DNA from: an uncultured delta proteobacterium
GTDB taxonomy: Bacteria > Desulfobacterota > RBG-13-43-22
Assembly: GCA_963802945.1 (NCBI GenBank)
Contig: CAWDKY010000053.1
Span: forward strand, 128,001 to 192,000
Direction: 5' to 3'
DNA length: 64,000 nt
A program made the position numbers and the translations under genes. Below are positions 1-64,000 of this stretch, piece after piece. Numbering within the stretch: position 1 is the first letter of the stretch; every line of letters starts with the position of its first letter. The notes under the pieces were generated by a model. It ran no database searches. It saw nothing but the letters and a program-made list of their open reading frames with translations, and was not told the DNA's origin.

Positions 1-456
1 CCACAGGTAGCTTTACCCCACTCTGTTGACCACGTTAAACCGGTGTCTCAAGTTAAAGACGTGCTGATAAATCAGGCGCTATTGGGCTCCTGCACAAATG
101 GCCGTCTCGAAGACCTCGAGATAGCCGCATCTCTTATTAAGGGGAGGAGAATACATGACCAGGTTCGTATGCTTGTTATTCCTGCTTCCTGGAACATATA
201 TCAACGCGCCTTGGCAAATGGGACACTCTCGACGCTGGTTGAAGCCGGCGCCTTGGTCTTAAATCCCGGATGTGGCCCTTGTTTTGGATCTTACGGAGGA
301 CTGCTTGCTCCTGGAGAACGCTGCATCTCTAGCACCAACAGAAATTTCAAAGGACGCATGGGCAGCAGTGAGGCAGAGGTATATTTGGCTTCACCCGCCA
401 CGGTCGCAGCGTCTGCCCTAACAGGCCAAATAACAGACCCGCGGGAAATTATGTAG
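1..456 (+). CDS. 3-isopropylmalate dehydratase/homoaconitase-family large subunit (LeuC/HacA/DmdA-like), 5' truncated by window
   Basis: GSCTNGRLEDL, NPGCGPCFG [4Fe-4S] cysteines, STNRNFKGRMG and YLASPATVAASA motifs. Confidence 0.9.
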   Translation, partial: PQVALPHSVDHVKPVSQVKDVLINQALLGSCTNGRLEDLEIAASLIKGRRIHDQVRMLVIPASWNIYQRALANGTLSTLVEAGALVLNPGCGPCFGSYGGLLAPGERCISSTNRNFKGRMGSSEAEVYLASPATVAASALTGQITDPREIM

Positions 457-471
457 GCAAGAGAGAGATCA

Positions 472-1011
472 ATGAATGAGATAAAAGGGAAAGTCTGGAA
501 ACTGGGAAACAATATTGATACAGATCTCATTGCACCTGGGCAGTATCTGGATGCTCCAATGGATGAGGTGGCCAAGCACGTATTTGAGAGTATTAGGCCA
601 GAATTTGCAAAAGAGGTGCATAAAGGTGACATCCTTATTGCGGGTAGAAATTTCGGATGCGGCTCAAGCCGGGAGAATGCCCCTGAGGCGCTTAAAAAGC
701 TAGGCATTGGCTGCATCGTAGCCGAATCATTTGCACGTATCTTCTTCCGCAATTCGATTGCGATAGGTCTTCCGGTTGTCATATGCCACAACATTTCATC
801 GGTGTTTAACGAAGGAGAAATTGCCAGCATAGACTTCAGACAAGCATGCATTCAGAATATTTCCAAAGGGGTCGAGATTCACGGTGAGACCTTCTCGGAT
901 GAAATATTGTCTATAGTGGAGAGCGGAGGAATCCTAGAAAAGATCAAACAGAATAGAAAATCATTGAAAGGAGGCAATTGTGAAACGCAAGAAATTACGG
1001 ACAAAGATTGA
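472..1011 (+). CDS. 3-isopropylmalate dehydratase-family small subunit (LeuD/HacB/DmdB-like)
   Basis: NIDTDLIAPGQYL, GRNFGCGSSRENA, SFARIFFRN motifs; follows the large subunit. Confidence 0.9.
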   Translation: MNEIKGKVWKLGNNIDTDLIAPGQYLDAPMDEVAKHVFESIRPEFAKEVHKGDILIAGRNFGCGSSRENAPEALKKLGIGCIVAESFARIFFRNSIAIGLPVVICHNISSVFNEGEIASIDFRQACIQNISKGVEIHGETFSDEILSIVESGGILEKIKQNRKSLKGGNCETQEITDKD

Positions 1012-1843
1012 AACTAAAAATTTTGTCCAGGCACCGGGCGTTTATGACTCTCTGACGGCGAAGATTGTTGAGGCGCAGGGGTTTGATGCCCTATACATGA
1101 CCGGCTACGGGACGGCAGCCAGCAAATTCGGGCTACCTGATACGGGATTCCTTACTCTAACCGAAATGGTGGATAACGCAGGCCGCATTGCCGATGCCGT
1201 AAATATCCCCCTGATCGCTGATGCCGATACGGGATACGGGAATGCCATAAACGTTGTACGCACGGTCCGCGAATTTGAGAAGGCCGGGGTGGCTGCCATC
1301 CATATTGAGGATCAGACCTGGCCCAAGCGATGTGGACATATGGCTGGCAAGAGCGTCATCGACGCCAAAGAGATGGTCGCGAAGATCAAAGCCGCGGTGG
1401 ATGCCCGTATAGATCCGAATTTTCTTATTATAGCCAGGACTGATGCACTCGCCACCCACGGATTTGAACAGGCCATCGAACGCGGACAGATGTATGCCCA
1501 GGCTGGCGCAGATATCCTCTTCATCGAGGCTCCAATTAATAAGGAGCAGGTTGAACAAATTCCACGGTTGCTATCTCCCAGGCCCACCCTTTTGAATTTG
1601 GCCCCCCGCACTCCAAATTTTTCCCGTGAAGAGATAGAAAACATGGGGTATGCCGTTGCTATCTATCCCGGGGTCTGTCTGGCCGCGGTGATTTCCGCCT
1701 GCACCGAGGAAGTAAAAAGGCTGAAGGAAACCGGCAAATCGCGTGATTGGGGCGACTCGTTGCAATCGTTTCTCGATCTCAATAATTTTTTGGGCGTCAA
1801 TTATTACAATGAACTGGAACAAAAGTATAAAGCCCAGGATTAA
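980..1843 (+). CDS. Isocitrate lyase/PEP mutase family C-C lyase (2,3-dimethylmalate lyase / 2-methylisocitrate lyase-like)
   Basis: YMTGYG, ADADTGYG, IEDQ..PKRCGH, ARTDA, FIEAP motifs; RBS AGGAGG before GTG 980. Confidence 0.88.
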   Translation: MKRKKLRTKIETKNFVQAPGVYDSLTAKIVEAQGFDALYMTGYGTAASKFGLPDTGFLTLTEMVDNAGRIADAVNIPLIADADTGYGNAINVVRTVREFEKAGVAAIHIEDQTWPKRCGHMAGKSVIDAKEMVAKIKAAVDARIDPNFLIIARTDALATHGFEQAIERGQMYAQAGADILFIEAPINKEQVEQIPRLLSPRPTLLNLAPRTPNFSREEIENMGYAVAIYPGVCLAAVISACTEEVKRLKETGKSRDWGDSLQSFLDLNNFLGVNYYNELEQKYKAQD

Positions 1844-1909
1844 ACGGACCATCGGCCTTCCGGCCAAGTGAAGGCTGGTGTAAGAATAAAAATAAAATTG
1901 GAGGAAATT

Positions 1910-3349
1910 GTGGATAGATTAAAAGTGTCGGCCTCTCGTGAGGCAAGTGATCCCAACGGGCCGACTGGACGTCTGGCGACATGGTTGACAAATCTTAAAC
2001 TGGAGGATGTACCAGCCCCCGTACAAGAAAGGGCCAAATACCTGATGCTGGATGGACTGGGATGTGCCATCGTTGGAGCCAAATTACCGTGGTCGATTAC
2101 AGCGGTAGATACCGTGTTACCTCTCGAAGGCCGGGGTGATAAGACGGTCATCGGCTGGGGAATAAAGACCAGCACGCCCGGGGCCGCTCTTTTAAACGGT
2201 ACATTTATCCAGGGCTTTGAGCTTGATGATTTCCATCCCCTTGGCATTCTCCACAATGCATCGTTAGTGGTTCCGTCTTTACTGGCTTGCGCCGAGCAAA
2301 TCGGAGATGTCAACGGAGATCAACTTCTCAAGGGGATGATCGCCGGTTTTGAAGTAGGTCCCAGGGTCGGCATGGCCTTACATGGCGGTGAAATGTTGAC
2401 TAGGGGATGGCATAGCGGATCGGTTTTTGGAACGTTCGCCAGTGCTGCCGCCGCAGGCACCCTTCTTAAGCTTGATCCCGCCGGATTTGAGGACGCCCTG
2501 GGCCTGGCCGGGACACAGTCCGCCGGATTGATGGCCGCGGAGTTTGAAGCCATGAGCAAGCGCATGCACCATGGTTTCAGCTCCCGGAACGGTCTCTATG
2601 CGGCCTTTCTGGCGGCCGGCGGTTACACAGGTATAAAGCGGGTCTTTGAACGCCCTTATGGAGGTTTTCTTTCCACCTCCGGCGAAGGGCACTCCCCTGA
2701 CGAGTCACAAATCTGTGATACGCTGGGCAAGGTATGGGAAACAGATCGCATCACCCTTAAGCCCTACGCGGCCCAGGGCGGACTTCATAACCCACTGGAC
2801 TGCCTATTCGAAATCAGCACCAAGCGGCCTCTCCATGCCGATGAAATAGAAAGCATCGATATCGAGCTCTCGGAATCCATGTTCCATCATGGATGGTGGA
2901 TTTTAGAACGCCCCTTATCGACTATTGGAGCGCAAATGAACGTTGCTTATGTCATCGCTGTGGCGATATTGGACGGGGCCGTCCTGGTTCAGCAGTTTTC
3001 GCCGCACCGCATTGGTAGCGATGATGTCTGGGAACTCATTCCCAAAATTACCGCCCATCATAACCCGGAGTTTGACGCTCTCGGTCCTATGGGCCGCGGG
3101 CGCACCCGTTTAAAGATAAAATTCAAGGATGTCAGCATCCTTGAATCGATCAGGATGGTTCCCCGTTCCATCGAAAAGCCCCTCAGTAATCAGGAGATAG
3201 CAGAGAAATACCGGGCTTTGACCCATGGACTGATTGATCAACACCGGCAGGCGGAGATTGAAGCGAAAGTGGTCTCCTTGGAAAAACTGCGCAATATCAG
3301 GGAATTAATCGCCTTGCTGGCCGATCCGGTAGGATCTGCCTTCGAATAG
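1910..3349 (+). CDS. MmgE/PrpD-family protein resembling fungal cis-aconitate decarboxylase CadA
   Basis: GTG at 1910 after GGAGG; ERAKYLMLDG, FIQGFELDDFH..LH.AS, GFEVGPR, GWH.G.VFG, EDALG.AGTQ..GLM, KRMHHGF..RNG, ERP.S.IG.QM.VAY segments recall Aspergillus terreus CadA. Confidence 0.8.
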   Translation: MDRLKVSASREASDPNGPTGRLATWLTNLKLEDVPAPVQERAKYLMLDGLGCAIVGAKLPWSITAVDTVLPLEGRGDKTVIGWGIKTSTPGAALLNGTFIQGFELDDFHPLGILHNASLVVPSLLACAEQIGDVNGDQLLKGMIAGFEVGPRVGMALHGGEMLTRGWHSGSVFGTFASAAAAGTLLKLDPAGFEDALGLAGTQSAGLMAAEFEAMSKRMHHGFSSRNGLYAAFLAAGGYTGIKRVFERPYGGFLSTSGEGHSPDESQICDTLGKVWETDRITLKPYAAQGGLHNPLDCLFEISTKRPLHADEIESIDIELSESMFHHGWWILERPLSTIGAQMNVAYVIAVAILDGAVLVQQFSPHRIGSDDVWELIPKITAHHNPEFDALGPMGRGRTRLKIKFKDVSILESIRMVPRSIEKPLSNQEIAEKYRALTHGLIDQHRQAEIEAKVVSLEKLRNIRELIALLADPVGSAFE

Positions 3350-3385
3350 CCATGGTTCCGTCCACAAACAATAAAAGAGGTGATC

Positions 3386-3410
3386 TGGGGTGGTCCCCAA
3401 AAATTGGACA
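3386..3410 (+). mobile_element. Possible solo IS3-family terminal inverted repeat
   Basis: TGGGGTGGTCCCCAAAAATTGGACA resembles IS3-family ends (TG...CCCC.AAAA.TGGACA); no transposase nearby. Confidence 0.35.
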
Positions 3411-3719
3411 AGGTGATAAGCCCTGAGTTAGCCCAAAGGAAGCGGCGATGTCCAACCATTTCTCCCATATTTCCATCCGTACTCGTTAATTTTTCGGTTT
3501 ATCTGTTTAAAGCATTAGTAGGTGTACTCGAGGAATTCGCTAAAGTAAGACCATTTTCGAGAAAACTTGAGGGCTTCTTCCTGTAATGTTGTTTTTCTTA
3601 TTTTATAAATTTATGCAACCTTTCAATCAGAAATAATCAAAAAAGCTGAACTCAAAATTAATATGTGGTACAAGTATTTGGGACAGGTATGCTTCAATAC
3701 AAAATAGCAGGGTGGCGTA

Positions 3720-4109
3720 ATGAATAAACAATTACGAAGCATAATTGCGGTAATACTCACTTGCATTTGGGTGAATGCATCTGAGTTTTTTAGAAATGAG
3801 ATTCTTCTAAAAACATATTGGGTTGACCATTATCAATCACTCGGAAATGCTTTTCCCTCTGAACCGAAGAATGGAATGATATGGTTTGCATGGGGATTAT
3901 TGTTTGCCATAGCTATTTATTTAATCTCAAAAAAATTCAATTTAATACAAATGGCACTCATCAGTTGGCTTATGGCATTTGTTTTGATGTGGGTTGTTAC
4001 TTTGAATCTAAACGTACTCCCAATTGCTATTCTTATTTATGCTGTTCCACTGAGTCTGTTTGAAGCCTTTCTGGGTTCTTATATTTGTATAAAGATATCT
4101 CCAAATTAA
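3720..4109 (+). CDS. AT-rich small integral membrane protein (about 4 TM), probable former gene cassette
   Basis: 129 aa with four hydrophobic segments; AT-rich; followed by attC-like site. Confidence 0.7.
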   Translation: MNKQLRSIIAVILTCIWVNASEFFRNEILLKTYWVDHYQSLGNAFPSEPKNGMIWFAWGLLFAIAIYLISKKFNLIQMALISWLMAFVLMWVVTLNLNVLPIAILIYAVPLSLFEAFLGSYICIKISPN

Positions 4110-4115
4110 TTGAAC

Positions 4116-4173
4116 ACATAACCCACCAATCAACCGGACGACTTTCATTAAGCGGTTATCCGTGGCGTTTCAT
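4116..4173 (+). mobile_element. Degenerate attC-like site
   Basis: ACATAAC-CCACCAATCAACCGGACG...GCGGTTATCCGTGGC-GTTTCAT just after the stop codon; right core poor. Confidence 0.4.
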
Positions 4174-4286
4174 CTTTAAAATAATAATTTATCAAATTAA
4201 GACATTTCAAAGTCGTTTGTTTTCTTCCATTAATATAAAAAAGGAGGTTCTTATCAATAAAGAATACCTGTGACGAAAAATAATCC

Positions 4287-4334
4287 TTGACAAACAATAA
4301 ATGTGTGGATATATATATGCATAAGAACATATAT
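4287..4334 (+). promoter_or_regulatory. Sigma70 promoter of padR-like gene overlapped by a palindromic candidate operator
   Basis: TTGACA (4287) -17 bp- TATATA (4310); ATATATG-N8-CATATAT at 4313-4334. Confidence 0.55.
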
Positions 4335-4357
4335 TCACCATAACATAATGAGAAAAA

Positions 4358-4927
4358 ATGTCTTTACCGCACGCACTGCTCGGATTGCTGAGTTACAGAC
4401 CAACGACCGGATATGATTTGAAATTGGCTTTTGCCAGTTCAATCGGAATGTTCTGGGACGCTTCCTTGCCCCAAATTTACAGGACTTTAGGACAAATGGG
4501 AAAAAACGGCTGGTTGTCTTATCGTATCGAGCAACAAAACGGCAAACCAAACCGTAAAATCTATAGCCTTACCGCTTCAGGCAAAAAAGAATTAAATGAA
4601 TGGTTAAGTAAGCCGCTGGAATTTCCTAAGGTAAGAAAGAATGAGATGCTGATAAAAATATTCTTCGGCAACAAAATCAGCAAGAAAGATTTAATAAAAC
4701 ATTTCAAAGAATGGCGTGGCAGTGCAGCCTCATTGCAAAAAAAATTAGAAAAGGACGTCAAGCCGATTGTCGCTCACTATGGTGACGTAACAGGCGCAAA
4801 GAATGATATGTATTTCTGGCTTTTAACCGCTGATTATGGACGGCGGCACGCCAAAATGATTGTGGAATGGTGTGATTCCGCGTTGGATTTTCTAGAAAAA
4901 GGGGAAAAGATTAAAATTAATAGATAA
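4358..4927 (+). CDS. PadR-family transcriptional regulator with C-terminal dimerisation (AphA/Vir_act-like) domain
   Basis: MSLPHALLGLL..P.TGYDL, FW.AS..QIY..L, KPNRKIY.LT..G. Confidence 0.92.
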   Translation: MSLPHALLGLLSYRPTTGYDLKLAFASSIGMFWDASLPQIYRTLGQMGKNGWLSYRIEQQNGKPNRKIYSLTASGKKELNEWLSKPLEFPKVRKNEMLIKIFFGNKISKKDLIKHFKEWRGSAASLQKKLEKDVKPIVAHYGDVTGAKNDMYFWLLTADYGRRHAKMIVEWCDSALDFLEKGEKIKINR

Positions 4928-5061
4928 GAAAACAACTTGTGAATTTTAAAATTATCCGGGAGGAGTTATTTCATCATTTGGAGACTTTAGATTTAAAAAT
5001 ATTTTTGGAAGAAATAATATCTGTTCAATAATTGCATCACATAAATCATGAGGAGGATGAA

Positions 5062-6126
5062 ATGAAAGTATTGGCCCTTAATTCCAGTGCCAGAGTCGGG
5101 GATGTGAGCAAAACAGAAATTATGCTGGACTGTCTGGTCCATGGGATGCGTGAGGCCGGGGCCGAAGTAGAAGTCATTAACCTGCAAAAAAAGAAAATCA
5201 GATACTGCAGCGGATGTTTCACCTGCTGGACCAAAACTCCCGGTCTGTGCATTCACAAAGATGATATGACCAAGGAAATCTTTCCCAAATGGTTAGCCTG
5301 CGACCTGTGTGTGCTGGCTACCCCCCTTTTTCATTATACCATCAATGCCCTAATGAAAACCTTTATCGAAAGAACCCTTCCGGCCGCCTTGCCTTTTTTC
5401 GTGGAAAGAGACGGGGTCACAAGGCATCCTCGTCGGTACGAATTGCCTTTGGTGGCTGTAGTTTCCGTGGCCGGGTTTCCCGAGGAAAGTGTTTTCGATC
5501 AGCTCAAGCCTTATATAAACTTCTTATTCAGAGACCGATTGGTAGCTGAAATTTATAGAACCTCGGCGGAAATCCTTCGAGCCGACACCAAGAACGAAAA
5601 ACTAAGGGACATCCTTGCGGCCACAATCCAGGCGGGAAAAGAATTAGTTAAAACTGGAAAAATTTCTCCGGAGACCATGGAAAGGATCAAAAACCCCATA
5701 ACCGACTTCAAAAAAATGGCACCGATTGGAAATTGCGCCTGGCAAACCTGTATTGACGAGAGAGTTACCATGGGAGAATTTCAAAAACGGAATATGGTGC
5801 CCCGTCCCGATTCGATTGGAACATTCCTGGCTATCATGAAGATGGCTTTCAACCCCACAAAGGCTGGAGATGCCAAAGTGACCATGCAGTACAACTTCTC
5901 CGGCCAGGTGGAAGGCCGCTGTTATTTTTCCATTGAGAATGGAGAATTAAAGGCAGAGGAGGGGCAAATTGCCAACCCTGACTTGACTATTGAAACACCT
6001 TTTGAAGTTTGGATGGATATCCTTACCGGTAAAGCCGAAGGGGCTCAGATGCTGATGGACGGCAAATATTCAGTCTCCGGCCAAACAGACCTGCTTCTCA
6101 AAATGAACCAATTCTTCGGGGAATGA
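5062..6126 (+). CDS. Iron-sulfur flavoprotein/NAD(P)H-dependent FMN reductase fused to C-terminal SCP2 lipid-binding domain
   Basis: ATG 5062 after GAGGAGG; CSGCFTCW..TPG.C..KDDM, ATPLFHY; C-terminal FNP.KAG...QY.FSG...PDLTI SCP2 pattern. Confidence 0.85.
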   Translation: MKVLALNSSARVGDVSKTEIMLDCLVHGMREAGAEVEVINLQKKKIRYCSGCFTCWTKTPGLCIHKDDMTKEIFPKWLACDLCVLATPLFHYTINALMKTFIERTLPAALPFFVERDGVTRHPRRYELPLVAVVSVAGFPEESVFDQLKPYINFLFRDRLVAEIYRTSAEILRADTKNEKLRDILAATIQAGKELVKTGKISPETMERIKNPITDFKKMAPIGNCAWQTCIDERVTMGEFQKRNMVPRPDSIGTFLAIMKMAFNPTKAGDAKVTMQYNFSGQVEGRCYFSIENGELKAEEGQIANPDLTIETPFEVWMDILTGKAEGAQMLMDGKYSVSGQTDLLLKMNQFFGE

Positions 6127-6171
6127 ACTATGACGGCTTCTCAAAATGAGGCGTGCATTCCGGACCGCTGC

Positions 6172-6299
6172 CGGCTACAGTTGGCCGAACTGCTCAGGCC
6201 ATAAGCCACCTCGACTTTTCCAACGCTGAGTTCCATGACATGAAAATGCAGCCATCCCTGGAAAGAGCATTGAGGCATAAAGAGATATTAAAGGAATAA
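6172..6299 (+). pseudogene. Degenerate 3' fragment of a TPR-like protein (copy A)
   Basis: RLQLAELL / AISHLDFSNAEFHDMKMQPSLERALRHKEILKE*, homologous to 9390-9656. Confidence 0.7.
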
Positions 6300-6383
6300 G
6301 ATTATGGCCTTGCCTTTTTACGCACATTTCAATCGGAGCATTGCCTGGTTGGAACGCATCAAATCTTAATAAGGAGCAAGGAA

Positions 6384-7748
6384 ATGACAACTGCAGCGGA
6401 AGCATTAAGCGAATTCACCTATAATCTCAAGTACGAAGATCTTTCGAATGGCGTTGTTAAAAAAAGTAAGCAATTACTCCTGGACACTCTGGGCTGCGCG
6501 CTCGGCGGATACTTAAGCGAGCCAAGCCGTATTGTGCGAAGCATGGTCAAGGATCTGGGGGGCAGACCCGAAGCGACTGTTATCGGGAGCGGAGACAGGA
6601 CTTCCAGCCCGAACGCTGTTCTGGCAAATTGTGTCATGGTTCGGTATCTGGATTTTATGGATATTTACTTTAATAAGGATGGTTGTCATCCAAGTGAGAA
6701 CATTCCTACGGCTTTAGCCGTGGGAGAACGGACCCAAGCCCTTGGCAAGGACCTGTTAACGGCCATCGTGATTGGATTCGAAATACAGCAGCGGTTCGCC
6801 GACGCCATACCCTGTCATTTATTACAATGGCATCATGTGACCATTGCCGGATATGTTACACCTCTGATAGCCGGCAAGTTGCTCGGGTTGAACCAAGATC
6901 AATTAACCCATGCCGTCGGCATTTCTGGGAGTCATAATCACGCCCTTGCTGACTTACTGGGCGAATGGTGGCGAGGGACTGGCCAAATCAGTATGATGAA
7001 GGCTATTGGTTATGGATTCGGTTCCCAGAGCGGGATCATAGCTGCACTCCTGGCCCAGAAGGGCTTTACCGGGCCGAACACGATCATTGAGAGTTTTGGC
7101 CGGGTGGTGGCCAAGGAAGAGAACTTGGCCCCAATCATTAGCGGTGGGGATCGATTTAAAATTCTAGATACCAGTCTCAAGGCCTATCCCTCCGAGTACC
7201 TATCGCAAAGTTCCTTAGACGCCATGTTCGAGTTGATCAGGAAGCACAACATCCAAGCTGAGGACGTCGAAGCTATCAATATCAAAACCCACTCATACGT
7301 ATCCATCCTGACCCAGCTGTCATCCTACAAACCAGAAACACGGGAGTCTGCAGACCACAGCCTGCCTTACTGTCTAGCTGTGGGCCTGATCGAGGGCGAG
7401 CTTGGACCGGACCAGTTCAAACGAGAACAATGGAAGGACCCAAAGGTCCTTGACTTGATGTCTAGGATCAAGATCGAGATCGATAAGGAACTTAGCGCAC
7501 TCTATCCCCCGGCCAGACCGGTGATCCTGGAAATCAGAATTAAGAATGGAGAATGCTATAAAACCCGCGTAGATTATCCACGGGGCGATCCGCATAACCC
7601 GATGACGGACAAGGAAACCGAGGCCAAGTTTAAGAAACTGGCCGGGAATTTAATCCAGGAGAGTCAGATGCGGGAGATTATTGACCTTGTCAATCATATC
7701 GAAGAGATTTCCAACGTGTCGGAATTGATGGAGCATCTGGTTGTTTAA
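6384..7748 (+). CDS. MmgE/PrpD-family protein (2-methylcitrate dehydratase-like)
   Basis: LLDTLGCALG, VRYLDFMD...CHPSEN, RESADHSLPY, YPRGDP.NP. Confidence 0.88.
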   Translation: MTTAAEALSEFTYNLKYEDLSNGVVKKSKQLLLDTLGCALGGYLSEPSRIVRSMVKDLGGRPEATVIGSGDRTSSPNAVLANCVMVRYLDFMDIYFNKDGCHPSENIPTALAVGERTQALGKDLLTAIVIGFEIQQRFADAIPCHLLQWHHVTIAGYVTPLIAGKLLGLNQDQLTHAVGISGSHNHALADLLGEWWRGTGQISMMKAIGYGFGSQSGIIAALLAQKGFTGPNTIIESFGRVVAKEENLAPIISGGDRFKILDTSLKAYPSEYLSQSSLDAMFELIRKHNIQAEDVEAINIKTHSYVSILTQLSSYKPETRESADHSLPYCLAVGLIEGELGPDQFKREQWKDPKVLDLMSRIKIEIDKELSALYPPARPVILEIRIKNGECYKTRVDYPRGDPHNPMTDKETEAKFKKLAGNLIQESQMREIIDLVNHIEEISNVSELMEHLVV

Positions 7749-7807
7749 TCAAGGGTTGGAATGCCGTTACCCATAACAACCTGTTTGGATGTATGGCAGG
7801 GCGATGA

Positions 7808-7877
7808 GCATCTTCAGCAAGTAGGAGACACAAAGGGCTTTTTTTAGTTTGTAGATATTAGTATTGGCCTGCGTGGA
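7808..7877 (+). repeat. About 70-bp direct repeat, copy B1
   Basis: GCATCTTCAGCAAGTAGGAGACACAAAGGGCTTTTTTTAGTTTGTAGATATTAGTATTGGCCTGCGTGGA; 4 differences from 9328-9398. Confidence 0.9.
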
Positions 7878-7956
7878 CGACTTTCTCACAGGGAATTTTG
7901 GCCTGATTTTTGGCCGTCGTTAATACTTAATATTTGGGTAAAAGGAGGAATTAAAT

Positions 7957-9186
7957 ATGATTAAAAAAACGATTCACCTGATACTTGTTATTGCTGTTGC
8001 CGTTTCTTTCTGGGTTTGTTTTGACACTTTATCCGCTGCGGCGGCGGATCCGTCCCTCAGCCCTTTTCAAGATGTGGAGAACTTCGGACCACTAAGAAGG
8101 CTAATGGTCTGGTCGCCGAGACAAAAACTGGCCGGCTTCCGAAACATAAATAAACTCTATCCAACCAGAAAGGTCGAGCGGGGGGACCATGTCTATCCCC
8201 TTTGTCAAGAGCCCATAGATTTATCCGGGGTGCGCTACGAGGTTAACGGAAAAACATATACGTTTAATGATTTTATCTCTCACAATAAGGTTGTGGGGTT
8301 TTTGGTCATTAAAAATGATCGAATCGTGGCAGAACGTTATGAAATGGGGAATACGGACACCGCACGGTGGATCGCCTTTTCCGTTACCAAATCAGTGGTT
8401 CCCTTGTTGGTGGGGGCGGCGATTCATGATGGCTTCATCAAAAGCATCGATGATAAATTAACCGATTATATCCCTCAATTAAAAGGATCAGCCTATGATG
8501 CAGTTTCCATTCGGAACTTGCTTCAGATGGCGTCGGGAGTGGAATGGAATGAAGATTACATGGACCCCAAATCAGATGTGAATACCATGCCTATGAGCGA
8601 CATGGTGAAGTTTTACGAGTTTCTCAGCAAGAAAAAGCGGGTAGCCAAGCCGGGTGAGAAATTTAACTATAATACCGCTGAAACAAGTCTTGCGGGAGCG
8701 GTAGTGCGAGCTGCCATTGGAAATAACCTGTCCACTTATCTGTCGAATAAAATCTGGGAGCCTTTTGGAATGGAATCAGACGGCTACTGGTGGCTTCAAG
8801 GACCGGGCGGAGGTGAGATTGCCGGAATGGGTCTCAATGTAACCCTCCGAGATTTTGGACGTCTCGGGCTCTTTGCCTTGAATGAGGGAAAACTTGCCAA
8901 TGGCGTCCGCGTCCTGCCTGAGAATTGGATGAAAGAATCAACAACTCCATCCAAAGGCTATCCGGGCTATGGCTATTTCTGGTGGCTTGGGATGAATGGG
9001 AAAAAAAATGTTTATTCAGCACGGGGAATTTTCGGCCAGCTCATATACATCGATCCGGATCAGAATCTGGTCATCGCCACTCAGAGTATATGGGACTACC
9101 CTGTGTCAGATTTATTTGAGTCGCATCGGAATGCATTTGTGACCGCGGTTGATGATTATCTCCGCACCCATGGGCCTAAAAATTGA
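7957..9186 (+). CDS. Secreted serine hydrolase, class C beta-lactamase/NylB (6-aminohexanoate-dimer hydrolase)-like
   Basis: Signal peptide ending AAAA; FSVTKS (SxxK), FNYNT, GYGYFWW, ARGIFGQ. Confidence 0.88.
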   Translation: MIKKTIHLILVIAVAVSFWVCFDTLSAAAADPSLSPFQDVENFGPLRRLMVWSPRQKLAGFRNINKLYPTRKVERGDHVYPLCQEPIDLSGVRYEVNGKTYTFNDFISHNKVVGFLVIKNDRIVAERYEMGNTDTARWIAFSVTKSVVPLLVGAAIHDGFIKSIDDKLTDYIPQLKGSAYDAVSIRNLLQMASGVEWNEDYMDPKSDVNTMPMSDMVKFYEFLSKKKRVAKPGEKFNYNTAETSLAGAVVRAAIGNNLSTYLSNKIWEPFGMESDGYWWLQGPGGGEIAGMGLNVTLRDFGRLGLFALNEGKLANGVRVLPENWMKESTTPSKGYPGYGYFWWLGMNGKKNVYSARGIFGQLIYIDPDQNLVIATQSIWDYPVSDLFESHRNAFVTAVDDYLRTHGPKN

Positions 9187-9189
9187 AAA

Positions 9190-9325
9190 AGAAAGTCCTT
9201 GGTCAACTCCAGGCATCTTTATTATGAGCATTAACCTTGCCAAGCGCAGAGACATGTTACAAAAATTATCTAATGTGAAATGGGATATTTTGGTTTTTGA
9301 TAAAAGCCATTTGTTATTGAATGGT
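9190..9325 (+). pseudogene. Fragment resembling the SNF2-like helicase motif II region
   Basis: ESPWSTPGIFIMSINLAKRRDML..LSNVKWDILVFDKSHLL resembles the PW...SID.AK......WDL.I.DEAH pattern. Confidence 0.45.
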
Positions 9326-9327
9326 GT

Positions 9328-9398
9328 GCATCTTCAGCAAGTATGAGACACAAAGGGCTTTTTTTTAGTTTGTAGATTTTAGTATTGGCCTGGGTGGA
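9328..9398 (+). repeat. About 70-bp direct repeat, copy B2
   Basis: Near-identical to 7808-7877. Confidence 0.9.
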
Positions 9399-9656
9399 GC
9401 GGCGGCTCTGCTGGGCCGATATGAAGAGGCCCGGAACCATTACCAGGAAGCCATCAAGGCCTGCACAGAGATGAAGTTTAGGCCGGAGCTGGCGCTGAGT
9501 CGCCTTGAGCTTGCGGAGTTGTTGCTGAAGCATTATCCGCAGGAAAAGTCGGAGGCTATCGCCGCCTTGGACTTCGTCATCCCCGAATTCCGTGACATGA
9601 AGATGAACACCTACCTGGAACGGGCGCTCAGACACAAAGAGATATTAAAGGCATAA
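9390..9656 (+). pseudogene. 5'-truncated TPR-like C-terminal fragment (copy A')
   Basis: LGGAAALLGRYEEARNHYQEAIKACTEMKFRPELALSRLELAELLLKHY...LERALRHKEILKA*; homology begins at the end of repeat B2. Confidence 0.7.
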
Positions 9657-9973
9657 GGCTTTGACTCTGCTTTTTTAATGCACATTTCAAAGGTGAAAGC
9701 TTCAAAAAATATTTTAAAGCTCTCCAGCAAATTCTATCCCGATCAAATAAGCTCCTAAAACTTATAAAATTGGTTATGCCCCTCTATTTTAAGGGTCTCT
9801 AGCCTTGACCTTTAGATTTTCCTAACTTTATTTCAGTCCAAGACATAAATTTAAAGTCCTATTAGTCGGGCGTGATATTTAAAAAAATCAATCGAAGTAA
9901 CTATTGACCAAATCTAACAAAAAACCTATAATGATGTTAAGGAGTTAATCTTGATTTTTTTAGAAAGGAACAG

Positions 9974-10390
9974 GTGAAGAGTTATCGTAAAGAATTTTGG
10001 ATTCAGGGGCCGACAAGCAGGGCCTTTATCAACATCACTTCCCAGGTGGAAGAATGCCTGAAAGAAAGCGGCATCCAGGAAGGACTGGTCCTGGTTAATG
10101 CCATGCACATCACCGCTTCTGTTTTTATCAACGACGACGAACCGGGACTTCATCAGGATTATGAGCGCTGGCTGGAAAAACTGGCCCCCCACGAACCGGT
10201 TTCGCAATACCACCATACTATAGGGGAAGATAACGCCGATGCCCACTTGAAACGTCAGGTCATGGGTCGGGAAGTGGTGGTTGCTGTGACCAAGGGGAAA
10301 TTGGATCTCGGCCCCTGGGAGCAGATCTTTTTTGGGGAGTTTAATGGAAAAAGGAAAAGAAGGATCTTAATCAAAATTATTGGAGAATAG
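9974..10390 (+). CDS. yjbQ: YjbQ/UPF0047 secondary thiamine-phosphate synthase family
   Basis: [36 protein letters not shown]. Confidence 0.9.
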
Positions 10391-10410
10391 AATCAAGGAG
10401 GGAAAACACC

Positions 10411-10740
10411 ATGAGCGATTCTCATTACCCCAAAGACGGGCCAAAAAATTTTCAAAAACTGATGGAACTGAACAAGGACCTCTTTACTTCTTTTTTGACC
10501 TTCAATCAGAAAGTCTTTGAGCAAGGAAAACTGTCTGCTAAAATGAAAGAACTGGTGGCCGTAGCCTGCGCCCACATTACCCGCTGCCCTTACTGCATTG
10601 ACGGCCACACCAAGATGGCCAAACAGATGGGGGCCACTGATGAAGAAATCGCCGAATGTATTTTTGTGGCTGTGGCCATGAACGCTGGGGCCTCTTTTGC
10701 CCATTCCTGTATTTCGATGGAAGCGCTGACGCAAAAATAG
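10411..10740 (+). CDS. Carboxymuconolactone decarboxylase/AhpD-like protein
   Basis: KELVAVACAH..RCPYCIDGH. Confidence 0.9.
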   Translation: MSDSHYPKDGPKNFQKLMELNKDLFTSFLTFNQKVFEQGKLSAKMKELVAVACAHITRCPYCIDGHTKMAKQMGATDEEIAECIFVAVAMNAGASFAHSCISMEALTQK

Positions 10741-10807
10741 CATTCGTCGTTCAGTGTTCGGCGAAATCCGTCTATGCGCCTGGCTAAAAAAGTAAAAGGA
10801 AAGTGCT

Positions 10808-11422
10808 ATGCCCAAACAATGGAAATGCACGGTCTGCGGCTATATCCATGAAGGGAAGACACCGCCTGATGTTTGCCCGGTCTGCGGGGCCATCAAGTAT
10901 CAGTTTATCCTCTATGAAGATCTGCCTAAAGATCTGGAAAAACGACTTAGAGAGGCCTTTGCCGGCGAATCCAAGGCCTATGTCCGAAACACCGCCTTTG
11001 CCCATCAGGCCGAGAAAGAGGGCTATCCCCAGATCGCCCGACTCTTCCGGGCCGTGGCCGAGGCCGAAAAGGTCCATGCCGAGGAATACCTCAAATATCT
11101 GGAAGGGATGGTCGGAAAAACGGAAGACAACCTGAAGGCTGCCTTTGAAAATGAGCTCCGGGCCAAGGCCGAGTTTTACCCGGAATTCATCAAAGAGGCC
11201 TTTGCCTTCAAACGGGAGGATGTAGCCTGGAGCTTTATTCGTTCCCGCGATGTGGAGGAACGACATGCCGTATTATACAAAGACGCACTGACGGCCATGT
11301 TGTCGGACAAAGCCTTCCCCTACTACGTCTGCCCGGTCTGCGGTTATGTTTTTGAAGATAATTTGCCCGACCAGTGTCCGGTCTGCGGGGCCAAAAAAGA
11401 AAAATTCAAAAAGATTGTATAA
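10808..11422 (+). CDS. Rubrerythrin with N- and C-terminal rubredoxin-like domains
   Basis: WKCTVCGY..CPVCG, AFAGES, AEAEKVHA, VEERHA, YVCPVCGY...CPVCG. Confidence 0.9.
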   Translation: MPKQWKCTVCGYIHEGKTPPDVCPVCGAIKYQFILYEDLPKDLEKRLREAFAGESKAYVRNTAFAHQAEKEGYPQIARLFRAVAEAEKVHAEEYLKYLEGMVGKTEDNLKAAFENELRAKAEFYPEFIKEAFAFKREDVAWSFIRSRDVEERHAVLYKDALTAMLSDKAFPYYVCPVCGYVFEDNLPDQCPVCGAKKEKFKKIV

Positions 11423-11534
11423 CCCGTCCAATGGTCAGGGCAGTAATGTCAAAAAATTTGTTTCCAGAAAAGGTCACTAAAGCGCTTCCATTTTTCTTTC
11501 AGTTGAGAGGCAGGGGCTACGGATACCAGTAGGC

Positions 11535-11743
11535 TCAATCAACCGCCAAAATCACATTCGACGCCGTGATAACCGCATAAACCTTCTTGCCTTTTTTGAG
11601 GCCCAGGTTCTCAGCCGATGACTTGGTAATGATGGAAACAATCTCATTGCCGTTCGGTAAGCCGATCAGCTCCTCTGAGTTGACTGCCCAAGAGTCACCT
11701 GCTTTACCTTACCCTTTAACACATTTCGTGCGCTTAATTTCAT
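11535..11743 (-). CDS. Molybdate/tungstate-binding Mop (molbindin, TOBE) protein with one frameshift; absent from the ORF track
   Basis: GAGGAG RBS, then MKLSARNVLKGKVKQVTLG / AVNSE...IVSIITKSSAENLGLKKGKKVYAVITASNVILAVD*; 209 bp, one base missing in a G run near 11688. Confidence 0.85.
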
Positions 11744-11840
11744 CTCCTCACACCGCCCAACCGCCTACCTCAGGCACGGGCAAAAAAACAAGACTATGTT
11801 TTAAAGGAAAACGGTATTTTCATTAAAACACTTAATAATA

Positions 11841-11869
11841 TTGACAAGTATATTATTACAGAATATAAA
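11841..11869 (+). promoter_or_regulatory. Sigma70-like promoter for ALDH-ADH genes
   Basis: TTGACA -17 bp- TATAAA. Confidence 0.5.
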
Positions 11870-12016
11870 ATATAGTTAAAAGAATTCTACCCAAAATCAA
11901 CCTTATAAAATTACATTTTTCATTTGCAGTTGTCGTTTTCCCACTAAAGTAAAAATTATCTGCCATTTTTTGCTATAAAAAAAGATTCATTGAAGAAAAA
12001 TAACGAATAGGAGGTT

Positions 12017-14683
<2,667 letters not shown>

Positions 14684-14764
14684 AAAAGGATTGAAAAAAA
14701 CTGATTTTCAAAAAAAATGTTTAATAAGGATAACAGTTAATAGGATACGGAAAAACTCTTTTTT

Positions 14765-14904
14765 ACAGGTTGCTCAAAGAGGTTTAGATACAAGACGTCC
14801 CGAAATCCCGAGGAATGAGTCGTACACAGAAGTACGCCGCAATGACGAGGGATGAGGGCAATCCCGCCGTTGGCGGGATAGATAAATCTTTTTCGGCAAC
14901 CTGT
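14765..14904. mobile_element. MITE-like element with terminal inverted repeats
   Basis: ACAGGTTGC...GCAACCTGT ends with internal small hairpins (GTAC...GTACGCCGCAATGACGAGGGAT; ATCCCGCC-GGCGGGAT). Confidence 0.65.
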
Positions 14905-14920
14905 TAACTAGGAGGGATAA

Positions 14921-15253
14921 TTGGATCCCATCATCGTTCTGGAGCCGGATGCGGATCAGGCCATAAGATTGTTTTTCCGCGAACAAGGATTCCAAAAACC
15001 CTTGCGTATCGATCTCCAATCCAGCGGGTGTTGCGATCCATCCTTAGGCCTGAGGGTGGACGCCATCCGCGAATTCGATCTAGTACAAGAGCTTAATGGA
15101 TTGACTTTCGTCATCAGTCCTGAGACTTTTCATCTTGTGGGTAATATCAGGATATCCTATGAAGACAGCGCCGACAAAAAAGGTTTTATGATCCTTTCAG
15201 AAAAGCCTGTAAGCGAGTGGGACGGATTCGGGGTCAGTGACATTAGACTCTGA
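14921..15253 (+). CDS. HesB/IscA-like small protein
   Basis: PLRIDL..SGCCDPSLGL.VD.....D......LTFVI; TTG start after GGAGGG. Confidence 0.7.
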   Translation: MDPIIVLEPDADQAIRLFFREQGFQKPLRIDLQSSGCCDPSLGLRVDAIREFDLVQELNGLTFVISPETFHLVGNIRISYEDSADKKGFMILSEKPVSEWDGFGVSDIRL

Positions 15254-15361
15254 CTCGATTTCCTGGGAGCAGAAGAGAAAAACCATCCAAGCGAAATGCA
15301 CTTATCAGCTTCGCACTAAAAAATTCTATTACAGAAGACCAACCAATAGGAGGGGACTATT

Positions 15362-18013
15362 ATGGACCATTATAAACTCTTTATTGATGGGGAGTTTGTG
15401 GATGCGCAGGATGGCAGGAGTTTTGAATCGATCGATCCGGGCACTGAAATGCCAATCGCAACGGTCGCCCAGGCAGGGTTGGCCGATGCCGAAAAGGCTA
15501 TAGCTGCGGCACGCAAATCTTTCGACAGCGGGGTTTGGAGCGGCCTGACGACTGAAGCAAGAGCGGAAAAGATATACCATTTTGCCAATCAGGTTACGTT
15601 ACAGGGTATGCGCCTGATATTTACTGAATCTATGGATTCCGGGCAGCCGATTCGTCTGGCCATGGCAGCCGCTATAACCGGCCCTCCTCTGCTGAACAAC
15701 CTCGCTGCCTATGCTAAAAATAAATTTCCCTGGGAGGAAGAAATTCCTTATTCCGGGAACCCTTTTGCCCCAGGGCGTGATTTTATCCGCCGAGAACCGA
15801 TCGGTGTATGTGTTGGGATTATCCCCTGGAATTTTCCTCTGTACATGGCCTTCTGGAAGATCGCCCACGCCATCGTTATGGGAAACTCGATCGTCTTAAA
15901 ACCCGCTTCGGCCACACCCCTCAGCGTACTTATTTTGGCAGAAGCGGCCAAAGCGGCCGGTATTCCTAAAGGGGTTATCAACATTATTCCCGGACCGGGT
16001 GGAGAATTGGGTAAAATATTATGTACCCATCCCAGCGTGGATAAGATCGCCTTTACCGGCAGTACGGAGGTCGGCAGGGAAATCATGAAAATGGCTTCCG
16101 AAACGGTTAAAAAAGTAACCCTCGAACTGGGCGGCAAGTCGGCCAACATTATCCTTGATGATGCCGATTTGGATTTGGCTGCTAATGGTGCTGTTTTAGC
16201 AACGTTTTTGCATCAAGGGCAGATATGTGAATCCGGAACCAGAATCTTGGTTTCGGCTAAAATCTATGATGAATTCCTTGATAAGCTGAAAAAAAGAACC
16301 GAGGAGCTTAGAGTAGGTTATCAAGTCCTTCCGACATCTCATCTGGGACCGCTGGTAAATAAAGCCCAATTAGCGACCACGGAGAAATATGTCAAGCTGG
16401 GCCTGGAAGAAGGGGCGGAGCTGGTTACCGGTGGGAAGCGTGTCGAGGTTGAAGGCATAAAAGGAGGGTTCTATTACGCTCCGACCCTGTTCTCCAAGGT
16501 GAACAATAAAATGCGCATTGCCCAGGAAGAGATTTTCGGCCCCGTAGCCTGCGTTATAAAAGTTAACAGCGACGAAGAAGCCGTCGAAGTAGCCAATGAC
16601 TCTGTCTATGGTCTTGCGGGGGGTATTTTTTCTACCAACCACACTCGGGCCCAGCGCCTGGTACGATCCATACGCACTGGAACCATGTGGATCAATAACT
16701 ACCACGTCTTTGGCGACTTCTGTCCCTTCGGCGGATATAAACAGTCCGGTTTTGGACGGGAATTTGGTGAAAGCGGTTTAGCCGAATATACACAAATTAA
16801 GAGGGTGCATGTGGCTTATTTCCCGGACAATATCAGAATCGGGCTCCTTTCCGATATCCGGAATCCATCATCGTTTCAATACAATTGCCCGACAAACGTT
16901 ATATCCGGCTATGGAAGTCTCTCGGCCATCTATAAGGAAATTGTCAATCTGGGCGTTAAAAGGGCCCTGGTTTTAACGGATCCCGGTGTGAGAAAAGCCG
17001 GACTCACACAACTGGTCCAGGATGCGCTGGTGGAATTTTGCGTAGGCGTCTTCGATGATATTCCCCAGGATACCGATCTGGATACGGTTGACGCCGCGGT
17101 GGCCATGGCCCGAGAACTCAGGGCGGATTGTATTGTTAGTGTCGGCGGCGGGAGCGTTATTGATACTGGCAAAGCGGTATGTGTGACTTTAAAGAACGGC
17201 GGCCGGGCAATGAACTATATTGCCTTCTCCCGGCTCCAGGAACCACAGACGCCCCACATTGTTATTCCCACCACCTCAGGAACAGGAAGTGAAGTGACCA
17301 GCGTGGCGGTCATAAAAAGCAAGGATGTCGGCCGTAAGGTCTATATAGCTGATGTACGGATCGTGCCCAATACGGCTATCCTTGATCCGAGATTCACCGT
17401 GAGTCTGCCTCCGGGATTAACTGCGACAACGGCTATGGATGCTATGACGCATGCCGTTGAAGCCATGACCAGTATTAGATCCAATCATATTTGTGACGGC
17501 CAGGCTATGCAGGCGATCAGGCTTATTAAGGAAAATCTACCGATCGCTGTTACTAATGGCAAGAATAAAACTGCCCGTCAGAACATGCAGATCGCCGCCA
17601 CTATGGCCGGATGGGCCTTTACCGTCGCCCAGGTAGGTTTGGCCCATGCTATGGCCCATACCTTAGGGGCTTTAAACAATATTCCCCATGGAGCGGCCTG
17701 CGGAATTGTCCTTCCGAAGGTCATGCGGTATAATGCCGAATTTGCTGCCGATAAGCTGGCTATGGTAGCTCAGGCTTTGGGGATCATGACCCCCGATATG
17801 GATAAAAAAACAGCGGCTATGGCCGCCGCCGCCGACATAGAATCCTTGATGAAAAAAGTAGGGCATCCCCTGAGACTTCGGGATATGGGCGTGCTGGAAA
17901 ATCAACTCGATATGTGCGCCTTACACGCTATGGGCGATATGGCCTCGATGTTTAATGCCCGGCCGGTAGGCGGGCCGCAGGAAATTATAGACCTCTATAA
18001 AGAAGCTTATTGA
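15362..18013 (+). CDS. Fusion of non-acylating aldehyde dehydrogenase and iron-containing alcohol dehydrogenase (copy 2)
   Basis: Same motifs as copy 1 (GQICESG, LELGGKS, DAMTHAVE, GLAHAMAH); colinear paralog. Confidence 0.92.
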   Translation: MDHYKLFIDGEFVDAQDGRSFESIDPGTEMPIATVAQAGLADAEKAIAAARKSFDSGVWSGLTTEARAEKIYHFANQVTLQGMRLIFTESMDSGQPIRLAMAAAITGPPLLNNLAAYAKNKFPWEEEIPYSGNPFAPGRDFIRREPIGVCVGIIPWNFPLYMAFWKIAHAIVMGNSIVLKPASATPLSVLILAEAAKAAGIPKGVINIIPGPGGELGKILCTHPSVDKIAFTGSTEVGREIMKMASETVKKVTLELGGKSANIILDDADLDLAANGAVLATFLHQGQICESGTRILVSAKIYDEFLDKLKKRTEELRVGYQVLPTSHLGPLVNKAQLATTEKYVKLGLEEGAELVTGGKRVEVEGIKGGFYYAPTLFSKVNNKMRIAQEEIFGPVACVIKVNSDEEAVEVANDSVYGLAGGIFSTNHTRAQRLVRSIRTGTMWINNYHVFGDFCPFGGYKQSGFGREFGESGLAEYTQIKRVHVAYFPDNIRIGLLSDIRNPSSFQYNCPTNVISGYGSLSAIYKEIVNLGVKRALVLTDPGVRKAGLTQLVQDALVEFCVGVFDDIPQDTDLDTVDAAVAMARELRADCIVSVGGGSVIDTGKAVCVTLKNGGRAMNYIAFSRLQEPQTPHIVIPTTSGTGSEVTSVAVIKSKDVGRKVYIADVRIVPNTAILDPRFTVSLPPGLTATTAMDAMTHAVEAMTSIRSNHICDGQAMQAIRLIKENLPIAVTNGKNKTARQNMQIAATMAGWAFTVAQVGLAHAMAHTLGALNNIPHGAACGIVLPKVMRYNAEFAADKLAMVAQALGIMTPDMDKKTAAMAAAADIESLMKKVGHPLRLRDMGVLENQLDMCALHAMGDMASMFNARPVGGPQEIIDLYKEAY

Positions 18014-18034
18014 AAAGATTAATTTTATGGACTT

Positions 18035-18082
18035 GCCAGGAAGTTTTTTCTTGCACCTAAGACTCCAGAAAAACTTCCTGGC
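18035..18082. terminator. Inverted repeat between convergent genes
   Basis: GCCAGGAAGTTTTT ... AAAAACTTCCTGGC. Confidence 0.5.
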
Positions 18083-18233
18083 TTCCAAGCTGTTTATTTC
18101 TTTTTTATCTTTTTAACACCTCTTTTATTCCCCTGCTTCTTTTCCCTCAACATTTTCGATATGTCTTTTTGTCTTCTTGAAATCTTCTCTTTAGACATTG
18201 CGTTTTCCCCTTGTCATAAAAATTCTTGTATCT

Positions 18234-20921
18234 TTATTTTAAATCCGCCCAGTTGTTTCCCTGAGAAAGTTGCACTACCAACGGAACCCGGAGGGTGAGG
18301 ACCCCTTCCATGATTTCCCGGACCAGAGTCGAAAGACGAATGGATTCCTTTTCCGGGTATTCAAAGACCAGTTCATCGTGGACCTGGAGGAGCATCCGCG
18401 ATTCCATTTTTTCCCGGGTCAGGGTTTCATGAATACGGATCATGGCTATTTTGATCAGATCGGCGGCCGTGCCTTGAATCGGGGTATTGATGGCTGTTCT
18501 TTCGGCAAACTGCCTGACTGCCCGGTTGGAACTGTTGATATCATCCATATGCCGGCGGCGGTTGAACAGGGTGGTCACCATTTGCGTCCGACGTGCCTCG
18601 GCCAGAGTGTCTTCAATGTACTGCTTTACTTTCCCGTACTTTAAAAAATACTGGTCAATCATAACCCGAGCCTCCCGGTTGTTGATCCCCAGTTCCCTGG
18701 AAAGACCGAAGGCACTCATCCCGTAAAGGATGCCGAAATTGATCACCTTGGCCTGACGCCGCATTTCTGAGGTGACTTCCTGAGGTGTGCATCCGAACAA
18801 TTCGGCCGCAGTACGGCTGTGAATGTCCTGTCCCTCTTGAAAGGCTTCAATCAAAGTTTTGTCTTCACTGTAATGAGCCAGGATGCGAAGCTCGATCTGC
18901 GAATAGTCAGCGGAAAGCATCTTCCAGCCCGCCTCCGGGATAAAGGCCTGACGGATCCGCCGGCCTTCTTCAGTCCGGACAGGAATGTTCTGCAGATTGG
19001 GTTCGCTGCTGCTCAAACGCCCGGTAGCGGTAATAGTTTGATTGAAAGAGGTATGCAGACGCCGTGTTTTGGGCAAGATCAGTTTGGGCAGGGCATCGAT
19101 GTAAGTGGATTTGAGTTTGCTCAAGGAGCGATAGTTCCAAACCTCGGCCGCCAGAGGGTGGTGGAGGGACAGATCCTTGAGGACTTCGGCATCGGTGGAA
19201 AAGCCGGTTCGGCCCTTGGTCTTTTTCCCTTGGGGGAGCTTTAGTTTTTCAAAAAGGATATGGCCCAACTGCTGCGGTGAATTGAGGTTGAACCGCTCTC
19301 CGGCCATTTGATAAATCTGTTCTTCCGCTTGGAACAGACGAACATCCATCTCTTTGGAAAAATCAGCCAAGGCCTGGGCATCCAAGCGGACCCCGTGCAT
19401 CTCCATTTCCGCCAGGACGGGCATCAGAGGCATCTCCATTTGTTGAAAGAGCTCATCCAGCCCTTCTGTTTCAAGTAATGGACGCAGTCTTCCTGCAGCG
19501 GCCAAGGTGGATTCAGCGTCTTCAGCCCCATAGGCGATGGCCTCATCAACAGGAACCTCACAAAAATTCTTGGCCTTGGCCCCAGTTCCGACCACTTCTT
19601 TATAAGTGGTCAAACGACGATTTAAATAATCCAGAGCGATCTGATTCAGGCTGTGGGTCCTACGTGAAGGGTTCAGGAGATAAGAGGCGATCATGGTATC
19701 GAAGGCTTTGCCTTTATAAGCCAGCCCGTACCGTTTGAGAATGATCCATTCATACTTGATGTTCTGACCGATCTTTTCTATACCTGGGTCTTCCAGAACC
19801 CCTTTCAATAATTGCAAAACCTCGGATAAAGGAAGCTGAGTCAGGACGCCCAGATAGGTATGGCCCACCGGGATATAAACCGCCCTGCCCTCCTCATAGG
19901 AGAGTCCGATCCCCACGATTTCGGCCTTCATGGGGTCTTCGGAGGTGGTCTCCAGGTCCAGCGAAACCCGTCCGGCCTTTTTGATTTTTTCAACAAAAGA
20001 GACCAGCTCATTCCAATCCGTAATACCTTTGTAGTCCATTAAAACAGGTTTTTTTGCCGCCTCCCCTCCCCCCAGGTCCTCAATAAATTTTTTGAAACCC
20101 AGTTCCTGAAAAAGTGCTTTCAGACGAGGTGTGTCCTTAGGTTGGATTTTGAGATCTGTTGCCGAAAGATCCAGAGGGACCTTGCTGTCCAAAGTGACCA
20201 GGGTGCGGGAAAGCAGGGCCTGTTCTTTGTATTGAAGCAATTTCTCTTTTAATTTGGGTGGGGTGACGGGGGTGGCTTCGTCCAGAATATTTTCTAATGA
20301 TCCATGGGCCTGAATCAGCTTAACGGCGGTTTTTTCCCCGATACCGGGAACACCGGGGACGTTGTCACTGCTGTCTCCAGCCAGGCCCATGATATCTACT
20401 ATTCTTTCCGGCCTGGTCCCGAATCGTTCCCGAACCGTCTCCAAATCAAAGACCTGATCCTTCAAGGTATCCCACATCCGGATATGGGGAGAGATCATCT
20501 GCATCAAATCCTTGTCTCCGGAGACCATGACCACCTCAAACCCTTTAGCCTCAGCCTCTTTGGCCAGCGTGGCGATGATATCATCGGCCTCTACACCCTG
20601 TTTTTCCAGAATCGGCAGGCCATAACAGCGGCTGACTTCTTTGATGTAAGGGATCTGGACGATAAGGTCATCGGGCATGGACGGCCTATGGGCTTTGTAT
20701 TCGTCATACATTTCATGCCGGAAGGTCGGCCCTTTGGCATCAAAGACCATGGCCAGAAAGTCAGGTTTTTCCTGTTCGATGATCTTTCGAATCATCTGAA
20801 CAAATCCGAAGACGGCCTGGGTGGGCATCCCCTTAGAATTGGAAAGGCGGCCTATGGCAAAAAAGGCCCGATAAATATAGGAGCTGCCGTCGATCAGATA
20901 GAGCTTGGGTCGGTCGGTCAT
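18234..20921 (-). CDS. polA: DNA polymerase I
   Basis: LIDGSSYIYRAF 5'-3' exonuclease, DLETT 3'-5' exonuclease, TATGRLSSSEPNLQNIP, ADYSQIELR, LLQVHDEL. Confidence 0.98.
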   Translation of the reverse strand: MTDRPKLYLIDGSSYIYRAFFAIGRLSNSKGMPTQAVFGFVQMIRKIIEQEKPDFLAMVFDAKGPTFRHEMYDEYKAHRPSMPDDLIVQIPYIKEVSRCYGLPILEKQGVEADDIIATLAKEAEAKGFEVVMVSGDKDLMQMISPHIRMWDTLKDQVFDLETVRERFGTRPERIVDIMGLAGDSSDNVPGVPGIGEKTAVKLIQAHGSLENILDEATPVTPPKLKEKLLQYKEQALLSRTLVTLDSKVPLDLSATDLKIQPKDTPRLKALFQELGFKKFIEDLGGGEAAKKPVLMDYKGITDWNELVSFVEKIKKAGRVSLDLETTSEDPMKAEIVGIGLSYEEGRAVYIPVGHTYLGVLTQLPLSEVLQLLKGVLEDPGIEKIGQNIKYEWIILKRYGLAYKGKAFDTMIASYLLNPSRRTHSLNQIALDYLNRRLTTYKEVVGTGAKAKNFCEVPVDEAIAYGAEDAESTLAAAGRLRPLLETEGLDELFQQMEMPLMPVLAEMEMHGVRLDAQALADFSKEMDVRLFQAEEQIYQMAGERFNLNSPQQLGHILFEKLKLPQGKKTKGRTGFSTDAEVLKDLSLHHPLAAEVWNYRSLSKLKSTYIDALPKLILPKTRRLHTSFNQTITATGRLSSSEPNLQNIPVRTEEGRRIRQAFIPEAGWKMLSADYSQIELRILAHYSEDKTLIEAFQEGQDIHSRTAAELFGCTPQEVTSEMRRQAKVINFGILYGMSAFGLSRELGINNREARVMIDQYFLKYGKVKQYIEDTLAEARRTQMVTTLFNRRRHMDDINSSNRAVRQFAERTAINTPIQGTAADLIKIAMIRIHETLTREKMESRMLLQVHDELVFEYPEKESIRLSTLVREIMEGVLTLRVPLVVQLSQGNNWADLK

Positions 20922-21260
20922 GAAAATTTTTCCTTTTGAAAAATTCGGCCGGTTCGGGGTCGTCTTTCCAGGTTATGAAATAATTGTATTTTAGCTTTTT
21001 TGGGTTTATAATGAAAGTGTTAAATCTTTAAAGACAGATGAGCAGTGAAGGGGACAATTTGAGCGTAAGTAAAATGGTCAAACCATGTAAAATAACTGAA
21101 CAGCCCAATGATTTCCTTTTTGGCAATCGAAATCTCATGAGGAACAGATTGATGTCTCAAAACAAATTCGTCAACAATACAACCAATGAAGATATCAGGC
21201 TGAGTTAAGATTTCAAAGAGTTTATAAAATTAAACCAATAGTTAAAAAGGAGGAATGGCC

Positions 21261-22811
21261 ATGAATTATCCTGAGACAAAATTTGAAAAAGATTTTGGGC
21301 CCGGCCCTGAGGCCAGAGTGGAACTGAAAAATGGACGTTTTATAGATGTGGTCAATGGACGTTTTTTTGATGCCGGTATCAGCCTCATGATTCAAGGCTC
21401 CAAAATAATATCGCTGGCCAAAACCTCTGAGCCCGGCGGGATCAAGGCCGACTTCACCGTCGATTGCCAGGGAAAGACCGTTATACCGGGATTGTTCAAT
21501 ACCCATTGTCACATCACGATTACTGCCCCGACCACGCTTCCGGACAGGAAGGATATCAAAGGGTTCAAGGCTTACAGCGATAAACAAATCGAGAAGAACA
21601 TGGCCGAATGTCTGATCCACGGCATCACCACCATAAGGGATGCCTATGCCGAAGATCTGCGCCGGACCAGGCTTCTCAGGGATCGGATTGCTAAAGGTGA
21701 AATCCCCGGCCCCCGTTTCTTACAATCCATCGTCGTTGGTCCTCCTGGGGGATATTTACTGGAGAAGGTTGGATTGGTCGCGAGGTGGATGAGGTCGGCT
21801 TTGGGCATCCCTTCTGTCGCCCATACCCTCCCCTACAGCGGTGGGGTTGAATTCCCGATCGAGGCCTCGGAACAACAGGTCAGGGATGCAGTGGACAGGG
21901 CCATCGATGAACGCGGTGCCGAAGTGATCAAAATCGGTGAGCAGAAAGAAAATATGACCAATTATAAGCCCACCTCGACCATCATGACCCAGAATCAAAT
22001 GAATGCCATTGCCGATCAGGCCAGAAAACGGGGCTTGAAATCGACCATTCATCAGGTTTCCATCGCCTCATTCAAAAAGGCCGTGGAGGCCGGGATTTCC
22101 TCCCTGGCCCATCTTCCCAGAGATGGGGTTCTCTCCCAGCAAGATATCGAAGCTTTTTTGTCAAAAGGCTGCTTCAGCGATCCGACCCTGTCAGTACCCT
22201 ATGATGTCAGTTTTAAGGTCAAAGGAGAGCCCTCCTCTGAAGATCCCGATATGAACCTGTTGACAGAGTTCAGAAACCGGGTCCATAGCACTCTGGTGGA
22301 TGAATATTGGATTCCTGAATTCAAAGCAGGGGCGCAAAAACATTACGACAAGGCCAACTCGGGAAAAATGAAGGTCTTTGGGTTCATGCCCATGACCACC
22401 ATGTTTAAATATTATGCCCCAGCTGCTGTTTACGGCGCCAGGAATATCCGTCTTCTGTTTAAAAACAAGGCAAAGATAACCCTCTCAAACGACGGCGGCA
22501 TTCCCCCCTGCACCCCGGCCATGATGCAGCAGGAGATCGATCTTTTCGATTTGTTTCTCAACCAAGCCGCGGGTGAGAAAATCTTTACCGGTGCAGACGC
22601 CATAAAAATAGCCACGATCAACAGTGCAACCTGCCTGGGGCTGGAAAAGAATCTCGGTTCCATTGAAACCGGAAAGACCGCCGATCTGGCCCTGGTGGAC
22701 GGAGACCCATTCCAGGATCCTCATATAGTGGGCAGCCGGGTAGCCGCCCTTTTCAAAGATGGTAGGTTGGTTATCAACAACTGCGGGCTGAAAATGGAGA
22801 AGGCGGGTTAA
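21261..22811 (+). CDS. Metal-dependent amidohydrolase family protein
   Basis: TVIPGLFNTHCH, GITTIRD, SLAH, ATINSA..LG....GSIETGK.ADL. Confidence 0.85.
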   Translation: MNYPETKFEKDFGPGPEARVELKNGRFIDVVNGRFFDAGISLMIQGSKIISLAKTSEPGGIKADFTVDCQGKTVIPGLFNTHCHITITAPTTLPDRKDIKGFKAYSDKQIEKNMAECLIHGITTIRDAYAEDLRRTRLLRDRIAKGEIPGPRFLQSIVVGPPGGYLLEKVGLVARWMRSALGIPSVAHTLPYSGGVEFPIEASEQQVRDAVDRAIDERGAEVIKIGEQKENMTNYKPTSTIMTQNQMNAIADQARKRGLKSTIHQVSIASFKKAVEAGISSLAHLPRDGVLSQQDIEAFLSKGCFSDPTLSVPYDVSFKVKGEPSSEDPDMNLLTEFRNRVHSTLVDEYWIPEFKAGAQKHYDKANSGKMKVFGFMPMTTMFKYYAPAAVYGARNIRLLFKNKAKITLSNDGGIPPCTPAMMQQEIDLFDLFLNQAAGEKIFTGADAIKIATINSATCLGLEKNLGSIETGKTADLALVDGDPFQDPHIVGSRVAALFKDGRLVINNCGLKMEKAG

Positions 22812-22841
22812 AGGTTTAGTTTCAAGAAAGTCTTACTGGTT

Positions 22842-22883
22842 CTCAAAATGGGCTACGGATTATCATCCGCACCCCATTTTGAG
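22842..22883. terminator. Hairpin between convergent genes
   Basis: CTCAAAATGGG ... CCCATTTTGAG. Confidence 0.5.
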
Positions 22884-22898
22884 GGCGCGAAGCGTCCT

Positions 22899-22954
22899 CG
22901 ACAACAACGAGTTCACTGTGATCTTTAGCGATCCGGCGGAACGATTCGTTGGGC
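22899..22954 (-). mobile_element. attC site (degenerate right core) of the methyltransferase cassette
   Basis: Minus strand GCCCAAC-GAATCGTTCCGCCGGATCG...GTGAACTCGTT-GTTGTCG. Confidence 0.6.
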
Positions 22955-22972
22955 TTTTCTGGTGTGTGCTGC

Positions 22973-23737
22973 TCATTTCTCTCCCCGTATCATCGCCATA
23001 GTTCCCAAAATGAAAGGTACCTTCAACAGGGGTGGGATAAAGGGCGAGTTTCTGGTTTGAATGAGCTCCACTTTGGTTGTTCCCCAGCTCTTGATAGTGG
23101 TGACTAACGCATCTGGATCGCCATACATCTTCTTGATGAGGAATTCGTCTTGAAAAGCGAACTTGCCACCTTTCTTGAGAACCCGCAAAGCTTCACGAAT
23201 AACCTCACGCTTGTCTCTGACACCGCCGACCTCGTGGAAGACAAAATTGCTCACGGCCGCATCGAAGTATTCGTCAGGGAATGGCAATGATGCGGCGCTG
23301 CCTTTCTGGAAGGTTACGCGGTCACTGACTCCTTCAATCGCGGCGTTGCGTTCGCAGACCTTCTTCGAGTAATCCCACTTCTTTCCCCAATAGTCTACCC
23401 CGAAGACTTGTGCCCTACCGTGCTTCTGAGCCAGTTTGATGGCCAGGGCTCCGTTCCCGCACCCTATGTCCACGGCTTTGCCTTCTCCATTCCAGTCCAA
23501 ATGCTCTAAAACGAGCCGCCAAATGGATTCTTGCACATTTCCTGCTTTAGGGGAAAGCTTGAAGCGAACATACCATAGAAAGGCGGCGACCAGCACGAAG
23601 AATGCAGCCAGAATCAACAGGAAAGACCACATGAGACTCGATGCCAGGAACAGGAGTGCTATGGCGAGAGGAACATAAATCATCGGTTTTGGAGTCCAAT
23701 TGCCATAGTCTGGATTCTCTCTGATCTGTCCGTTCAT
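22973..23737 (-). CDS. Class I SAM-dependent methyltransferase with N-terminal TM segment (gene cassette)
   Basis: VDIGCGNG, GSAASLPF.D..FD..VSNFVFH, EALRVLK.GG. Confidence 0.9.
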   Translation of the reverse strand: MNGQIRENPDYGNWTPKPMIYVPLAIALLFLASSLMWSFLLILAAFFVLVAAFLWYVRFKLSPKAGNVQESIWRLVLEHLDWNGEGKAVDIGCGNGALAIKLAQKHGRAQVFGVDYWGKKWDYSKKVCERNAAIEGVSDRVTFQKGSAASLPFPDEYFDAAVSNFVFHEVGGVRDKREVIREALRVLKKGGKFAFQDEFLIKKMYGDPDALVTTIKSWGTTKVELIQTRNSPFIPPLLKVPFILGTMAMIRGEK

Positions 23738-23768
23738 ATGCTCCAGTCCTTCATGTTTGCTTGTTGTA

Positions 23769-23886
23769 ACCCAACATAGAGTTCAGTGCACGCCGCCCCG
23801 AATCAGAACGAAGGTAGCAGTTCATTTGGACTGATCCCGCGCTTTAGAACCAATCTCAGGCGTTGCACTGCAACGACTTGTTAGGT
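23769..23886 (-). mobile_element. attC recombination site
   Basis: Minus strand R'' ACCTAAC; L'' GTTGCAGTGCAACGCC pairs with L' GGCGTGCACTGAAC leaving two extrahelical bases; R' GTTGGGT. Confidence 0.85.
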
Positions 23887-25012
23887 GTTTCACTACAAGT
23901 CCATCCAGCCAGCTGATCATCTCATTTACGGCGAGAAGATGGTTTCCAACTTGGCAGTGCTGTTCCCCGCCTTCTGTTTCTGTAAACAGCCTCGCTACTA
24001 CTGAGGAAGCGCCTGTTAATGCTTCCTTTTGCCTATAATAGTGATTCGTAGGGATGTAATGATCCTTTTCCCCTGCCAGCAGAAGCACGTCCTGTTTGAC
24101 CAAGTGCGATATGGCTTTCATCGTGTGCAGAGACAATGCTTGGTAGAAGTCAATTGGCATCCGTGTCCCCGTTATGTACATCCCGTGGGCGACCGCCCAA
24201 TCAAGCAAAAGACTCCTTTTTCGAAGCCGAGCTACGAGGGCATTTGCAAGTCGTTGGGCATTGAGCGATATTAACAATTTGAAGATATTTCGGATAGGCT
24301 GCGGCATTGGGCGGGTCATTACTTCGAGTCCATCAAAACATACGTCATAGGCTATCACCCGGCTTATGCGAGGTTCGAAAGCGGCAGCTCGCAGAGCAAG
24401 ATAGCCACCCCATGAGATGCCTAGGAGCGTTACGTCAACCAGACTGAAATAGTCCAGAATACTTTTGACGGGCTTTTCCCATTCATGAGTAAATTTCAAC
24501 CCCCGCTTGAGCGCGGTGCCCTGCCCGGGACCTTCGAATAGAATCACCGAATAGCCAGCCTTTGGAATCTGCTTGACTGTCAAATAGAACTCTTCCATGA
24601 AGGAGTCATATCCACCGTGGGCAACAATGATGGCCTTTTCCGTTTGCGAACGAAGGTACATCACTGGGAGTGTACTCCCCTGATAAGGAACCTCATGCCT
24701 AGTAAAATTATCCCCTTCCGTGGCTCTGTTAAAGCACTTGAGAAATGATTTATAGCAGGTCAGTTTTTCCTTATGATCTTCTTTCAAGAAGAACTCGGCC
24801 ATGCGATAGGCATAGGAGGCATTCATGAAACGGCCTTCGGCCTCTGCTTCATGAGCCAAACTCAGCCAACCGACATACCAATCATCATAGTCGCGGACCG
24901 TGGCAAGCATGTCTTTGATATCATGAATCCGGCCTGCAGACTCGCCGTATGTGAGCACACGGTTGGCTTGGAAATTCATCCCTACGTCCGGATGAAGATG
25001 GTAGTATGGCAA
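23822..25012 (-). CDS. Alpha/beta hydrolase (FrsA/2,6-dihydropseudooxynicotine hydrolase-like), gene cassette
   Basis: HGGYDS..EE, FEGPGQG, GISWGG nucleophile, GEKDH, GGEQHCQVGN; C-terminus runs into the attC. Confidence 0.88.
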   Translation of the reverse strand: MPYYHLHPDVGMNFQANRVLTYGESAGRIHDIKDMLATVRDYDDWYVGWLSLAHEAEAEGRFMNASYAYRMAEFFLKEDHKEKLTCYKSFLKCFNRATEGDNFTRHEVPYQGSTLPVMYLRSQTEKAIIVAHGGYDSFMEEFYLTVKQIPKAGYSVILFEGPGQGTALKRGLKFTHEWEKPVKSILDYFSLVDVTLLGISWGGYLALRAAAFEPRISRVIAYDVCFDGLEVMTRPMPQPIRNIFKLLISLNAQRLANALVARLRKRSLLLDWAVAHGMYITGTRMPIDFYQALSLHTMKAISHLVKQDVLLLAGEKDHYIPTNHYYRQKEALTGASSVVARLFTETEGGEQHCQVGNHLLAVNEMISWLDGLVVKHLTSRCSATPEIGSKARDQSK

Positions 25013-25034
25013 CAGAACTTCCTTTCTTTGAAAC

Positions 25035-25126
25035 CTCTAATGCGGCGTTGACCCGTGGCCCACAGCTTGCGGGGCCTTTAGACCCAGGCAAGCAAGTGAC
25101 ATCGGTGTCCAATGGCCTGGTTGGCG
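25035..25126 (-). mobile_element. Degenerate attC-like site upstream of the hydrolase cassette
   Basis: Minus strand CGCCAAC-CAGGCCATTGGACACCG ... CGGGTCAACGCCGC-ATTAGAG; extra bases on the left arm. Confidence 0.45.
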
Positions 25127-25568
25127 AACGCCTGCGGCGGAGCCGGCCGGGACATGGAACCGATAGGGGCAACGCCCAATTGGCGACGCCGCAGGCGGCG
25201 CCAACAAGTTATCCTAAAGTTTTTCTGTACAACACTACAATTTAAAATCTAAATTGGGGAAGGCAACCCTGATCATTTTTCTGTTTGTGATAACTTATGG
25301 TTTACCCAACCCTTCAAATGCTTTGTAACCTATTATAAATGATAAATATTCTCTTGCCAAATTATTTTTATTGCCAAAATTATTGATAATGCAATCAAGA
25401 AACCGGGGCTTCTTGGCAAGCGGCATTATTCAGCCAAAACCCGCGGAAAATAAATAATGGTTGACATTTTATAAGAACAGCATAAAAATTAAATATTATT
25501 TAATCATAATTGAGTTATGGCTTTGCGATAAAAACAACCCTTAACAAGATTTCTATGGGAGGACAGTC

Positions 25569-28052
25569 ATGAGTTTAGCCGAACGAACAATAGGTCCAAA
25601 GGTTTCTCCGCCACCTTCGCGGGTGACCAAGGAGATGAGGAAAAGTATTGTTTACCAAAACAAGAGCAGTAGAGGCTCGGGAAGGATCGAAGCCGCCAAA
25701 GGGAATGTGACCCGGGTTAAGGAAGAGGGGCGCAATCCTTATCGTGATGAGGTTAAATTGTGCATTGAACGGGCGCGGTTGATTACCGAAGGGTATCAAG
25801 CCTCAGAAGGAGAGCCCATGGTCCTCCGGCGGGCCAAGGCCATGGCCCACTTTCTGGACAATCGAACCCTCTACATCTTACCTAACGAACGTATCGTCGG
25901 AAATGTCTCCAGTGAACCTTGCTCCATGATCACCTTTCCTGAAAAATGGAGCAGTTGGCTGGACAAGGCCATCGACACCGAGTACAGCCAATTAGTTACC
26001 GATGAAAAACGGGAGGAACTCCACCGGATCCATAAATACTGGAAAGGGAAATCGGTTCACGGCATGGAGCGCAATCTCTTGCCCAAGGACATCCTCTACT
26101 ACTGGTTTTATCCCAACCAGGGTGTCTTCTTGTGGCGCCATGGCGGCCATGTGGGTTCGCCGAATTACACCAGAATTTTCCAAACCGGCTTGAAGGGGAT
26201 CATCGCCGACGCCAAAAACAAGCTGGATGAAATCAAATCCGATCCGGAACTCTATTTGCATACCCGGGAATTTCTCAAGAAAAAAGCCTTTTATGAGGCG
26301 GTGATTATTTCTTCCGAAGCGGTGATTCGTCAGGGCAAAAGGTTTTCAGAGCTTGCCAGGCAAGAGGCGGCCAAGGCCACGGATCCCAAGAGAAAGGCGG
26401 AGCTGGAGGAAATGGCCGAGGTTTGCGCCTGGGTGCCGGAAAATCAACCCCGTACCCTTCATGAGGCCTTGCAGTTCTATTGGTTTATCAATCTGGTGGT
26501 CCGTGTGCTCGACATTCAGACCTCCGGTAATGGCGACCGGGTGGACCAGATCTTTTATCCCTTTTACAAAAAGGATAAGGAAGATGGCCTGTTGACTTAC
26601 GAGCAGGCCCAGGAACTGGTGGAGCACCTGCTGCTTAAATTCAATGAAGAAGGGGCTTTGATTCCCCCCTCTCACCCCTCGGCCGGGCCTTTGATCACCC
26701 GCGTGGTAACCATAGGAGGGGTGGATACCGAAGGTGTTGACGCCACCAATGAAATGACCTATATCATCATGGATGCCAAAGACGAGGTGGGTTTCAATCA
26801 ACCGGCCCTGGCCGTCAGGCTCCATCCGCAAACACCCCAAAGTTTGTATCGAAAAATCATCTCCTCATTGCTTAAACAACCCGGTGTTTATTCCTTTTTT
26901 AATGACAATATGATGATCCCCTTCCTGATGAACCTCGGCCTCCCCCTGGAAGATGCCCGGGATTACGGGACCGACGGCTGTATGCGATGGATCGTACCCG
27001 GCAAGGCCATGTGTCAAAGGGCCTTGGGAGGCACCTTTGTCCTTCCCAAGTGCTTTGAATACGCCTTGTACCAGGGAGTGGATAAATTCAGCAATAAACA
27101 GGTCGGGGCCAAAACCACGGACCCCTTGACCTGGACCTCGGTGGATGATGCCATGCAGGCCTACCTGGAGCAGGTAAAATTCTTTTTACACAAACTGGTG
27201 ACCATCTATAATCTCGTCGATGCCTTGGAAGAAGAATGGTTGCCCCAGCCCTTTCTCTCGGCTGTGGTGGACGGCTGTCTGGAAGCCGGGAAAGACTGTC
27301 GCGAGTTCAAATATTATCATAATACCATCATTCAACCAGTCGGCCAGGTCACGATCATCAATTCCCTGGCGGCCATTAAGAAGCTGGTGTTTGACGAGAA
27401 AAAGGTTAAGATGGCCGACCTTCTTGAAGCCTTGAAAAACAATTGGGAAGGCAGGGAAGATCTGCGTCAGCAATTTATTAATGACGCACCCAAATGGGGC
27501 AATGATGAAGATTATGTGGACCTCATCGGCCGGGAATTCTACAAGAAGACCAACCAGGCCTTTAAAAGCTTTAAAAATATCTGGGGCTGGCCCTTCAATG
27601 AAGACGGGACCGGGGCTTCTTCCTATTACGATTACAGCGGGATGACCGGGGCCACACCCGACGGCCGGAAGGATCTGGATTTGTTTAATGACGGAACCGT
27701 ATCTCCGGTCATCGGCACGGATAAGAAAGGTCCTCTGGCTACCATGAAATCCATCAGCAAGTTAGACCACGCCGGAACTTTCACCCACCTGTTCAACCAA
27801 AAATTCACTCCTCAAGAGCTGAAGAAGAACAACGGGGCCAATTTCATCTCCCTGCTGAAGACCTTTGTTGATCTTGGCATTCACCACACCCAATTTAATG
27901 TTATCGACCGGGAGACGTTGCTCGATGCTCAGATGCATCCGGATCAATATTCCGATCTGGTGGTCAGGACTGCCGGGCTGGCGGCTTATTTTGTGGATAT
28001 GACCAAAGGAGTGCAGGACCAGATCATTGAGAGAACAGAATTAAGTCTTTAA
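25569..28052 (+). CDS. Glycyl radical enzyme of uncharacterised class
   Basis: ERAR..TE.Y...EGEP.VLRRAKA; Cys loop DARDYGTDGC471MRW; TPDGR; HTQFNV; Gly loop DLVVRTAG803LAAYF. Confidence 0.92.
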   Translation: MSLAERTIGPKVSPPPSRVTKEMRKSIVYQNKSSRGSGRIEAAKGNVTRVKEEGRNPYRDEVKLCIERARLITEGYQASEGEPMVLRRAKAMAHFLDNRTLYILPNERIVGNVSSEPCSMITFPEKWSSWLDKAIDTEYSQLVTDEKREELHRIHKYWKGKSVHGMERNLLPKDILYYWFYPNQGVFLWRHGGHVGSPNYTRIFQTGLKGIIADAKNKLDEIKSDPELYLHTREFLKKKAFYEAVIISSEAVIRQGKRFSELARQEAAKATDPKRKAELEEMAEVCAWVPENQPRTLHEALQFYWFINLVVRVLDIQTSGNGDRVDQIFYPFYKKDKEDGLLTYEQAQELVEHLLLKFNEEGALIPPSHPSAGPLITRVVTIGGVDTEGVDATNEMTYIIMDAKDEVGFNQPALAVRLHPQTPQSLYRKIISSLLKQPGVYSFFNDNMMIPFLMNLGLPLEDARDYGTDGCMRWIVPGKAMCQRALGGTFVLPKCFEYALYQGVDKFSNKQVGAKTTDPLTWTSVDDAMQAYLEQVKFFLHKLVTIYNLVDALEEEWLPQPFLSAVVDGCLEAGKDCREFKYYHNTIIQPVGQVTIINSLAAIKKLVFDEKKVKMADLLEALKNNWEGREDLRQQFINDAPKWGNDEDYVDLIGREFYKKTNQAFKSFKNIWGWPFNEDGTGASSYYDYSGMTGATPDGRKDLDLFNDGTVSPVIGTDKKGPLATMKSISKLDHAGTFTHLFNQKFTPQELKKNNGANFISLLKTFVDLGIHHTQFNVIDRETLLDAQMHPDQYSDLVVRTAGLAAYFVDMTKGVQDQIIERTELSL

Positions 28053-28063
28053 GTCGAGAATAA

Positions 28064-28117
28064 TTCACCCCCACCCCTGCCCTCCCCCCTCGGAGGGGGA
28101 GGGTGCGGAAGGGGGAA
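28064..28117. repeat. GC-rich palindromic REP-like element
   Basis: CCCTCCCCCTC-GGAGGGGGAGGG stem with flanking CCCCC/GGGGG. Confidence 0.55.
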
Positions 28118-28205
28118 TTTTAAAACTCCGTGGTTCCCTCCTTAAACAATCATTTTGAGTTTAATAAAGCATTCCGTTCTTCATGTTAAACAGCAAGGAG
28201 ATGCA

Positions 28206-29006
28206 ATGGAATTCGATAAAATGTTTTTAAAGGAAGAAGAAGGTATTGCCACCTTGACCTTGAACAATCCGGACAAGCTCAATGCCATGTCCACCGAGAT
28301 GTGGAATGATTTTCGGACGATCATCGACCACATCCAGGGGAATCTTGAAATTAAAGTACTGGTGATCACCGGGTCCGGCCGAGGATTTTGTTCAGGATCA
28401 GATGTAGGAGCCAGATTGGCGGCCAATATCGAAGGGCGCGGGCCGAAAAAGACCCAGGCCGACCTGCTGGAAGGAACCGGTTACGCAGCTAAGGTGATCA
28501 GGGATCTGGAAATCCCCATCATTGCGGCGATTAACGGTGTGGCTGCTGGTGCGGGCCTTTCCATGGCCTTGCTTAGTGATATCCGCATTGCCTCGGAAAC
28601 CGCCCGTTTTGGGGCCATTTGGGTCCGGGTCGGTTTGATCGGCGACCTGGGAGCCACTTTACTGCTGCCGCAACTTATAGGACCGGATAAGGCCTTTGAG
28701 ATGCTGACCACCGGGATCATGATTGATGCCCGGGAGGCGGAACGGATCGGACTAGTTACCCGTGTGGTTCCTTCCGAGGCCTTGTTGACCTCCGCCTATG
28801 AACTGGCCGGGAAACTGGCCAAAGGGCCGGCCTTATCGATCAAGTTAATGAAAAAGGCTATCTATAAAGGGCTTCGGCACAACGACCTTCAAGCCCAACT
28901 GGATTTTGAAAGCTTTGCCCAGGGGGTATGCCGTCAATCCGAAGATCATCGCGAAGGCGTCAGGGCCTTTATGGAAAAAAGAGTAGCCCAGTTCAAAGGG
29001 CTGTAA
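28206..29006 (+). CDS. Enoyl-CoA hydratase/isomerase family (PaaG-like, single Asp)
   Basis: FCSGSD, AINGVAAGAG, DIRIASE.ARFG, GLIGD; both canonical Glu absent. Confidence 0.88.
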   Translation: MEFDKMFLKEEEGIATLTLNNPDKLNAMSTEMWNDFRTIIDHIQGNLEIKVLVITGSGRGFCSGSDVGARLAANIEGRGPKKTQADLLEGTGYAAKVIRDLEIPIIAAINGVAAGAGLSMALLSDIRIASETARFGAIWVRVGLIGDLGATLLLPQLIGPDKAFEMLTTGIMIDAREAERIGLVTRVVPSEALLTSAYELAGKLAKGPALSIKLMKKAIYKGLRHNDLQAQLDFESFAQGVCRQSEDHREGVRAFMEKRVAQFKGL

Positions 29007-29050
29007 GACATTTATCCTATTAAGGACAAAAAAGAAGGTTATCATTTGGG

Positions 29051-29240
29051 GTCATTCCGGTGAAGAGACTGTGTCGTAATTATATTTTTGTCATTCCGTG
29101 CAAGCGAAGCGCGACACGGAATCCAGTATTTTCATTAAGTTCTGGATGACGGCTTTGATGGCGCTGTCCGCTATTACGACACAGTCTCGAAGGCCGGAAT
29201 CCAGAGGTTTTCCTGGACTTCGGCTTCCGCCGGAGTGACG
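29051..29240. repeat. REP doublet (GTCATTCCGG...CCGGAATCCAG...CTGGA...CCGGAGTGAC) interrupted by a MITE
   Basis: Matches the intact REP at 38904-38930. Confidence 0.8.
29065..29188. mobile_element. 124-bp MITE with perfect 16-bp TIRs and 3-bp target duplication
   Basis: GAA[GAGACTGTGTCGTAAT ... ATTACGACACAGTCTC]GAA. Confidence 0.85.
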
Positions 29241-29294
29241 TGTTTGGGACCTTTGATAAACCTGTGAACTGAATTGGTTAGATCTAAAAAATTG

Positions 29295-30224
29295 ATGGAC
29301 AACAATAAACCGGAGCTTCGGTCGGACCGGGGATCGATTTTTCTTATTCAGAGTTTCAGCACTAATGATGGTCCGGGAATAAGGACCACGGTCTTTACCA
29401 AAGGGTGTCCCCTTAAGTGCCTGTGGTGCCACAATCCTGAATCCGCCAACAGCTTCCCGGAACTGATGATCCATGATGACCGCTGTATCGGCTGCCTCAA
29501 ATGTCTTGAAGTCTGTCCGAAAAAGGCCATTACCTTTCATCCGGAAAAAGGCAGGAGGATCATTCGGAATCGTTGTAATCGGTGCCTGGATTGCGTTGCC
29601 GTTTGCCCGGCCAAATCTTTGACTGCGGTGGGTGAAATCATGACCGTTGAGCAAGTGATGGCCGAGATCAAAAAAGACGAGCTTTTTATCCACCGCTCCG
29701 ACGGCGGCGTGACTATTTCCGGCGGAGAACCTTTGGCCCAAGCCCCATTTGTCCTGGAACTTTTGAAGGCCTGCCGAGAGCGGGGGTTACATACCGCTTT
29801 GGACACCAGCGGTTATGCACCCTGGTCCACGTTGGAAGAGATACTTAATTATGTCGACCTGGTTTTATTTGATATCAAACATATGGATCCAAAGGTCCAT
29901 ACACAGGTCACCGGGGTCAGCAATGCCTTGCCTCTTTCCAACTTGCGGCGCATCCCGCGGAATATCCCCATCTGGCTGAGGCTGCCCCTCATCCCTGGCT
30001 ATAATGATTCCTTAGAGAATCTGGATAAAGTGGGGGCCTTAAGCCGGGAAATAGCTGCGGAAAAAATTTCTCTTCTGCCCTTTAATCGCTATGGGGACGG
30101 AAAATATCTGAATTTGGGCCGGAAGATACCACTGCCGGGGATCGAAATGTTTAGCCGGGGAAAGATTGAGGAAATCAAAGTGGTTCTGGAAAAGTCGGGG
30201 GTACCGGTAACCATTGGAGAATAG
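29295..30224 (+). CDS. Glycyl-radical enzyme activating enzyme (radical SAM with 2x[4Fe-4S] ferredoxin insert)
   Basis: DGPGIRTTVF.KGCPLKCLWCHNPE; CIGCLKCLEVC and CNRCLDCVAVC; GGVTISGGEP; start uncertain. Confidence 0.93.
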   Translation: MDNNKPELRSDRGSIFLIQSFSTNDGPGIRTTVFTKGCPLKCLWCHNPESANSFPELMIHDDRCIGCLKCLEVCPKKAITFHPEKGRRIIRNRCNRCLDCVAVCPAKSLTAVGEIMTVEQVMAEIKKDELFIHRSDGGVTISGGEPLAQAPFVLELLKACRERGLHTALDTSGYAPWSTLEEILNYVDLVLFDIKHMDPKVHTQVTGVSNALPLSNLRRIPRNIPIWLRLPLIPGYNDSLENLDKVGALSREIAAEKISLLPFNRYGDGKYLNLGRKIPLPGIEMFSRGKIEEIKVVLEKSGVPVTIGE

Positions 30225-30232
30225 AAAAACAT

Positions 30233-30310
30233 AGACTGAAGACCGAAGACTAAAGGCTGAAAGAACTGCGAAGAAAACTTTTTTCATTTTTTCCTTCAGC
30301 CTTCAGCCTT
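30233..30310. repeat. Heptamer-unit hairpin (GACTGAA/GGCTGAA ... TTCAGCC)
   Basis: Tandem 7-mers on the left arm, complementary 7-mers on the right arm. Confidence 0.6.
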
Positions 30311-30336
30311 AACACCTAAAAAACGGAGGTAAGATA

Positions 30337-31131
30337 ATGGCAACAGACCAAGTTGTTCTCGTAGAAACCAAAAACAGGATTTGCGTATTGACCTTTAATC
30401 AACCGGATAAACTGAACGCCATGAACGATGTCATGGCCGTGGCCTTCAGTTCCGCCATTGACCAAATCAAGAAGAATTCGGAACCCAAAGTGTTGATCCT
30501 TACCGGTGCCGGCCGGTCTTTCAGCGCCGGCGGCAACCTGGATAAGATGAGGGGCAATGTGGGCTCAAACCCGGCCAAACGCAAAAAAGAGTCTTTCGCC
30601 TTTTATAATTCTTTTCTGCGTCTGATGGATCTGGAAATTCCGACCATCGCTGCCATCAACGGCCATGCCATCGGCGCCGGGGCCTGCGTCAGCCTGGCCT
30701 GCGACATGAGAATAGCGGCCACCAACAGCAAGATCGGTTTCACCTTCGCCAAGATCGGGCTTCATCCCGGAATGGGCGCGGAATACTTCCTTACCAGATT
30801 GATCGGCCGGGCCAGGACCTTTGAACTTTTGATGACCGGGGATATCCTCTCCGCCGAAGAGGCCTTTCGTATTGGGCTGGTCAATCATCTCAGCCCGCCG
30901 GAAAAATTGATGGATCATGCCCTCGAACTGGCTGGAAAAATCGCCGCCATGCCGGTTTTACCCATCAGGATGCTTAAGGAATCCATCGACGCCGCCACCA
31001 GAAACACCCTGGCTGAAACCTTGCACCGGGAAGCGACTTATCAGGCCTTATGTTATATGACCACGGACATTATCGAAGGAATCGATTCGACCAAAGAAAA
31101 AAGGCCAGCAAAATTCAAAGATGAATATTAA
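30337..31131 (+). CDS. Enoyl-CoA hydratase/isomerase family lacking catalytic acidic residues
   Basis: FSAGGN, AINGHAIGAG, ACDMRIA, GFTF..IGLHPGMG. Confidence 0.88.
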   Translation: MATDQVVLVETKNRICVLTFNQPDKLNAMNDVMAVAFSSAIDQIKKNSEPKVLILTGAGRSFSAGGNLDKMRGNVGSNPAKRKKESFAFYNSFLRLMDLEIPTIAAINGHAIGAGACVSLACDMRIAATNSKIGFTFAKIGLHPGMGAEYFLTRLIGRARTFELLMTGDILSAEEAFRIGLVNHLSPPEKLMDHALELAGKIAAMPVLPIRMLKESIDAATRNTLAETLHREATYQALCYMTTDIIEGIDSTKEKRPAKFKDEY

Positions 31132-31160
31132 TCGAAGAGGTTTGACAGGGCTGTGCAGAT

Positions 31161-32075
31161 TTAAGGCATTTTACACCGCTTTTTTAATGCCGCCACGTCA
31201 TCCGGAGCCAGCTCCAGTGCCTTGGACTTAATCAGCCGGTACATAACAGCATCCTCGTTCTGACTGTGGTCCAGGCCCAGGACATGGCCGAATTCATGGG
31301 CAAGCACGCGGACCAGCCGGTAGTCGTTATCAAACTGAAAAATGGTAATGGACTGCCGGCCATTCTGGTTTTCATAGTGGCCTTCACAGAACTTAGGCCC
31401 AAGGGCCTGGCCCAGACTCTGATGGTTGCCCAAATCCAGGTTGTAATCGGATGCGATTTCATTAATGACCACCACCAAGCTGTTGATCGTATCCGCCAGT
31501 CTTTTAAGTTCCTCCTGCTGTCCCTGCAGATGATCACGCAGTGCATTCAATTCATTTTTTTCATTCAACAGCCGCGAGTGGATGCTTTCAGAAACTACTC
31601 CGCTTCGGTTCCAGGATTCGGCTTCCCTATTGAAAGTGTTCATCCGGGCATTGAAGGCATTAAAGTCAGCAGCCAAGGATATATTTTTTTGTTCATATTC
31701 TGCTTTTAAATTTTCACAGTCTGTTTTTAATTCCTCATAGGAATCTTTGGAACGGTCAATTTTATAATGGAGCTTTTTTAAGTTGTCCGTTGCCTGCTGC
31801 CTGTAGTCATAAACCAGGTTGACCTCGACGACACCTTCAAGATCTTCTCGAAAAAGTTCCCGGGAAAAGGGTTTCCCCCACATGGCCGCCGCCATATTCA
31901 CGGCTGTTCTAAATTCCTGACGGGTTAACCCGAACCTTTCATCCATTTTACCGATACGAAAAGTTATTGGTTCCTGACAGGGCCTTGGCATTCGGAAATA
32001 AATAACGGCCGAAATAATTAAGATGATGAGGAAGAGGATAAGCAACCAGCCTGTTGTTTTCGATGAGATGTTCAT
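31161..32075 (-). CDS. Matrixin-family (M10) zinc metalloprotease with N-terminal anchor and coiled coil
   Basis: HEFGHVLGLDH zinc motif plus AVMY Met-turn. Confidence 0.85.
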   Translation of the reverse strand: MNISSKTTGWLLILFLIILIISAVIYFRMPRPCQEPITFRIGKMDERFGLTRQEFRTAVNMAAAMWGKPFSRELFREDLEGVVEVNLVYDYRQQATDNLKKLHYKIDRSKDSYEELKTDCENLKAEYEQKNISLAADFNAFNARMNTFNREAESWNRSGVVSESIHSRLLNEKNELNALRDHLQGQQEELKRLADTINSLVVVINEIASDYNLDLGNHQSLGQALGPKFCEGHYENQNGRQSITIFQFDNDYRLVRVLAHEFGHVLGLDHSQNEDAVMYRLIKSKALELAPDDVAALKKRCKMP

Positions 32076-32288
32076 AGCAAATATTTTAGAAAAAATGCAG
32101 GATCAGTTTTAATTAAATTTTTCCGGATGATCGAGTATAAAATAGAGAGAAAATACGAGTCAAGAATAAATATAGGATATGAAGGTCATACGATTATCGT
32201 CCGGTCTAGTTGAATTTTATTTTTTTATAAGTTATATTTATTACCAAATCTTATTAATTGAAATCGATGGACCCAGGAGGGCAAAACC

Positions 32289-33092
32289 ATGGAGGAATTA
32301 ATTCAAAAAGCGGCAGAACATTTGCTTAAAAGTCAGCATGCCATAGCACTGACCGGTGCGGGGAGCTCCACCGAATCGGGAATCAAAGATTTTCGAGGAC
32401 CGGACGGGGTCTGGACCAAGAACCCGGAGGCCGAAAGAAAGGCCTACGAAGCTTATGCCCGGTTTCAGGCCAATCCCAAACAATTTTGGAAAGAAACCCT
32501 GGCCGGGGCCTCACTTATGGGAAATCTGGAGGATGCCCTCCCTAATCCGGGCCACTATGCCCTGGTCGAGCTGGAGAAAATGGGCATCCTGAAATGTGTG
32601 GTCACCCAGAATATCGACAACCTGCACCAGAAGGCAGGAAACAAAAGAGTCTTGGATTATCATGGGAATATCTCCTTGCTCCGATGTTTTTCCTGCGATA
32701 CCCGTTATGACCGCACGGAATACGACCTGGAGCATTTGGCCAAGGAAGATCAATTGCCGCCTTTATGTAAAAAATGTAATGGTGTTCTGAAGTCGGATGT
32801 GGTTTATTTTCAGGAAGCCATTCCTGCGGATGTGGCCCAGGAAAGCCAGGAAGAAGCAAGTAAATGCGATCTCATGTTGATCTGCGGGACCTCGGCCGTG
32901 GTTTATCCTTTTGCCTATCTGCCCAGGATGGCCAGGCAGCGCCGACAGGGAAAACAAACCATTATCATTGAAATCAATGCCGATCCCACTCCCCTGACTG
33001 CAGAAGGGATATCGGATTACCTGATCCAGGGCAAGACCGGCACTATATTGCCGAAACTCGTGAAAGAGGTTAAAAAAGAACTCCATAAATGA
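32289..33092 (+). CDS. Sir2-family NAD-dependent protein deacylase
   Basis: TGAG.STESGI.DFRG, TQNIDNLH, HG....RC..C, C..C...K.DVV.F.E, GTSA.VYP. Confidence 0.93.
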   Translation: MEELIQKAAEHLLKSQHAIALTGAGSSTESGIKDFRGPDGVWTKNPEAERKAYEAYARFQANPKQFWKETLAGASLMGNLEDALPNPGHYALVELEKMGILKCVVTQNIDNLHQKAGNKRVLDYHGNISLLRCFSCDTRYDRTEYDLEHLAKEDQLPPLCKKCNGVLKSDVVYFQEAIPADVAQESQEEASKCDLMLICGTSAVVYPFAYLPRMARQRRQGKQTIIIEINADPTPLTAEGISDYLIQGKTGTILPKLVKEVKKELHK

Positions 33093-33186
33093 TGAGATAG
33101 TTCATTCAACCCTCAGGAGAAACTTTGCATTGGAGGATGGAATAAAAATAAAAAGAGAAACAGGGAAAAAATTTCGGAGCGCTCTT

Positions 33187-33514
33187 ATGTCCAATCCAAA
33201 AGTGCCTGTCAAACATTACCAGAAGTTGTTTAAACTTTTTTCTGAAGCCATCTCCGTCCTCGAAACACTCGACTCAGCAATCCACGATGCCGGTCCGATA
33301 AAGGAAAAGACGGCAGAATTCATCTAACTGGCCGGTGCAGCTGCCGTACATTCTTAGGGATCGGTTACCTTCGCATACCCGTCGGGCTGTCTAGGAAGGG
33401 ACCTCAAAGGAGGAAATCCAATCTACCTTGTTGTTGCTCATCTCGACTATCGAATTTCCTCGCGCTTCCACCGCTATGAAATAGGTAGAGGATATCTTGG
33501 ATAAGTCCAACTAA
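33187..33514 (+). pseudogene. Carboxymuconolactone decarboxylase-family pseudogene
   Basis: AGPI.EKTAEFI*LAGAAA.HS*GSV...EEI...LLLLISTI.FP; several internal stop codons. Confidence 0.7.
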
Positions 33515-33688
33515 CGGTTTTCCCTCCAGGAAAATGGTGTATAGAATTCAATCCCACCCTGAGACTGGAATCCTCAAATCCTATTTTCATATTAACTCCG
33601 TAATTAATTAACAATTTCTGGACAAAAGAGAATTTTTTTTATATAAATAACAAGTTACTGAATTGATGGTCAGTAAGTAAGAGGTACT

Positions 33689-34950
33689 ATGAATATTCAA
33701 GCCTTAAAGGGTTTTAAAGACATCCTTCCCGGTGAAGCGGAGAAATGGGTCTTCATGGAAGAAACGGCCCGTGGGATCTTCCGGACCTTCGGCTTTTCTG
33801 AAATCAGAACCCCAATCCTGGAAAAAACGGACCTCTTTGTCCGTTCCATCGGTTCTTATACCGATATTGTCGAAAAAGAAATGTACACCATCATTGACCG
33901 AAGCGGGGATTCGATCACTTTACGCCCTGAGGCTACGGCCTCGGTATTGCGGGCCTTTATCGAGCACAATCTCCAAGGGCAACAGCCGATCCACAAACTT
34001 TTTTCCATCGGCCCCATGTTCCGCCATGAACGGCCCCAAAAAGGACGCTTGCGCCAGTTCCATCAGATCAATGCCGAATATATAGGAACCGACAGCCCGT
34101 TATGCCGATGCGGAGATGATTTATCTTTTGATGCAAATTCTGGATCACCTGGGGCTTCAGGAAACCCGCCTGCGAATCAATTCCCTGGGCTGCCCGGTTT
34201 GCCGGCCTTCTTTCACCTCGGCCCTGCAAGGAGTTTCTGGAAGACAACAAATCGGTTTTATGCCCGGACTGTCAACGCCGGACGGTGACCAATCCCTTAC
34301 GGGTATTTGACTGCAAGGTGGAACGCTGTCAGGAAGTTTTAGTAGCACGCTCCGACCATCACGGCTTTTAATTGCCCGGAATGTCAAACCCATTTTGCTC
34401 AAGTGCAGGAACTCATCTATCGGCTTCACATTCCATCCCATCTGGATCCCAGACTGGTCCGAGGACTGGATTATTACTGCCGGACTACCTTTGAGGTCAG
34501 TGCCGGCCATCTTGGGGCCCAGGATGCGGTGGCCGGCGGCGGGCGTTATGACGGCCTGCATTCGGCTGTTGGGGGGGCCTGATCTGCCGGCTATCGGTTT
34601 TGCCATTGGTCTGGAAAGAGCGGCGCTGCTTTTATCTCCTCAGGAAGAATGGCTAAGCCGGCCTTTCGTTTTTATTATCCCTTTAGGAGCAGAGGCCCGA
34701 GATAAGGCTTTTGATCTATTAACGACCCTTATTAAAAAAGAAATACCGGCCGTTATGGATTATGAAGATAAAAGTTTGAAAAGCCGGCTTAGAACGGGCC
34801 GATAAGGTCAAAAGTCATTATGCCGCCATCTTGGGAACTGAGGAACTGAATAAGGATCAGATCCTGATCCGCAACTTGAACACTCAGAGTCAGGAAGAAA
34901 TTCCGATTCCCCAATTTTTAGATTATTTTTTAGAAAGATATCTCAAATAA
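33689..34950 (+). CDS. hisS: Histidyl-tRNA synthetase (several frameshifts, probably sequencing errors)
   Basis: KGFKDILP, DIVEKEMY, LRPEATAS, FRHERPQKGRLRQFHQ, GFAIGLER across frames. Confidence 0.93.
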
Positions 34951-34952
34951 AA

Positions 34953-35047
34953 GGATTCAAGGGGTCAAGGGGTCAAGGATTCGAGTGAAAAATAATTAAA
35001 TTCAAAAAACATCCTTGAACCCTTGAATCCTAGAATCCTCGAATCCT
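34953..35047. repeat. Octamer-unit hairpin (GGATTCAA/GGGGTCAA ... TTGAACCC/TTGAATCC)
   Basis: 4 units per arm around an AT-rich loop. Confidence 0.75.
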
Positions 35048-35067
35048 GTTCTTTAAAGGAGAACCCA

Positions 35068-36849
35068 TTGACTGAAACCAAACCCATCGGACAGCGGACC
35101 CACGACTGTGGAACTCTGACTGCCCAGGATATAGGCCGGTTCGTAACCTTGGCCGGATGGGTGGACACCCGCCGTGACCATGGAGGGCTTATCTTTATTG
35201 ACCTCCGGGACCGGGCCGGCATCACCCAGGTCGTATTCAACCCGGAGATCAACAGCACTGTCCATCAATCGGCCCATCAACTTCGTAGTGAATATGTTAT
35301 TATCATTCACGGAAAAGTGCGTTCCCGGCCCGAAGGCATGGCCAATCCCAATCTGAGAACCGGAGAAATCGAAGTCCTGGTGGATGAATATCAATTATTG
35401 AATACTTCCAAGACCCCACCCTTTACCCTGGAAGACACGGCCGAAGTCTCTGAGGCCGTCCGTCTGCACTACCGTTATCTCGACCTTCGCCGTCCGAGCC
35501 TGCAGAAAAATTTTTTTATCCGCCACCAGGCCATCCAGTTCATCCGAAATTTCCTGAACCAAAAAGGGTTCTGTGATGTGGAAACCCCTTTCCTGACCAA
35601 AAGCACTCCGGAAGGGGCCAGGGACTATCTCGTCCCCAGCCGGGTCCAACAGGGAAAGTTCTTCGCCCTGCCCCAGTCTCCTCAGCTCTTCAAACAACTC
35701 CTGATGGTGGCCGGCTTTGACCGCTATTATCAGGTGGTCCGCTGCTTCAGGGATGAAGACCTCCGTGCCGACCGGCAGCCGGAATTCACCCAGTTGGACA
35801 TGGAGTTGTCCTTTATTTCCGAAGATGATATTTACGATTTAATTGAAGAACTTATGTGCCAATTATTCAAGCAGATTCTTAAAATTGAAATTCCCAGGCC
35901 TTTCCGTCGACTGACTTATGAAGAGGCCATGAATCGCTATGGGACCGACCGTCCGGACTTGAGGTTCGGGCTGGAAATTATGGATCTGACCGACCTGGTC
36001 AAGCAGTCAAAGGTCAAGGTCTTTGTCGAAGCCGCCCAGAAAGGAGGCTGCGTCAAGGCCATCAGAGTCCCTGACGGCGCCGCCTTTTCCCGCAAGGATT
36101 TGGATGAGCTTACCGGCCTGGCCCAAGAATGGGGGGCCAAGGGCCTGGCCTGGGCCAAGATCAATCCTGAAGGATGGCAGTCTCCCTTGGCCAAATTCTT
36201 TACCGAAGAAGAGCGAAAGACCATAGACCGGACCTTGGAAGCCCGGCCCGATGATCTGATTATTTTCCAGGCCGATGTCCCTTCCGTGGTCCATGAAGTC
36301 CTGGGTAAGATCCGTCTCCATCTCGGGGCACAGCTTCCCCTGCCCCAAAATCAGTTTGAATTTACCTGGGTCCTTCAATTCCCCCTTTTGGAATATCGGT
36401 CGGAAGAAGGCCGCTACGGTGCGGTGCATCACCCTTTCACCGCACCTTTGGAGGAAGACCTCCCTCTTCTGGAAACCCAGCCGGAGAAAGTCCGTTCCCG
36501 CGCCTACGATCTGGTCTTGAATGGCAATGAAATCGGCGGCGGCAGTATCCGTATCCATCAAAGAAGTCTGCAGGAGCAGATCTTTAAAGTCCTTAAAATT
36601 TCCGCGGAAGAGGCGGAAGAAAAGTTTGGCTTTCTTCTGGAGGCCCTGGAAATGGGTGCCCCGCCCCACGGCGGGATCGCCTTTGGATTGGACCGCTTGA
36701 TTATGCTGATGACCGGCGTCCCATCTTTGAGGGAAGTCATTGCCTTTCCCAAAACCCAAAAGGCGGTCTGCCCCATGACCAACGCTCCCGCCAGTGTCAG
36801 CAGGATCCAGTTAAATGAGTTGGGGTTGAGGTTGGACATCAAAAAATAA
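35068..36849 (+). CDS. aspS: Aspartyl-tRNA synthetase (likely non-discriminating Asp/Asn type)
   Basis: RRDHGGLIFIDLRD, STPEGARDYLVPSR, CFRDEDLRADRQPEFTQ, GAPPHGGIAFGLDR; TTG 35068 after AAGGAG. Confidence 0.97.
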   Translation: MTETKPIGQRTHDCGTLTAQDIGRFVTLAGWVDTRRDHGGLIFIDLRDRAGITQVVFNPEINSTVHQSAHQLRSEYVIIIHGKVRSRPEGMANPNLRTGEIEVLVDEYQLLNTSKTPPFTLEDTAEVSEAVRLHYRYLDLRRPSLQKNFFIRHQAIQFIRNFLNQKGFCDVETPFLTKSTPEGARDYLVPSRVQQGKFFALPQSPQLFKQLLMVAGFDRYYQVVRCFRDEDLRADRQPEFTQLDMELSFISEDDIYDLIEELMCQLFKQILKIEIPRPFRRLTYEEAMNRYGTDRPDLRFGLEIMDLTDLVKQSKVKVFVEAAQKGGCVKAIRVPDGAAFSRKDLDELTGLAQEWGAKGLAWAKINPEGWQSPLAKFFTEEERKTIDRTLEARPDDLIIFQADVPSVVHEVLGKIRLHLGAQLPLPQNQFEFTWVLQFPLLEYRSEEGRYGAVHHPFTAPLEEDLPLLETQPEKVRSRAYDLVLNGNEIGGGSIRIHQRSLQEQIFKVLKISAEEAEEKFGFLLEALEMGAPPHGGIAFGLDRLIMLMTGVPSLREVIAFPKTQKAVCPMTNAPASVSRIQLNELGLRLDIKK

Positions 36850-36859
36850 TGAGAAGACA

Positions 36860-36947
36860 TTCAGCGTTCAGTGTTGAGTGTTCGGCGAAAGAGGAATGGG
36901 AATTTAAGATTTTTACTCGACGAACGACGAACGATTAACGCCGAACA
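36860..36947. repeat. Heptamer-unit hairpin (TTCAGCG/TTCAGTG/TTCGGCG ... CGACGAA/CGCCGAA)
   Basis: Complementary tandem arms; half copy also at 10743-10765. Confidence 0.65.
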
Positions 36948-36961
36948 GTAGGGAGGTTGTT

Positions 36962-38791
36962 ATGGCCCACTGGAACCCGAATAAAAAAGTCCTGGATCAT
37001 GAGCCTAACCGCTTTTGGAACTATGAATTGAAGGACATTCCCGAACCCAACCTGCAGCGGGATATCTTTCCCTATGAGGAGATCTCCCGCATCGATTTTG
37101 ATCACAAGATCTTACCCATCGACCCCTGTGAAGAATTTTGGATCACCGACACCACTTTTCGGGACGGCCAGCAGGCCCGCCCCCCCTATACCCTGGAACA
37201 GGTCCTGAAAATTTTTGATTTTCTCCATCGTATGGGAGGCCCTTATGGGGTCATCCGCCAAACTGAATTCTTTCTTTACAGTAAAAGGGACAAAGAAGCT
37301 CTGCGCAAATGTCAGGAAAGGAATTATCCTTATCCGGAAATCACCGGCTGGATCCGGGCCCATCCGGACGACCTGAAACTGGTCAAAGCAATGGGACTCT
37401 CAGAAACCGGAATACTCACCTCGGTCTCCGATTACCATATTTTTTACAAGTTGAATTGGACCCGGTCACAGGCCTTCAAGCAATACATAGCCATCGTGCA
37501 AAAGGCCCTGGATCTGGGCATTGTCCCCCGCTGTCATTTTGAAGATATCACTAAAGCCGATATCTACGGCTTCTGCGTGCCTTTGGCTAGGGAACTGATG
37601 AAACTTCGGGAGTCCTCGGGGATCGACATCAAAATTCGTCTTTGTGATACCTTGGGCTATGGAGTCACTTATCCCGGGGCGGCCCTGCCCCGCAGTGTGC
37701 CCAGATTAGTCCGGGCCATGATCGACGACGCCGGGGTCCCCGGCCGTCTTCTGGAATGGCACGGCCACAACGACTTTCATAAAGGATTTATCAACGCCAC
37801 CACCTCCTGGCTTTATGGTTGTGCGGCCGTCAACGGCGCCCTGCTCGGTTTTGGGGAACGCACTGGGAATACGCCGATTGAGGGTCTACTGATCGAATAT
37901 ATCAGTCTCGTGGGGCAGGATAACGGGATTGACACCCAGGCCATTACCGAGATGGCCGAGTATATTGAAAAAGAACTCCATTATGCCATACCGGCCAATT
38001 TCCCTTTTGTCGGCGAAGATTTTAATGCCACCAGCGCCGGAATCCATGTCGACGGCCTGATCAAGAATGAAGAAATCTATAACATCTTCGACACCCAAAA
38101 AATTCTGGGCCGTCCGATCAGCATTATCATTACCGATAAATCAGGCCTGTCCGGGGTTGTCCACTGGTTGAATAAGCGGCTGGACCTTGCCGGCCAACGG
38201 CCCTTGGATAAACAACACCCCGGGGTGATAAAAATTTACAAATGGGTTATGAAACAATATGAAGAAGGCAGAACCACTTCCATATCTGCCCAGGAAATGG
38301 AGAGGGTCAGCCGAAAACACCTGCCTGAATTTTTTGTCTCTGAGTTTGATGAGCTGAAACAAAAGGCCTACCACCTGGCCTTTCATATCGTTGAAGAAAT
38401 TCTGCAACGGGAAGAAATTCGGAGTATGGACCCGGCCCTTCAGGAACCGATCATGGAAAACTTTATCGAGCTCAATCCCTTTATCCAGTTTATATACGTC
38501 ACCAATATGGAAGGGAAAAAGATCACCAAAAATATCACTCGGATTGTAGACCGGGCCAAATATCAGGTCTTCAAATTGGACGAAGACTTTTCTGACCGGT
38601 CCTGGTTCCATCTTCCTATCAATGATGGAAAGATTCACATTACCGACTTTTATACTTCAAAAATCACCGGTGCCTTGTGTATCACCGTTTCCGGGCCGAT
38701 CCGAAACCATGAGGATGAGATTCGAGGGGTCCTGGGCCTTGACATCAAATTCGAGGATCTGGCCAAGATGGATCAAGATGGAGAATTATAG
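36962..38791 (+). CDS. Re-citrate synthase (DRE-TIM metallolyase) with C-terminal Cache/PDC-like domain
   Basis: TDTTFRDGQQARPPY, TSVSDYHIF, PRCHFEDIT, EWHGHNDF, GERTGN; resembles the Syntrophus aciditrophicus enzyme as recalled. Confidence 0.85.
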   Translation: MAHWNPNKKVLDHEPNRFWNYELKDIPEPNLQRDIFPYEEISRIDFDHKILPIDPCEEFWITDTTFRDGQQARPPYTLEQVLKIFDFLHRMGGPYGVIRQTEFFLYSKRDKEALRKCQERNYPYPEITGWIRAHPDDLKLVKAMGLSETGILTSVSDYHIFYKLNWTRSQAFKQYIAIVQKALDLGIVPRCHFEDITKADIYGFCVPLARELMKLRESSGIDIKIRLCDTLGYGVTYPGAALPRSVPRLVRAMIDDAGVPGRLLEWHGHNDFHKGFINATTSWLYGCAAVNGALLGFGERTGNTPIEGLLIEYISLVGQDNGIDTQAITEMAEYIEKELHYAIPANFPFVGEDFNATSAGIHVDGLIKNEEIYNIFDTQKILGRPISIIITDKSGLSGVVHWLNKRLDLAGQRPLDKQHPGVIKIYKWVMKQYEEGRTTSISAQEMERVSRKHLPEFFVSEFDELKQKAYHLAFHIVEEILQREEIRSMDPALQEPIMENFIELNPFIQFIYVTNMEGKKITKNITRIVDRAKYQVFKLDEDFSDRSWFHLPINDGKIHITDFYTSKITGALCITVSGPIRNHEDEIRGVLGLDIKFEDLAKMDQDGEL

Positions 38792-38866
38792 ACCCTACTT
38801 CCCGACGAGCTTTGAGCTTGACAAAATTTTTTATACTCAGTAGATATTCTGTAACGCTTAAGTTTT

Positions 38867-39014
38867 GATGGCTTCGTAAGAAGTCGAAAGTGATCCTTTT
38901 TCGTCATTCCGGCGAAAGCCGGAATCCAGGAAGATGGAACTGGTTCCCGGCTTTCGCCGGGACGACGTCTGGACCCCGGTTTTCACCGGGGTGACGACTT
39001 GTTATGAGTCCATA
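38867..39014. mobile_element. MITE-like element carrying REP hairpins
   Basis: Imperfect TIRs GATGGCTTCGTAAGAAGTC / GACTTGTTATGAGTCCATA; flanked by AGTTTT on both sides; internal GTCATTCCGGCGAAAGCCGGAATCCAG. Confidence 0.7.
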
Positions 39015-39059
39015 AGTTTTTACACCTAATAAATTCTTAGCAAAGAAGGAGGAGTTATC

Positions 39060-39272
39060 GTGACAGAGATTTTGGCACCTATGGCCGGTAAGATTATTGA
39101 AATTAAAGTAAAGGTAGGAGATTCGGTTCATGAAGACGATGAAGTGGCTGTTATTGAGGCCATGAAAATGGAAATGCCGATTATGGCTTACTCTGATGGA
39201 AAGGTGAAGGAGATCAAGGTAGCCAAAGGGGATTCCGTCGAGGCCGATCAGGTTTTGATGATTATTGAATAA
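39060..39272 (+). CDS. Biotin carboxyl carrier protein
   Basis: APMAGKI, IEAMKME. Confidence 0.93.
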   Translation: MTEILAPMAGKIIEIKVKVGDSVHEDDEVAVIEAMKMEMPIMAYSDGKVKEIKVAKGDSVEADQVLMIIE

Positions 39273-39280
39273 AAGACTAA

Positions 39281-39391
39281 GGGGGATTCAAGGGGTCAAA
39301 TGATAAAGGTTCAAGGTACAAGGTAACCCTTAAACCGTATACCGTGAACCGTAAACCATAAATTCCCTTGAATCCTAGAATCCTTGAACCC
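39281..39391. repeat. Nested octamer/heptamer hairpin
   Basis: Outer GGATTCAA/TTGAATCC arms enclose inner GGTTCAA-GGTACAA / CCGTATA-CCGTGAA-CCGTAAA arms. Confidence 0.7.
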
Positions 39392-39412
39392 TATTTCCTT
39401 TAAAGGTACTTA

Positions 39413-40967
39413 ATGACCACTGCAGACCGGATTAAGGAATTAATCGCCCGAAACGCCCAGGCTGAAATGGGCGGCGGGCAGGATAAAATCGACATTCAGC
39501 ATCAAAAAGGTAAGCTGACGGCCCGGGAACGGATCGATTATCTTCTGGATCAAGGCACCTTTGCGGAAATGGATAAGTTTGTGGTCCATCGCTGTTATGA
39601 TTTCGGTATGGAAAAACAAAAATTTTTCGGCGACGGGGTGGTAACCGGGTACGGGCGGATCAATGGTCGTCTGGTTTATGTTTTTTCCCAGGACTTTACG
39701 GTCTTCGGAGGGAGCCTAAGCGCTGCTTTTGGAGAAAAGATCTGCAAGATTATGGACATGGCCATAAGGAACGGGGCCCCGGTCATCGGACTGAACGATT
39801 CCGGAGGGGCACGCATCCAGGAAGGGGTCGGAAGCCTTGGGGCTTACGGTGAAATCTTCAGAAGAAATGTCAGAAGCTCCGGAGTGATCCCCCAGATATC
39901 GGCCATCATGGGACCATGCGCCGGCGGTGCGGTTTATTCCCCGGCCATCACTGATTTTATCATTATGGTCGAAAAGACCAGCCACATGTTCATCACCGGT
40001 CCCCAGGTCATTAAGGCCAACACCCATGAAGATGTCGATCCGGAAGCCCTGGGTGGAGCGGTTAGGCATAACAACACCAGCGGAGTGGCTCATTTCTCGG
40101 CCAAAGACGACAAGAAAGCCTTGGATTTGATCAAAGAACTTTTATCCTTCCTTCCGCAAAATTGCAATGAATCCCCTCCCCAAACTGAACCCAATGATGA
40201 TCCCAACCGTATCGATATGGCCCTTCAGGACCATCATTCCCGACAATCCGCGCCTCCCTTATGATATGAAAAAGATCATCCTCTCTATTGTGGATGATCA
40301 TCACTTTTTCGAGGTCCAGAAATTATATGCCCAGAATATGATTATCGGCTTTGCCCGGATGAACGGGATGCCGGTCGGGATTGTCGCCAACCAGCCCCGG
40401 GCCCTGGCCGGATGTCTGGACATCAATGCCTCGGATAAATGCGCCCGGTTTGTCCGCTTTTGCGATTGTTTTAATATTCCGATCATCACTCTGGTCGATG
40501 TCCCCGGGTTTCTGCCCGGGGTGGCCCAAGAGTATGGCGGGATTATCCGCCACGGGGCCAAGGTCATTTATGCTTATTGTGACGCCTCTGTGCCCAAGGT
40601 GACGGTCATCACCCGCAAGGCTTATGGTGGGGCTTATGATGTAATGGGCAGCAAACACCACGGAGGAGACATCAATTTTGCCTATCCCACAGCCGAGATC
40701 GCCGTTATGGGTCCGGAGGGGGCGGTCCCCATCGTCTTCCGCAATCAACTGAACAATTCGGCCGATCCGGAAAAAACGCGTCAGGAATTGATTGATGATT
40801 ATCGGCAGACCTTTGCCAGCCCTTATAAAGCGGCCGAATTAGGGTATATAGACGAAATTATCCTTCCCGAATATACCCGCCCCAAATTGATCCGTGCCCT
40901 GGAATCCCTGAAAACCAAGATGGATGTGCATCGCCTTCCCCGTAGGCATGGGAATATACCTCTTTAA
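39413..40967 (+). CDS. pccB: Propionyl-CoA carboxylase beta / methylmalonyl-CoA carboxyltransferase subunit (frameshift near 40230)
   Basis: [52 protein letters not shown] split over two ORFs. Confidence 0.9.
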
Positions 40968-40974
40968 AAATCAA

Positions 40975-41063
40975 AGGGTCAAGGATTCGGGGATTCAAGG
41001 GATCAAGGGATGAAAACAATAAACTGGTATTTGTTTTTCTTGAACCCTGGAATCCTTGAACCC
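40975..41063. repeat. Octamer-unit hairpin
   Basis: GGGTCAAGGATTCGGGGATTCAAGG ... CTTGAACCCTGGAATCCTTGAACCC. Confidence 0.7.
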
Positions 41064-41142
41064 TTTTTCGTAGCCGTAAAATCCCAAGCTCTTACAATAA
41101 GCGTTCCCATTTTATTTCTCTATTATATTAATGAGGTCTCTT

Positions 41143-42820
41143 ATGTTTGATTCACAAAAAATTAAAGAGCTGAAGATAAGGCAATCAGCCTGGCAGGAAA
41201 AAACCGAAGCCGGGGTTTACAAATCGCCGGAAAGGAAAAAGACCTTCACGACCCTTTCAGAAATTCCCCTTCAGCGCACCTATACTCCGGCGGATATTGA
41301 GGATTTGGACTATGAAAAGGATCTCTCCTTTCCGGGAGAGTATCCTTTTACCCGGGGGGTCCAGCCCACCATGTATCGCGGCCGTTTCTGGACCATGCGC
41401 CAATACGCCGGTTTTGCCGATGCCGAAGAATCCAATCGCCGTTATAAATTCCTATTGGAGCAGGGCCAGACCGGACTCTCCGTGGCCTTTGATCTGCCCA
41501 CCCAGATCGGCTATGACTCCGATCACCCGCTGGCCCAGGGGGAAGTGGGAAAAGTCGGGGTAGCCATCGATTCCCTTCTGGACATGGAAACCTTGTTTAA
41601 CGGCATCCCGTTGGATAAAGTCAGCACCTCCATGACCATCAACGCCCCGGCCGCCATCCTGCTGGCCATGTACATCGGAGTGGCGGAGAAACAAGGGATT
41701 TCCTCCAAAGATTTGAACGGAACGATCCAAAACGACATCCTGAAGGAATACACCTCCCGGGGGACTTATATTTTTCCACCCCAGCCTTCTTTGCGCATCA
41801 TCACCAATATCTTTGAATATTGTGCCCAAGAAGTCCCCAAATGGAACACCATCAGCATCAGCGGCTATCATATCCGGGAGGCCGGTTCCACGGCCGTTCA
41901 GGAAGTGGCCTTCACCCTGGCCAACGGTCTGGCCTATGTGGAAGCCGCTCAAAAAGCCGGGTTGGACGTGGATCGTCATCGGCCCCCGCTTGTCTTTTTT
42001 CTTTAACGCCCATCTGGATTTCTTGGAAGAGATCGCCAAATACCGGGCTGCCCGCCGGCTCTGGGCCCGCCTGATGAAAGAACGTTTCGGGGCCAAGGAT
42101 CCCCGGACCATGACCCTGCGTTTTCATACCCAGACCGCCGGCTGTTCCTTGACCGCCCAGCAGCCGAAGAACAATATCGTCCGGGTGGCCTTTCAGGCCA
42201 TGTCCGCCGTCTTGGGAGGGACCCAATCCCTGCACACCAATTCCATGGACGAAGCCCTGGCCCTGCCTTCCGAGGAAGCGGTCCAAATCGCCTTACGCAC
42301 CCAGCAATTAATCGCTTATGAAACCGGCGTCACCGATACCATCGATCCCCTGGCCGGTTCCTTTTATATCGAACATCTGACCACCACTATTGAAAAAAAG
42401 GCCATGGACTATATCCGACAGATCGATAAGCTGGGCGGTGCAGCGGCGGCGATTGAAAAAGGATTCATCCAACGGGAAATCCAGGAGAGTGCTTTTCGCT
42501 ATCAGAAGGCCGTGGAGACAGGCGATCGGGTGGTAGTCGGGATCAACAAGTTCCAGACCCAGGAACCGCCGCCTTCAGGACTGCTTAAGGTTGATCCAGC
42601 GATACAGAAGCAACAAATTCAAAAGATTATTCAACTCAAACAATCCCGGGACAATATCAAGGTGCTTTCCTGTTTGGCCCAACTTAAAAAAACCGCCGAA
42701 GTACAGGATAATCTGATGCCCCCGATCCTCGAAGCGGTTCGGGCCTATGCGACCCTAGGGGAAATCTGCGACACCTTGCGGTCGGTTTTCGGAGAATATA
42801 CGGCCGTCTCATTCTTATAG
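41143..42820 (+). CDS. Methylmalonyl-CoA mutase, substrate-binding subunit (frameshift near 41980)
   Basis: [62 protein letters not shown]. Confidence 0.92.
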
Positions 42821-42833
42821 GAGGTCTGGATCC

Positions 42834-43237
42834 ATGAGCACAGAAAGAAAAATACGCGTCCTGGCCGCCAAACCAGGACTGGACGGTCATGATCGCGGCA
42901 TCAAAATCATCTGCCATGCCCTGCGGGATGCCGGCATGGAGGTGATTTATACGGGCCTGCGCCAAACCCCGGAGCAGATAGCAGCCACGGCCGTTCAGGA
43001 AGACGTGGATGTCATTGCCCTGAGCGTCCTGTCCGGAGCTCACGATTATCTGTTTCCTCGGGTCATGGAACTGGTCAAGGAAAAAGGCTTGAAAGACGTC
43101 CTAGTGGTCGGAGGCGGCATCATTCCGGAAGAGGACATCCCGGCCCTGAAAGCGGCCGGTATCAGGAAATATTCGGCCCGGGGACTTATACCTCGGATAT
43201 CGTCAAATATATCCAGGAAAACGCCCGAAAAGCCTGA
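42834..43237 (+). CDS. Methylmalonyl-CoA mutase cobalamin-binding subunit (frameshift near 43165)
   Basis: [22 protein letters not shown]; true C-terminus [21 protein letters not shown] in another frame. Confidence 0.9.
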
Positions 43238-43418
43238 AAAACAAAAAGCCGTTTCTCCAAAACCCCTTGCTTTTTCAGCAAAACAGAAGCTCTCTGTCAA
43301 TCGATTTTACTTACGAGTAAAATCGGGTTATCCATATTTCACAATGATGATGATCCGTGACCGATATTATTTGTACTAAACCTATTATTTAGAAATCTTC
43401 AAAAAACTCCATTCAGCT

Positions 43419-44049
43419 TCACCCCCCTGTCAAATGCCGGTATTTAATCCGATAAGGCGGATCGGCAGCAATCCCCAGATGGGCTTTCCGGTCTGCTTCA
43501 TATTCGGAGTAGTTGCCGTCAAAAAAGAGGCATCGACTCTCCCCTTCAAAGGCCAGGATATGGGTGACGATAAGATCCAGAAACCAGCGGTCATGGCTGA
43601 TGACCAGGGCACATCCGCTTCCAAGGCATCCAGGGCTTCCAGTTTTTCCTGAACTTGGGCTTGTCATTCAATAAGTTTCTCCATGACCTCATCCGACATG
43701 GATTCGGCGAATTTTTCATTGATCCTGTTGAACTCATTCAGCAGGTTAACGATAGACTGGACTCCTTGTTCGACGATCTCTTTCACTGTCTTGGTATCAT
43801 CCAGGACCGGTTCCTGTTCCAGAAGACCCACGGTATGACCTGGAGAAAGGATGGTCTGTCCGTTGAATTCCGGGTCACCTCCAGCCATGATGCGAAGAAG
43901 GGAGCTTTTACCCGATCCGTTGAGACCCAGGACCCGATTTTAGCCCCGTAAAAATAAGAGAGGGAGATGTCTTTCAATACCGATTTCTTATCGTAGTATT
44001 TGCTGACTTTGATCATCAAATAGATGACTTTATTCACTTCCTTAGCCAT
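43419..44049 (-). pseudogene. ettA: Internally deleted EttA (ABC-F) pseudogene
   Basis: N-terminal LKDISLSYFYGAKIG..GLNGSGKS..LEQEP joined directly to C-terminal GCALVISHDRWFLD..THILAFEG..GNYSEYE..RIKY; internal TGA and frameshifts. Confidence 0.85.
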
Positions 44050-44161
44050 TGGGTTTTTCTTCCTGCTGTTTTGAAAAAAATCGTCTGGTTAATCGCTGAC
44101 TGCTGAAAGCTAACTGTTCTTCCAGGGATTTTTAGGTTTCCGGATGGATATCAATTCATTT

Positions 44162-44578
44162 TCACACGTGAAGGGGAAACCTTTGACCGTCGATTTCAAT
44201 TGTTGTTTTGGAATAGGTCAATTTCTTGATGATTTTTCCATCCTGAAAATGAATCACATCAAGCCCCCATCTTTTTTCCGATTTTCCTTCATGGCCTTTT
44301 TCTATTGACGGCCAATCCAACTGCCAGCGATAAAGGACTTTTTGATCCCTTTCATCGACGAAAAAATCTTCCTCGGTAAATTGAAAACCTCCGTGATTGT
44401 CGAACCACGGCGTCCAGGCCTTTTTCAGGGCTTCCTTGCCCACTGCTTTTCCACCGGTCCAATTTTCAAAAAAAACATCCTCATGGAAAAGTTCCATTAC
44501 GCCTTCCAGGTCATGATTTTTCCAGGCCAGATTCCATTCTTTCATGGCCTCAATGATTTCTTCTCTTGAAAGAGGCAT
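44162..44578 (-). CDS. SnoaL/NTF2-like protein
   Basis: WN.AW..HDLEGVMELFHED..F, G.DV..F.DGKI. Confidence 0.8.
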   Translation of the reverse strand: MPLSREEIIEAMKEWNLAWKNHDLEGVMELFHEDVFFENWTGGKAVGKEALKKAWTPWFDNHGGFQFTEEDFFVDERDQKVLYRWQLDWPSIEKGHEGKSEKRWGLDVIHFQDGKIIKKLTYSKTTIEIDGQRFPLHV

Positions 44579-44672
44579 AGTTATCTCCTACAGTTAATTT
44601 TCATTTGTATCAGAAATTTTTCAAAGCTATTTGTTTGAATTCCGAAATCTGCAATCTTACATCCGAAATGAT

Positions 44673-45302
44673 TTATTCCCACCCTTTCACATATTGAGGG
44701 GCTTTTTCATTTTTCTGAAATCCGCCATAGGAACGAGGCGAAGGGTAATACTCCGTCCCGAACTGGACCATGCCGGCCTTCTCTTCTCCGGCCGTATCGG
44801 CCACAAAGGCCAAAGCCATATCAATCCCGGCGGATACCCCGGCCGAGGTCCAAATCCGGCCATCCCTAACTATCCGCTCCTCAACCACCGTTACGTCGCC
44901 CAGATCACGCAGACGATCCAGAGAGGCCCAATGCGTTGTGGCCCTTAAGCCGGACAATAGACCGGCACGGTGCAATATGAAACTCCCTGTACAAACCGAT
45001 AGCACGGCCCGGCAATGTTTGGCCTGTTCGGCGACAAACCGGATTAAAACCTCATTGTCCACTTCTTTACGTGTGCCTTTTCCCCCTGGAACAAGCAGAT
45101 AATCCAAGGAAGGACACTCTGAAAAGATAACCTGGGGATTAATGGACATCCCCTTGTTGCAGACAATTGTTCCAGATTTCTCGGAAACCATAAGGCAATT
45201 CTCCGGTCCCTGAGCCAGCACACTCCAGTATCTTATTATTTCCCAAGGGCCAACCAGGTCAAGCTCTTCAAGATCCGGAAAGATCAGAAATCCAAAATTC
45301 AT
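44673..45302 (-). CDS. DJ-1/PfpI family protein (isonitrile hydratase-like)
   Basis: ELDLVGP, VPGG, SVCTGS, ATTHW, GIDMAL, EY.P. Confidence 0.85.
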   Translation of the reverse strand: MNFGFLIFPDLEELDLVGPWEIIRYWSVLAQGPENCLMVSEKSGTIVCNKGMSINPQVIFSECPSLDYLLVPGGKGTRKEVDNEVLIRFVAEQAKHCRAVLSVCTGSFILHRAGLLSGLRATTHWASLDRLRDLGDVTVVEERIVRDGRIWTSAGVSAGIDMALAFVADTAGEEKAGMVQFGTEYYPSPRSYGGFQKNEKAPQYVKGWE

Positions 45303-45482
45303 ATAGAACCCTCCTGATTGAAAACTTTTTAATTACCTGCTATTTTAAAATAAATGTAAATAAAACACACGAGATTTTTAGGAAATACCGGAATGGGAGA
45401 TTTTGACCGGAGACAATGATTCAGTTTGATTCTCCAGTGGAAATTTGATAAATGCAGAAGAACGATATCGGAGGTGAGAAAC

Positions 45483-46286
45483 ATGGGCAGGGGAAAAGAA
45501 AAGAAGCCTAAACGCTTTGTCGACTTAAGTATTGCCATTGAATCGGATCTTCCAAGCGATCCACCGGGCATGATTCCCAGGGTCGATTACAGTGATCACA
45601 GCCTGGGGAGTGAGGGGATGAAGAATTACTTTCCCGGGATTACCCAAAAGGATCTGCCGTCCGGTCTGGGCTGGGCCGTGGAGTCGGTGAGTCTGAGCAC
45701 CCATTCAGGGACACATCTTGACGCCCCGTATCATTACCACCCGACCATGGATCGGGGCAAACCTTCTTTGACCATCGATGAAATTCCCCTGGAGTGGTGC
45801 TTTCATGACGGGGTGCTCCTGGATTTCCGTCATAAGGCCGATGGGGAGCCGATAACAGCAAAAGATGTGGAAGAGGAATTAAAACGGATCGACTATAAAA
45901 TTAAACCCTTGGATATCGTCCTCATCCAGACCGGGGCCGATGCGGCCTGGGGCACTTCCCAATACCTGATCAAAGGGGCCGGCATGACCAAAGAGAGCAC
46001 CCTGTATCTTACGGAAAAAGGGGTCAAAGTGGTCGGGATCGATGCCTGGAGCTGGGACCGGCCCTTACCTCTTCTAGCTGAGGAATTTAAGCGAACGGGA
46101 AATTCAAAAGTGATCTGGGAAGCCCACTTCGCGGGTATAGAAATCGGTTACTGCCACATGGAGAAGATGGCCAACCTTTCCGGCATCGGACGCCCCCACG
46201 GCTTCACGGTCTGTTGTTTTCCGATTAAGATCAAACGGGCCAGCGCCGGTTGGGTCAGGCCGGTGGCTATAGTCTATGAGGATTAA
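45483..46286 (+). CDS. Cyclase family (kynurenine formamidase-like) metal hydrolase
   Basis: HSGTHLDAPYH (HxGTHxDxPxH), GIDAWSWD, HMEKMANL; ATG after GGAGGTG. Confidence 0.9.
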   Translation: MGRGKEKKPKRFVDLSIAIESDLPSDPPGMIPRVDYSDHSLGSEGMKNYFPGITQKDLPSGLGWAVESVSLSTHSGTHLDAPYHYHPTMDRGKPSLTIDEIPLEWCFHDGVLLDFRHKADGEPITAKDVEEELKRIDYKIKPLDIVLIQTGADAAWGTSQYLIKGAGMTKESTLYLTEKGVKVVGIDAWSWDRPLPLLAEEFKRTGNSKVIWEAHFAGIEIGYCHMEKMANLSGIGRPHGFTVCCFPIKIKRASAGWVRPVAIVYED

Positions 46287-46295
46287 TTTTATTAG

Positions 46296-46422
46296 AGGGT
46301 TCGAGGATTCGAGGGTTCAAGGAAAGTAAGAAGGGGTACACGGTACAAGGTATAAGGTTTAAGGGTGTAAAGTGTAAGGTTTTTCCTTTAACCGTATACC
46401 TTATACCGTAAACCTTGCACCT
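46296..46422. repeat. Octamer plus heptamer hairpin between convergent genes
   Basis: GGGTTCGA/GGATTCGA units, then GGTACAC-GGTACAA-GGTATAA-GGTTTAA ... CCGTATA-CCTTATA-CCGTAAA-CCTTGCA. Confidence 0.75.
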
Positions 46423-47937
46423 TTATTTCTCCGAGTGGCGCTTTCGAAGTTCCTGTCGCAGGACCTTGCCGACAGAATTTCTCGGTATCTCTCCCAAAAA
46501 CTCGATGTACCTGGGACTTTTGTACTTACCCAGGCTTCCCTGACAATATGAAATCAGGCCGCTTCCGGCGACATAATGACCCGGCTTCAAAACTACAAAG
46601 GCCTTGACTTCTTCCCCCATGATCGGATCCGGCACCCCGACAACCGCCGCATCCTCCACGGCCGGATGCTCATATAACACTTCTTCGATATCCCAGGGGA
46701 AAATATTGATCCCGCCCCGGATGATGAGATCCTTTTTGCGATCGACAATATATAAATAGCCGTCATCATCCATCCTGGCCATGTCCCCGGTGTAAAGCCA
46801 GCCATTTCGAAAGGCCTGCCCTGTTTCTTCGGGCATTTTATAATATCCCGGAGAGACATTCGGTCCCCTGACGATCAGCTCTCCAATCTCCCCAACGGGC
46901 AGGTCATTATCGTCATCATCCACAATCCTGACTTCCACCTCCGGTATGGGTACTCCGATGGAGCCGGGCTTCAGCGGCATGTCCGGCCGGTGTCTCGTGA
47001 CCACAGGGGCCGCTTCGGAAAGGCCGTAGCCCTCCCGAACGGGACAGTTGAATTTTTCCTGAAAACCTTTCAGGACCTCAAGAGGAAGAGGCGCTGATCC
47101 GCATCCGCAGCGCCTAAGGGACGATAGGTCATAGTGATCCGCTGCCGGACTGTTGAGCATCATGGCAAACATGGCCGGGGAACCGGAAAAACCCGTCACC
47201 TTATATTTTTCAATGAGGCGAAAGGCCTCCTCGGTATCAAACCAGCGCATCAGTACACTTTTTTGGTTGAACATATAGCCGGAATTCATGACCGTCAGCC
47301 CATAGGAGTGAGATAGGGGCAAGACATGCAGAGCCACATCATCAGGTTTTACATCGGCCATGGAAGAAGCGTTAACGGCATTGGAATAAAGGTTCCTGTG
47401 GGTCAACATTACCCCTTTCGGTTCCCCTGTGGTCCCGGCGGTATACAGGATCACGGCCAGGTCATATTCATCAATCTCAATTTTATTCGGCTCCTCAGAA
47501 CTCGTTCGGACCAGGTTCCAAAAGTTGACCGTCCCTGGAATATCTTCATTTTCAACCACAATGATTTGCTTCAAGGTTTCGATACCGACCCTGCCTTTTT
47601 CGATCTTGCTCATCAAATTTCTGTTGGTGATCAGGACCTTGGATTCGGAATTTCTCAAAATGTGAATCATCTCCCTTTCACCCAAAAAATTGATCACCGG
47701 AACAATGATGCCCCCCGCTCGCAGTATGCCCTGATAGCTGATCAGGACCTCGGGACTGTTCATGAGCATCACCATCACTCTATCCCCCATCTTGACGTCC
47801 AAGCCCTTTAGTCCATTGGCCAGTTGTTCTGCAAAACGAAGCAACTGAAGATTTGTGTACTCTTGATCTTCAAAAATCAAGGACACCTGTTCGCCGAAAT
47901 TTCTATAATGCTGATCGGCCAGTTCAACCAGATTCAT
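46423..47937 (-). CDS. Long-chain-fatty-acid--CoA ligase
   Basis: YTAGTTGEPKG, EGYGLSE, GWLYTGD, DRKKDLI, PRNSVGK. Confidence 0.92.
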   Translation of the reverse strand: MNLVELADQHYRNFGEQVSLIFEDQEYTNLQLLRFAEQLANGLKGLDVKMGDRVMVMLMNSPEVLISYQGILRAGGIIVPVINFLGEREMIHILRNSESKVLITNRNLMSKIEKGRVGIETLKQIIVVENEDIPGTVNFWNLVRTSSEEPNKIEIDEYDLAVILYTAGTTGEPKGVMLTHRNLYSNAVNASSMADVKPDDVALHVLPLSHSYGLTVMNSGYMFNQKSVLMRWFDTEEAFRLIEKYKVTGFSGSPAMFAMMLNSPAADHYDLSSLRRCGCGSAPLPLEVLKGFQEKFNCPVREGYGLSEAAPVVTRHRPDMPLKPGSIGVPIPEVEVRIVDDDDNDLPVGEIGELIVRGPNVSPGYYKMPEETGQAFRNGWLYTGDMARMDDDGYLYIVDRKKDLIIRGGINIFPWDIEEVLYEHPAVEDAAVVGVPDPIMGEEVKAFVVLKPGHYVAGSGLISYCQGSLGKYKSPRYIEFLGEIPRNSVGKVLRQELRKRHSEK

Positions 47938-48508
47938 TACTCTTCCTCCGACCGGAGATCGGGGTTTTTCCTTTGGTCAACAAGAGAAACAACCACTTCA
48001 GGAGATACTCTGAATGGCCTTTGATCCCCAGATATCCACGGCGCTAAAAGTTTGGGTTTTATATAAAGGACCGGCTAACGAATAGTGAGACCTGCCGTCT
48101 TCTTTGACAGGATAGAATCAGTTTAGACCGTAAAAGTATAATTTAAGAATCCCCCTAAAGTCAAGGGAAAAACAGGGTTAGAGTATGAGGCAGGAAAAAA
48201 CCATTTAGGAATCCGGGCAAACAGGTTTCTTTAAAACGGAAAAAATCAAGAATTCAGGATCCTGGAGTCAGAATTCAGAATAAAAACTCTTAATCGCACG
48301 ACTCGAAGGTTTTTTTCTTGTTTCGTGTTGGCTGGCCCATGGGGGCAGGAGGGTTAAAAAGAAACCGGGGAGATGCCCTATTCCTGAAGATAAATAAGGT
48401 CATTAAATTTATTGCATCTGTGACCTTCATTATGATAACTTGATTTCCTTTAAAAAAACCACAGACCAACATGAAAATTTCTAATAGCTCGTCGGAAAGG
48501 ATCAAACC

Positions 48509-48967
48509 ATGGCAACAGAAAAGACCGTAAAAGAAATGAAGGAACTTATAGGAAAAGAAGTTTCAGTAGGGGACTGGTTTGAAGTGACCCAAGATAGGAT
48601 CAATCAATTTGCGGATTGCACCGGCGACCACCAGTGGATTCATGTCGATTTGGAAAAGGCGGCTAAAGGACCTTTTGGAAAACCGATTGCCCATGGCTTC
48701 CTCACCTTGTCCCTCCTTCCTGCCCTGCAGTCGGGCACCCGTTTTTCGATCAAAGGAGCGAAAATGGGAATCAATTATGGACTCAACAAAGTCCGGTTTT
48801 TAAGTCCTGTTCCAGTAGGATCCAGGATCAGAATTCGGGGTGTCCTGTCCGGCGTTGAGGAAAAAGAAGGAGGAAGGGTTTTGTTCACCTATACCAATAC
48901 GATTGAGATAGAAGGAATGGAAAAACCGGCCTGCGTGGCTGAAACGCTGGGTCTCGTCTATGTTTAG
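48509..48967 (+). CDS. MaoC-family (R)-specific enoyl-CoA hydratase
   Basis: FAD.TGDHQWIHVD, IAHGFLTLS, NYGLNKVRF. Confidence 0.92.
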   Translation: MATEKTVKEMKELIGKEVSVGDWFEVTQDRINQFADCTGDHQWIHVDLEKAAKGPFGKPIAHGFLTLSLLPALQSGTRFSIKGAKMGINYGLNKVRFLSPVPVGSRIRIRGVLSGVEEKEGGRVLFTYTNTIEIEGMEKPACVAETLGLVYV

Positions 48968-49016
48968 TGCGACAACAAGAATCCAGAATCCAAAAGTCAG
49001 AATAAAAAATCTTAAT

Positions 49017-49252
49017 CACTTGATCCTAAGTTTAGTCCGAAAATAGGATTCCGGAATTCCGGGATTCCAAGGTTCAAGAGGTCGGCTTTGCCGACCTAAA
49101 AGGAGGCTTCCATTCGGAAGCCGGCCCGCTCGACTTTGTCGAGCTTTAGAAGAGGCTCCCTCTTGGGAGCCGAAGGGTTTTGCTTCCACGCCTTTCACTT
49201 GAACCCTTGACCCCTTGGCTCCTGGAATCCTATTAATAACTAATTGACAAGC
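49017..49252. repeat. Composite repeat/MITE-like element with octamer arms and four small hairpins
   Basis: CTTGATCCTAAGTT ... AACTAATTGACAAG ends; GGATTCC/GGAATCC arms; GGTCGGC-GCCGACC, GGCTTCC-GGAAGCC, GCTCGAC-GTCGAGC, GGCTCCC-GGGAGCC stems. Confidence 0.6.
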
Positions 49253-49313
49253 CTCTTAAAAATGACTAAAGGGTTTGGCGGAAAAGGGTGAAAGAATAAG
49301 GAGGTAGGCATTC

Positions 49314-50522
49314 ATGTTTCAAGGAGCTTTGGAGGGGGTCAAAGTGGTGGAATATGCAACCATGGTATCCGGCCCCTATTGCGGTAAACTACTGGCCGAT
49401 CTGGGAGCGGATGTCATCAAAGTGGAGCCGCCCGGGGGTGATCCCGCACGTCTTTGCGGACCTTTCCCTGAAGACAAAAAACATCCCGAGAAGAGCGCTC
49501 TGTTTCTTTATAACAACACCAGTAAACGAGGAATTACCCTGGATCTGATGAAGGATGAAGGGCTCGAAGTTTTTAAAAAACTTCTTCAATGGGCCGACGT
49601 TTTTATCGACAATAATCCTGTTGACTATTTTGAAAATCTCAATCTGGATTGGGACGCCCTTCAGCAATTGAACCCAGGGCTTATTTATGCCTCCATAACC
49701 CCTTTTGGACGTACGGGTCCCAGGGCCAAGGCCAAAGGAGACGAGCTGACCCTTGTTCACGCCGGCGGCATAGGGTATCACCTGCCGGCCCGCTCGGTGG
49801 ATATTGATCATGCCCCGGTCAAGCTGGGGGGTTATCAGGTAGGTTATCATGGAGGACTCACCACCGCCCTAGCCGTGATAGCCTTGCTTCTGGGCAAGTT
49901 AAAGACGGGACGGGGACATTTGGTCGATATCGCTCTGCAACAGGTTGTCCTCACTTTGGTTTGTCCTTTAGTCACCTCATCACGGTATTATGATCAATCC
50001 TACAGCCGGGTCCCGGACAGGCCGCCGGGCATGGGTAGGATGGAAACCAGCGACGGATACGTCATACTCGGCGCGGCCGATGATCATCATTTCCGGGCCT
50101 TTCGCGAGTTGATGGGCAAACCGGAATGGGCAGCCAGTGATGAGTGGGATGATATGGTCTGGCGTGCCAACCATATGATGGATATTGCCCCTCAGATGGA
50201 GGCATGGATGAAGGCCCAAAAAAAGAAAGACATCACTGAAAGGGCCTCTAAAGCAGGAATCCCCATCGGGTCGGTCAATTCGGCCGAAGATGTAATGAAT
50301 TATGTGCAATATAAGGCTAGGAATTACTTCGTTGAAGTGGACCACCCTGTGGCCGGGAAATATCTCTATGCCGGGTGGCCCTATAAGATGGCGGCTTCAC
50401 CGCCTAAAGTGAGCCGACCGGCCCCGCTTTTGGGCCAGCATAGCGAAGAGGTTTACGGTCAGGTCCTCGGTTATTCAAAGGAAAAAATAAAACATCTTCG
50501 GGATATTCAGGTGATAAAGTAA
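49314..50522 (+). CDS. Family III CoA-transferase (CaiB/BaiF), subunit apparently lacking the catalytic Asp (BbsE-like)
   Basis: GPYCGKLLADLGADVIKVE, N.SKRGITLD, PAPLLGQH; YQVGY at the Asp position. Confidence 0.85.
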   Translation: MFQGALEGVKVVEYATMVSGPYCGKLLADLGADVIKVEPPGGDPARLCGPFPEDKKHPEKSALFLYNNTSKRGITLDLMKDEGLEVFKKLLQWADVFIDNNPVDYFENLNLDWDALQQLNPGLIYASITPFGRTGPRAKAKGDELTLVHAGGIGYHLPARSVDIDHAPVKLGGYQVGYHGGLTTALAVIALLLGKLKTGRGHLVDIALQQVVLTLVCPLVTSSRYYDQSYSRVPDRPPGMGRMETSDGYVILGAADDHHFRAFRELMGKPEWAASDEWDDMVWRANHMMDIAPQMEAWMKAQKKKDITERASKAGIPIGSVNSAEDVMNYVQYKARNYFVEVDHPVAGKYLYAGWPYKMAASPPKVSRPAPLLGQHSEEVYGQVLGYSKEKIKHLRDIQVIK

Positions 50523-50547
50523 TTAATTCTCATACGGAAATCCAAGA

Positions 50548-50657
50548 TTTACGGATTAAGCTTTCAGCCAACAGCAGTCAGTCTTTAGCCTCTTCTTTGT
50601 TTTTAATAAATTTTACTGAACGCAGACTGTTGATGGCTGATGGCCTAAATCCGAAAA
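50548..50657. repeat. Heptamer-unit hairpin with flanking inverted repeat
   Basis: TTTACGGATTA...TTTCAGC-CAACAGC-AGTCAGT ... ACTGAAC..GCTGATGG...TAAATCCGAAA. Confidence 0.55.
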
Positions 50658-50697
50658 TAATTTTTTGGAATTATATTGATCAAGGAAGGAAATATTA

Positions 50698-51927
50698 ATG
50701 GAAAACATGCTTCCACTTCAGGGGATTCGGATTCTCGAGTTCTGCTGGGTATGGGCCGGCCCTTATGCCACCATGTTACTGGCCAATCTCGGGGCTGAGG
50801 TTATCAGGGTTGAAGGACACAGAAGAACGGATCTGATGCGTCGCCCTATTGTCTGGCCTAGGTACGAACCGGCCCCCAGAATGCTTCCGCCAAATCAGGG
50901 GATGCCCTTTAATTCCGTCAACCGGGACAAAAAGAGCCTCACTCTTAATTTGAGCGAGCCGAAAGGCATTGAACTGGCCAGGAGACTGGCGGCCATAAGC
51001 GATGTGGTTATCGACAATATGCGTCCGGACGCTATGATCAAGATGGGATTGGGCTATGAGGTATTATCTGAAATCAAACCGGACATCATCGTCATCTCCT
51101 CTTCCGGGAGAGGGCATGAAGGTCCGGAAGCGGAATATCTTGGATTTGCCACTATACATCAGAGTATCGGGGGTCTCACTTATATATCAGGTCATCCGGA
51201 TGACCATCCTACCCACGGCACCGCCGGTGATGCGGATCTGATGAATGCCACCGGTGCCGCCTTTGCCGTTGTGGCCGCCTTGCATCACCGCACACGAACC
51301 GGTGAGGGGCAATTTATTGATTACTCCCAATGCGAGGGGGTAAGCTCTTTGATCGGCGAACAGCTCTTGGGCTATGTCATGACTTCCAAAATTCCTGAGC
51401 GCCTGGGCAACACCCATCCGGAATATGCCCCCCATAGTGTTTTCCAATGTTGGGGGGTTGACCGCTGGCTGGCCCTTGAGGTCCATACGGACGATGAATT
51501 CAAGGCTTTGGCCCAAGTCATGACCCAGCCGGAATTGGCCGCTGATTCGCGTTTCAAGACCATTGGTTCCCGAAAGAAAAACGAAAAAGAGCTCAATCGG
51601 ATCATCGGGGAGTGGACAAGGCAGAGAGACCGGGATTGGATGGTGGAGGAAATTAGCAAGGCCGGCATCGCCGCCGCACCATGCAGAGACGACAAGGACC
51701 TTTATGCAGATCGTCACCTGCGGGATAGAGAAGCCTTTGTAAAAATAAATCATCCCGAATTGGGTGAGCTGGAGTTGGTAGGCCCCCCCTGGAAAATCAG
51801 TGATCTGGAGCTGCCTAAGGGCTATGCCCCCCTTTTGGGAGAGCATAATCAATATGTTCTTCAAGGGCTCCTGGGGCTTAAGGATGAAGAGATAGCCGAC
51901 CTGCGGGAGAAAGATATTATTATGTAA
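50698..51927 (+). CDS. Family III CoA-transferase (CaiB/BaiF), catalytic subunit (BbsF-like)
   Basis: WVWAGP, N..KKSLTLNL, DNMRP, DADLMNA (catalytic Asp), APLLGEHN. Confidence 0.88.
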   Translation: MENMLPLQGIRILEFCWVWAGPYATMLLANLGAEVIRVEGHRRTDLMRRPIVWPRYEPAPRMLPPNQGMPFNSVNRDKKSLTLNLSEPKGIELARRLAAISDVVIDNMRPDAMIKMGLGYEVLSEIKPDIIVISSSGRGHEGPEAEYLGFATIHQSIGGLTYISGHPDDHPTHGTAGDADLMNATGAAFAVVAALHHRTRTGEGQFIDYSQCEGVSSLIGEQLLGYVMTSKIPERLGNTHPEYAPHSVFQCWGVDRWLALEVHTDDEFKALAQVMTQPELAADSRFKTIGSRKKNEKELNRIIGEWTRQRDRDWMVEEISKAGIAAAPCRDDKDLYADRHLRDREAFVKINHPELGELELVGPPWKISDLELPKGYAPLLGEHNQYVLQGLLGLKDEEIADLREKDIIM

Positions 51928-51977
51928 ATTTTTTCATCCTATGTCCTTGAGAAAAGAATGTTACTCATTTGGTGAAT

Positions 51978-52078
51978 GGTTCGGAGTTCAGAGTAAGGAG
52001 TTTCGGGTTCAGAGTTTGAAATTCAAAGTACAAAAGTTAATGTTTTTGCTCCGAACTCATCACTCCGAACTTAAAACT
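51978..52078. repeat. Heptamer-unit hairpin overlapping the malQ stop
   Basis: GTTCGGA-GTTCAGA-GTAAGGA ... CTCCGAA-CTCATCA-CTCCGAA-CTTAAAA. Confidence 0.65.
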
Positions 52079-54364
52079 GTTTTTCTTACCCCTCTCCCTG
52101 ATTGATTAATCAACTCTCGATAACGATCAGCCGCCTTTTGGACTTCGGGATCATTCCACAATTCTTCAATAGAATATTGCATCTTTCTGGACCAGTTGGG
52201 ATAGGCGGTGATGGTTCCCGGAAGATTGAGTTGATTCTTTTCCAGGAAAAGGTCTTCCTGGCTGATAACCGCTAATTTGGCCTTGGTGGAAAGCACATAA
52301 GACAACACGGCCCGGTGAAGCCCTTCCGTTACTACCGGTTCTTCCTGGGCTTGAAGGGTTAGCGCATCCTCTTTGGAAAGAAATCCCAATTGCTGAAGAC
52401 GGTCTACCATCCTGCGTTTGTCCTTGATCCGTTCAGCCAGGGCCTGATAAAATTGTTCCTCTTTTGCAAAGAGACCTAAATTTTTTCGAAGAGCAATGTC
52501 TCCCATTCCCCAGAATCCGGCCAGTGGAGGCAGATCATGAGTACTCACCGAGGCCAGGGCTAATTCCGGATAGGCCTCAGGATGAATTAATTGGCCTGTT
52601 TCATCCTTTTCAAAATAAAAGAGACGACAGGAAAAAACACCCTTTTTCTGCAGAACCTCCCTCAATTGGTCCGGTAATGTCCCCAGGTCTTCACCGATGA
52701 TCAGGGTTTTGTTTCGAACACTTTCCAGGGCCAAAATCTTTAAAAACTCCTCAAGAAAATATTTGACGTAGACCCCTTCATGGGCAGGCCGCCCTTCCAA
52801 TATCCAAAAAAGACGTGAAAATTTTAAAATATGGTCAATACGCAAGGCCCCTCCGGGACAACTGTTTTTACGAATCTCTAAAGCAAAGAGTTGATAACCC
52901 TCTTGACGATATTTTCCCCCATCGGGAGGGAAAAATCCCCAATCCTGTCCTTTAGGTGAAAAATCATCCGGAGGTGCCCCGACCTTGACACCGGGGATGG
53001 TATAATCCCGCCAAGCCCAAGAATCAGCCCCCCAGGGATCAATACCCAAGGCCAAGTCATGATAGAGGCCGATCCCGGACCCAAACTTCATGGCCAGCTC
53101 CTGCACGGCCGAAAGCTGCTCTTCTATTTGCCACTGTAAATATTGATGAAATAAGACCTCTGGCCAGTGTTCATTTTTAAAGGTAATAACTTCCTGGGAA
53201 TGAGGGTCTTGAAAAGGATTGGGCCACTGCTCCCAGGTATAAAGCTCCTGGTTTTCTTTTTCAAAATAGTCTGTCAGGGCACAGAAAACCGAGAAGCGAT
53301 CCAGCCATTCGCCTTCTCCTTCAATATAAGCCTGGAATTCTTTTTGACGTTGAGTCTCCTGCCCGGCCTCCTTCCAATGACGTTCTAAAAAGGTTTGAAA
53401 AACTTTCTGTAAAACCTTTCTCTTCAACCTGTCCACTTTTTCAAACTGAACTTTTTTGGAATTTCTTGTTTCGTTCATCAAGTTCAGGGTTTCCGAACCC
53501 GCCATAATTTCCTTGGCTTTTAGAGAATATTCATATTCTTCGATTTCGGGAACGGATAAGTAGATCGGATTTCGATACAAACGGCTCGATGGGTAATAAG
53601 GACTGATATTGTAAGGCTCCTTATTAGAAAGGTAATGCAAGGGGAGCAACCCGACAACCTCCACATGCAGCCTTTCGATGGCCCAGCGCATTAATTCCTT
53701 CAGGTCGCCGAAATCCCCAACCCCCCAATTATTCCTGGACCGGAGGCCGGCCAAGGAAACCATGAATCCGGCCCTTTTCCCGTTGCCTCTGAGGGCCGGA
53801 GGGATATAGGTCTGTTCGGGGCAGACGATCACTTTGACGTCTTGCGCAAAATGACGCTCCCCTTGCCTTAAGACCACAGAACAATAGTGGTAGCCCAAAG
53901 GCAGACCTTGAGGGAAAGGCAGGCTTCCTCTCAGATAAAGGGCCCCCTCGATCCTGGCCGCTTCTCTAAACAGAAGCTTTTCCTGGGGGAAATAGTTGAA
54001 TGGTTACGTTCCCATTTTCCTCATGAATATTTAATTGAACTCCGAGGTCTTCGGGCAAATCAACGGGCTCTAGGTCCTGTTCTTCCGCTGGAAACTGAAA
54101 ATGCATTTCTTCCGGCAGAGACCCCATCGATATAATCAAAACAGGCTCTGTAAGTTGCCTCCAAGACCGATGCTCTTCGGCCAGGACCGCCTTTTTCAGA
54201 TCCTCCAGAGGCTCCACCGGACACCCCATGGCCGACAGGATCTTCATGGTGGTTTCCTGGGTACTGGAATGGATGTGCCCCCAGACATCCCGATAATCGG
54301 TTTCAATCCCTTTAAGCGAAGCTAAACGAGTCAGCCATTTTTGATATTCTTCAGAATCGTTCAT
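52060..54364 (-). CDS. malQ: 4-alpha-glucanotransferase (frameshift near 53990)
   Basis: GIETDY.DVWG N-terminus; NWGVGDFGDL, SPYYPSSR, LYHDLALG, GAPPD.F...GQDWG, RIDH, GEDLG, THD, NLPGT. Confidence 0.92.
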
Positions 54365-55447
54365 TGGATTCGAATGATTTCCCCTTCATCCATTATCCGG
54401 GCATTGAAATCACAACCATTCTTGTGAGTAAGTTCTTTCAGCAAACGAATCCCTTCTTTTTGGCTATCCAATACAGGAATTCCCCCATTAACCAATTTTA
54501 TCGGAATCAATCGCCCTTCCAAAAATTGGCCGTTTTTCAGAGTCCAGATTGACTTTTAAGATACCAGAAATGCCATTAGGTCCTTTGAGATTAAACAGGC
54601 CGTACGTCAAAAAATTACCCAGACTGTAGGCAATTAATTTCCCCTTATAAATCTCCACAGCCCTTAAGACATGAGGGCCGTGGCCCAGGACCAGATCTGC
54701 ACCGGCGTCGATAACCGACCGGGAAAACAGCATCACGTTACCCCGATCCTCGTCTAGAAAAATTTCATTCTCATTGACGACTTGGAGAGCGGTTTTCCCT
54801 TCAGCCCCCCCATGAAAGGATACGATCACCAGGTCATGGGTCTCCTTTATTTTAGCGACCAGTTCTTTGGCCTTGCCGATTTCCAACAAAGACCAGGAGT
54901 AGAGAGACGAACGATAAGAAAATCCGATCAAGGCTATCTTTTTTCCTTTGATCAATAATTCGGCGACGGCTTGGCCTCCTAAAGGTTTTATCCCCAAGGC
55001 ATCCAAGGTCTCAAGGGTACTCCTTAGGCCCTCCATTCCAAAATCCAGGGTATGATTATTGGCGATATTCACCACCGTAAATCCGGCCTGTTTCAGAAAA
55101 AGGCCGTAACGGACCGGCATCTTGAACTCAAAACACCAGGGGCTTTTATTGTCCAGACATTTACCCTGTCCTTCTGCCTCGTATAGAGGACCTTCCAAGT
55201 TTCCAAAGGTAAGGTCTCCGTCCTTAAGACTAGCGGCAATATTATCAAATAAATACTGTCCATCATCGGGCGGCAATCTCCCTTTTTGACCAAGGGAACC
55301 CATCATGATGTCCCCCACGGCAACCACAGAGAGAACATCACCGGCATAGGACTTTTGAAAAACCAATCCGGCGATCAGAACTAAGAAAAACAAAAAGATG
55401 GCCTTTTTAGGTTTTAATATTTTTTCTCTTTGGCTTGGGAAGGACAT
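54361..55447 (-). CDS. CapA (PGA_cap) family metallophosphoesterase-like protein (frameshift near 3' end)
   Basis: VGDIMMG, GNLEG, ANNH..DFG, SFHGGAE, GHGPHV, YSLGNF. Confidence 0.88.
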
Positions 55448-55583
55448 AACTGACCTATATACTACAGAATCGACTCCTTGTTAACTTTTTAAGAGATACC
55501 TTATTACGGAATTCTTGACAATGCACTCATAACATTATAAAAAAAGAATAATAAATTTCATTTTTTTATTACCGGGGGCTGCC

Positions 55584-56060
55584 TTGAATTCTAATAATAA
55601 GCCGGCCTTTAAGGGGTTGATCCTATTCTTAAGTTCCGGGACCTACCTGGGGTATATCCCCCTGGCTTCAGGAACTTTTGGAACCCTTTGGGGGTTGCCC
55701 ATATTCTACTGGCTCTCGGCACGAACCATTTGGTTTCAGATCGTATTTACAGTCGGCTCCATCTTGTTGGCCGTTCTTTTGGCCGGGCAAGCAGAAAAAA
55801 TTTGGAATAAAAAAGATCCTTCCCAAGTGGTGATCGATGAAATAGTCGGTTATATGGCAGCAATGGTTTGCCTGCCTTTTTCCTGGGAAACAGCCTGGGT
55901 CGGATTTTTTATTTTTAGGGCCATGGATATCATCAAACCTTATCCGATTCGAAAAATCGACCGAAATTGGCCCGGGGGTTGGGGAATCGTGTTGGATGAT
56001 GTCTTGGCCGGTATTTATACTCAACTTGTACTTCGGTTTTGGATTTACTTCCGGTCCTGA
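55584..56060 (+). CDS. pgpA: Phosphatidylglycerophosphatase A
   Basis: SGTFGT, DPS.VVIDE, FR..DI.KP.PI, GIVLDDVLAG. Confidence 0.93.
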   Translation: MNSNNKPAFKGLILFLSSGTYLGYIPLASGTFGTLWGLPIFYWLSARTIWFQIVFTVGSILLAVLLAGQAEKIWNKKDPSQVVIDEIVGYMAAMVCLPFSWETAWVGFFIFRAMDIIKPYPIRKIDRNWPGGWGIVLDDVLAGIYTQLVLRFWIYFRS

Positions 56061-56072
56061 TGGAAAAATTAA

Positions 56073-57335
56073 ATGGGGATAAAGATTGAGGTCATAGGGA
56101 TAGGCAATGAACTGATTACCGGCCGGGTTCTGGATCAAAACGCCGGTTATGTTGCTGCCCGATTGCATTCCTCTGGATTTGAGGTCAGGAGGATAGTCTT
56201 AATTGGGGCCCAACCCAGAATCATCCGCTCCGCCCTGAAACAGGCAGGAAAAAGGTCCGATGCCGTCCTGGTGACCGGCGGCTTGGGCAGCACCCTGGAT
56301 GACATTACGGTTGAAGTGGTCAGCCGGGTCTTCCGCCGTCCACTGGTTCTCCATCCGGATCTTCAAAGTCAAATCAGACGATCGTTAACCAAGAAGGCCA
56401 TCCCCCGGGACCCCAAGTTTGAAAAAATAGCCTGGCTGCCGGAAGGGGTGGAACTGTTTCACCCCAGACCCAAGGCCTGCGGTTTTATGATGATGGAGAA
56501 TGGAAAACCGTTCTTTTTTCTACCCGGAGTCCCGGAGGAAATGAGAAGGTTTTTAGACCGGCAAATTATTCCCTATTTACTCCAGCACTACCCGGGACAG
56601 GAGGTCGTCCGGCAAAGGGTCTATCATATCTTCGGATTGTTGGAGCCGGAGATCAATGAAAAAGTCAAGGATTTGGAACAACGTTTTGAATCCCTCCAAA
56701 TAGGATTTTATCCCAATTTTCCGGAAAACCAACTGACCCTTTCCGTCCGCTCCGAGAAAGCCCTCTGGGCCGACCGCTTGCTCGATTCCATTGAAACGGT
56801 AGTGGAAGAACGATTATCCGGACATCTTATTTCCAAGCATGGTCAGACTCTGGAAGAAGTCATTGGTGAATTATTAATACAAAAAAAGAAGACCCTGGCT
56901 GTGGCCGAATCCTGCACCGGCGGTTTGATCGGACATCGAATAACAAGTGTACCTGGAAGTTCCGAATATTTTGATCGGTCCGTGGTGGTTTACAGCAACA
57001 AGGCCAAAACAGAACTGCTTGACATCCCCAAAAGGATTCTTGCCCGATACGGGGCTGTCAGTGAAAAAACAGCCATATTGATGGCCGAGGGAATTCGAAA
57101 AAGAAGCGGATCGGATATAGGACTGGCCGTTACCGGGATCGCCGGACCGGGAGGCGGAACGCCGGAAAAACCCGTGGGAACGGTCTGGATCGCCCTGTCT
57201 ACGATCCAAAGGAGCAAGGCCGGTCATTTTCTTTTTAGCGGACCACGCCAACAAATTAAAACCCTGACAGCTTATACGGCCCTGAATTGGGTCAGGAGAT
57301 ACCTCCTTGATGATACGTTCCTTTTTAGCGATTGA
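56073..57335 (+). CDS. cinA: Competence/damage-inducible CinA (MoCF domain plus PncC NMN deamidase)
   Basis: GNEL..G...D.N, TGGLG.T.DD, LPGVP.EM, AESCTGG, GAVS, TGIAGPGGG. Confidence 0.95.
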   Translation: MGIKIEVIGIGNELITGRVLDQNAGYVAARLHSSGFEVRRIVLIGAQPRIIRSALKQAGKRSDAVLVTGGLGSTLDDITVEVVSRVFRRPLVLHPDLQSQIRRSLTKKAIPRDPKFEKIAWLPEGVELFHPRPKACGFMMMENGKPFFFLPGVPEEMRRFLDRQIIPYLLQHYPGQEVVRQRVYHIFGLLEPEINEKVKDLEQRFESLQIGFYPNFPENQLTLSVRSEKALWADRLLDSIETVVEERLSGHLISKHGQTLEEVIGELLIQKKKTLAVAESCTGGLIGHRITSVPGSSEYFDRSVVVYSNKAKTELLDIPKRILARYGAVSEKTAILMAEGIRKRSGSDIGLAVTGIAGPGGGTPEKPVGTVWIALSTIQRSKAGHFLFSGPRQQIKTLTAYTALNWVRRYLLDDTFLFSD

Positions 57336-57876
57336 ACTTCCTGAAGACCAAAAAGAGACTGTTGCCGAATATATTCAGGAGCTGCGTCAGGTCCCTTCGA
57401 AGATTAAATGGGTCCTGCCCCATCAGACCCATTTTACCTTGAAGTTTTTTGGTTCCATTAGGCCCGAAACAGTAAAAAAAATTGCTCAAGCCCTTTCTCC
57501 GGCCTTAAGCGAGTTCCCCAAATTTCATCTGACCTTGAAAGGGATAGGGGCTTTTCCAAACCTGTTCAGACCCCGGGTGATTTGGTTAGGTCTGGGGGGG
57601 AAGACGGATAGCCTCCGGGGGATTCACCAGATCATTGATCAGGCCCTTATTCCTTTGGGCTTCCCCAAAGAAGAACGGCCTTTCCAGGGCCATTTGACCC
57701 TGGGAAGAAATAAAGAGAATCAAATAAACGAATCGTTTTACAGACACCTGTCCGAATGGTCGAAGGAAGAAACCACCCCGTTTGCAGTTGAAAGGGTGAT
57801 TCTTTTTCAAAGTGATTTAAAACCGGCCGGACCGGTGTATACCAAGTTGGAGGCTTTTACACTTAAAAAAGCGTAA
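57310..57876 (+). CDS. thpR: RNA 2',3'-cyclic phosphodiesterase (2H family)
   Basis: HFTLKF and HLTLGR 2H motifs; position cinA-thpR-recA. Confidence 0.92.
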   Translation: MIRSFLAIELPEDQKETVAEYIQELRQVPSKIKWVLPHQTHFTLKFFGSIRPETVKKIAQALSPALSEFPKFHLTLKGIGAFPNLFRPRVIWLGLGGKTDSLRGIHQIIDQALIPLGFPKEERPFQGHLTLGRNKENQINESFYRHLSEWSKEETTPFAVERVILFQSDLKPAGPVYTKLEAFTLKKA

Positions 57877-58015
57877 CTGGAATAAGAAAAAAAATCTGGA
57901 TCCCTGACACCAGATAAAAAAATTTTCATCTGGAGAGGACATCTGGTATCTTTCTTATACCAGGAATTCAATAAAAGGAATTAGACTTAAACAACCAAAC
58001 CAAGAGGGAGGCGAT

Positions 58016-59041
58016 ATGAAAACAGATTTGAAACCAACCAGTGAAAAAGGCAGGGCGGTGGAAATGGCCATGGGTCAAATTGAAAAACAGTTCGGAAAAG
58101 GCTCTATTATGCGTCTGGGAGCAGAGGCCGTGACGGCCGATATCCCCTCTATCCCTACGGGATCCCTTTCTCTCGATATGGCCACCGGTATCGGAGGTAT
58201 TCCCCGGGGCAGGATCACAGAAATCTATGGTCCTGAATCTTCCGGCAAGACCTCTCTGGCCTTGCATACCATCGCCGAGGCCCAAAAAAAAGGAGGCATG
58301 GCCGCCTTTATTGACGCCGAACACGCCCTGGATATCAGCTATGCCAGCAAGTTGGGGGTGAATTGCGATGACCTGCTGGTCTCCCAGCCTGATAATGGGG
58401 AGCAGGCCCTGGAAATCGCTGAAATACTGGTGCGCAGCGGTGCCATGGATATCGTGGTAGTCGATTCGGTAGCCGCCCTGGTTCCTCGGGCGGAAATAGA
58501 AGGGGAAATGGGAGATGCCCACATGGGACTCCAGGCCCGGCTTATGTCCCAAGCCTTGAGGAAATTGACCGGGACCATCAGCAAGACCCATACCTCCCTA
58601 GTCTTTATCAACCAGATCCGGATGAAAATCGGGGTCATGTTCGGCAATCCGGAAACCACTACCGGAGGAAACGCCTTGAAGTTTTATGCCTCTTTGCGCC
58701 TGGATATACGGAAAATCGGAACGTTAAAAGATGGACAGGAGATCATCGGTACTCGAACCAAAGTCAAGGTGGTTAAAAACAAGATTGCCCCTCCATTTAA
58801 AGAAGCCGAATTTGATATCCTCTATGGAGAAGGGATCTCCAAGGAAGGCGACATCCTGGACCTGGGTGTGGCCCACGACATTGTTGAAAAAAGCGGCACC
58901 TGGTACTCTTACGGCGGCAATCGTATCGGTCAGGGACGGGATAATGCCCGGTTGTATTTAAAGGACCACCCGGAAGCCTTAACCGAGATCGAGACCAAAG
59001 TCAAACAGACTTATGGATTGATCAAAGAGACCGGGCAATAG
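58016..59041 (+). CDS. recA: Recombinase RecA
   Basis: [44 protein letters not shown]. Confidence 0.99.
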
Positions 59042-59146
59042 AACAACCTAAATCATATTGGAATACAGAATCCAGGAGTCAGCATTCAGGATAAAAAATG
59101 ATATTGATATACTCGTGAATTGTATGTGTAATCACTTTACAGTCTT

Positions 59147-59234
59147 GTCATTCCGGACTTGATCCGGAATCCATTCTTTTTGACCTGGGTTCCCGCTGGA
59201 GTTTATCCCGCACTTGATGCGGGACGGGAATGAC
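59147..59234. repeat. REP doublet
   Basis: GTCATTCCGGACTTGATCCGGAATCC ... TTCCCG...CGGGAATGAC. Confidence 0.75.
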
Positions 59235-59313
59235 GGCATGAGGACTATTGTAAACCTCTTATCGAGACACAATAATAGATACGAGATTCATTTTCTTACT
59301 ACGGAAAGGATAA

Positions 59314-61966
<2,653 letters not shown>

Positions 61967-61972
61967 AAAACG

Positions 61973-62092
61973 ATGGAGTATTGGAGTACTGGAATATTGG
62001 AATAGTGGAAGAATAGAGTAGCCGGGCTAGTCCATTACTCCAATACTCCATCACTCCAATTTCCCATCCTTCACTACTCCATTACTCCAATT
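61973..62092. repeat. Octamer-unit hairpin (TGGAGTAT ... TCCATTAC/TCCAATAC) between convergent genes
   Basis: About 5 units on the left arm and 8 on the right. Confidence 0.8.
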
Positions 62093-62100
62093 CTTTTGGT

Positions 62101-63189
62101 TCAGTTTTTTGAGTGGCCGTTTTTCAGGGTTTCATAAATTCGATCAGAGAGATAACGGATGGCCTTAGTCTTCTTTCTGCCCCAGCCCCCATCGGATGGG
62201 CGGTCTTTATTCTCGATAATAATAGAAAGGACATAATCGTTACGACCGTTCAAGCTCTTTTGATAAACAATACCGCAATCGCCGTTCAAACCCCTAACAA
62301 AGCCGGTTTTATCGGCCACAGCCACACCATCCTGTTTGATCTGATAAGTTCTAATCCGGTCATGGATGTTTTTAAGTAAAATGTCGTTCATTTCTTGGGA
62401 ATACTGGGGACTGATCAATTTCTGTTCATAAAGCAGACGAAAGAAAAGCGTGGTGTCGGCGGCTGAAGTTCGATTGAAGTACGTTTTCCCTCCTTCGGGA
62501 ATAAGTTCCCGGAGACGCGTGTCCAAGAAACCCAGTTTACGCATCAAGGCGTTGATGCCGATGATACCTTGAAGGGTATCCCCTTTCCCCAGACGACGTA
62601 TCAGGACATTGGTGGCCCCATTATCACTTACGGTGATCATACGATTCAAATGGTGTTCTATTTCCGGGGTTTCCTGAAGTTCCTGCCGGGCAATAGCATC
62701 GTAAACCGCCAACATGACAAAAGGTTTGATCAGACTGGCCGCATTACGAACAACATTCCCGTTAATGTCCACCAGCATTTTTTTGTCATTGAGGTCGTAG
62801 ACCTGGATGGAAATCTGATCCTCCGGCAGAAGTTGCCGGATAGACTTAAGATGAATAATTTCATTTTCGATCAAGACTTGTAACGGACCTTCGGTATTTA
62901 TTTCCGGCGGTGGGATAGCGTCTTCACGAGGAAACCGTTTTCGGGCAATGGATGTAACCGGTTTGCGGGGAGAAGCGGCCTTTTTCCTTTTTTTAAACGA
63001 GGCAGATCTTTTCTTTTTTTTCTTTTGGCTGATTCGTTTGAGTTTCTTTTTCTTGGTCCCTTTTTGACAGGTCTTCTTTGATTTTACCCGAGGACCATCA
63101 GACCCTGTGATGGCCTGAAGGGGTTGGTTCAGAAAAAAAACCAGGGCCAGTATCAAAGATATGATGAAATTTTTCTTAAAAAGTGTCAT
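62101..63189 (-). CDS. Exported class A beta-lactamase-like serine hydrolase with Lys-rich N-terminal linker
   Basis: Signal peptide; ASLIK (SxxK), SDN, DKTG motifs. Confidence 0.85.
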   Translation of the reverse strand: MTLFKKNFIISLILALVFFLNQPLQAITGSDGPRVKSKKTCQKGTKKKKLKRISQKKKKKRSASFKKRKKAASPRKPVTSIARKRFPREDAIPPPEINTEGPLQVLIENEIIHLKSIRQLLPEDQISIQVYDLNDKKMLVDINGNVVRNAASLIKPFVMLAVYDAIARQELQETPEIEHHLNRMITVSDNGATNVLIRRLGKGDTLQGIIGINALMRKLGFLDTRLRELIPEGGKTYFNRTSAADTTLFFRLLYEQKLISPQYSQEMNDILLKNIHDRIRTYQIKQDGVAVADKTGFVRGLNGDCGIVYQKSLNGRNDYVLSIIIENKDRPSDGGWGRKKTKAIRYLSDRIYETLKNGHSKN

Positions 63190-63291
63190 AAATGTACCAT
63201 AAAAAATTTATTGTTTTCTTGTCAAGAAATAACAGCTATTGGGATGCTAACTTACTAAAACTTTTAATGTTTTATTTTCACTCGGTGATTT

Positions 63292-64000
63292 ATGAAATTG
63301 CATCATTCTTCCGGCTTGGGCTCCTGGGTTGAAATTGACCTTTCCTGTCTAAGGGAAAACTATCAATCTCTCAGGGAAAAAATCAACCCCTCTACCAAAA
63401 TCATGGCGGTGGTTAAAGCCGATGCCTATGGGCATGGTCTGGTTTCCATTGGTCGGGAATTGGTTCGTCTTGGTGTTCCGGCTTTGGGTGTAGGTTCGAT
63501 TGACGAAGGCATCATAGTCAGAAACAAGATCAGCCCTGATATCCCGGTGTTCCTTTTACTGGGCCTTCTCCCGGAAGAAACCCAGGCCTGTCTCCATTAC
63601 CGCCTGACCCCGGTCCTGTACGGAATCGAAACCGCCAAAAAGCTCGACCGGGCTGCAAGACAAAAAAAAACCCAATTCCCAGTACACATCAAGATCGATA
63701 CCGGAATGGGTCGTTTGGGGGTCCCCTGGTTTGAATTCGGGGAGTTTGTCCATCAAATAAAGGTCTTGAAAGGTCTTCAAATAACCGGCCTGACCTCTCA
63801 CTTCGGACAAGCCGATGAAAAAGAAAAACCTTATAATCAACTGCAATGGAAACGATTCACCGCCGCACTGGATCTGGCGCGGCAAGCCGGCCTGGCATTG
63901 ACTGAAAATCATATGGCCAACAGCGCCGCCCTGCTCAATTACCGGCAAAGCCATCTCCAGTTTGCTCGCCCCGGAATCTTGCTTTATGGCTGTAACCCGG
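63292..64000 (+). CDS. alr: Alanine racemase, 3' truncated by window
   Basis: WVEIDL, MAVVKADAYGHG, HIKIDTGMGRLG, TSHF, HMANSAA, RPGILLYG; not in the ORF track because no stop in the window. Confidence 0.95.
   Translation, partial: MKLHHSSGLGSWVEIDLSCLRENYQSLREKINPSTKIMAVVKADAYGHGLVSIGRELVRLGVPALGVGSIDEGIIVRNKISPDIPVFLLLGLLPEETQACLHYRLTPVLYGIETAKKLDRAARQKKTQFPVHIKIDTGMGRLGVPWFEFGEFVHQIKVLKGLQITGLTSHFGQADEKEKPYNQLQWKRFTAALDLARQAGLALTENHMANSAALLNYRQSHLQFARPGILLYGCNP

Follow-up and report, generated by a model that had tools for sequence, protein, structure and literature searches.

A conserved CMRW family of glycyl-radical enzymes beside the X-succinate synthases, in an uncultured delta proteobacterium

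Gene content and control elements of the locus

We analyzed a 64,000-nucleotide stretch of one contig (the window), on whose + strand four genes of interest lie in succession. The first (positions 25569 to 28052) encodes an 827-amino-acid glycyl-radical enzyme (GRE) of the CMRW family (PF02901, 564 bits; PF01228, 90 bits). It is followed by a 266-amino-acid crotonase (crotonase 1; 28206 to 29006, start ATG at 28206; PF00378), a radical SAM activase (29295 to 30224; 309 amino acids from the ATG at 29295 or 316 from a TTG at 29274; TIGR02494, 330 bits, cut-off 174), and a 264-amino-acid PaaG-like crotonase (crotonase 2; 30337 to 31131). These assignments confirm the order proposed in an earlier sequence-only reading (GRE, crotonase, ferredoxin-containing activase, crotonase), and its statement that no microcompartment genes are adjacent agrees with the 18 window ORFs scanned for families, none of which encodes one. 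The activase carries a CxxxCxxC motif and two extra ferredoxin motifs (CxxCxxCxxxC) and scored 240 bits against TIGR04003, a model that covers BssD only (cut-off, 496). A cognate activase was found at 52 of the 129 loci examined, many of which are short contigs.

Upstream of the GRE gene, on the same strand, lies a candidate sigma-70-like promoter (25461 to 25489; TTGACA, 17 nucleotides, AAAAAT), a consensus match at 10 of 12 positions whose TTGAC is kept in 7/7 aligned upstream regions of close relatives, where the flanks have diverged. The ribosome-binding site GGAGG (25558 to 25562, + strand) also occurs in these seven aligned upstream regions. A terminator scan returned 16 sites versus 8.9 (standard deviation, 3.5) in shuffled sequence, none informative on operon ends. 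The gap between crotonase 1 and the activase holds a dispersed, MITE-like repeat (29051 to 29240, no strand assigned) with perfect 16-nucleotide inverted arms (29065 to 29080 and 29173 to 29188) and 43 blastn pieces genome-wide, itself included; it is outside the GRE system.

Active-site residues and placement in the GRE superfamily

The gene encodes an intact GRE (C471, R484, G803) with the features of the pyruvate formate-lyase (PFL)-like superfamily: both Pfam domains, the catalytic Cys and Gly, and a radical SAM activase alongside. The motifs GC471MRW, QR484ALGGTFVLPK, and RTAG803LAAYF all lie where they were first placed. Roles in the active site are assigned here from sequence and profile alignments. 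In the Cys loop (C471-M472-R473-W474; 26979 to 26990, + strand), the four residues are kept in 120, 119, 120, and 120 of the best 120 homologs (57 to 96% identity), and hhalign mapping puts R473 in the place of both the eliminase Glu and BssA Ser495. Next comes a candidate carboxylate-binding Arg with a Gly pair (R484-A-L-G487-G488; 27018 to 27032, + strand), corresponding to BssA R508 and G512/G513. The suggested conservation of CMRW and Arg484 was borne out: R484 is invariant (120/120), as are C471, R473, and W474, so the motifs reflect neither decay, chance, nor error.

On predicted strand beta8, D679-G680-T681 (27603 to 27611, + strand) is nearly as constant (D679 and T681, 119/120 each), and T681 maps to BssA Q707. 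The Asp-Gly pair (DG) marks a wider clade: among the 110 full-length GREs in the locus set, 109 have it. The radical-storage residue Gly803 (27975 to 27977, + strand) is present in 119/120 homologs, the exception being a truncated protein. A basic N-terminal motif is also conserved (K32 in 113, R35 in 112, and R39 in 109 of 120), and four tandem paralogs that are 52 to 70% identical all retain CMRW, the Arg, and DG while differing in the loop at 362 to 380. The spelling of the Gly loop, earlier taken as distinguishing, did not hold up and was rejected as a family marker, with position 801 being V in 71, T in 22, I in 16, and Q in 9 of the 120 homologs and position 804 being L in 69, F in 32, and Y in 18.

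The GRE fell below the cut-off of all 12 NCBIfam models that it matched (bits/cut-off: HypD, 529/1100; HpsG, 518/1000; CutC, 447/1050; PFL2-3, 567/678; IAD, 364/1100; HPAD, 293/1150). Against the pyruvate formate-lyase model TIGR01255 it reached 98 bits (cut-off, 994), and it reads G470-C471, so the adjacent Cys-Cys pair is absent. Identity to any named reference is at most 37% (35 to 37% to glycerol dehydratase [GD] and PD; 30 to 33% to Bss/Ass). By raw similarity in a profile search, GD ranked first (625 bits), followed by HypD (578), MasD (522), BssA (514), and the AAD structure (498).

A 75-row tree (PMSF model; L202 excluded for a wrong reading frame) placed the family differently. A 51-row branch (SH-aLRT, 100) unites the DG clade with the Bss/Ass clade and leaves out GD, PD, HypD, CutC, YbiW, PflD, and PFL; the CMRW GRE sits in the 24-row DG clade (99), outside the 14-row Bss/Ass, or X-succinate synthase (XSS), clade (95). 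An approximately unbiased (AU) test on 41 rows rejected grouping of the DG clade with the eliminases (P = 0.003). The family branches beside the fumarate-adding enzymes but outside their characterized clade, and the earlier suggestion of an undescribed GRE family stands. It fits none of the seven GRE classes as these are described in a 2026 review (PMC13450708). In the literature searched, we found no mention of a GCMRW or CMRW motif and no description of the family, although supplementary GRE trees may contain unnamed members, and an ESM Atlas lookup returned generic GRE clusters only. The CMRW GREs make up a large, unstudied family of sediment bacteria, next to the enzymes that start anaerobic oil degradation.

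Comparison with X-succinate synthases and the gene neighborhood

We compared the protein with the alpha subunits of BSS (TutD; PDB 4pkc and 5bwe) and MASS (MasD; PDB 9o8u), which bind fumarate through two common features, an oxyanion hole in the Cys loop and a single Arg (PMC12358834). The CMRW GRE resembles them in its single Cys followed by Met, a candidate Arg plus a Gly-Gly pair where beta6 begins, the absence of the CxE Glu, its side of the GRE tree, a ferredoxin-type activase, and CoA-ester genes close by. Unlike their CM[SA]P, its Cys loop shares only C-M and has Arg for Ser; the Arg lies at C+13 rather than C+15, the D679-G680 motif is absent from XSS, and BSS W613, N615, and Q707 are I587, Q589, and T681 here (Q is also the GD residue at 589). 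Profile alignment reproduced the pairing of R484 with BssA R508 that was first made by eye, although at a modest posterior of 0.57, and that to AssA/MASS R492 reached 0.41, so this alignment is uncertain; the Arg of the PFL strand lands five columns later. Mean conservation was 0.93 for nine positions mapped to the fumarate side of BSS versus 0.76 for nine on the hydrocarbon side (background, 0.77), both being small sets of our own choosing.

BSS and MASS depend on small subunits to stay soluble and to turn over (PMC13450708). Consistent with the sequence-only reading, the adjoining 500 bp hold no small Cys-rich ORF, and tblastn with 32 such ORFs taken from Bss/Ass loci gave no match anywhere in the genome, so that no beta, gamma, or delta subunit was found. 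Small Fe-S subunit-type ORFs occur at 14/19 XSS loci versus 2/57 CMRW loci, and neither of the two resembles known subunits.

Both crotonases are without the two catalytic Glu residues of hydratases, as are PaaG-type isomerases (PDB 6sl9, 3hrx, and 4fzw). Crotonase 1 retains the PaaG-type Asp147 of GLxxDxG and falls in a GRE-linked clade (13 GRE-neighbor rows; SH-aLRT, 96) and, together with crotonases of three ass islands, in a single starred group (97). Crotonase 2 has Gly145 at the Asp site and no acidic residue at the Glu sites either (GLHPGMG); its best PDB matches are PaaG-type entries (6sl9, 6sla, 6slb, 3hrx, and 4fzw_C), and it belongs to a clade of five GRE-neighbor rows (96). Unlike PaaG itself, the crotonases score below the PaaG cut-off of 345 (203 and 187 bits). 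The GRE-crotonase link is kept across two phyla, which upholds the crotonase neighbors as a conserved feature.

Of 27 nonredundant loci, 22 have a CoA-ester enzyme no more than 4 kb away, compared with 293 of 1,288 genes of this genome, a comparison with one genome as background and with families picked after inspection. Neighbors in relatives include acyl-CoA dehydrogenases, carboxyltransferases, CoA transferases, and ligases. Crotonase 1 and a pair of complementary carboxyltransferases are specific to such loci. These paired enzymes group in a clade of their own, distinct from the ass clade; with the PccB halves of this genome included, their candidacy as ass-island orthologs was rejected, and only the gene at locus L059 qualifies. 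That locus has a carboxyltransferase and a mutase, both of ass-island type, and locus L080 adjoins a homolog (52%) of a small ass-cluster gene.

This genome has an ass-island-type mutase module and no AssA or BssA among its four full GREs. Within the family, such a mutase is present in 7/7 carriers versus 1/14 noncarriers (G427 to G449 being presumed, from their numbering, to be match-free sample members). As evidence this co-occurrence was rejected: an aspS tree, in which rows G336, G705, and G711 were mis-extracted and uninformative, left at most two independent pairs in the genus (P = 1), and in the Dehalococcoidia (≥600 bits) the mutase occurs in 4/27 carriers versus 5/43 noncarriers. We set the association aside because kinship explains it and the Dehalococcoidia show none.

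Candidate reactions

The earlier interpretation, an undescribed GRE reaction on a (di)carboxylate or acyl-CoA, is partly supported. From the genes, residues, conservation, tree position, and neighbors, we infer the chemistry and both substrates: at somewhat under even odds (roughly 0.45), the CMRW GRE would be a single-subunit radical hydroalkylase that joins some C-H substrate to an unsaturated dicarboxylate, either fumarate or one like it. As is usual for GREs, the adjacent activase would install the radical on Gly803, from where it would pass to Cys471. Contacts to the acceptor may come from the backbone of the Cys loop (M472) and from R484, G487/G488, Q589, and T681. A second carboxylate clamp may be R473, replacing the Ser/Trp contacts of BSS and perhaps oriented by D679. 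The thiyl radical would then abstract H from the second substrate, whose putative pocket, which varies among paralogs, appears widened by Gly in place of BSS Glu189, Tyr197, and Leu492. The substituted succinate would become a CoA ester and be broken down by neighboring enzymes, namely, the isomerase-type crotonases here and the dehydrogenases, carboxyltransferases, CoA transferases, and ligases of relatives. Points against hydroalkylation are the eliminase-first raw similarity, the uncertain Arg alignment, the substitutions at W613, N615, and Q707, the lack of subunits, and the failed mutase link.

According to the 2026 review, whole GRE clades are without experimental validation, and the existence of benzylic or allylic succinate synthases with other subunit numbers is an open question (PMC13450708). 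The CMRW family is a concrete test case, as a conserved single-gene relative of the succinate synthases with its activase alongside. Addition of a C-H substrate to fumarate, if true, would broaden the anaerobic routes of carbon activation in Desulfobacterota and Dehalococcoidia and give biocatalysis a simpler scaffold for making C-C bonds by radical chemistry; any other reaction would be new GRE chemistry. It is possible, although doubtful, that the family founds a new GRE class, a single-subunit enzyme that forms C-C bonds or rearranges skeletons on a CoA thioester or nonfumarate acceptor. In that case, the CMRW enzymes would be a single branch of a large and as yet unstudied Asp-Gly clade, found widely among sulfate reducers, syntrophs, and Dehalococcoidia, whose members would make recalcitrant sediment carbon accessible.

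We consider it unlikely that the GRE itself works on acyl- or enoyl-CoA (by radical rearrangement, isomerization, or C-C formation) amid ligase, dehydrogenase, crotonase, and carboxyltransferase steps. This would suit the recurrent neighbors, nearly all CoA-ester enzymes, as well as the locus-specific crotonase 1 and carboxyltransferase pair, the basic N-terminal motif, and the Gly residues at several mapped pocket positions, and PFL is a precedent for a GRE that uses CoA (PMC13450708). However, the second Cys necessary in PFL is Gly470 here, CoA-ester neighbors are just as expected downstream of fumarate addition, and within the pocket, conservation is highest at the positions mapped to the fumarate side of BSS.

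Similarly improbable is that the enzyme decarboxylates an imported organic acid, or cleaves its C-C bond, by radical chemistry, in which R473 and R484 would bind carboxylates and D679 would donate a proton. The earlier list of class motifs was incomplete, as the decarboxylase AAD (7e7l) reads GCVLH, with no Glu; absence of CxE alone therefore does not exclude a decarboxylase. AAD also has no small accessory subunit, PAD, which likewise lacks the Cys-loop Glu, has Gln484 and an essential Trp495, and IAD has an essential Arg226 (PMC13450708); substrates of this group are carboxylates, and TRAP transporter genes occur at two loci (L075 and L092). Against this, the IAD and HPAD cut-offs are far above the scores obtained, the AAD structure ranks under MasD and BssA, the Cys-loop motif is not common with AAD, and CoA-ester neighbors are needless for a decarboxylated product. 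The tree puts the family on the XSS side; its rows do not include HPAD, IAD, PAD, or AAD, for which family searches matched 0 of 171 and 0 of 161 genomes, in runs where the controls gave no match either.

A 1,2-eliminase or isomerase with D679 replacing the Cys-loop Glu is quite improbable, despite the top raw scores of GD, HypD, and IseG. The protein is 31 to 37% identical to this group (GD 1r8w, PD, HypD, CutC, IslA/IseG, YbiW, and PflD) and resembles it in its single subunit, similar activase, and G-C loop with PGK; the nearly invariant D679 aligns with the strand position of an Arg in the HpsG/IslA-type reference P0195. However, the CxE Glu described for the eliminases and isomerases covered in the review (PMC13450708, sections 5.6 and 5.7) is Arg in all 120 homologs, all equivalog cut-offs are missed, the AU test rejects the grouping, and the annotated recurrent neighbor clusters include no microcompartment genes or alcohol dehydrogenases. 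Finally, several split housekeeping genes in the window suggest that the assembly may carry indels, but a decayed or noncatalytic gene, or motifs due to sequencing error, is very improbable given the open frame, the motifs invariant across homologs, the cognate activases, and the conserved promoter-like and ribosome-binding sites.

Database names of CMRW homologs include formate C-acetyltransferase and choline TMA-lyase; whether or not the family adds to fumarate, best-hit annotation of such genes as PFL, assA, or bssA is unsafe.

The four-gene locus and its active site

The glycyl-radical enzyme (GRE) gene is an open frame of 827 codons on the plus strand (window 25569-28052) matching PF02901 and PF01228, and its product is a GRE by every test run. 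It is followed on the same strand by crotonase 1 (ATG at 28206), an activase of the radical SAM type that has CxxxCxxC plus two ferredoxin motifs, and crotonase 2, the gene order given in the sequence-only reading, which also placed C471, R473, R484, and G803 correctly. Upstream, a TTGAC element (∼105 nt from the gene) and a GGAGG site, both on the plus strand, are kept in 7/7 aligned close relatives. A dispersed repeat separates crotonase 1 from the activase (window 29051-29240; 43 blastn pieces genome-wide, counting itself), and a second family occupies window 25038-25370 (24 pieces, self included).

According to the available text of PMC12358834, two fumarate contacts are common to the X-succinate synthases (XSS) BSS and MASS, an oxyanion hole in the Cys loop and an Arg (R508 in BSS, R492 in MASS), and the remaining contacts of the two enzymes are not the same. 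Profile alignment of the GRE to BSS (numbered as reference locus L018 plus 3) paired M472 with M494, R473 with S495, G487/G488 with G512/G513, I587 with W613, Q589 with N615, and T681 with Q707. The match of R484 to the fumarate-binding Arg of BssA, previously drawn by eye, was reproduced, at a posterior of 0.57 for R508 (0.41 for the AssA Arg); R473 aligned to the CxE Glu of the eliminase profile at 0.99. Mean conservation was 0.93 over nine fumarate-side positions (eight of them at least 0.92) and 0.76 over nine hydrocarbon-side positions, similar to the whole protein (0.77), both sets being our own choice, drawn in part from the available text of PMC12358834, PMC12583861, PMC13298812, and PMC4848970. 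The BSS pocket residues E189, Y197, and L492 correspond to Gly in this alignment, which suggests that the second substrate may be larger than that of BSS.

We tentatively propose, at a probability of roughly 0.45, that the GRE is a single-subunit radical hydroalkylase adding a C-H substrate to fumarate or a similar dicarboxylate, with a mode of action most plausibly like that of an XSS. The radical would form first on Gly803 and then as a thiyl on Cys471, which would next take hydrogen from the second (C-H) substrate. The substrate radical would be joined to the fumarate or similar dicarboxylate, which R484, and perhaps R473 too, would hold in place, and the adduct would then be broken down as a CoA ester.

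Neighboring genes

Recurrent neighbors at 129 loci of the CMRW family (this GRE and its homologues) were activases (52), crotonases (35), acyl-CoA dehydrogenases (25), AMP ligases (15), carboxyltransferases (15), amidohydrolases (14), SCPx-type thiolases (12), and CaiB transferases (8). Within a nonredundant set (4 kb on each side, <90% identity; n = 27), a CoA-ester enzyme lay ≤4 kb from the GRE in 22/27 loci versus 293/1288 source-genome genes, a rough control, as the profiles were made from these same neighbors and the background is one genome. Such neighbors would also suit a GRE acting directly on a CoA thioester, which we consider unlikely given the conservation of the fumarate-side positions.

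The crotonase association noted from the sequence extends well beyond this locus: crotonase 1 belongs to a 13-row clade (support 96) composed entirely of GRE neighbors from Desulfobacterota and Chloroflexota, inside a group of 20 rows (97) whose other members are crotonases from three ass islands (gene clusters around assA), two source-genome paralogues, and two further rows. The hydratase Glu pair and the PaaG-type Asp are catalytic residues of crotonases; both window crotonases are without the Glu pair, and the Asp seen in PaaG-type structures is kept in crotonase 1 and absent from crotonase 2.

Paired carboxyltransferases at several CMRW loci fall into two clades specific to GRE loci, and their half-motifs are complementary, one partner keeping the C-terminal and the other the N-terminal Gly-Gly motif (tandem pairs at loci L066, L075, L078, L079, L081, L086, L098, and L099). 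No biotin carboxylase or carrier gene was found among their annotated neighbors, and the pair is likely a heteromeric decarboxylase. Orthology of the pairs to the ass-island enzyme was rejected, as they form clades of their own; the single carboxyltransferase at locus L059 is such an orthologue, and its adjoining mutase groups with ass-type mutases.

In the available text of PMC13685792, the ass islands encode a carboxyl transferase and PrpD, together with enoyl-CoA hydratases and a B12 mutase accompanied by ArgK. Two B12 mutase modules akin to these occur in the source genome, at C32:11735-21371 (L251; ass-type, proteins 55 to 74% identical to the ass-island ones) and C26:23830-30187 (L252), with mutase, crotonase, and CaiB genes, plus PrpD and MeaB at C32; the genome has no AssA or BssA. 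A link between the CMRW GRE and such modules was lost in the kinship check and the wider sample and is given little weight.

Elsewhere in the window, a tandem pair of aldehyde dehydrogenase (ALDH)-Fe-alcohol dehydrogenase fusions (12017-14683 and 15362-18013) has ALDH parts whose best scores come from NAD-dependent (BADH-like) models rather than that of AdhE. Three housekeeping genes (33689-34805, 39413-40967, and 41131-42820), a presumed HisRS, a PccB-type carboxyltransferase, and a methylmalonyl-CoA mutase, are each broken into two overlapping ORFs, suggesting assembly indel errors or pseudogenes. An ICL/PEP-mutase family gene, two MmgE/PrpD genes, PadR, and a flavodoxin-SCP2 fusion (980-7748) possibly constitute a methylcitrate-like cluster.

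Placement among characterized GREs

The GRE fell under the cut-off of all 12 NCBIfam models matched and is 23 to 37% identical to named reference GREs, with raw scores of 625 (GD), 578 (HypD), 522 (MasD), and 514 (BssA) bits. None of the seven GRE classes listed in the available text of a 2026 review (PMC13450708) fits the CMRW family. Sediment GREs have been given Ass/Bss-like roles by similarity (PMC8163825, PMC6776118); the available main texts of these papers do not describe the motif, those of PMC6849830 and PMC6181972 hold nothing specific on the family, and a search of full main texts for GCMRW/CMRW found no paper. In the main texts searched, no description of this active site or clade was found, and the reading of the enzyme as undescribed is supported to that extent.

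Trees were built from the 150 best matches among 50%-identity representatives, genome matches, and named references; Bss/Ass references were checked against PDB (L018 versus TutD, 1571 bits; L199 versus MasD, 1485 bits). The PMSF tree, with SH-aLRT support only, covers 75 rows and 779 columns. It places the CMRW family in a clade of 24 rows (99), most of which have Asp-Gly on beta8; CVYL, CMYP, and CMVP are among the other Cys loops of this clade. The clade shares a single branch (100) with a Bss/Ass clade of 14 rows (95) and with 13 XSS-like rows, apart from GD, PD, HypD, CutC, YbiW, PflD, and PFL, the last a long branch. The GRE falls within none of the characterized groups included. This tree has no decarboxylase GREs; that the enzyme is a decarboxylase or C-C lyase seems to us as doubtful as direct action on a CoA thioester, set beside the branch shared with Bss/Ass. 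An eliminase relying on D679 is less probable again: raw similarity opposes the tree, GD and HypD outscoring MasD and BssA, but the AU test (41 rows, LG+G4), on groups named, like those in the tree, after inspection of earlier trees, rejected grouping the Asp-Gly clade with eliminases (p = 0.003).

A scan for Cys-motif ORFs of 40 to 135 aa within 500 bp on the GRE strand recovered one near the alpha gene at 14 of the 19 Bss/Ass control loci scored (26 in all, 7 skipped for short flank) and at 2/57 CMRW loci, neither resembling a known subunit; tblastn of 32 control small ORFs found no match in the source genome. These results agree with the reported lack of adjacent beta/gamma subunit genes, although 5 control loci likewise had no small ORF nearby, so that nearby absence is no proof of a missing subunit. 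Unlike the XSS, the CMRW GRE has a separate clade, another Cys-loop motif, and no small subunits found, and on these grounds it is outside that family.

Conservation and spread of the CMRW family

The homologue search scored 8000 candidates. Among the best 120 of 2129 matches (57 to 96% identity), C471, R473, W474, R484, H191, and Q589 were invariant (120/120), and M472, D679, T681, and G803 were kept in 119/120. The unusual Cys-loop motifs are real, and R484 is conserved with them; the Gly-loop variant failed as a distinguishing mark, position 801 being mostly Val and 804 Leu, Phe, or Tyr. Loss of function is scarcely credible against such conservation.

Named relatives belong to Thermodesulfobacteriota/Deltaproteobacteria and Chloroflexota/Dehalococcoidales. 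Close orthologues occur in 7/21 genomes of the source genome's family, and the family profile (E ≤ 1e-250, related Cys-loop variants included) matched 25/301 genomes of the Dehalococcoidales genome's class. Four tandem paralogues, 52 to 70% identical, occur in one genome (L155:6935-16846; also L076), with no activase among the adjoining genes.

The source genome encodes a second GRE of the Asp-Gly clade (G000:C24:72844-75240; L002, L186), 41% identical, with Cys loop GCVYI and its own activase, adjoining a split SCPx-type thiolase; this subfamily is frequent in the phylum sample, and we found no description of it. A GRE 45% identical to an Asp-Gly clade member, also with its own activase, lies in an island upstream of assA (L241:3935-6349). 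Six uncharacterized GREs (P0138, P0139, P0164, P0187, P0215, and L210) are nearer Bss/Ass than the CMRW family is; in several, KR or RR occupies the Arg site and Gln the Q707 site, and all six are candidate hydroalkylases.
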